Shown: one piece after another, positions 1 to 32,000 of the stretch
Layout: every line of letters starts with the position of its first letter
How positions within the stretch are numbered: the stretch's first letter is position 1
Assembly (NCBI GenBank): GCA_963663995.1
Contig: OY760660.1
Span: 150,001-182,000 of the forward strand
DNA length: 32,000 nt
Direction: 5' to 3'
DNA from: Erysipelotrichaceae bacterium
Lineage (GTDB): Bacteria; Bacillota_I; Bacilli_A; Erysipelotrichales; Erysipelotrichaceae
Program-made: the position numbers and the translations under genes
Notes under the pieces: generated by a model
Database searches by the model: none
Told to the model about the DNA's origin: nothing
What the model saw: only the letters and a program-made list of their open reading frames with translations

Positions 1-324
1 TGATTCACGTTGAGAAATATCCGATAAATGAACTTCAACCGTCGGTATCGCAACCGCTTTTAAAGCATCTAAGATGCCAACGGATGTATGGGTATAAGCA
101 GCAGGGTTAATCACAATCCCATCAAACTTTTGATAAGCTGCTTGAATACGGTCAATCAAAGCACCTTCATGGTTACTTTGATAAATCTCGACTTCGAAAT
201 CAAAGTCTTTCGCAACGTTTTGGATATAGTTTTCTAAATCTTGATAAGTCGTGTGTCCATATATTTCTGGCTCACGAATACCTAACATATTTAAGTTAGG
301 ACCATTAATGACTAAAAATTTCAT
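1..324 (-). CDS. aroQ: 3-dehydroquinate dehydratase, type II (N-terminal 108 codons; ORF runs off the left edge)
   Basis: Minus-strand ORF open to the window edge. ATG at 324 has AAGGAG 7 nt upstream. My translation [23 protein letters not shown]...SNHEGALID...[12 protein letters not shown] matches the type II dehydroquinase signature. It overlaps the stop of the upstream aroE/aroK gene by 20 nt. Confidence 0.85.
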
Positions 325-1555
325 CAAACTTCTCCTTGATTTGACTGATGGCACTCTCAATATCATTGTTATTGGAAACGGTGATATGAGCTGCCTGTAT
401 ATATAATGGATATCTCTTTTGATGCATTTGTCTTAAAGCATCTAAATCTTTTGAAAGCGGACGGTGTCCACGTGTTTCAAGTTGTTCAAGATCACGATCG
501 ATAAAGAAGAGAATGCCATTTTGTTGAAGTGCTCGAACATTAGCAGGATTGAGGATTGAACCTCCACCTGTTGCGATCACTAAGTTTGTCGTTTTTGCTG
601 TACTTAGAACCGCTTCATGCTCGAGCGATCTAAAGTAAGGTTCTCCATGTTCACTAAATAGTTCAGGAATGCTTTTTTGGGCATTGCTTTCAATCACTTC
701 ATCGATATCTATAAATTGTTTATGATAGATTTCACTTAAGGCTTGACCAATTGTTGATTTACCAGAACTTGGCATCCCAATCAAAACAATATTTTGATAA
801 TCTTTGAGTAAATTTTGATAGATAGGCATGATCAGATTATCATCTAAAACTTTATCTAAAAATTTATCTGCTGCAAATTTTGCTTGAGCCACTAACATGA
901 GTAGACCATTAGCAGTTTTAATACCGTGTTTTTCAGCATCCAGTATTAAATTTGTTTTTAATGGATTATAGATCACATCCACAACTGCTTCTAAATTTTT
1001 ATAATGCGCAATATCAATCGGACAATCTTCATTATGAGGATACATTCCACTTGGTGTTGCATTAATGATGACTTCAATATCACTTTGTTTTATCGCTGTT
1101 TCATAATCAATAAATTGATCTTTTGCAGTTCTAGAAACAATATAAATTTTTTTGGATTCTAAACTTGCACATACTGCTTGGATTGTTTTAGAAGTACCAC
1201 CTGTCCCTAAAATCATGACAACTTTATTTTTTAATGAAATATCATTCATTTTGAGTGAATAGATAAAACCATAATAATCCGTATTATAGGCGATTAATTT
1301 TCCATCTCTATTAACAAGCGTATTAGCTGCTCCTATTTTTGTAACAGATTCATCACATTCATCACAATAAGGTATCACGGTTTGTTTATAAGGTATCGTC
1401 ACATTAACTGCGTCGAAACTCTTTTCAGTTAAAAAATGATCTAACTCTTCCTTTGACATTGGCAAAAGATCATAAGTGTAATAACCAAATTGTTCGTGTA
1501 TACCTTTTGAAAAACTATGGGATAGTTTCTCACCAATTAATCCATATTTTGCCAT
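305..1555 (-). CDS. aroE/aroK: bifunctional shikimate dehydrogenase / shikimate kinase fusion
   Basis: Continuous ORF in the track. N-half [29 protein letters not shown] is AroE-like. C-half [12 protein letters not shown] (Walker A)..ATGGGS is AroK-like. Start moved to ATG 1555 (MAKYGLIG) because GGAGG lies 4 nt upstream; the 1588 start has no SD. Confidence 0.85.
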
Positions 1556-1569
1556 ATGTCCTCCTTTTT

Positions 1570-2676
1570 TTATTTTTGTGTCATCCACATGTAACCATAA
1601 CGTTCGACAAATAAATCAACTAAAGCAATCGCAATCATACTATCGACAACGATACGTGCTCTGTGGATAATCGCTGGATCATGACGTCCAACAATTTGTA
1701 GTTCTTCATTTTCATGTGTTTTGATATTAACGGTGTCTTGTTTCTTATAAATGGATGCGGTTGGTTTAACCACACAACGCATAACAATAGGCATTCCATT
1801 AGATATTCCACCATTGATGCCACCCATATGATTGGTTTTTGTCTTAACGACATCGTGATCATAGTAGAAAGCATCATTTGAAGTAGAACCTTGCATATTC
1901 ACTAAATCAAAACCTGAGCCAAATTCCACACCTTTAATGGCAGGAATAGAGTAGATGAGTTGTGCTAGTTTGCTTTCGATTGAATTGAAGAATGGTTCAC
2001 CAATTCCAGCTGGCATATTTAAGACAACTGATTCTAAGATGCCACCAATAGAGTCACCTTGTGCTTGCATTTCTTCAATTTTTGAAACCATCTCATTTTC
2101 TTTTTCAAGACTGATGGTAGGGAAGTATTTAGTAGATAAATCAATAAGTTGTTTCGCTAAAACTTTTTCATCGCTTGCGAATACTGCATCACTGATATTT
2201 GCTAATTGAGAAATATGGGTACCAATTAAGATCCCTTTAGCTTCTAATATTTGTGTACAAATGGCACCTGCCGCAACAATGGGGGCAGTTATTCGACCTG
2301 AGAAGTGTCCACCACCTCGATAGTCTTGAAAGCCTTCATATTTAACAGATGCGGTATAGTCGGCATGCGAAGGACGCATGAGATCTTTTGTTTTCTCATA
2401 ATCTTTAGAATGTTGACTCTTATTTTCAATGATTAAACTTAAAGGTGTACCGGTGGTATAACCATTGAAGTAACCACTGAGAAACTTAAATTCATCAGCT
2501 TCATGACGTTGTGTAGAAATTTTACCTTTTGGTTTGCGTAAATTAAGTTTTGTGCGAATGAGGTCTAAATCTAGTTCTAATCCTGGTGCTAAACCATCAA
2601 TCACAACCCCAATCGCATCTGAATGAGATTCTCCAAATAATGAAATATGTAAGTTATTTCCGAAACTACTTTTCAT
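1570..2676 (-). CDS. aroC: chorismate synthase
   Basis: 368 aa with FGESHSDAIGVVIDG, RPSHADY and VGRHDP motifs typical of AroC. Overlaps aroB by 11 nt, consistent with translational coupling. Confidence 0.95.
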   Translation of the reverse strand: MKSSFGNNLHISLFGESHSDAIGVVIDGLAPGLELDLDLIRTKLNLRKPKGKISTQRHEADEFKFLSGYFNGYTTGTPLSLIIENKSQHSKDYEKTKDLMRPSHADYTASVKYEGFQDYRGGGHFSGRITAPIVAAGAICTQILEAKGILIGTHISQLANISDAVFASDEKVLAKQLIDLSTKYFPTISLEKENEMVSKIEEMQAQGDSIGGILESVVLNMPAGIGEPFFNSIESKLAQLIYSIPAIKGVEFGSGFDLVNMQGSTSNDAFYYDHDVVKTKTNHMGGINGGISNGMPIVMRCVVKPTASIYKKQDTVNIKTHENEELQIVGRHDPAIIHRARIVVDSMIAIALVDLFVERYGYMWMTQK

Positions 2677-3694
2677 GATCTGCCTCCACTAATCTATTAA
2701 TATAGATTTTTAATGCTTCAAATTCTATTTGTTTTAACTCTGCTTTACCACAGTCTTCAACACAGACAATGGTAATCGAGTTTTGTTCAGCTTTTTTATC
2801 TTTCAACATTAATTGATAGATCTTTTCTGAATCAAAATCAACATAAGTTTTTAAACCCATTTTTTCGTAAACATTGAGTACTCTTTGTTTAAGATTTTTA
2901 TTTTCAATCATCGCTAACATACCAATCGCAACACATTCACCATGATAGAGATCTTTCAAACCATAATAACTTTCAATCGCATGACCAATCGTGTGACCAA
3001 AGTTGAGGATTTTACGAAGGTTTTGTTCTTTCTCATCAATTTGAACCACTTCTTTTTTAACTTTTAAAGCAGCCGTGATGATTTCTTCTAAATGATCTAA
3101 ATAATCTTCTTTTTCAAATAACTCAAATAATTCTTTATCGTAGATTAAACCCGCTTTTAAGGCTTCGACTAAACCAGCCGTAAAGTGACGCTTTGGTAAG
3201 GTTTTTAAAGTATCTGTATCGATGAAAACCATCTTAGGGTGATAGAACGCTCCAACAATATTTTTTACCTTATCTAGATTAATCGCAACTTTTCCACCGA
3301 TACTACTATCAATTTGCGAAAGGGAAGTCGTTGGGATTGAAATAAAGTCGATACCACGCATATAACTGGATGCGACAAAACCGGATAAATCACCAATAAC
3401 GCCACCCCCTAAAGCAATAATTAAATCTTTACGGGTAAATTTTAATTCAAGTAATTTTCTTAGTAATTTTTCATAGACTTCAAAACTCTTCGCACCCTCA
3501 CCTGATTGAACGATTTCAACATGTGCGCTATTACATTGTGAAAGAAGTGTATCTAAATATTGGCTAGGTACACCAGTGTCGGTGATAATAAAAATGTTTC
3601 TCTTTAAATTAACATAACGAGAAACATTGTTTAAACAACCCGGTTCGATAAGAATATCGTAAGTGCTGTGTGATAAGTTGATGTTTAGTTTCAT
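2666..3694 (-). CDS. aroB: 3-dehydroquinate synthase
   Basis: 342 aa with GGGVIGDLSGF nucleotide-binding motif and NFGHTIGHA metal-site motif. Starts 1 nt after the pheA stop. Confidence 0.95.
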   Translation of the reverse strand: MKLNINLSHSTYDILIEPGCLNNVSRYVNLKRNIFIITDTGVPSQYLDTLLSQCNSAHVEIVQSGEGAKSFEVYEKLLRKLLELKFTRKDLIIALGGGVIGDLSGFVASSYMRGIDFISIPTTSLSQIDSSIGGKVAINLDKVKNIVGAFYHPKMVFIDTDTLKTLPKRHFTAGLVEALKAGLIYDKELFELFEKEDYLDHLEEIITAALKVKKEVVQIDEKEQNLRKILNFGHTIGHAIESYYGLKDLYHGECVAIGMLAMIENKNLKQRVLNVYEKMGLKTYVDFDSEKIYQLMLKDKKAEQNSITIVCVEDCGKAELKQIEFEALKIYINRLVEADHEK

Positions 3695-3695
3695 G

Positions 3696-4784
3696 TTAAT
3701 TTTCCTGCTTCGTATAAGAGCCTAGATATCTAAAGTCTTGGCAATATCGGCTTAAGTCTTCAAACAATGCAAAAGCTTCATCGTTTTGACGACTTCCTTC
3801 TACTTCAACGTAAAAATAATATTTCCAAGGTTGGTTATGAATTGCACGTGACTTAATATTTTCCATATTAAAGCCATGTTCACTAATCGCATTGATTACT
3901 TTCGCTAAAGAACCGGTATTGTGATCAGTGGTAAAGATGAAAGACATACGGTTTCCATTGTTAGTTCCATTTTTAGAAATCACAATAAAACGAGTTGTAT
4001 TATCTTCACTTGTGTTGATGTTTTTAACTAAAACATCTAATCCATATAATTCTGCTGTTTCTAAAGAAGCAACAGCAGCTTTTGATTTATCTTGAGTATC
4101 ACTGACAAACTTTGCCGCAAGAGCTGTGTTTGGGTATGGGACGAGTTCAAAAGGATACATGCTTAAGAAATGTTTAGATTGATTCAAAGCTTGTTCATGT
4201 GAGTAAACTTGTTTGATATCTTTAATATCTGTGCCTTTTACAGCTAATAAATTTTGATCGATTTTCAAATCATAAATATCACTAATCATGACATCATATT
4301 TAAAAAGTAAGTCTAATACTTCACCCACTTCACCAGTATATGAGTTTTCAAATGGTAAGACTGCTTTTTCTACTTCATCATTGATGACAGCTAAAACAAC
4401 TTCTTCAAATGTTTTATATGACTTAGTTTGTTGATCTTTAAATAAACGATTTAAAGCGATATGAGAGAAAGCACCTTCAACGCCTTGGAAACCAATAATT
4501 TCTTTAGCGGATAATTGATGTTGGTGCTGACGAGATAAACTCATTAAATGAGTGATGAAATCAACATAAAAAGGCTCAAATTCAGCACGATGAATATAAG
4601 CCTTATTTTTATCAATGACTTGTTGTTCGCGTGATGAATCTAGGACCTGAATATTGTGTGCCATTTTGTAGGCTACGACATCTTCAACCACTTGCATTCG
4701 CTCTTCAAATAATCGAGCCATTTCTCGATCAATGATATCTATTTGAATGCGTGCTTCTTCAAGTGTCTTCATCAGTTGTATCAT
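3696..4784 (-). CDS. pheA: bifunctional chorismate mutase / prephenate dehydratase (P-protein type)
   Basis: 362 aa. N-terminal AroQ-class chorismate mutase helices (IDIIDREMARLFEERMQV), a PDT core (NTTRFIVIS) and a C-terminal ACT-like domain. AAGGA abuts ATG 4784, so ATG 4772 (M5) may be the true start. Confidence 0.9.
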   Translation of the reverse strand: MIQLMKTLEEARIQIDIIDREMARLFEERMQVVEDVVAYKMAHNIQVLDSSREQQVIDKNKAYIHRAEFEPFYVDFITHLMSLSRQHQHQLSAKEIIGFQGVEGAFSHIALNRLFKDQQTKSYKTFEEVVLAVINDEVEKAVLPFENSYTGEVGEVLDLLFKYDVMISDIYDLKIDQNLLAVKGTDIKDIKQVYSHEQALNQSKHFLSMYPFELVPYPNTALAAKFVSDTQDKSKAAVASLETAELYGLDVLVKNINTSEDNTTRFIVISKNGTNNGNRMSFIFTTDHNTGSLAKVINAISEHGFNMENIKSRAIHNQPWKYYFYVEVEGSRQNDEAFALFEDLSRYCQDFRYLGSYTKQEN

Positions 4785-4804
4785 TCCTTAATTTGATTGT
4801 TAGA

Positions 4805-4813
4805 ATTATACCA
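4805..4813 (-). promoter_or_regulatory. candidate extended -10 promoter of the pheA-aro operon
   Basis: Minus strand reads TGGTATAAT (TGn + perfect TATAAT) about 20 nt upstream of the pheA start. The -35 is poor. The leader is too short for a T-box or attenuator. Confidence 0.4.
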
Positions 4814-4968
4814 TAAAATGTAAAAAATACAGTTTTGTTTCTAAGAATTTTCATAAATTTTCATATTCTACAAAAATACGTTCATATCTTTATCATATTG
4901 GTGCCACATTCCTGTCACATTTACATTTTATACTTTCTTCATGCTTAAGTGCAGTTAAGGAGAATCAA

Positions 4969-5298
4969 ATGAAAAAAATTTTAATCGTCTTTGGAACATT
5001 TATCACTGTTAGTTTAATCTTTTTAGGATTAACAAACTTGGATGAAATTAATGCATATATAAATAATGATAAGACAAGTGTAAATACATTAGCGCTAACT
5101 GAAACAAGTGAATGGATAGTTGATGATGCTGATGTTGAAGCATTTGTAGAAACTGAACAAAACCATGACTTTATCGATAAAGAGGGTAATCGTCCTGAAA
5201 GGGGAGTGGCTTTAGATGGCTTTGATGGTGAAAGACCAACAGCACCTGAAGGAACTTTTCCACAATCAGACACTCAAACTGGTTCGACGACTCAATGA
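4969..5298 (+). CDS. small secreted or membrane-anchored acidic protein, unknown function
   Basis: AAGGAGA lies 5 nt upstream of the ATG. N-terminal KKILIVFGTFITVSLIFLGL is a signal or anchor segment, followed by an acidic Asp/Glu-rich region and a Pro/Gly/Thr-rich tail. Followed by a terminator. I recognise no family. Confidence 0.6.
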   Translation: MKKILIVFGTFITVSLIFLGLTNLDEINAYINNDKTSVNTLALTETSEWIVDDADVEAFVETEQNHDFIDKEGNRPERGVALDGFDGERPTAPEGTFPQSDTQTGSTTQ

Positions 5299-5301
5299 TT
5301 T

Positions 5302-5327
5302 AAAAAAGACGAATTAATCGTCTTTTC
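5302..5327. terminator. bidirectional intrinsic terminator between convergent genes
   Basis: AAAAGACGA-attaa-TCGTCTTTT: 9-bp stem, A-tract on one side and T-tract on the other. Confidence 0.6.
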
Positions 5328-5333
5328 TAATGC

Positions 5334-6326
5334 TTATTTAGATGTAATTTGTCCCATGATAGGATGTGGAATATAAGTTTCTTCTAGATAGTCAATTTCC
5401 TCTTGACTTAGAACAACATCTAATGCTGCTACCGCATCATCAATATGGGATAGTTTAGTAGCACCCACGATTGGGGCAACAACTGGTTTTTTAGTCCATA
5501 ACCAAGCGAGTGCAATCTGTGCTTTCTTAACTGCTTTTTTCTCAGCGATTTCTGCAACGCGATCAATAATAACTTGATCAGCTTCCATCATTTTTCCATA
5601 TTTACTTTCTTGTGTTTTATCTGATTCTAAACGTGCAGATGTTTCATCTTTAGTTTTAACTAAACGACCAGACGCGAGTGGCGAATAAGGTGTTGTCGCA
5701 ACACCACTATCAAGACAGTAGGCATCCATTTCTCTTTCTTCTTCACGATACATTAGATTGTGATGGTTTTGCATTGAGATGAATTTTGTCCAACCATTCT
5801 TTTCAGCAATATTTTGGGCTTTTTGAAATTGCCAAGCATACATCGCTGATGCGCCAATATAACGAACTTTACCTGATTCAACTAAATCGTGCAGAGCTTT
5901 CATTGTTTCTTCAATAGGAGTTGTATAATCCCAACGGTGAATAATATAAAGATCAATGTAGTCAGTTTGTAAACGTTTGAGACTTTGTTCTACTTCATAC
6001 ATGATAGCTTTTCTTGAAAGGCCATATGTATTTGTTTCTTCTCTCATGGGCATAAAGACTTTAGTCGCTAATACGACTTTATCTCTTATACCTAATTCTT
6101 TTAAAGCACGACCTACAAATTCTTCACTTGTACCTAAGGAATAAATATTTGCAGTATCGATAAAGTTGATACCTGCATCAAAGGCATGTTTAATGACTGT
6201 TTTACTGGCTTCATAATCAATAACCCATTTATGTTGCCAACCAGCGTTTATATCACCCATACCCATAGTCCCAAGACAAATAGGGGATACTTCTAATCCA
6301 GAATTTCCTAATTTTACGTATTTCAT
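5334..6326 (-). CDS. aldo/keto reductase (AKR, ~330 aa class)
   Basis: Catalytic tetrad context DTANIY..ATKV..IIHRWD and an N-terminal LGTMGMG motif. Start set to ATG 6326 (MKYVKLGNSG) with GGAGG 7 nt upstream; the 6347 start has no SD. Confidence 0.9.
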   Translation of the reverse strand: MKYVKLGNSGLEVSPICLGTMGMGDINAGWQHKWVIDYEASKTVIKHAFDAGINFIDTANIYSLGTSEEFVGRALKELGIRDKVVLATKVFMPMREETNTYGLSRKAIMYEVEQSLKRLQTDYIDLYIIHRWDYTTPIEETMKALHDLVESGKVRYIGASAMYAWQFQKAQNIAEKNGWTKFISMQNHHNLMYREEEREMDAYCLDSGVATTPYSPLASGRLVKTKDETSARLESDKTQESKYGKMMEADQVIIDRVAEIAEKKAVKKAQIALAWLWTKKPVVAPIVGATKLSHIDDAVAALDVVLSQEEIDYLEETYIPHPIMGQITSK

Positions 6327-6345
6327 AATATACCTCCGTAAGTCC

Positions 6346-6376
6346 ACTATATACCTTGGAGCTTACTCCAAGTCAA
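6346..6376 (-). promoter_or_regulatory. sigmaA-type promoter with embedded 7-4-7 dyad (MerR-like geometry) for the AKR gene
   Basis: Minus strand reads TTGACT(6376-6371)-19 nt-TATAGT(6351-6346). The alternative is TATATA with a 17-nt spacer. The perfect dyad CTTGGAG-cttA-CTCCAAG (6355-6372) fills the spacer and lies in the 112-bp divergent region shared with the flavodoxin-like gene. Confidence 0.5.
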
Positions 6377-6438
6377 GAGATAGTTTCGTTTTTATTTGTC
6401 ACTTAAAAAAGGTAAAATATATTTAAAGGAAAAAACAT

Positions 6439-6963
6439 ATGGAAAATAAAATTTTAGTCGTCTATTTTTCTAAACCTGGACGTAATTACTACAAAGGCAG
6501 TATTATCAGTTTAGATACTGGAAACACTGAAAAATGTGCTGAATATATTGAAGATGAATTTAATGCAGATATCTTTCGTGTTGAAAGAATGCATGATTAT
6601 GAAGATGATTATAATCTATGTATGACAGAAGCAGGGGTAGAGTTTAATCAAGACATACGACCTAAACTTCGACATCATTTAGATTCAATCGATAAGTATG
6701 ACACCATCATCATTGCATATCCAAATTGGTATAACACCATGCCAATGCCCTTATGGACTTTCTTAGAAAGTTTAGACTTCTCTAATAAAACAATCTTACC
6801 TTTATGTACAAATGAAGGAAGTGGTTTAGGAAATAGTCTAAATGACATTAAAAAAATATGTCCCAATGCAATGATTAAAAAGGGATTATCACTAAAAGGA
6901 AGTCAAGTTGATAATTCTAGAAAAGAAATTATTGACTGGATTAAGGCTGAATACAATTCATAA
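6439..6963 (+). CDS. flavodoxin-like protein
   Basis: 174 aa. ILVVYFSKPG N-terminus, IIIAYPNWYNTMP and PLCTNEGSGLG loops are typical of flavodoxin-fold FMN proteins. Transcribed divergently from the AKR gene. Confidence 0.8.
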   Translation: MENKILVVYFSKPGRNYYKGSIISLDTGNTEKCAEYIEDEFNADIFRVERMHDYEDDYNLCMTEAGVEFNQDIRPKLRHHLDSIDKYDTIIIAYPNWYNTMPMPLWTFLESLDFSNKTILPLCTNEGSGLGNSLNDIKKICPNAMIKKGLSLKGSQVDNSRKEIIDWIKAEYNS

Positions 6964-7029
6964 CCTTTCAAGAATATTCAAAGGTACTAGACATTAAAAA
7001 GTTTATTGTGCTAAGCAATAGTAGAAAAT

Positions 7030-7063
7030 AAAAGCAATGAATCAAATGACTCATTGCTTTTTT
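7030..7063. terminator. bidirectional intrinsic terminator
   Basis: AAAAGCAATGA-(10 nt)-TCATTGCTTTT: 11-bp stem flanked by A- and T-tracts, between the convergent flavodoxin-like and ZIP genes. Confidence 0.6.
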
Positions 7064-7070
7064 AAATGTT

Positions 7071-7895
7071 TTATCCTAAAGCTACGTCTAAAATCATCAT
7101 AATCGCAAAACCAAGCATGACGCCAATGGTTGCGATATCGGTTTTGGAACCACCTTCTTCTCGTTGGGCTTCAGGAATCAATTCCTCAACGACAACATAA
7201 ATCATTGCACCAGCCGCAAAAGCGAGGGCGAAAGGTAAGAAGCCTTGCATTTGTAATACGGCATAAGCACCAATAACGCCGGCTATCGGTTCAACAATAC
7301 CAGAAGCTTGTCCATAAATGAAAGCTTTTGTTCTTGAGAAACCTTCACGTCTAAGTGGAACAGAAACAGCAGCACCTTCAGGAAAATTTTGTAGTCCAAT
7401 CCCAATCGCAAGGGCGATGGCACCAGCTAAAGTTGCGGATGTACCTAAACTTGCACCGACTGCACCAAAAGCAACACCCACTGCTAAACCCTCAGGAATA
7501 TTATGAAGTGTAATCGCTAAGACCAGTAATACTGACCTTTGCCAATTGGTTTTTGGACCTTCAGCCTGTGAGGTATCTAAACCTTGGTGAAGATGGGGTA
7601 GAAGTGCATCAACTATATAAAGAAATGCACCACCCGCTAAGAAACCACCTGCAGCCATCAACCATGGATTTTGACCTAATTCTTCAGCCATGTCAATTGC
7701 TGGATTTAATAAGGACCAAAAACTTGCCGCAATCATAACACCAGCCGCAAATCCTAACATCCCGTTTAATAAAGTTTTATTGATAGTTCTAAAGAAGAAT
7801 ACTAAACCTGCCCCAAGTGCAGTCACGCCCCACGTAAATAATGTGGCAAATAATGCTTGCATGACAGGACTATAGTTCTGTAAAAAATTAATCAT
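7071..7895 (-). CDS. ZIP-family divalent metal (zinc) transporter, ZupT/GufA-like
   Basis: 274 aa, polytopic. [10 protein letters not shown] and [10 protein letters not shown] signature helices. AGGAG SD upstream of the ATG. Confidence 0.9.
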
Positions 7896-8033
7896 TCAAA
7901 TCTCCTAAATGACGATAAACGTCAAGTACAGTATAAATGATGTATTCATCTTTGTGTATCAAATGACTTTCTATGCGTTTATGATGAAAGTATAAAGATG
8001 TTTGTTTAAACTGAAATTAAATAAGGAGCAATT

Positions 8034-8837
8034 ATGTTAAATAAGAAATTAGAATTATTAAATCATAAGTGGATACCACAAATTGGTTTTGGGACATGGA
8101 TGATAGAGAATGAAGAAGCTGCACAAGCTGTAAGTACAGCAATTGAAATTGGTTATCGTCATATAGATACAGCACAGAATTATAAAAATGAAGAAGGCGT
8201 TGGCTTAGGCATTCTTAAAAGTGGCGTAAATAGAGAATCAATCTATATCACCACAAAAATAAGAGCTCGTTATAAAACATATGAAGAAGCCAAAGAATCA
8301 ATTCAAGAATCGCTAAAGAAACTACAGGTTGATTATATTGATTTAATGTTAATTCATTGGCCACAACCTTGGGACGATAAAGGATCTAAAAATCGTTATT
8401 TTAAGGAAAATCTAGCTGTTTGGAAAGCCATGGAAGAAGCCTATGAAAGAGGTGAAATAAAAGCACTTGGTGTTTCAAATTTCACAATTGAAGATATTCA
8501 AAATATTCAAGTTAATGCTTTTATAAAACCAATGGTCAATCAAATTGAAGTACATGTTGGAAATACACCAATTGAACTCATTAATTTTTGTCAAAAAAAT
8601 GAAATAATCGTAGAAGCATATTCCCCGATTGGTCATGGTGAATGCTTAAATGATTTAGACTTACAAAAAATGGCAGAAAAGTACAATGTGAGTGTAGCTC
8701 AACTATGTATCCGTTATACGACACAACTGGGGTGTGTAACTTTACCAAAATCAAGTAAAAGAAATCACATTGAATCAAACGCAAAAGTTGATTTTGTGAT
8801 TTCAAATGAGGATATGGAAATATTAATGAATAAATAA
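8034..8837 (+). CDS. aldo/keto reductase (2,5-diketo-D-gluconate reductase-like, ~270 aa class)
   Basis: HIDTAQNYKNE..ITTKI..MLIHWP catalytic tetrad context. AAGGAG SD. Confidence 0.9.
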   Translation: MLNKKLELLNHKWIPQIGFGTWMIENEEAAQAVSTAIEIGYRHIDTAQNYKNEEGVGLGILKSGVNRESIYITTKIRARYKTYEEAKESIQESLKKLQVDYIDLMLIHWPQPWDDKGSKNRYFKENLAVWKAMEEAYERGEIKALGVSNFTIEDIQNIQVNAFIKPMVNQIEVHVGNTPIELINFCQKNEIIVEAYSPIGHGECLNDLDLQKMAEKYNVSVAQLCIRYTTQLGCVTLPKSSKRNHIESNAKVDFVISNEDMEILMNK

Positions 8838-8859
8838 AAAAGCGAAATTTCGCTTTTTT
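8836..8859. terminator. bidirectional intrinsic terminator
   Basis: Perfect palindrome AAAAAAGCGAAATTTCGCTTTTTT between two convergent AKR genes. Confidence 0.65.
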
Positions 8860-8865
8860 ACTTGA

Positions 8866-9786
8866 TTAAGGTAATGGTTTACCTTGTGCTAAGTAGAGTT
8901 CATACCACTCTTCACGAGTGATTGAAAACTTTGTAGCTTGGCAACTTTCCTTTAAATGTTCAATAGAAGTTGTACCTAAGATGACTTGCATATTAGCAGG
9001 GTGTCTAAGTAAGAAGGCAATCGCTATTGCTGCTTTATCGGCATCATATTTTTTTGCTAAACGATCTAAAACATCATTTAGTTTTTTATAATCTTTATGA
9101 TTAATAAAGGTTCCTTCAGCCCAACTAGCTTGAATAGGGCTCCATGCCTGCAAAGTAATATCATTTAAGCGACAGTAATCAAGAACACTACCATCACGAT
9201 CTTGAATATTCTTATCAATTGTATTCATGAATATGCCTGTATCAAAGATACCAGAGTGAACAATTGATGCTTGTATTTGGTTAAAGAGAAGAGGGAATTT
9301 TACATATTTTTGAAGTAGTGCAATTTGGGCTGCAGAGTAGTTGGAAACTCCAAAGTTTTTAACGAGTCCCTTTTCATATAATTCATTAAAAGCATCAGCC
9401 ATTTCAAGTGGATCAGCTAAGGCATCTGGACGATGGATAAGTAAGACATCGATATAGCTTGTATGTAATCTTTCTAAAGAATCTTCAACACTTTTTAAGA
9501 TATGTTCTTTCGAAGAATCATACATTTTTCCAGGGATGATTCCACATTTGGTTTGGATAATCATCTTTTCTCTAAGTTCTGGATTACGTTTTAAGACTTC
9601 GCCAAAAAGTTCTTCAGATTTTCCTCGACCATAAATATCGGCGTGATCAAAGAAATTAATACCGCAATTGAGAGCTTCTTTGACTAAGATTTCGACTTCT
9701 TCAACTGTTTTAGAGGCAATACGCATACATCCAAGTGTTAATTGTGAAACCTCTAGATTTGAATTTTTGATTTGAATTGTTTTCAT
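8866..9786 (-). CDS. aldo/keto reductase (YdhF-like oxidoreductase class)
   Basis: FFDHADIYGRG..IQTKCG..LLIHRPD tetrad context. AAGGA SD. Confidence 0.9.
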   Translation of the reverse strand: MKTIQIKNSNLEVSQLTLGCMRIASKTVEEVEILVKEALNCGINFFDHADIYGRGKSEELFGEVLKRNPELREKMIIQTKCGIIPGKMYDSSKEHILKSVEDSLERLHTSYIDVLLIHRPDALADPLEMADAFNELYEKGLVKNFGVSNYSAAQIALLQKYVKFPLLFNQIQASIVHSGIFDTGIFMNTIDKNIQDRDGSVLDYCRLNDITLQAWSPIQASWAEGTFINHKDYKKLNDVLDRLAKKYDADKAAIAIAFLLRHPANMQVILGTTSIEHLKESCQATKFSITREEWYELYLAQGKPLP

Positions 9787-9876
9787 TATGTTCCTTTCAA
9801 TAAATCGCTAAGTTCATTTTACACTTGTTTATCCATAAGTCTTATAAACTTATGAAATTTATGTCACAATAAATCT

Positions 9877-11055
9877 ATGAATAAGTTTGATAGTGAAGAT
9901 CAAGCATTTTATGATAGTGCTAAAGCTTTTGTTGAAAAGATAAAGAATGAGCGAAAACATTTTTTTGGGTATCCTGGTAACTTAAGTCAAGATTCTGAAA
10001 TGGTTAAGAAATTAAGACTATTAGAAACTGAACTTTATTACATGAATAACGCAGGTGATCCTTTTGAGCGTGGTGATAACAGCTTTGATGGAAAAGCATA
10101 TGAACAAGAACTACTTCAACTTTTCTTTGAACGCTATCATATGGATCCTCAAACATCTTGGGGTTATATAAGTAGTGGCGGCTCAGAGAGTAATTGGTGG
10201 GCAATTAAACAAGGATTTACAAAATATCAAAACGGTCATTTGTTGTTTTCAAAAGCAGCACATTATAGTGTATTAAAAGCGATTAGCCTTGGTGAAAGAG
10301 CACTCGTTGAATACTCTGTCATTGATACAGTTGACGGACCAAGTGAGAGCATATCAATAGATAATTTAATGTCGAAAATAGATGAATTAGTGGGAAGAAA
10401 TCAAGTTCCAATCCTCTTATTGACTTGGGGAACAACGCGACTTGGATCATTGGATAATATTCAAGAAATCACACGTCGATTAAAACTTAGACAGATTGAT
10501 TATTATTGCCATGTTGATGCAGCATTTTATGGAGGCTTAGCACTTAATCAAAAAGATGCACCGGTGATTAAAAGTTTAGATGAACTTGGGGCAGATTCGA
10601 TATCGATTAGTTTTCATAAGTTATTTGGTATCGCAGATATTAATTCTGTTGTTCTTTCAAAAGTTAAGTCATCTGGATCTTATATCGATTATATTGGTCA
10701 TCATGATACAACCATTTCTGGTTCACGTACATTTTCAATTTTTTCAGCAACTCAAAAAATCAAAGAAGTCTTAAAACGAAGTGAAGATGATCTGTTTATC
10801 AAGAATGTCATTTATTTTGAATCTTTATTAATCGCAGGGAATATACCATATTTCAGAGACAGTCAATCAAATATCTTCGTGATATCTAAACCTTCAGAAA
10901 CGTTTAGAAAAAAATATCATCTGTCTAGTTTTAATGGAAAAAATCATAAAGAGACTTGTACCCATATCATTATGAATTCGTTTCATACAATAGAAGAAAT
11001 TGATGAACTCTATAATGATTTGATACTAGAAAATCTAACTCAAGTAGATTTATAA
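9877..11055 (+). CDS. PLP-dependent group II decarboxylase, histidine/serine decarboxylase-like
   Basis: SISFHKLFG (S-x-H-K PLP lysine), YCHVDAAFYGG, TTISGSRT and WGYISSGGSESN are collinear with my memory of the Morganella PLP-type HDC (GVSGHKMIG, HADAALSGM, KTISGSRNG, WGYVTNGGTEGN). No SD upstream. Candidate promoter TTACAC(9819-9824)-17-TTATAA(9842-9847). Confidence 0.8.
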   Translation: MNKFDSEDQAFYDSAKAFVEKIKNERKHFFGYPGNLSQDSEMVKKLRLLETELYYMNNAGDPFERGDNSFDGKAYEQELLQLFFERYHMDPQTSWGYISSGGSESNWWAIKQGFTKYQNGHLLFSKAAHYSVLKAISLGERALVEYSVIDTVDGPSESISIDNLMSKIDELVGRNQVPILLLTWGTTRLGSLDNIQEITRRLKLRQIDYYCHVDAAFYGGLALNQKDAPVIKSLDELGADSISISFHKLFGIADINSVVLSKVKSSGSYIDYIGHHDTTISGSRTFSIFSATQKIKEVLKRSEDDLFIKNVIYFESLLIAGNIPYFRDSQSNIFVISKPSETFRKKYHLSSFNGKNHKETCTHIIMNSFHTIEEIDELYNDLILENLTQVDL

Positions 11056-11069
11056 AAAGGGGAGACAAT

Positions 11070-11786
11070 ATGAAAAAAGTAATTGTAATAACAGGAACAG
11101 CTTCTGGTATTGGAAAAGCCGTTGCCCAAAGATATGTAGAAAATGACTTTGAAGTCTTTGGAATAGACAAGAATCCATCATCAATAGAGGGTTTACATGA
11201 GTTTATTGGCGATGTCAAAAGCGAAAAAGAGCGTGAGATGTTTGTTGAATACATCTTGAGTGAAGTACAAAGCGTAGATATCATTGTTCATAATGCGATG
11301 GAATATCATTCAGGTATACTTGATCAACTTGATTTAGATGGTTTTAGAAGTGCGCTCGAAGTAGGGGTTGTGACACCATATCATTTAATATCCTTATTAA
11401 AGGATAAAATGTCTAATCCATCATCAATGATTAATATCGTATCGACTCGAGCATTTCAAACACAAAAAAATAATGAAGCTTATGCCTCAGCTAAAGGTGC
11501 TCTTAATTCTTTAACCATTGCTTTAGCCAATAGTCTAGGTCCAAAAGTTAGAGTGAATGCGATTGCGCCTGGCTGGATTAACACACATCATAGTGAATTA
11601 AGTAGAGAAGATATTAAGCAACATCCAACACATCTTGTTGGCGAAGCAAGAGATATTGTTGATGCCGTAGAATATCTAGCGAGTCGTAAAGCGAAGTTTA
11701 TCACCGGACAAACACTCATTGTTGATGGAGGCATGAGTAAACAAATGATATATCACAATGATGAAGGTTGGACTTATCAAGATTAA
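11070..11786 (+). CDS. classical short-chain dehydrogenase/reductase (SDR)
   Basis: TGTASGIGKA cofactor motif, catalytic S...YASAK, PGWINT. GGGGAG SD. Starts 15 nt after the decarboxylase stop. Confidence 0.9.
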   Translation: MKKVIVITGTASGIGKAVAQRYVENDFEVFGIDKNPSSIEGLHEFIGDVKSEKEREMFVEYILSEVQSVDIIVHNAMEYHSGILDQLDLDGFRSALEVGVVTPYHLISLLKDKMSNPSSMINIVSTRAFQTQKNNEAYASAKGALNSLTIALANSLGPKVRVNAIAPGWINTHHSELSREDIKQHPTHLVGEARDIVDAVEYLASRKAKFITGQTLIVDGGMSKQMIYHNDEGWTYQD

Positions 11787-11810
11787 ACACAGATGATTCT
11801 GTGTTTTTTT
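11785..11810 (+). terminator. intrinsic terminator of the decarboxylase-SDR operon
   Basis: AAACACAGA-tgat-TCTGTGTTT followed by T6. Confidence 0.75.
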
Positions 11811-11863
11811 GATTGATTTACATTTATAATAAGCATATACTAATAAAGTAAGCAAATACTAAT

Positions 11864-12955
11864 ATGACAGAAAAAGAAAAGGAACTTCTCGCAATAATAG
11901 AGAAGAATCCACAAATCTCACAAAATGATTTAGCCAAACGATTGAAGATGACACGATCGTCTGTTTCAGTACATATCAATAATTTATCTAAAAAAGGATA
12001 TATTGCTGGTCGTGGCTATGTCTTAAACCCAAAAGACTATGTCATGGTTATTGGCGCAGCTAATACTGATATTCTTGGTTTTTCAAGTGATACCATTATT
12101 CCCAAGGATTCAAATCCTGGTCATATCAAAATATGTTTAGGGGGAGTAGGGCGTAATGTATCTGAGAACTTAGCCAGACTGCAAACTGATGTTAAGTTTA
12201 TAACAACCATTGGTGATGATGTTTATGGTCGCCATTTACTTGATCAATGCATATCCTATGGAATTGATATGAGACATGCGTATTCAATGAAAGGTGAAAT
12301 ATCATCAATCTATATGGCTATTATGAATAAAGAAGGTTCAATGGAACTTGCTTTGTCTGATATGACTACACTGGATAAGTTGCCTAATACGGTTTTAAAT
12401 CAAAAATCAGCATTAATTAAACGTGCTCAACTTGTCATGGTTGATACGGGACTTTCAAAAAATAGTTTAGAATATATCACAGCAAACTTCACAGATGTAG
12501 ATTTATATTTAGATCCTGTCTCAGTTGGAAAAGCTGAGCATGTTAAACATTTGATATCATCTTTTCATACCATTAAGATGAATCGATTAGAATGCGAATA
12601 TTTATCCGACATGCCCATTAAAAATATGCAAGACTTGGTTAAGGCTTCAGATTATTTTATGAATATCGGAATTCAATCAGTCTTTATTACATTAGGTAAA
12701 GATGGTGTCTTTGCGAGAGATCGAAATCAATTCTATTATCAAGCAGCAAGATCATTAGATATTGTTAATGAAACTGGGGCAGGCGATGCCTTTATGGCAG
12801 GTATTATCTATAGTCGTCTTCATGGCTATAAACTTAAAGAAACCTGTGAGTTTGCCAGTGCTTTAGCAGAGATTGCATTGATGAGTGAAGAGACAGTAAG
12901 CCCACTTGTAAGTATTGAAAATGTTGAAAAGAACTTAAAAGAAATAAAATCATAA
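11864..12955 (+). CDS. psuK: pseudouridine kinase (PfkB family) with N-terminal winged-helix DNA-binding domain
   Basis: Residues 1-55 (LLAIIEKNPQISQNDLAKRLKMTRSSVSVHINNLSKKGYI) form a wHTH. The rest is a PfkB kinase (VIGAANTDI, NETGAGDAF). Immediately upstream of psuG. Confidence 0.8.
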   Translation: MTEKEKELLAIIEKNPQISQNDLAKRLKMTRSSVSVHINNLSKKGYIAGRGYVLNPKDYVMVIGAANTDILGFSSDTIIPKDSNPGHIKICLGGVGRNVSENLARLQTDVKFITTIGDDVYGRHLLDQCISYGIDMRHAYSMKGEISSIYMAIMNKEGSMELALSDMTTLDKLPNTVLNQKSALIKRAQLVMVDTGLSKNSLEYITANFTDVDLYLDPVSVGKAEHVKHLISSFHTIKMNRLECEYLSDMPIKNMQDLVKASDYFMNIGIQSVFITLGKDGVFARDRNQFYYQAARSLDIVNETGAGDAFMAGIIYSRLHGYKLKETCEFASALAEIALMSEETVSPLVSIENVEKNLKEIKS

Positions 12956-12964
12956 GGAGAAACG

Positions 12965-13888
12965 ATGATGAAACAATTTAATGAATTTATGGATGTATCA
13001 AAAGATGTAAGTGAAGCACTTGCATCAGGTAAAGCAGTGGTGGCACTTGAATCAACCATTATCTCTCATGGGTTTCCATATCCAGAAAATAAAGAATGTG
13101 CTTTAGAATCAGAAGCAAATATTCGTAAAATGGGGGCTATACCAGCAACCATTGCGATGATTGGCGGACGCATTAAAGTGGGATTAACTGAAGATCAAAT
13201 TGAATACCTCGCAGTTAATCGAGATATTCCAAAAGCTTCACGTCGTGATGTACCTGTACTTATTGCTTTAGGAAAAGATGGTGCAACGACTGTTGCGACA
13301 ACGATGATGTTTGCTGAAATGGCAGGAATTAAAGTATTTGCGACAGGTGGTATTGGTGGGGTACATCGAAATGCTCAAGAAACGATGGATATCTCAGCTG
13401 ATTTAGAAGAGTTAGCGAATACATCAGTTGCGGTTGTTTGTGCCGGTGCAAAATCTATTTTAGATATTGGTTTAACAAAAGAATACTTAGAAACGAATGG
13501 TGTACCAATTCTAGGTTATCAAACAGAAGATTTGGGTGGATTCTATACACGCCAATCTGGCTTTAAAGTGGATCAACAAGTTGATTTAGCTAAAGATATC
13601 GCAAGAATCATTGATACAAAAATTAAACTTAATTTAAGAGGTGGCATGGTTATATCTAATCCAATCCCAAAAGAGTATGAAATGGATTATAAATTTATTA
13701 GTACTATTACAGAACAAGCTTTAAAGGAGTCAGTTGAACAAGGCGTTAAAGGCAAAGCAACCACACCTTTCTTATTAGCGCGTATTCATGAATTGACTGA
13801 AGGTAAGAGTGTTGTCGCAAATAAACAACTTGTCTTCAATAATGCGAGAGTCGCAGCCCAAATTGCCGTTGAATTAACAAAATGTTAA
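12965..13888 (+). CDS. psuG: pseudouridine-5'-phosphate glycosidase
   Basis: 307 aa with ALESTIISHGFPYPEN, ATGGIGGVHR and VVCAGAKSILD, typical of YeiN/PsuG. AAGGAGA SD; ATG 12968 is an equally plausible start. Confidence 0.9.
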   Translation: MMKQFNEFMDVSKDVSEALASGKAVVALESTIISHGFPYPENKECALESEANIRKMGAIPATIAMIGGRIKVGLTEDQIEYLAVNRDIPKASRRDVPVLIALGKDGATTVATTMMFAEMAGIKVFATGGIGGVHRNAQETMDISADLEELANTSVAVVCAGAKSILDIGLTKEYLETNGVPILGYQTEDLGGFYTRQSGFKVDQQVDLAKDIARIIDTKIKLNLRGGMVISNPIPKEYEMDYKFISTITEQALKESVEQGVKGKATTPFLLARIHELTEGKSVVANKQLVFNNARVAAQIAVELTKC

Positions 13889-13914
13889 AAAAATCATATC
13901 AATCTAATCTGTTT

Positions 13915-15825
13915 TTATAAGCTTTGAACCAAAATATTTATAAATTCATCATAATTTTTTGCATGTAAAACACGGTTCATGGCTTCTGGTTCTGTTAGAA
14001 TCATTGTTAAGTTTTCATAAACCTCATTAAATAATGACCGATCAAATTTATTAATAACCAACATCATAATTAAGTTAACTTTATTTAAACCCCATGATGT
14101 AGGTTTATCGTTAATGATAATAAACATGCCTGTTTTATATGCATTCATTTTCATTGAATGTGGAATGGCTAAGTTATTGAAAGAAGTTGAAGACATCGAC
14201 TCACGTTCTAATATTTCGGTTTTAAAATGATTATTAACATAATCTTTTTCAATTAATTTTTCAACCATATAGTCGATAGCTTCAAATTCAGATTTAAATT
14301 CTATATTTCTTGCAAATAAGTCAGGATCTAACATTTTTTGTAAATGGCGTAAAAATTGTATTTTTTTCTTTTCTTTTTTTATCAAATTAATACGTTTGAA
14401 AATTGCATCAATATCTTTTTGCTTTAGGAATAATGAAATGTTTTGTACAGTTGCTGAATATGCATTTTGGCTTAAAGGTATGGTAGTTAAAATTAAATCA
14501 ACATTCATTAATTTTTTTAATTCATTTTCTTCTGTCATTATAGTAACTAGATTTAATTGTTCACTAAAATATCTGGAAATATTATCTTTTAATTTTGTGC
14601 TTGTATCATAATAAGTTGGACAAAACAGAACACAGCGAAGTTGGTCTTCACTGGTTTTTTGAGTTTCGATTGCTCCACCTATATGAAATGCAATAAATGC
14701 AATTTCATCTTCATTAATATTTACGCCAGTTAGTTCATTCAATTTACTAGCCATAACGACTGATGTGTCATATAGAAGTGGGCAACTACGTCTTATCGTT
14801 TCTGTCATTGGATTTTTTGAGTATTGATTATTATGACTACGGATAAGAAGATTTTTAATATGAAGTGAAAAACGAGTTAAGAAGTCACGGTCATTAAAGT
14901 CCAACATATAGTAAGCACCTAAATCTTTTATTAAGTTTTTTACTAGATCAACAGTTTCTTTACCAATAATATCTTCTAAGCTATCTGAAGATATATTCTT
15001 ATAGTCCAAGACTGTTGTAGAAGAATAAATTAAAATAGTTAAGTTATTAATTTCACCAACAGAAAACTTAATATGATATTTACCTTCAATTATTCGAACC
15101 AGTTTTATTGCTACGCTATGAATATTTTTTAATTGATTATCTATATTGGTCGTAATACTTATGTTATCTGCATGATTTTGAATACGATGAATTGCAATTG
15201 CAATATGCATGATTAGTGTAATCATTGCAAAATCATTTACATATATTTTTGATTCTTGGAAAACTTCATTTATACAAGTTTTTAAAAATTGAACATCAAC
15301 ATTCGGAAAAGCATTTTGTATCGACGATAGTACAATAATTGACTCATTAGATTCTTCGTATAAGAGTGAACTAAGTATTTTTCTCTTATTTTTTTCTAAA
15401 CCGTTGATACTTAAGAAATCTTGGCTATTTGCCAGTGTTAAGTTGAATTTATCAAGTTTTGTCTTTAATTTAGTAAAATCGGATTTTATAGTGGATACAC
15501 TAACGTAGAGTTCTTCACTTATGTCATAAACATTTATCGGTTCTTTTGTTCTTATAATTCTAGAAATTAAAAAATTAATTCGTTCATCAGAACCTTGATA
15601 AATCTTATTATCAAATTCTTTTAATAATTGCTGAGCTTTTTCATTATTAATTTTATATCCACTGTTAGAAGACGTAATACAATCTTCACTAAAAGAATTG
15701 ATTTCATTTATGTAATTTTTGACTGTTCTTACTGAAATCGAAAGAGAGTTGGATATTTGACTAGCTGTCATCCAACCATTTGAGTCAATCAAAAGGTTTA
15801 AAAGTTTAAGGAGTTTTGGATTCAT
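13915..15825 (-). CDS. PRD-domain transcriptional activator (LicR/MtlR type: HTH-PRD-PRD-EIIB-like-EIIA-like)
   Basis: N-terminal HTH (MTASQISNSLSISVRTVKNYI), two PRD-like regions, an EIIB-like Cys segment (RCVLFCPTYYD) and a C-terminal EIIA(Mtl/Fru)-like segment (NLAIPHSMK). Divergent from the PTS operon. Start set to ATG 15825 (MNPKLL); the track start at 15834 is TTG. Confidence 0.85.
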   Translation of the reverse strand: MNPKLLKLLNLLIDSNGWMTASQISNSLSISVRTVKNYINEINSFSEDCITSSNSGYKINNEKAQQLLKEFDNKIYQGSDERINFLISRIIRTKEPINVYDISEELYVSVSTIKSDFTKLKTKLDKFNLTLANSQDFLSINGLEKNKRKILSSLLYEESNESIIVLSSIQNAFPNVDVQFLKTCINEVFQESKIYVNDFAMITLIMHIAIAIHRIQNHADNISITTNIDNQLKNIHSVAIKLVRIIEGKYHIKFSVGEINNLTILIYSSTTVLDYKNISSDSLEDIIGKETVDLVKNLIKDLGAYYMLDFNDRDFLTRFSLHIKNLLIRSHNNQYSKNPMTETIRRSCPLLYDTSVVMASKLNELTGVNINEDEIAFIAFHIGGAIETQKTSEDQLRCVLFCPTYYDTSTKLKDNISRYFSEQLNLVTIMTEENELKKLMNVDLILTTIPLSQNAYSATVQNISLFLKQKDIDAIFKRINLIKKEKKKIQFLRHLQKMLDPDLFARNIEFKSEFEAIDYMVEKLIEKDYVNNHFKTEILERESMSSTSFNNLAIPHSMKMNAYKTGMFIIINDKPTSWGLNKVNLIMMLVINKFDRSLFNEVYENLTMILTEPEAMNRVLHAKNYDEFINILVQSL

Positions 15826-15878
15826 AAATTGCAATTAAAGTCATTATAACAAAATTCATAAATTCAAAAATTAGAGTT

Positions 15879-15965
15879 TTGCACACTACATTGTGCAAAT
15901 AATATTTTGCATTCTTAATCGGCAAATTTCTGTTTGTTTTCAATTTAAAAATCTTGCACAATGTA
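15879..15965. promoter_or_regulatory. candidate activator operator and promoter of the PTS operon
   Basis: Dyad TTGCACA-ctacat-TGTGCAA at 15879-15898. The 12-mer TACATTGTGCAA (15887-15898) recurs as its exact reverse complement at 15954-15965, where it overlaps an extended -10-like TGCACAAT (15955-15962). Confidence 0.4.
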
Positions 15966-16004
15966 ATCACTAAAGAGCTGCGCAACTCTGAAAGGAAGTG
16001 TTTT

Positions 16005-16313
16005 ATGGATAAAATTCGAATTTTGTTGGTATGTGGATCTGGTGCTAGTAGTGGATTCATGGCTGCAAATATGAGAAAGGCTGCAAAAGCCAAAGGACTA
16101 GATGTATCTGTCACTGCACGAAGTGAGTCAGAGATTGAAAATTACATCGAGGATATTGATGTCTTAATGGTGGGGCCTCATCTTGCTTATTTAGTTGAAG
16201 ATGCTAAAGAACTAGTTGGGGATAATGATGTCAAAGTTATTCTTATGAAGGGTGAATATTATGCAACCCTTGATGGTGATCGAGCAATTGATCATTTAAT
16301 TAGCTGTTTATAA
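16005..16313 (+). CDS. PTS lactose/cellobiose-family EIIB component
   Basis: MDKIRILLVCGSGASSGFMA carries the active-site Cys loop. GGAAG SD upstream of ATG 16005. The track's 15954 TTG extension crosses the promoter region. Confidence 0.9.
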   Translation: MDKIRILLVCGSGASSGFMAANMRKAAKAKGLDVSVTARSESEIENYIEDIDVLMVGPHLAYLVEDAKELVGDNDVKVILMKGEYYATLDGDRAIDHLISCL

Positions 16314-16325
16314 AAGGAGAAAACT

Positions 16326-17546
16326 ATGAACAAGTTTATGGATTGGTTGAACAAAAAATTTGCTCCAACAATGACAAAAATTAATCAAATTGTTTGGATT
16401 GTTACAATCAAAGAATCTGTTATGCAAATATTACCATTGATTTTCTTGGGTTCGTTATTTGTTATGTTGGCAATTCTTGGTGATTTTATTCCAAATTGGC
16501 CAAATTTCTGGACTCCATTTGGTTGGACGATGGGAATGATTTCAGTAATCATCTCATTCTTAATTCCATTTAACTTAATGGAGAAGAAAAAACTAAGGAG
16601 AAGTCGTATTAATGCTGGGATGTCTTCATTAATTGCCTTCTTAATGGTTTTGGATCCAGTTGAGACTGAAGTAGGTTTAGCATTTAATACAAGTGGTTTT
16701 GGCGCAGGAGGAATGTTTGTTGCCATTATCGTCGGTATATTTGTTGGATTTGTATTTACATCATTTGGAAAATTCTCTTTCTTTAAAGAAGAATCTGCAA
16801 TTCCTGATTTTGTCAGAGCTTGGTTTGATGCAATGTTACCAGTGGGTATTGTTGTTGTTACGATGTGGGTGTTGGTTTTCATTTTAGGTATTGATTTATT
16901 TAATATAATTTCAGCGATTTTCGCTCCTGTAGCGAACATTATTGAATCACCATTTGGATTTATGTTGATGATGTTTATCTATACATTTATCTATTCAATG
17001 GGTATTTCATCTTGGGTACTTACACCTGTTTTTACCCCAGCATTACTTGCAGCAATTACTGCGAACTTGGATGGTAGTGCTCTTAATTTAGTAACAGATA
17101 CTACGATTTATTCAGCTTATTTATGGTGGGGTGGTATTGGATGTACATTCCCACTTGTATTAATGCTCATTAAATCAAAAAGTAAACGTTTAAAAGCGTT
17201 AGGTGCTGCTTCTTTGCCAGCTGCAATTTTCAACATTAATGAACCAGTCATCTTTGGTGCTATTGTATGGAATCCTATTATGATGGTTCCAATGTGGATT
17301 ATTGGGATTGTATTGCCATTATCTACTTGGCTATTTACAAAAATTATTCCAATAGCACCTATTCCTACAATGTTATTTGAAATGTGGTATGTACCAATGC
17401 CTATTGCGACTTGGATTACCACGGGTGCTGCAATTGGTGGTATGCTTTTATGGGTAATAAATGTTGCTTTAGCTTCTGCAATATGGTTCCCATTCTTCAA
17501 AGTTTATGAAAAACAATTAATTGAAGAAGAAACAGTAGAAGCTTAG
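16326..17546 (+). CDS. PTS lactose/cellobiose-family EIIC permease
   Basis: 406 aa polytopic membrane protein between EIIB and [13 protein letters not shown]. Confidence 0.9.
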   Translation: MNKFMDWLNKKFAPTMTKINQIVWIVTIKESVMQILPLIFLGSLFVMLAILGDFIPNWPNFWTPFGWTMGMISVIISFLIPFNLMEKKKLRRSRINAGMSSLIAFLMVLDPVETEVGLAFNTSGFGAGGMFVAIIVGIFVGFVFTSFGKFSFFKEESAIPDFVRAWFDAMLPVGIVVVTMWVLVFILGIDLFNIISAIFAPVANIIESPFGFMLMMFIYTFIYSMGISSWVLTPVFTPALLAAITANLDGSALNLVTDTTIYSAYLWWGGIGCTFPLVLMLIKSKSKRLKALGAASLPAAIFNINEPVIFGAIVWNPIMMVPMWIIGIVLPLSTWLFTKIIPIAPIPTMLFEMWYVPMPIATWITTGAAIGGMLLWVINVALASAIWFPFFKVYEKQLIEEETVEA

Positions 17547-17568
17547 AACATATATTTGGAGGTCCGTT

Positions 17569-17907
17569 ATGTCAGATGAAATGATTAGTCAATCAATGAA
17601 TATCATTCTTCATGCGGGAGATGCTCGTTTACAAGTCAAACATGCTCTCGATGCAATTGCAAAACAAGATTTTGAAGAAGCAAAAGAATGTATGAAGAAA
17701 GCGCATGAAGAAATTAGGATTGCCCATCAAACACAAACGGATGCAATTCAAGGTGAAGCCCAAGGTATAAAAACAGAATATTCTGTTTTATTCACCCATG
17801 CGCAAGATACACTAATGACAATATATAGTGAAATTAATATTGCTAAGCAGATGATTGTAATATTTGAATCTTATGAAAAACGTATTCAATCACTAGAACA
17901 AAAATGA
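17569..17907 (+). CDS. PTS lactose/cellobiose-family EIIA component
   Basis: 112 aa helical protein; IILHAGDAR...IAHQTQTD is the typical EIIA-Lac/Cel His region. GGAGG SD. Confidence 0.9.
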   Translation: MSDEMISQSMNIILHAGDARLQVKHALDAIAKQDFEEAKECMKKAHEEIRIAHQTQTDAIQGEAQGIKTEYSVLFTHAQDTLMTIYSEINIAKQMIVIFESYEKRIQSLEQK

Positions 17908-17926
17908 GGGCTTTTAAGCCCTCTTT
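17906..17926 (+). terminator. intercistronic GC-rich hairpin + short U-tract (partial terminator, processing site or stabiliser)
   Basis: GAGGGC-ttttaa-GCCCTC followed by TTT, starting inside the EIIA stop codon and 17 nt before the SD of the GH1 gene. Confidence 0.4.
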
Positions 17927-17942
17927 ATAAAGAAGGAGACCT

Positions 17943-19373
17943 ATGATTAAAACAGTATTTCCAAAAGATTTCTTCTGGGGAGGAGCAGTTGCAGCCAATC
18001 AACTAGAAGGATGCTACCTTGAAGGTGGTAAAGGTTTGTGTATGGCAGATATCAACGAATTTAAAGCTGATATTCCACCAGAAAAAAGATCAAATGCAGA
18101 GATGACATCCAAAGAAGTTGAATATCATCTAAATAACGATCCAGCACGATATCCAAAACGTGTAGGGATTGATTTTTATCACACCTATAAAGAAGATTTA
18201 AAACTTCTACGTGAAACAGGGATGAATTCATTTAGAACGTCTATTAACTGGGCACGTATATTTCCAAAAGGTGATGAGTTAGAACCAAATGAAGAAGGTT
18301 TAAAATTCTATGATGATTTGATTGATGAGATTATTAAGAATGATATGGAACCACTTATTACTATATCTCACTATGAGATGCCGTTATATTTAGCTACTGA
18401 ATATGATGGATGGGCTAATCGAAAACTCATCGATTTCTTTATCCGTTTTTCTGAAGTCTTACTTAAACGCTACAAAGGTAAAGTTAAATATTGGATTCCA
18501 GTAAACCAAATTAATTTAATAGGTCATGAATCATTTAATCATTTAGGTGTATTAGAAGATAAAGTTGATAATTTAATGGAAGCCAAATATCAAGCGGTTA
18601 TGAATGAAATGGTTGCTTGTGCTAAAGTGACCAAACTTGCCCATGAAATTGATCCTGAAAACAAGATTGGGATGATGTTTTGTCATGGGTTAACATATCC
18701 AGCAAGTTCTAAGCCTGTAGATGTGTTCTATACAATGAAGCATAATCAAATGGAATATTTCTTTGGCGATGTATTACTTAGAGGGATTGTACCAGGTTAC
18801 GCATATCGATTCTTTAAAGATAATAATCTAAATATTGAAATTTCAGATCAAGATAAAGAAGATCTTAAGAATACAGCAGATTATTGTTCATTCTCTTATT
18901 ACTATACAAAGATTACGGATGAAGAAAGTTATAAGAATGATGATGGGACAAAGAAAAATCCATACCTTAAAGCAAATCCTTGGGGTTGGACAATTGACCC
19001 GTTAGGAATGCGAGTCGCTTTAAACGAATACTATGATCGTTACCAAGTACCTCTTTATATTACTGAAAATGGATTTGGTCAATATGATCAACTCACTGAA
19101 GATAGACAAGTTCATGATGATTATCGTATCGATTATCTAAGAGAACATGTTTTAGCAATTGAAGAAGCGATTAAAGATGGGGTCGATGTTAGAGGTTATT
19201 ATCCTTGGGGTCCAATTGACTTAGTGTCATGTTCTTCATCAGAAATGGAAAAACGTTATGGTTTCATCTATGTTGAACTAGATAATAAGCTTGAAGGTAG
19301 TGGTGAAAGACTTAAAAAAGATTCATTCTATTGGTATCAAAAAGTAACTTCTACAAATGGTGGTGAAATTTAA
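17943..19373 (+). CDS. bglA: GH1 6-phospho-beta-glycosidase with Gln in place of the acid/base Glu
   Basis: 476 aa, collinear with my memory of E. coli BglA. The nucleophile motif YITENGFG and the phosphate-binding SSSEMEKRYGFIYV are present. The NE(I/P) acid/base motif reads WIPVNQINL (Q189, CAA at 18507-18509). GGAGA SD. Confidence 0.9.
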   Translation: MIKTVFPKDFFWGGAVAANQLEGCYLEGGKGLCMADINEFKADIPPEKRSNAEMTSKEVEYHLNNDPARYPKRVGIDFYHTYKEDLKLLRETGMNSFRTSINWARIFPKGDELEPNEEGLKFYDDLIDEIIKNDMEPLITISHYEMPLYLATEYDGWANRKLIDFFIRFSEVLLKRYKGKVKYWIPVNQINLIGHESFNHLGVLEDKVDNLMEAKYQAVMNEMVACAKVTKLAHEIDPENKIGMMFCHGLTYPASSKPVDVFYTMKHNQMEYFFGDVLLRGIVPGYAYRFFKDNNLNIEISDQDKEDLKNTADYCSFSYYYTKITDEESYKNDDGTKKNPYLKANPWGWTIDPLGMRVALNEYYDRYQVPLYITENGFGQYDQLTEDRQVHDDYRIDYLREHVLAIEEAIKDGVDVRGYYPWGPIDLVSCSSSEMEKRYGFIYVELDNKLEGSGERLKKDSFYWYQKVTSTNGGEI

Positions 19374-19379
19374 TGAAAT

Positions 19380-19405
19380 AAGTGTGGAGGAATCTACACT
19401 TTTTT
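19380..19405 (+). terminator. intrinsic terminator of the PTS-GH1 operon
   Basis: AAGTGTGGA-ggaa-TCTACACTT (one G-U pair) followed by T5, 7 nt after the stop codon. Confidence 0.65.
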
Positions 19406-19810
19406 CATAATAAAACAAATGAAAAACTTAATAATTCTATGTGTACTAGACTCCAATAAAGAAAGCTTTACAGTTAAGAAACATGTGAAGGGATGGGAAA
19501 AAGTGTCCATCAAATAATTCCATAAATCAAAGTAATAAAATTCCCCATGGCTGATGGAAGTGAAGAAACGAAGCATTAGTTCATTCATAAAAGATTTATG
19601 GATAATATATGATGCAAAATAAAAATCAGTTAAAAATACGAGAATCGCAGCCCAAATTGCAGTAAAATTAGTGAAATTATAATAATGTGGGTTAAAAAAA
19701 CTCATTTTATTTATCGTAATTTGATACAAAAATTGGCTCACAATTAATGGTGCATAAATGACGCTATTTGTAGAAATCTTGTTAAATTGTTATCATATGT
19801 ATAGATTTCA

Positions 19811-19830
19811 TGCATAAAAATATTTATGCA
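19811..19830. promoter_or_regulatory. 20-bp perfect palindrome (candidate operator) upstream of kamA
   Basis: TGCATAAA-aata-TTTATGCA. Its right arm overlaps the -35 position of a candidate -10 TAATAT (19847-19852). An extra half-site TGCATAAA lies at 19751-19758. Confidence 0.35.
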
Positions 19831-19952
19831 ATTGTTGAAAATGCGTTAATATATATGCTTTTTTAACCAAAGATTGGCTAATTTTTTTTTATGTATTTCA
19901 ATAAATAATTGATTTTTTTAGAGTAAATGAAATCTAGAAGGAGAGTGATTAT

Positions 19953-21158
19953 TTGAATAAGATTAAAAATGAATTATTTAAGAATGTTCCAGAAGAAAAA
20001 TGGAATGATTGGAAGTGGCAAGTTTCTAATCGAATAATGGATTTTGATGAATTGAGAGGATATGTAAACTTAAAAAGTGAGGAAAAAATTACTAATTTTC
20101 CATTAAGGATGGCTATTACACCATATTATTTAAGTTTAATGAATCTAAATGACAAAAATGATCCAATTCGTAAGCAAGCAATTCCTACTAATAATGAAAC
20201 TCAAGTATACTCAAGTGATTTTGATGATCCATTGGGTGAAGACGAAGACATGGTAGTACCTGGATTAGTACATCGTTATCCTGATCGTGTTTTATTACTT
20301 GTAACCGATAAATGCAGTATGTATTGTCGCCATTGTACGCGTCGTCGTTTTGCAGGACAAAATGATAATAGCTTACCTATACAACAAATAAATGGTGCAA
20401 TTGAATATATTAAAAAGAATCCGCAAATACGAGATGTCATATTATCTGGAGGGGATCCATTATTATTACCTACCGATGCAATTGAATCAATATTAAAAAA
20501 ATTACGAATGATTGAACATCTTGAGATTATTCGAATAGGCTCACGCGTGCCAGTAGTTTTACCTCAGAGAATAGATGATGAATTAGTAGATATGTTAAAA
20601 AAGTACCACCCACTTTATATAAATACACATTTTAATCACTATAAAGAAGTGACCCCTGAATCTAAAGAAGCATGTGAAAAGTTAGCAAATAGTGGTATTC
20701 CATTAGGTAATCAATCAGTTTTACTTAAAGGTATAAATGATTGTGTTAACATCATGAAAAAACTTGTACATGAGTTGTTGATGATTAGAGTTAAGCCTTA
20801 CTATATTTATCAATGTGATTTATCGAAAGGGATAGAGCATTTTAGAACACCAATTTCAAAAGGAATAGAAATTATGGAAGGTTTGAGAGGACACACATCT
20901 GGGATGGCAGTCCCAACCTTTGTTGTGGATGCCCCTGGTGGCGGTGGTAAAATTCCACTCATCCCAAACTATTTAGTCTCAAGGACAAATGATAAAACAG
21001 TTTTAAGAAACTTTAGAGGTAACTTTAGTGTTTACGAAGGACCAAAGAACTATGATGGTGAATGTTCATGTGAACTTTGTAGAAATTCTCAAGATACTAC
21101 GGTTGAAGGAATTTTAGGTCATCTAGTTTCTAACCATTTAGTTGGTAATAAAGCTTGA
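19953..21158 (+). CDS. kamA: lysine 2,3-aminomutase (radical SAM, PLP)
   Basis: 401 aa with a TTG start 9 nt after GGAG. CSMYCRHCTRRRF radical-SAM cluster, PYYIYQCDLS, FVVDAPGGGGK (PLP Lys) and a C-terminal Cys cluster. Nearly collinear with my memory of Clostridium subterminale KamA, including both substrate-amine-binding Asp residues (QCD, VVD). Confidence 0.9.
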   Translation: MNKIKNELFKNVPEEKWNDWKWQVSNRIMDFDELRGYVNLKSEEKITNFPLRMAITPYYLSLMNLNDKNDPIRKQAIPTNNETQVYSSDFDDPLGEDEDMVVPGLVHRYPDRVLLLVTDKCSMYCRHCTRRRFAGQNDNSLPIQQINGAIEYIKKNPQIRDVILSGGDPLLLPTDAIESILKKLRMIEHLEIIRIGSRVPVVLPQRIDDELVDMLKKYHPLYINTHFNHYKEVTPESKEACEKLANSGIPLGNQSVLLKGINDCVNIMKKLVHELLMIRVKPYYIYQCDLSKGIEHFRTPISKGIEIMEGLRGHTSGMAVPTFVVDAPGGGGKIPLIPNYLVSRTNDKTVLRNFRGNFSVYEGPKNYDGECSCELCRNSQDTTVEGILGHLVSNHLVGNKA

Positions 21159-22354
21159 TTAAGACAATTACCATTGTTGGTGGAGGTAATAGTGCACATG
21201 TACTCATTCCCTTATTGTCAAAATCACAATTGACAGTTAATTTATTAACTAGAAAGCCTGATAAATGGTCAAATAATATTGAACTTGACTATATCAAACC
21301 AAATGGTGATTTTGTAGAAAGCATGAGTGGTGAAATTAGCAAAATATCTTCTAATCCATATGACCTCATGCCTCAATCAGATATTATTATCTTATGTATG
21401 CCTGTTAATTCATATCGAGAAATGTTACATAAAATTGCCCCATTTATAAATAAGAATAAGAAAGTTTATGTTGGAACTGTTTATGGACAAGGTGGATTCA
21501 ACTGGATGTGTAATGAAATTGTTGAAAAATATGAATTAGATAATCTCGTTTCTTTTGCGATAGGATTAATTCCTTGGATTTGCAGAACCATAGAATATGG
21601 TAAAAAAGGTCTTGTATATGGCGCAAAACCAGTTAATTTAGTGGCTGTTAATCCGAAATCGGAGTTCAACGTTTTAAATGAAATTTTGCTTTCACCAATT
21701 GTTGAACAATGGTTTGGTCATGGAAGTTTTAAATGTGTAAATCACTTTATCTCATTAACTTTAAGTGTTGATAATCAAATCATTCATACATCAAGAATGT
21801 ATGGACTTTATAAAAAGACAAAAGGAATTTGGAATCAATTAGAAGATGTACCTTTATTTTATAAGGATTTTTCTAATGTATCTGCAAAGATATTAAAAGG
21901 TTTAGATGAAGATTATTCAGCAATTAGAGAAACGATTAAAAAAGAATTCAAACATAACGATTATAAATGGATGATGGATTATTTAACACAAGATAATTTA
22001 ACAAACCTTAGCTCTAATCAAAATATTCTAGAAACCTTTGAAAATTCTAGTACACTTGGTGCAATTAAAACCCCTGTAATCCAAATGAATAATCATTGGG
22101 TTCTTGATCGTCATCATCGTTTTTTCTATGATGATGTATTTTATGGTTTATGTATTGCTAAATGGTTTGCACAAGAACTTAATTTAGTGTGCCCGCATAT
22201 TGATGACTTGCTCATGTGGACTCAAGAATATTTAAATGAACCTATTATTGAAAATCATCAACTAAATTGTGATGAAGCAATGAAAAAAGAACCATTTAAG
22301 TATGGCATTCCTAGTGTTTATGGTTTTACTTCAATTGAACAAGTTATAGATTAA
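21155..22354 (+). CDS. opine dehydrogenase family protein (octopine/nopaline dehydrogenase-like)
   Basis: 399 aa. The TTG start overlaps the kamA TGA (TTGA, 21155-21158). TIVGGGNSAH dinucleotide motif, IPWICRTIEYGKK, NQIIHTSRMYG (catalytic His), PLFYKD, RFFYDDV and LLMWTQEYL parallel my memory of scallop octopine dehydrogenase (CGGGNGAH, LPWACRIKEFGRK, VHPAILFG, PLFYQG, RYLTEDIP, LIMWAQEKI). Confidence 0.8.
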   Translation: MIKTITIVGGGNSAHVLIPLLSKSQLTVNLLTRKPDKWSNNIELDYIKPNGDFVESMSGEISKISSNPYDLMPQSDIIILCMPVNSYREMLHKIAPFINKNKKVYVGTVYGQGGFNWMCNEIVEKYELDNLVSFAIGLIPWICRTIEYGKKGLVYGAKPVNLVAVNPKSEFNVLNEILLSPIVEQWFGHGSFKCVNHFISLTLSVDNQIIHTSRMYGLYKKTKGIWNQLEDVPLFYKDFSNVSAKILKGLDEDYSAIRETIKKEFKHNDYKWMMDYLTQDNLTNLSSNQNILETFENSSTLGAIKTPVIQMNNHWVLDRHHRFFYDDVFYGLCIAKWFAQELNLVCPHIDDLLMWTQEYLNEPIIENHQLNCDEAMKKEPFKYGIPSVYGFTSIEQVID

Positions 22355-22356
22355 AA

Positions 22357-22387
22357 GAAACGGACAATTAAATTTGTCTGTTTTCTT
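22357..22387 (+). terminator. intrinsic terminator after the kamA-opine dehydrogenase pair
   Basis: GAAACGGACAA-ttaaat-TTGTCTGTTTT (about 11 bp with G-U pairs) running into TTTTCTT, 3 nt after the stop. Confidence 0.6.
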
Positions 22388-22403
22388 ATGGCATAATTGA
22401 ATT

Positions 22404-23549
22404 ATGAAAAACTTAACCATTCTGTGTGCACCAGATTCCTTTAAAGAGAGCATGACTGCCAAACAAGCTTGTGATGCGATGGAAAAAGGCATCCATCAAA
22501 TATATCCAGAAATTAAAGTCATAAAAGTTCCGATGGCTGATGGAGGTGAAGGGACTGTGGATGCACTAGTTCATTCAAGTCATGGACAATTTGTACATGT
22601 GAATGTGCATGATCCACTAGATAGAATGATTCAATCCAAGTATGGTCTTTTAGGTGATAAAGAAACAGCCGTCATAGAAATGGCTGCCGCAAGCGGATTA
22701 GAGTTACTAGATGCAAAAGAACGTAATCCTTATTTAACCTCTACTTATGGTACAGGAGAATTGATATTAGATGCCTTGGATAAAGGTGTTAAGAAACTAC
22801 TTATTGGTATTGGTGGAAGTGCAACTAATGATGGTGGGAGTGGTATGTTAGAGGCATTGGGTGTTCGTTTTTATGATAAAAATAATCAAGTTTTAAAAAT
22901 GAATGGTAAAGCATTGAAGGATGTTGAGAAAATTGATATTAAGCACATAGATTCACGTTTAAAGGATGTACAAATTGATGTTGCATGTGATGTCAGTAAT
23001 ACTTTATGTGGAATAGAGGGTGCGTCCTACATCTATGGACCTCAAAAAGGTGCTAATTGTGAGATGGTTGAGAATTTAGATAAATATTTAAAACATTACG
23101 CTGAAATCATTAAAAAAGATTTAAAAATGAATGTCTTAGACATAAAAGGTGGAGGAGCAGCTGGTGGTTTAGGTGTTGCTTTATTTGCTTTTATGAATGC
23201 TAAACTTCAAAAAGGAATTGATTTAGTAATCAAATATTCTGATTTAGAAAATAAATTAAAAGATGTTGACTTAGTGTTGACTGCTGAAGGGAAGATAGAT
23301 CATCAAACGCGGTTTGGTAAAACTCCTGTAGGTGTGTCACTGTGTGCTTTGCGTCACAATATTAAAACTATTGCATTTGCAGGGAAAGTTGCCGTAGAAA
23401 AAGATGAATTTATGGATTGTGGGATGATTGATATCTACCAAATTACACCAAATAACATAGACTTAGAAACAGCCTTAAAAGAAGGTCAAAAAAATTTAGA
23501 GAAAACCGTTTCAAATTTTATGAAAACATACAAAAAGCTAGCTAATTAG
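22404..23549 (+). CDS. glxK: glycerate kinase
   Basis: 381 aa. PDSFKES, PMADGGEGT, IGIGGSATNDGG and GGAAGG motifs are typical of GlxK/GarK. No SD; TGgCATAAT (22389-22397) sits immediately upstream. Confidence 0.9.
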   Translation: MKNLTILCAPDSFKESMTAKQACDAMEKGIHQIYPEIKVIKVPMADGGEGTVDALVHSSHGQFVHVNVHDPLDRMIQSKYGLLGDKETAVIEMAAASGLELLDAKERNPYLTSTYGTGELILDALDKGVKKLLIGIGGSATNDGGSGMLEALGVRFYDKNNQVLKMNGKALKDVEKIDIKHIDSRLKDVQIDVACDVSNTLCGIEGASYIYGPQKGANCEMVENLDKYLKHYAEIIKKDLKMNVLDIKGGGAAGGLGVALFAFMNAKLQKGIDLVIKYSDLENKLKDVDLVLTAEGKIDHQTRFGKTPVGVSLCALRHNIKTIAFAGKVAVEKDEFMDCGMIDIYQITPNNIDLETALKEGQKNLEKTVSNFMKTYKKLAN

Positions 23550-24604
23550 TTGGCTTTATTATTGAAACGAGATAGAAATTCAGCGCGTGATTTGGTGTTA
23601 AGTTTTGAGTAGATACTTGAGATATGTTTTTTAACAGTTGATTCTGAAATAAAGCATTGTTCAGAGATCTCGGAATTACTTAAACCATTAAGTAAGAAAC
23701 GGGCAATTTCATGTTCACGATTTGATAGTATTCTTAAGGCTTCAGTATTTTTTGAATTTGTCATCATGAAAGTGCTTAAAGTTGTACTGTTATTAATTAA
23801 TACATTTTCTCTGGCTTCTGCAATTAAATCTTCAGCTTTGACTTGCTTGTTTTTTAGATCACTATAACCTATATTCAATGATAGTTTTAAGGGTGAATTA
23901 TTGTAATAGTAGGTGTTTTGAATGGCTTTACGATTAATCGCTTTAGCAATACTATAAGCTCTTTGTTTATTTGTGTTATGAAGAACCATGAAGAAACGTG
24001 GACCATTCAAACGTGTGATAAAGTCTTTCTCAGATACACAATAGTTTTGTAGTAAACGAGCCGTTTGTGTAATCATCATATCACCAGCTTTTTGAGAAAA
24101 CTTGTCATTGAGTTCAAGCATATGATTAACACTAAAATAGATTAGTGTTAAAGGATTTGTAGACTCGACAATACTTTCTTCAAGTTTTTTAAGACCATGA
24201 TGATACTTATATGCACCGGTTATAGAATCCTTTAAGATTTCATTTTGAATTTCTTCAATCATGTCATGAAATGTACCATCTTTAAAATCATCAATGTATA
24301 AGGAACCGTGTTGGGTAATATCTTTTATGAGTTCGATTATCATTTTTCGATTTTCGTGCATGATGGGTAAAGCAACATACATAATCGTATGACTGTTTTT
24401 AAAAACAATTTTGAAAAATGGTTCGTTGTTTATAAATGACTCTTTAGGAATAACAATATCGAACTCATTTTCTTTGATCCAATGATATGTTTTCTTTTTA
24501 TTCACATCAAAAACTGTGACCGCATCAAACATCTTTCGATCATCTATAAGTTTAAGAATGTAATCATTTTGAATGAGGATATCAAAGATTTCTGTTTTTT
24601 CCAT
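23546..24604 (-). CDS. transcriptional regulator: unknown N-domain + degenerate GGDEF domain + LuxR-type HTH
   Basis: C-terminus LSNREHEIARFLLNGLSNSEISEQCFISESTVKKHISSIYSKL is a LuxR/FixJ HTH. The middle region DSITGAY..FSVNHMLELNDKFSQKAGD..RLNGPRFFMV..NIGYS follows the GGDEF fold, but GGDEF reads NGPRF and the metal-binding Asp residues are lost. Confidence 0.8.
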   Translation of the reverse strand: MEKTEIFDILIQNDYILKLIDDRKMFDAVTVFDVNKKKTYHWIKENEFDIVIPKESFINNEPFFKIVFKNSHTIMYVALPIMHENRKMIIELIKDITQHGSLYIDDFKDGTFHDMIEEIQNEILKDSITGAYKYHHGLKKLEESIVESTNPLTLIYFSVNHMLELNDKFSQKAGDMMITQTARLLQNYCVSEKDFITRLNGPRFFMVLHNTNKQRAYSIAKAINRKAIQNTYYYNNSPLKLSLNIGYSDLKNKQVKAEDLIAEARENVLINNSTTLSTFMMTNSKNTEALRILSNREHEIARFLLNGLSNSEISEQCFISESTVKKHISSIYSKLNTKSRAEFLSRFNNKAN

Positions 24605-24810
24605 ATAAATTACAAACTTATTATAATGCTTTAATAAGATTTATAATAACAATTCGTTTTTAATCATAAAAATGCATGAATTCTTAGAAATTTAAGTGTT
24701 TAAGTAAATTAAATAATAAATATCATAACAAATGAACACGCTTTCTTAATTATTGATGATTTTTGAAGATAAAAAACATTAATTTTCACAAGCAAAATTT
24801 AAGGTCATAG

Positions 24811-24818
24811 TGTACAAT
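24811..24818 (+). promoter_or_regulatory. candidate extended -10 promoter of the pur operon
   Basis: TGTACAAT (TGn + TACAAT) about 38 nt upstream of the riboswitch P1. The -35 is weak. Confidence 0.4.
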
Positions 24819-24855
24819 AGGGGCGTAAAGAAGCATAAGCTTTCTTTACAATTTA

Positions 24856-24929
24856 GGTTTGTATAATCGCAGCAAGTATACGTGGGCTGCAAGTCTCTAC
24901 CTCGCTACCATTAGCGAGACTACTAAACC
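24856..24929 (+). promoter_or_regulatory. purine riboswitch aptamer, guanine class (C at the specificity position)
   Basis: The three-way junction core matches the xpt G-box from memory: UAUAAUCGC (J1/2 + P2 start), AAGUCUCUACC (J2/3), GACUAC (J3/1, C at 24920). P1 is 24856-63/24921-29 (one bulged U). P2 is GCAGC/GCUGC. P3 is CUCGCUA/UAGCGAG. Lies in the purE leader. Confidence 0.75.
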
Positions 24930-24961
24930 ACATGTTTTTTGCATGTGATTTAGTTGTTTTG

Positions 24962-24992
24962 AAAGACATCCACGTAATGTCTTTTTTATTTT
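24962..24992 (+). terminator. leader terminator of the riboswitch expression platform
   Basis: AAAGACAT-ccacgta-ATGTCTTT followed by TTTATTTT, 12 nt before the purE start and overlapping the approach to its SD (AAGGAGA 24993-24999). Confidence 0.7.
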
Positions 24993-25004
24993 AAGGAGAA
25001 AGTC

Positions 25005-25490
25005 ATGTCAGATAAGCGCATATCCATAGTGATGGGATCTAATTCCGATTTTAAAACAATTAAAGAAGCTCTACCATTGTTAGAGAAATTTAATGTAACT
25101 TTTGAAACTAAAGTGGTCAGTGCTCATCGTACACCTGAAAAAATGGTGGCTTATGCGAAAGCAGCTCGCGATGAAGGAATTGAAGTCATCATTGCAGCAG
25201 CTGGTGGTGCCGCTCATTTACCAGGAATGATCGCATCTTTAACGACCTTACCAGTTATTGGTGTACCCATTCAGAGTAAAGCATTAAATGGTTTAGATAG
25301 TTTACTATCCATTGTGCAAATGCCAGCTGGGGTACCCGTCATGACAACGGCGATTGGTGTAGCTGGGGCAAAAAATGCGGTTTTATCAGCTATTCGTATC
25401 TTGAGTGTCTCTGATCAAGATTTAGCCAAAAAACTAAAAGATTATCAATTAGAATTAATTGAACAAGTAGAAGCAATGGAGCTTGTATGA
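25005..25490 (+). CDS. purE: N5-carboxyaminoimidazole ribonucleotide mutase
   Basis: 161 aa with VMGSNSD, SAHRTP and AGGAAHLPG motifs. AAGGAGA SD. Confidence 0.95.
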
Positions 25491-26578
25491 GCCAAACGCT
25501 TAATTATATAAAGATAGGAATCATCGGTGGTGGCCAATTAGGTCAGATGATGGCAAGTTCAGCAATTGAGATGGGATTTAAAGTATTTGTCTTAGATCCT
25601 GATTCTTCGTGTCCAGCATCTGCACTCGCAAGTCAGTTTATTTGTGCACCCTATAACGATGTTGCTGCTCTTAATAAGTTAAATGAGAGCTGTGATGTGA
25701 TTACCTACGAATTTGAAAATGTACCTATTTCAACCCTAATGGAAAACATTAGTCTATCTAAGTGTCCTCAAGGATTTAAAGCCCTTGAAATATCACAAGA
25801 TAGATTACTTGAAAAAAACTTTGCGAAAACGCTTAATATTCCAACGGTTGATTTTTTAGTTATTGATACACAAGAAGAATATTTAGCGATAGAAAATAAA
25901 GAAAACTATATCTTAAAAACGAGAAGATTGGGTTATGACGGTAAAGGTCAAGTCGATCTTAAAAGTAATGATGATGTAAAAATTAGTCATGAAAGTGGCT
26001 ATATTGCTGAAAGAAAATGTCTATTTGATCACGAAATTTCCATTGCGGTGACCCGTTTCAAAGATGGAAGCAGTGTTTTCCCAGTCAGTTTAAACACCCA
26101 CAAAAAAGGCATCCTTGCCTATAGTATTAATCCTGCACCTTTAACTGAAAAAGTTATTAAAGAAGCACAAGATTATACGATAAAGCTTGTTGAAGCACTC
26201 GATTATTATGGTGTTTTTGTGGTTGAGTATTTTGTTGAAAAAGACAAAATTCTCTTTAATGAGTTTGCCCCTAGACCACACAATTCATATCATGCTTCTA
26301 TTGAAGGTTGTGAGTTCTCACAATATGATACGCATATTCGCGCAATAACTTCACAGAAGAAAGTTGATCCTCATCTATTGAGTCCAACACTTATGGTCAA
26401 TGTTTTAGGGGATAACTATGATAAAGCATTATCCTTTGCGAAAGATTCTGCATATCCTATGCATCTCCATAACTACGGAAAAAAAGAATTAAGACTTGGA
26501 CGGAAAATGGGTCACATTACGATTTGTTGTGATGATCCACAAGATTGTATTGAAAAATGGGAGACTGAATTATGCTAG
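25487..26578 (+). CDS. purK: N5-carboxyaminoimidazole ribonucleotide synthase
   Basis: 363 aa ATP-grasp protein ([29 protein letters not shown]). ATGA overlap with the purE stop. Confidence 0.95.
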
Positions 26579-29500
26579 TGTTTGTTGAAAAGAAACAAGG
26601 CTTTAATCAAGAAGCTTTAAGTTTAGAAAAACAATGTAAAGAACTACTTGGAATCGATGTGAAATGTCGACTCTTAAATGGATATGATGTTCATCATGTA
26701 GATGAAACTGAAATGCAAAGTGCCAAGGCAAGTATTTTTTCTGAACCACAAGTCGATCATCTATATGACGAATGTCCTGAATCAAAAGGAACCATCCTAC
26801 AAAAAGAACCTCTACCTGGTCAATATGATCAAAGAGCGGATAGTGCAAATCAATGTATGCGACTTCTCAAAACGGATAGTGAAGCGCTTGTAACAAGTTT
26901 TCAAGTTGTTTTATTTGATCGCGAATTAAGTAAAGATGAAAAAGAAAAGTTCCTACACTTCTGGATTAATCCGGTTGAATCAAGAGAAAAAATTGATGAT
27001 CAAGAAGATGAAGAACTAACGGTTTTAAGAGGTGAATTAGATAAGTTCTTAAATTGGACAGAAAAAGAATGTAAAGCATTTATAAAAGAAGAAGGGGCAG
27101 CGATGAACATTGAAGACTTCATGTTCATGCAAAGCTATTTCAAAGAAAATTTAAAACGTAATATTCGTTATACAGAATTCAAAGTCTTAGATACCTATTG
27201 GTCAGATCATTGTCGTCATACAACCTTTGAAACTGAACTTGAGACTATTCAAGTAGATGAAGGTCCATTAAAAACAGCTGTTGATAAACAACTCGCATCA
27301 TTTAAACAAATGCGAGCTGAATTAAATCGTCAAAATAAACCAATCACATTAATGGAAATGGCAACTATCAATGCCCGCTATATTAAAGACCCTCGAGTTG
27401 AAGATACCGATGAAATCAATGCATGTTCAATCGAGCTTGATGTTGATTTTGATGGTCAAAAAGAGAAGACTCTTCTGATGTTTAAAAATGAAACACACAA
27501 TCATCCAACTGAAATTGAACCTTTTGGTGGTGCAAGTACCTGTATTGGGGGAGCTATCAGAGATCCACTGAGTGGGCGTAGTTTTGTTTATCAAGCTATG
27601 CGTTTATCAGCGTGTGGTGATGTCACGCAAAGTATTGAAGAAACATTAGAAAATAAACTTCCACAAAGAATCATTGCCCAAAAAGCAACCCAAGGTTATT
27701 CCTCTTATGGTAATCAAATAGGTCTTGCGACAACTTATGTTAAAGAACTTTATCATGATTCCTATGCAGCTAAACACTTTGAGTGTGGGGCTGTGGTTGG
27801 ATCTGTTATAAAAGATCAAGTTACCCGACTACAACCTGAGGCTGGAGATGTCATACTTCTTATTGGTGGACGTACTGGTCGTGATGGGATTGGTGGAGCA
27901 ACCGGTTCATCCAAATCTCATACAAATAAATCACTTCATCAATCTGGCTCAGAAGTTCAAAAAGGGAATGCGCCAGAAGAGCGTAAACTTCAACGATACT
28001 TTGGACATCCTGAAGTTTCTAAAAAGATTAAGAAATCAAATGACTTTGGGGCTGGTGGTGTTTCAGTAGCGATTGGTGAACTCGCTGATTGCGTTATTGA
28101 ACTTGATCGTGTTCCAACGAAATACAAAGGTTTAAATGCATTAGAACTCGCTATTTCAGAATCACAAGAGCGAATGGCAATTGTTGTCGATGCGGCTGAT
28201 GTTGAATTTATGTTGGAAGAAGCACGTAAAGAAAATGTTGAAGCAAGTATTGTTGCGAGTGTTAAAAATGATGGGAAACTAATCATGCGCTATAAAGGCG
28301 ATGTGGTTGTTGATTTACCACGTGATCTCATTGATAGTGCTGGTGTTCGACAAAAAGTTAAAGTTGAATGTGATACCAATTATCATTCAACCATTGAAAG
28401 TAATGATTTTAGTAAAAAAGCTTTCTTAGATAAATGTGCTGATATTAATGTTGGTTCACAAAGAGGTTTAATTGATCAATTTGATGCATCAATTGGTGCT
28501 TCGACCCTTCATTTCCCATTTGGTGGAGCACAATTATCAACACCTTCAAATACATCATTACAAAAAATTTATCACCCAAGTAAAGAGAGTGAAAGTGCAA
28601 GTGTTCTAAGCTATGGTTTCATTCCAAAGTTAAGCGAAATAAATCCTTATATTTCTGCGCAAGCAGCTGTCTTAGAAAGTATTGCGAAAGTTATTTCAAT
28701 TGGTGGATCAAGTGAAGATATCTTCTTCTCTTTCCAAGAATACTTCCCTAGATTAAATAAAGATGCGAAAAAATGGGGACAAGTTGTTTTAGCACTGATG
28801 GGAGCTCATTCAGTTCAAGATGGATTTAAACGACCAGCCATTGGTGGCAAAGACAGTATGTCAGGGACTTTCAATGATATTGATGTAGTGGAAACCCTTG
28901 TTTCCTTTGCCTTCAGTTATTTACCTATTAATCAAGTTATAGATAATGTTGCGAAAAATATTGGATCAAAGTTATATCTTGTCGAAGCAATAAAAGCTGA
29001 AGATGGTTCATATGATATTGAGAAAACTAAAGATGTTTATTCAACTGTCCAAGAACTCATTCAAGGAAAACATATTCAAAGTGCTCACTTAGCAACTAAA
29101 GGTTTAGCAGTCGCAATGGCTGAAATGTGTTTCGGTAATGGACTAGGTGCCAATATCAAAACAAGTTTAGATGTGATGATTGATCGTCCTGCAAGTTTTA
29201 TCCTTGAATCAAAAGAAGTATTGATCATGGATGGTTTAGTAGAAATTGGGACTTTAAGTGATAAAGACCTCAATATCAATGGTGAATTGATTGAACTTGA
29301 AGAAATCTTTAATGCTTATGATCAAGCACTTGATTTCCTCTATCCACGCTATCATCAAGCGGATACTAAAGTGGTTGAAACTATTACTAGTGAGAAATCA
29401 TATCGCAAATATGAAGGTCCAGTTGTTGAACAAGTAAATGTGGTTATTCCAGTATTCCCAGGAACCAACTGTGAATATGATACACAAAAAGCATTTGTTA

Positions 29501-30231
29501 AAGCAGGTGCCCATGTTAAACAAGTTTTGATTAATAATTTAGATGCGAAAGGTTTAGAGGAATCTCTAGAAATGCTCGCTAAAACAATTGATTCATCACA
29601 AATCTTAGCTTTAGCGGGTGGCTTCTCCAGTGGAGATGAACCTGATGGTAGTGCTAAATTTATTATCAATGTCCTTAAGAACAAACGCATCAAAGAATCA
29701 ATTGAAAACTTAAGACAAAGAGATGGGTTGATGATTGGTATCTGTAATGGATTCCAAGCTTTAGTTAAATCAGGCTATTTACCATATGGTGAAAATGTTG
29801 AAATGACTGATCATGATGCGACGTTAGCACACAATAAAATTCATCGTCATATCTCAACGATTGTTAAGATAAGACAAAGTACAAATGCATCTCCTTGGTT
29901 ACAAAATGAAACAAATGGTCTAAGCCATTTAGTTCCTGTATCACATGGTGAAGGACGATTGATTTTATCGAAAGAAGCATATGATCGTTTAAAAGAAAAA
30001 GGTCAAATTGCTTATCAATATGTGGATGATAAAAATGAGGCCACAATGGATCCAAAACATAACGTTAATGGATCAGATTATGCGATTGAAGCTTTAATTT
30101 CAGAAGATGGACGTATCCTTGGAAAGATGGGACATACAGAGCGTTTAGCAAAGCATTGTTTCATTAATTCAATTGATGCACAAATGAATACACTATTTGA
30201 AAATGGTGTTCGCTACTTTAAGGAGGACTAA
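26572..30231 (+). CDS. purL: phosphoribosylformylglycinamidine synthase, single-chain (PurS-PurL-PurQ fused)
   Basis: 1219 aa with ETHNHPTEIEPFGGA, the synthetase core, and a C-terminal glutaminase with GICNGFQAL and HGEGR. ATG overlaps the purK stop (ATGCTAG). Confidence 0.95.
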   Translation: MLVFVEKKQGFNQEALSLEKQCKELLGIDVKCRLLNGYDVHHVDETEMQSAKASIFSEPQVDHLYDECPESKGTILQKEPLPGQYDQRADSANQCMRLLKTDSEALVTSFQVVLFDRELSKDEKEKFLHFWINPVESREKIDDQEDEELTVLRGELDKFLNWTEKECKAFIKEEGAAMNIEDFMFMQSYFKENLKRNIRYTEFKVLDTYWSDHCRHTTFETELETIQVDEGPLKTAVDKQLASFKQMRAELNRQNKPITLMEMATINARYIKDPRVEDTDEINACSIELDVDFDGQKEKTLLMFKNETHNHPTEIEPFGGASTCIGGAIRDPLSGRSFVYQAMRLSACGDVTQSIEETLENKLPQRIIAQKATQGYSSYGNQIGLATTYVKELYHDSYAAKHFECGAVVGSVIKDQVTRLQPEAGDVILLIGGRTGRDGIGGATGSSKSHTNKSLHQSGSEVQKGNAPEERKLQRYFGHPEVSKKIKKSNDFGAGGVSVAIGELADCVIELDRVPTKYKGLNALELAISESQERMAIVVDAADVEFMLEEARKENVEASIVASVKNDGKLIMRYKGDVVVDLPRDLIDSAGVRQKVKVECDTNYHSTIESNDFSKKAFLDKCADINVGSQRGLIDQFDASIGASTLHFPFGGAQLSTPSNTSLQKIYHPSKESESASVLSYGFIPKLSEINPYISAQAAVLESIAKVISIGGSSEDIFFSFQEYFPRLNKDAKKWGQVVLALMGAHSVQDGFKRPAIGGKDSMSGTFNDIDVVETLVSFAFSYLPINQVIDNVAKNIGSKLYLVEAIKAEDGSYDIEKTKDVYSTVQELIQGKHIQSAHLATKGLAVAMAEMCFGNGLGANIKTSLDVMIDRPASFILESKEVLIMDGLVEIGTLSDKDLNINGELIELEEIFNAYDQALDFLYPRYHQADTKVVETITSEKSYRKYEGPVVEQVNVVIPVFPGTNCEYDTQKAFVKAGAHVKQVLINNLDAKGLEESLEMLAKTIDSSQILALAGGFSSGDEPDGSAKFIINVLKNKRIKESIENLRQRDGLMIGICNGFQALVKSGYLPYGENVEMTDHDATLAHNKIHRHISTIVKIRQSTNASPWLQNETNGLSHLVPVSHGEGRLILSKEAYDRLKEKGQIAYQYVDDKNEATMDPKHNVNGSDYAIEALISEDGRILGKMGHTERLAKHCFINSIDAQMNTLFENGVRYFKED

Positions 30232-30235
30232 GGTC

Positions 30236-30955
30236 ATGGAAAAAGGCAAACAAATATACGAAGGAAAAGCTAAGGTTTTATTTGAAACTGAAGATCCAAA
30301 TCAAATTATTATCCACTTTAAAGATGATGCGACAGCTTTTAATGGTGTTAAAAAATCATCCATTCAAAATAAAGGCATTTTAAATACAGCGATTACAACC
30401 TATATTTATAACTATCTTAAAAAACAGTGGATTCCAACACACTTCATCAAAAATTTAAGTGATACTGATCAACTATGCGAAAAAGTAGAAATTATTCCGC
30501 TAGAAGTCATTGTTCGGAATGTTGTTGCGGGTTCATTATCTAAACGTCTTCAAATTGAAGAAGGAACTAAAATTGATCGTCCTATCTTTGAACTTTGTTA
30601 TAAGAATGATGAGTTAGGTGATCCAATGATTAATGATGATCACGCGCTCGCAATGAAATTATGTACAGTTGAAGAGTTAGAAACCATTCGTGATCTAACC
30701 ATGAAAATTAATAAAGCGCTACAGGAATTATTCGATAAAATGAATATCGTTTTAGTTGATTTCAAAATTGAATTTGGTCGTACTCCTAATGGCAACGTAA
30801 TTCTTGCAGATGAAATCTCACCGGATACTTGCCGTTTATGGGATAAAGATACGATGCAAAAATTAGATAAAGATCGTTTCAGAAGAGACTTAGGTAAAGT
30901 TGAAGATGCTTACCAAGAAATTCTTAAACGTCTAAAAGAGGTATGTGATGTCTAA
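30236..30955 (+). CDS. purC: SAICAR synthase
   Basis: MEKGKQIYEGKAKVLFET start with AGGAGG 9 nt upstream (the track's 30197 start lies inside purL). LEVIVRN and LADEISPDTCRLWD motifs. Confidence 0.95.
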   Translation: MEKGKQIYEGKAKVLFETEDPNQIIIHFKDDATAFNGVKKSSIQNKGILNTAITTYIYNYLKKQWIPTHFIKNLSDTDQLCEKVEIIPLEVIVRNVVAGSLSKRLQIEEGTKIDRPIFELCYKNDELGDPMINDDHALAMKLCTVEELETIRDLTMKINKALQELFDKMNIVLVDFKIEFGRTPNGNVILADEISPDTCRLWDKDTMQKLDKDRFRRDLGKVEDAYQEILKRLKEVCDV

Positions 30956-32000
30956 ACATGAGTCTATTTTTGATTTAGATAAAATGCATGAAGAATGTGG
31001 TGTCTTTGGTGTCTATAACGTCAAAGATGCTTCAAATTTAAGCTACTACGGCCTCCATGCTTTACAACATCGAGGACAAGAAGGAGCTGGGATAGTTGTT
31101 TCAGATGGTTCTCGACTTGTCAGTCATAAAGGTGAAGGCGCTGTTCGAGCTGTTTTTAGTGAAGATATTTTAAAATCATTAGCTGGAAAGAATTCAATTG
31201 GTCATACCCGTTATTCCACTCAAGGGGGTGGTGGTTATGTCAATGTACAACCATTCCACTTTAAACATGGTACAGGTGACTTTGCCCTATGCCATAATGG
31301 AAATATTGTTAATTCTGAAGGGGTTAAACGTAATCTAGAAAATAAAGGTTCTATTTTTCAAAGTACCTCTGATACTGAAATTTTAGCGCATTTAATTATG
31401 TTAAATGCAAAAGGTCATCGGATTGATGCGATTAAAGAAGCACTGCTCTATTTAGAAGGTGCTTTTGCCTTTTTAATTCTCACCAAAGATAAATTATATG
31501 CTGTTCGAGATCATCATGGTCTAAGACCGCTCTCAATTGGAACTTTAGATGATGGTTATGTGGTTGCTTCAGAAACCTGTGCTTTTGATGCGATTGGTGC
31601 CCAATACTTAAGAGATGTTCAACCTGGAGAGATCGTTACCTTTAGTGATAAAGGAATCGAATCTATGTTTTATTCAGAAGACTTAAGACATCATATGTGT
31701 GCGATGGAATATATTTATTTCTCTCGTCCAGACAGTGATATTGTTGGTTTAAATGTGCATCGTTTTAGAAAAGAAAGTGGTCGTATTTTAGCACAAGAAT
31801 CACATGTTGATGCTGATATGGTCATTGGTGTTCCTGATTCATCACTTTCTGCTGCGAGTGGTTATGCTGAAGAAACTGGGATCCCTTATGAAATGGGATT
31901 AATCAAAAATAAATATTCAGGACGTACTTTCATTGAGCCTTCTCAAAAACTGCGTGAAAAAGGGGTCAAGATGAAATTGTCTCCCGTACGATCAGTTGTT
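30948..32000 (+). CDS. purF: amidophosphoribosyltransferase (N-terminal 351 codons; runs off the right edge)
   Basis: Not in the track because there is no stop in the window. ATG 30948 overlaps the purC end by 8 nt. My translation MSKHESIFDLDKMHEECGVFGV..LQHRGQEGAGI..GHTRYST shows the Ntn Cys after a propeptide. Confidence 0.9.
   Translation, partial: MSKHESIFDLDKMHEECGVFGVYNVKDASNLSYYGLHALQHRGQEGAGIVVSDGSRLVSHKGEGAVRAVFSEDILKSLAGKNSIGHTRYSTQGGGGYVNVQPFHFKHGTGDFALCHNGNIVNSEGVKRNLENKGSIFQSTSDTEILAHLIMLNAKGHRIDAIKEALLYLEGAFAFLILTKDKLYAVRDHHGLRPLSIGTLDDGYVVASETCAFDAIGAQYLRDVQPGEIVTFSDKGIESMFYSEDLRHHMCAMEYIYFSRPDSDIVGLNVHRFRKESGRILAQESHVDADMVIGVPDSSLSAASGYAEETGIPYEMGLIKNKYSGRTFIEPSQKLREKGVKMKLSPVRSVV

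Follow-up and report, generated by a model that had tools for sequence, protein, structure and literature searches.

What might a bacterium gain by coupling a lysine 2,3-aminomutase gene to the gene of an opine dehydrogenase? Such a pair lies in the window studied here, by which we mean the whole stretch of DNA that was analysed (32,000 nucleotides from an Erysipelotrichaceae bacterium), and a preliminary description of it had proposed that the two enzymes turn L-lysine, by way of beta-lysine, into an opine. We examined the two genes, their relatives and their neighbors in other genomes, and weighed this proposal against other readings.

The two genes and their products

The features of the locus are as follows.

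19953-21158, forward strand: kamA, 401 aa, TTG start 8 nt after AGGAG
21155-22354, forward strand: odh, 399 aa, TTG start, octopine-type opine dehydrogenase homologue
19775-19952, forward strand: kamA upstream region, presumed promoter/leader with the AGGAG ribosome-binding site, ~83% identity to L004
19811-19830: inverted repeat TGCATAAA...TTTATGCA within the conserved kamA upstream region
22355-22387, forward strand: terminator-like hairpin 3' of odh and 5' of the glycerate kinase gene, -13 kcal/mol, z -3.8 vs shuffles

Both open reading frames lie where the preliminary description had placed them, and all the motifs that it listed are present (CSMYCRHC, QCD, VVDAPGGGGK, GGGNSAH, IIHTSRMYG, and RFFYDD). 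The overlap that it reported is also there, the TTG start of odh and the TGA stop of kamA sharing the letters TTGA. Upstream, where ~550 bp of noncoding DNA had been noted, the gap 5' of kamA measures 579 bp (19374-19952), and its sole content is an unsupported antisense ORF of 115 aa, for which a family search returned no match. Conservation against the closest relative (L004) is limited to the ~180 bp nearest kamA, the distal 400 bp having no counterpart there; read off the alignment of the upstream regions, the arms of the inverted repeat in L004 have different letters that could still pair. A riboswitch or leader RNA 5' of kamA was considered and rejected, as a search of 19300-20050 against Rfam at E <= 1 came back empty. 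Rfam at gathering score, across nine sources, found nothing close to kamA, and when the 450-nt regions 5' of 13 kamA genes were compared by blastn, only close relatives showed conservation and no common motif emerged.

The terminator described downstream of odh holds in part: the hairpin at 22355-22387 is present, and L004 has one with a different stem sequence at the equivalent site 3' of odh, but a strict consensus terminator scan left the hairpin in the window unflagged, so some read-through into 22404-23549 may occur. A glycerate kinase gene (glxK) lies 50 bp 3' of odh, and one also follows odh in L004. It was rejected as a third operon member, since this adjacency is found only in the window and L004 and the hairpin lies between odh and glxK. 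The two-gene structure of the operon is upheld.

The kamA product (KamA) passes TIGR03820, the AblA equivalog model, with 562.4 bits (cut-off 525.4), and falls below the cut-off in the models of glutamate 2,3-aminomutase (466 against 650), arginine 2,3-aminomutase (397 against 600), and EpmB (253 against 369). It also matches PF12544 (LAM_C) and PF04055 (Radical_SAM), and over residues 5-391 it aligns with the Clostridium enzyme 2A5H at high identity (E 2e-171), with CSMYCRHC, QCD, and VVDAPGGGGK matching column for column. The Arg in TRRR and the C-terminal CxCxxC are retained, and the lysine-binding and cluster motifs are intact in the 12-13 other full-length paired KamAs checked. We take Asp293 and Asp330 of 2A5H to be the residues that hold the epsilon-ammonium of lysine, and Lys337 to be the one that binds PLP. 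Because KamA keeps both of these Asp residues, a lysine substituted at N-epsilon would be an unlikely substrate. Judged by profiles and motifs, ORF 19953-21158 is a genuine member of the lysine 2,3-aminomutase family; its substrate is likely L-lysine, in agreement with the earlier proposal, and its predicted product is beta-lysine.

The odh product (ODH) matches PF02317, the C-terminal Octopine_DH domain, over residues 195-359 with 75.2 bits (cut-off 30), and GGGNSAH, its version of the Rossmann GxGxxA motif, occupies residues 9-15. A profile of its subfamily finds the Pecten octopine dehydrogenase (OcDH, 3C7A) over the full length with E 1e-33; both searches thus agree with the original assignment to a full-length opine dehydrogenase homologue. 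His212, Arg324, Asp329, and Gln118 of OcDH correspond by alignment to H211, R322, D327, and Q112 of ODH, and H211, D327, and R322 are each at least 97% conserved among 164 subfamily sequences; the catalytic roles of His212, Asp329, and Arg324 in OcDH have been described (PMC2924402). When the AF2 model of ODH (pLDDT 92.4) was compared with the PDB by Foldseek, the best matches were all opine dehydrogenases, with 3IQD/3C7D at TM 0.79 and 1BG6 at TM 0.70/0.80, followed by CntM-type enzymes. By domain, residues, and modelled fold, ORF 21155-22354 is a genuine opine dehydrogenase homologue. The preliminary description had listed CENDH and CntM as the known bacterial enzymes, a list from which the closest solved relative, the animal-type octopine dehydrogenase, was missing.

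Two further groups of residues bear on cofactor and substrate. Arg33 and Lys34 of ODH occupy the columns of OcDH Asp37 and Glu38, after strand beta-2. In Rossmann folds generally, residues after beta-2 bear on the choice between NADH and NADPH, and in this cofactor-free alignment the replacement of the two acidic residues suggests NADPH as the cofactor and hence the reductive direction. Around the substrate, position 272 of ODH aligns with OcDH Trp278, which binds the side chain, and the Firmicutes clade of ODHs has S240, D280, N281, and N284 where the rest of the subfamily has D240, E280, R281, and Y284; these clade-differing positions sit around the substrate-binding helices. They were considered as a signature of beta-lysine use and rejected as proof: L006, L165, and L083, whose ODHs belong to this clade but are solo, carry them too, so that the residues follow phylogeny rather than adjacency to kamA.

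Distribution of the pair and of its dehydrogenase

Fourteen loci, belonging to Erysipelotrichaceae, Christensenellaceae, and other Clostridia, have kamA directly 5' of odh on the same strand, with junctions of -4 to +40 nt. The flanks of these loci represent at least six unrelated gene contexts, and adjacency that persists while the flanks differ shows that the pairing is more than chance. The pairwise identities of KamA and ODH are correlated (r = 0.90), and in a tree of 123 KamA sequences, 16 out of 16 ODH-linked KamAs fall in one clade of 24 leaves, outside which lie both of the other KamAs checked, one GNAT-linked and one fermentation-linked. The nearest relative is an Erysipelotrichaceae MAG (ODH 79%, KamA 86% identity). 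A metagenome scan with the alignment of Firmicutes-clade ODHs returned mainly non-Firmicutes members and one extra paired locus (L084), and tblastn against plasmids found only distant genes of the ODH family (21-25% identical; rhizobial, Burkholderia, and Proteus). One might still ask whether the two genes became neighbors by chance or genome compaction without any functional link, given that both families are common and that most genomes have odh without kamA. However, the same order and strand in 14 loci and at least six contexts, the close junctions, the co-divergence, and the monophyly of the KamAs make this highly improbable. By gene order and phylogeny, kamA-odh is a conserved two-gene operon in anaerobic Firmicutes, so that adjacency in related genomes, which the preliminary description had named as a check, is borne out, with co-diverging genes and a dedicated clade of KamA.

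The known partners of KamA, previously recorded as missing, are absent from the 32-kb window, which holds no GNAT/AblB, KamDE/Kdd/Kce, EpmA, or CntL. Neither the window nor the paired loci have an acetyltransferase, lysine-fermentation genes are absent within 6-8 kb of every ODH-linked kamA, and the pair has no transporter, regulator, or salt-linked gene as a conserved neighbor. Such partners do occur beside the nearest KamAs from outside the ODH-linked group: L169 (Tepidibacter; KamA 68% identical to that of the window) has a GNAT-kamA pair beside an OpuA-type osmoprotectant transporter, and L170 (KamA 66% identical) has the arrangement kce-kdd-kamA-...-kamD-kamE.

The subfamily to which ODH belongs is compact, with 45-60% identity across more than ten phyla and only ~25 representatives above 35% identity in a library clustered at 50%. 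Eighty-five of its positions, including the region of the catalytic His, are at least 97% conserved, and nearly all active-site residues are invariant. For 147 out of the 164 subfamily sequences compared, kamA is absent within 8 kb. Outside the kamA pairs, members are found solo or beside ATP-grasp genes in polysaccharide loci. In members from outside the Firmicutes, these loci encode glycosyltransferases and a flippase along with ATP-grasp ligases, UDP-glucose dehydrogenase, and a protein resembling UDP-glucuronate epimerase. The L165 locus shares synteny with the kamA-odh loci. Its odh is intact and has a ribosome-binding site of its own, and neither kamA nor a remnant of it was found at this odh locus; ODH is thus not strictly dependent on an adjacent KamA. 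Going by these comparisons, ODH is no KamA-specific invention and forms part of a broad subfamily.

Further solo odh genes of the same clade occur in L006, L012, L011, and L083. In L006, a glyoxylate-to-glycerate cluster (Dak2, glycerate kinase, 2-hydroxyacid dehydrogenase, hydroxypyruvate-isomerase-like, and TPP-enzyme genes) lies 0.66 kb upstream of the solo odh. This cluster and the glycerate kinase gene that follows odh in the window and L004 are a hint of catabolism.

A possible beta-lysine opine

We propose, with a probability of about one half, that the pair is a self-contained biosynthetic operon, in which KamA supplies beta-lysine and ODH condenses it into N-(1-carboxyalkyl)-beta-lysine, a compatible solute. 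KamA would convert L-lysine to (3S)-beta-lysine by a radical-SAM/PLP 1,2-amino shift, and the translationally coupled ODH would then join one amino group of beta-lysine to a 2-oxo acid by reductive condensation, with pyruvate or glyoxylate as the most likely acid and probably NADPH as the reductant. The predicted N-(1-carboxyalkyl)-beta-lysine would be a net-neutral double zwitterion, since the reaction adds a carboxylate while the nitrogen can still be protonated, turning cationic beta-lysine into a net-neutral molecule. As this charge outcome equals that of acetylation by AblB, which gives N-epsilon-acetyl-beta-lysine, the likeliest role in anaerobic Firmicutes would be that of a compatible solute that is metabolically inert.

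Known opine dehydrogenases act on alpha-amino acids (PMC10787698), which counts against beta-lysine as the amine. Moreover, given that the active-site residues are near-invariant and that most of the subfamily is encoded away from kamA, ODH may use a common substrate unrelated to beta-lysine. A single reaction could then run through the whole subfamily, for example the carboxyethylation of L-lysine or alanine with pyruvate, with KamA either co-expressed separately or acting on or after the product of ODH. The compactness and strong conservation of the subfamily across phyla, the mostly solo or ATP-grasp-associated setting of its members in polysaccharide loci, and the odh of L165 without kamA all fit such a reaction, as do N-epsilon-(1-carboxyethyl)-L-lysine and alanopine, both of which are known in glycans (PMC10609480). 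However, the tight, translationally coupled operon, the separate clade of ODH-linked KamAs, and the parallel divergence of the two genes in 14 loci favor consecutive steps, and the Asp pair that KamA keeps for a free epsilon-ammonium makes it unlikely that KamA would accept an N-epsilon-substituted lysine. In addition, R281N and D240S change the charge near the substrate helices in the Firmicutes ODH clade. On balance, we regard a subfamily-wide reaction that bypasses beta-lysine as an unlikely explanation of the pair.

The opposite direction of ODH also has to be weighed. It was overlooked in the preliminary description, whose reading otherwise stood as to the enzyme families, L-lysine, the operon, and the pairing, and fell short in its incomplete list of ODH relatives. 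In a catabolic module, ODH would oxidise an imported N-carboxyalkyl-lysine (N-epsilon-carboxymethyl- or carboxyethyl-lysine, or an opine derived from glycans) to L-lysine and glyoxylate or pyruvate; KamA would feed beta-lysine fermentation, and glycerate kinase would take the glyoxylate carbon. Opine dehydrogenase reactions are reversible, and the CENDH of Arthrobacter was reportedly isolated as a catabolic enzyme. Possible substrates exist as well: carboxyethyl-lysine is present in bacterial glycans (PMC10609480), and carboxymethyl- and carboxyethyl-lysine circulate as glycation products (PMC8592953). Two arrangements would suit this scheme, the glycerate kinase gene 50 bp 3' of odh (window and L004) and the solo odh of the same clade 0.66 kb 3' of the glycerate kinase/TPP-enzyme cluster in L006, and solo ODHs would be understandable if both products enter central metabolism. 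However, kamDE, kdd, kce, and kal are absent near all 14 paired loci; in L170, by contrast, such genes surround the kamA of a true fermentation cluster. No conserved uptake transporter stands beside the pair. Also, Arg33/Lys34 suggests NADP(H), which is unusual in a catabolic oxidation; the terminator-like hairpin separates odh from glxK, which is adjacent only in the lineage of the window and L004; and other members of the ODH subfamily lie in biosynthetic polysaccharide loci. These points make catabolism, in our view, improbable as the function of the pair.

Literature searches for kamA with opine dehydrogenase and for beta-lysine with opine found no relevant paper, in line with the earlier statement that no description of a beta-amino-acid opine was known. 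Searches for opine dehydrogenase with ATP-grasp and polysaccharide likewise found no relevant paper, nor was a gene assigned to the carboxyethyl-lysine or alanopine of O-antigens found. We therefore put forward tentatively, at somewhat less than even odds, the combined proposition that the module makes a free beta-lysine opine, which would be the first formed on a beta-amino acid and a second route to a neutral beta-lysine solute, and that the same ODH subfamily, together with ATP-grasp enzymes, is an unrecognised source of surface-glycan opines. If the biosynthetic reading is true, beta-lysine metabolism would gain a new partner enzyme and a new small molecule, and opine dehydrogenase chemistry would extend beyond alpha- to beta-amino acids, which would interest those who use biocatalysis for the reductive amination of polar amines. 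The two genes would then mark a metabolite that has so far gone unseen in uncultured anaerobic Firmicutes (Christensenellaceae, Erysipelotrichaceae, and sediment Clostridia). The survey of the ODH subfamily also yields a candidate for the gene behind the carboxyethyl-lysine and alanopine residues that O-antigen chemistry has recorded for a long time.

Relation to known systems

With the clostridial lysine-fermentation cluster (kamA, kamDE, kdd, kce, and kal), the window has the first enzyme in common, but kamD/kamE (Lys-AminoMut_A, B12-binding), kdd (KDD_N), and kce (BKACE) are absent from the 32 kb and from the paired loci. The beta-lysylation of EF-P by EpmA/EpmB differs in that KamA scores below the EpmB cut-off (253 vs 369), and an EpmA-like gene is absent nearby. 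In the CntKLM systems for staphylopine, pseudopaline, and yersinopine, an opine dehydrogenase of the same fold performs the last step (Foldseek 6C4L-6C4T), although the structural match is weaker (TM ~0.6, 12% identity). A metallophore role was rejected, as a CntL nicotianamine-synthase-like gene and a metallophore exporter or importer are absent from the window and related loci.

The closest solved structure to ODH is the octopine dehydrogenase of Pecten maximus (3C7A/3C7C/3C7D/3IQD), with which it shares the two-domain fold, GxGxxA, the His-Asp dyad, and equivalents of Arg324, Gln118, and Trp278. The two are only ~19% identical; Glu142, which binds the guanidinium group in OcDH, is Gly137 in ODH, and ODH has an insertion of four residues in the region of the substrate-binding helices. 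OcDH uses L-arginine, an alpha-amino acid, and NADH. The N5-(carboxyethyl)ornithine synthase of Lactococcus lactis (EC 1.5.1.24) resembles the predicted enzyme in its chemistry, being an NADPH-dependent enzyme of a Firmicute that joins a diamino acid to a 2-oxo acid by reductive condensation. The amine that reacts is the one in the side chain of ornithine or lysine, and the synthase is of the alanine dehydrogenase/PNT type, unrelated to PF02317. Its substrates, however, are alpha-amino acids, and it lacks an aminomutase partner. Enzymatic production of carboxymethyl-lysine has been carried out with this synthase (PMC8592953).

Opines are also constituents of glycans, such as N-epsilon-(1-carboxyethyl)-N-alpha-(galacturonoyl)-L-lysine in Providencia rustigianii O14 and alanopine in P. 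alcalifaciens O35 (PMC10609480). The polysaccharide loci of the ODH subfamily, with their ligases, UDP-sugar genes, and flippase, fit the synthesis of such residues, and the subfamily may thus be linked to opine-bearing glycans; the window differs from these loci in having neither glycan genes nor a ligase. In the AblA-AblB system of methanogens and some bacteria (yodO/yodP type), as in the window, a lysine 2,3-aminomutase shares an operon with a single enzyme that acts on one of the amino groups of beta-lysine so that the net positive charge is lost. There, the partner is a GNAT acetyltransferase and the product an amide, whereas here the partner is an opine dehydrogenase, predicted to use NAD(P)H, and the product would be a secondary-amine dicarboxylate, for which an osmotic role is proposed by analogy.

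Organization of the operon and its two enzymes

The pair under study, kamA (lysine 2,3-aminomutase gene) and odh (opine dehydrogenase, ODH, gene), has the following surroundings.

Features around kamA-odh in the window (coordinates, strand where assigned, description)
Ends at 19373: cellobiose-type PTS operon with a GH1 glycosidase gene, upstream of kamA
19394-19741, minus: antisense ORF of 115 aa, hydrophobic and aromatic-rich, in the gap upstream of kamA
19953-21158, plus: kamA, TTG start eight bases after AGGAG
21155-22354, plus: odh, TTG start sharing its last two bases with the kamA TGA (TTGA)
22355-22387: hairpin after odh, -13 kcal/mol, z -3.8
22404-23549: glycerate kinase gene, downstream of odh
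23546-24604, minus: GGDEF-LuxR gene, 352 aa, GGDEF domain and C-terminal LuxR/GerE helix-turn-helix

The preliminary description proposed an autonomous two-gene operon. The two-gene reading is sound because a hairpin follows odh both in the window and, with a different stem sequence, at the equivalent spot in L004, the window's nearest relative; the TTGA overlap and the upstream gap agree with it, but its autonomy is qualified by possible weak read-through into the glycerate kinase gene. The GH1 gene has its terminator inside the 579-bp gap 5' of kamA; the corresponding gap measures ~270 bp in L004, where only the ~180 bp nearest kamA are kept. The antisense ORF, which has no Pfam family and falls in a region without counterpart in L004, is probably not a gene. 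The conserved leader (19775-19952) includes a perfect 8-bp inverted repeat, TGCATAAA-N4-TTTATGCA (19811-19830); L004 has TGCGCAAA...TTTGTGCA at this position, with arms still able to pair. The repeat gave no Rfam match; it may act as an operator or form a hairpin in RNA. On the other side, the GGDEF-LuxR and glycerate kinase genes converge, with a 4-nt overlap at the end of the latter. Elsewhere the window is unremarkable low-GC chromosome (~33% GC), with genes for aromatic amino-acid biosynthesis, aldo-keto reductases, pseudouridine kinase/glycosidase, and a purine riboswitch with pur genes. The riboswitch aptamer (RF00167, 50 bits, 24839-24942, plus strand; 12564-12667 in L004) is ordinary and precedes purE-purK-FGAM synthase-purC.

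Both enzyme assignments made at first reading were borne out by profile searches. KamA scores 562 bits against the lysine 2,3-aminomutase equivalog TIGR03820 (cut-off 525) and falls under the cut-offs of the glutamate, arginine and EpmB models. Its alignment with the Clostridium subterminale structure 2A5H (residues 5-391, E 2e-171) retains the motifs originally quoted, namely the CxxxCxxC cluster, the QCD and VVDAP aspartates and the PLP lysine, together with the Arg after the cluster and the C-terminal CxCxxC. Given these scores and residues, the enzyme is expected to turn L-lysine into beta-lysine. The second ORF matches Pfam Octopine_DH at 75 bits (cut-off 30), and its subfamily profile matches Pecten maximus octopine dehydrogenase (OcDH) over the full length (E 1e-33). 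OcDH Gln118/His212/Arg324/Asp329 align with Q112/H211/R322/D327; how the His-Asp dyad and Arg324 function has been described (PMC2924402). The AlphaFold2 model (pLDDT 92.4) has OcDH as its nearest structure (TM 0.79), followed by Arthrobacter CENDH, with the staphylopine, pseudopaline and yersinopine dehydrogenases further off. In contrast to OcDH, the window ODH has Gly137 in place of the guanidinium-binding Glu142, a conserved four-residue insertion in the helix region following W272 (Trp278 equivalent), and Arg33/Lys34 in place of Asp37/Glu38 after strand beta-2, a substitution from which, by the usual Rossmann-fold rule, we infer a preference for NADPH.

Conservation of the kamA-odh pair

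The odh search returned a large, tight family, represented by 80 loci in a scan of species-representative genomes, in which kamA stands directly upstream of odh only within one Firmicutes clade. The carriers are one Erysipelotrichaceae MAG, several Christensenellaceae MAGs, and cold-seep and spring Clostridia; with those added by a metagenome scan and by contig look-ups, the paired loci number 14. At the junctions the two genes overlap by as much as 4 nt or are separated by up to 40 nt, and at least six unrelated contexts are seen among the flanks; the pair therefore travels and is maintained as a unit. The two proteins have diverged together, as pairwise identities of KamA and ODH correlate (r = 0.90, 13 pairs), and the 16 ODH-linked KamAs all group in a single clade of 24 when 123 KamA sequences are placed in a neighbour-joining tree; this clade includes neither of the two outside KamAs that were checked (L169 and L170). 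These nearest outsiders show both classical partnerships. In L169 (7101-13414, Tepidibacter mesophilus), whose KamA is 68% identical to the window's, a GNAT acetyltransferase gene lies immediately upstream of kamA and an OpuA-type ABC transporter (CBS ATPase and OpuAC permease) 1.5 kb downstream; it looks like a bacterial N-epsilon-acetyl-beta-lysine osmoprotection locus. L170, a Clostridiaceae contig, has the fermentation order kce-kdd-kamA-...-kamD-kamE.

The preliminary description noted that the known KamA partners were missing, and indeed neither GNAT nor lysine-fermentation genes occur in the window or around any ODH-linked kamA. It also named lack of the pairing in related genomes as grounds for chance adjacency. 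Chance is excluded by the recurrence, the varied flanks, the co-divergence and the single KamA clade in the absence of other nearby partners. The status of kamA-odh as a genetic module is well supported, and the two genes are very probably functionally coupled.

One alternative is that the coupling is catabolic, with ODH splitting a carboxyalkyl-lysine so that the lysine passes to KamA and the glyoxylate or pyruvate enters central metabolism. In its favour, the gene immediately after odh, both in the window and in L004 (9250-10404), encodes glycerate kinase, and a glyoxylate-to-glycerate set (Dak2, glycerate kinase, D-2-hydroxyacid dehydrogenase, xylose-isomerase-like TIM barrel and TPP-enzyme; 1909-7342) lies 0.66 kb upstream of the odh of L006, a locus without kamA. 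These neighbours may hint at glyoxylate as the oxo acid of ODH, or be coincidental. However, downstream fermentation genes and transporters are absent near all paired loci, the ODH residues are of the NADPH type, and the hairpin separates odh from the kinase gene, and we regard catabolism as unlikely.

The wider opine dehydrogenase subfamily

The ODH is not specific to the kamA-odh operon. Its subfamily (~25 representatives in a 50%-identity library) extends at 45-60% identity across Bacteroidota, Chloroflexota, Zixibacteria, Acidobacteriota, Planctomycetota, Verrucomicrobiota and others, and no locus outside the Firmicutes clade has kamA within 8 kb of odh. There, odh is solo in variable contexts, adjoins the gene of a distant ATP-grasp-like protein weakly similar to RimK/LysX/PurD (16 loci), or adjoins a TupA-like ATP-grasp (PF14305) within polysaccharide loci. 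The polysaccharide loci carry GT4 glycosyltransferases, UDP-glucose dehydrogenase, NAD-dependent epimerase, flippase and initiating sugar transferase (Bac_transf); those with odh (~8001-9200 in most) beside a TupA-like or distant ATP-grasp-like gene are L035, L037, L040, L044, L047, L051, L053, L058, L060, L064, L070, L071, L074, L078 and L082. In L027, L028, L029, L033, L034 and L043 (Zixibacteria and related MAGs), the ATP-grasp-like gene is directly upstream of odh and the examined flanks hold no recognised polysaccharide genes; its product has no Pfam match below E 1e-3 and weak similarity to RimK/LysX/PurD. Some genomes hold two subfamily copies, in tandem in L039 and L015; in Ancylomarina longa one is solo and the other stands in a polysaccharide locus beside an ATP-grasp-like gene (L031, L047). 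Since bacterial O-antigens with alanopine, or with N-epsilon-(1-carboxyethyl)-L-lysine amide-linked to galacturonic acid, are known (PMC10609480), we infer that the polysaccharide-locus members make such glycan opine residues (carboxyethyl-lysine, alanopine), which suggests a candidate gene for surface-glycan residues to which our literature searches found no gene assigned.

The Firmicutes clade itself also holds solo odh genes (L006, L011, L012 and L083). The clearest case is L165 (5667-6001; compared with L163, L166, L167 and L003). It has full synteny with Christensenellaceae-type paired loci (AMP-binding, ACT, alanine racemase, 5-FTHF cyclo-ligase ... Cons_hypoth95, CTP_transf_like), yet its odh is alone with its own AGGAGG/ATG start and neither kamA nor a remnant is present, so that kamA shows natural presence/absence polymorphism here. 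Both L165 and the many other members without kamA would suit a single subfamily-wide reaction without beta-lysine, a proposal that we consider improbable because kamA and odh are tightly coupled and KamA keeps an intact site for the epsilon-ammonium group. At the residue level, 85 positions are at least 97% conserved in the subfamily, including the stretch round the catalytic His. The Firmicutes clade differs from the rest at 22 positions, several of them in helices beside W272: it has D280, N281, T283, N284, T294 and N297 where the rest have E, R, S, Y, S and T. At position 240 it has S in place of D. Losing an Arg and an Asp in this way is of the kind expected for a different amino substrate. 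Solo L006, L165 and L083 share these residues, so the pattern is clade-wide and was rejected as proof of beta-lysine use.

Proposed chemistry and known systems

We favour, at a probability of about 0.5, a two-step biosynthesis of a beta-lysine opine, because the operon is dedicated and co-evolving and parallels the GNAT-kamA arrangement. KamA would convert L-lysine to beta-lysine, which ODH would reductively condense with a 2-oxo acid, probably with NADPH, to N-(1-carboxyalkyl)-beta-lysine. Like the GNAT partner of KamA, ODH would thereby render cationic beta-lysine net-neutral and poorly metabolisable, the defining property of a compatible solute; a role as osmolyte is suggested tentatively. 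Classical opine dehydrogenases react at the amine adjoining the carboxylate, and in OcDH His212 holds the substrate carboxylate beside the reacting amine (PMC2924402). The glycan carboxyethyl-lysine precedent points instead to the epsilon-amine as the reacting nitrogen.

Our literature search found no paper joining lysine aminomutase or beta-lysine with an opine dehydrogenase, and in a 2024 survey opine dehydrogenases are characterised as joining alpha-keto acids to alpha-amino acids (PMC10787698). The closest analogues are the AblA/AblB pathway, the NADPH-dependent N5-(carboxyethyl)ornithine synthase of Lactococcus (PMC8592953), which is unrelated to the window ODH, and the CntM-type metallophore enzymes. 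The kamA-odh module would belong with known kinds of systems, namely opine synthesis and beta-lysine-derived solutes.
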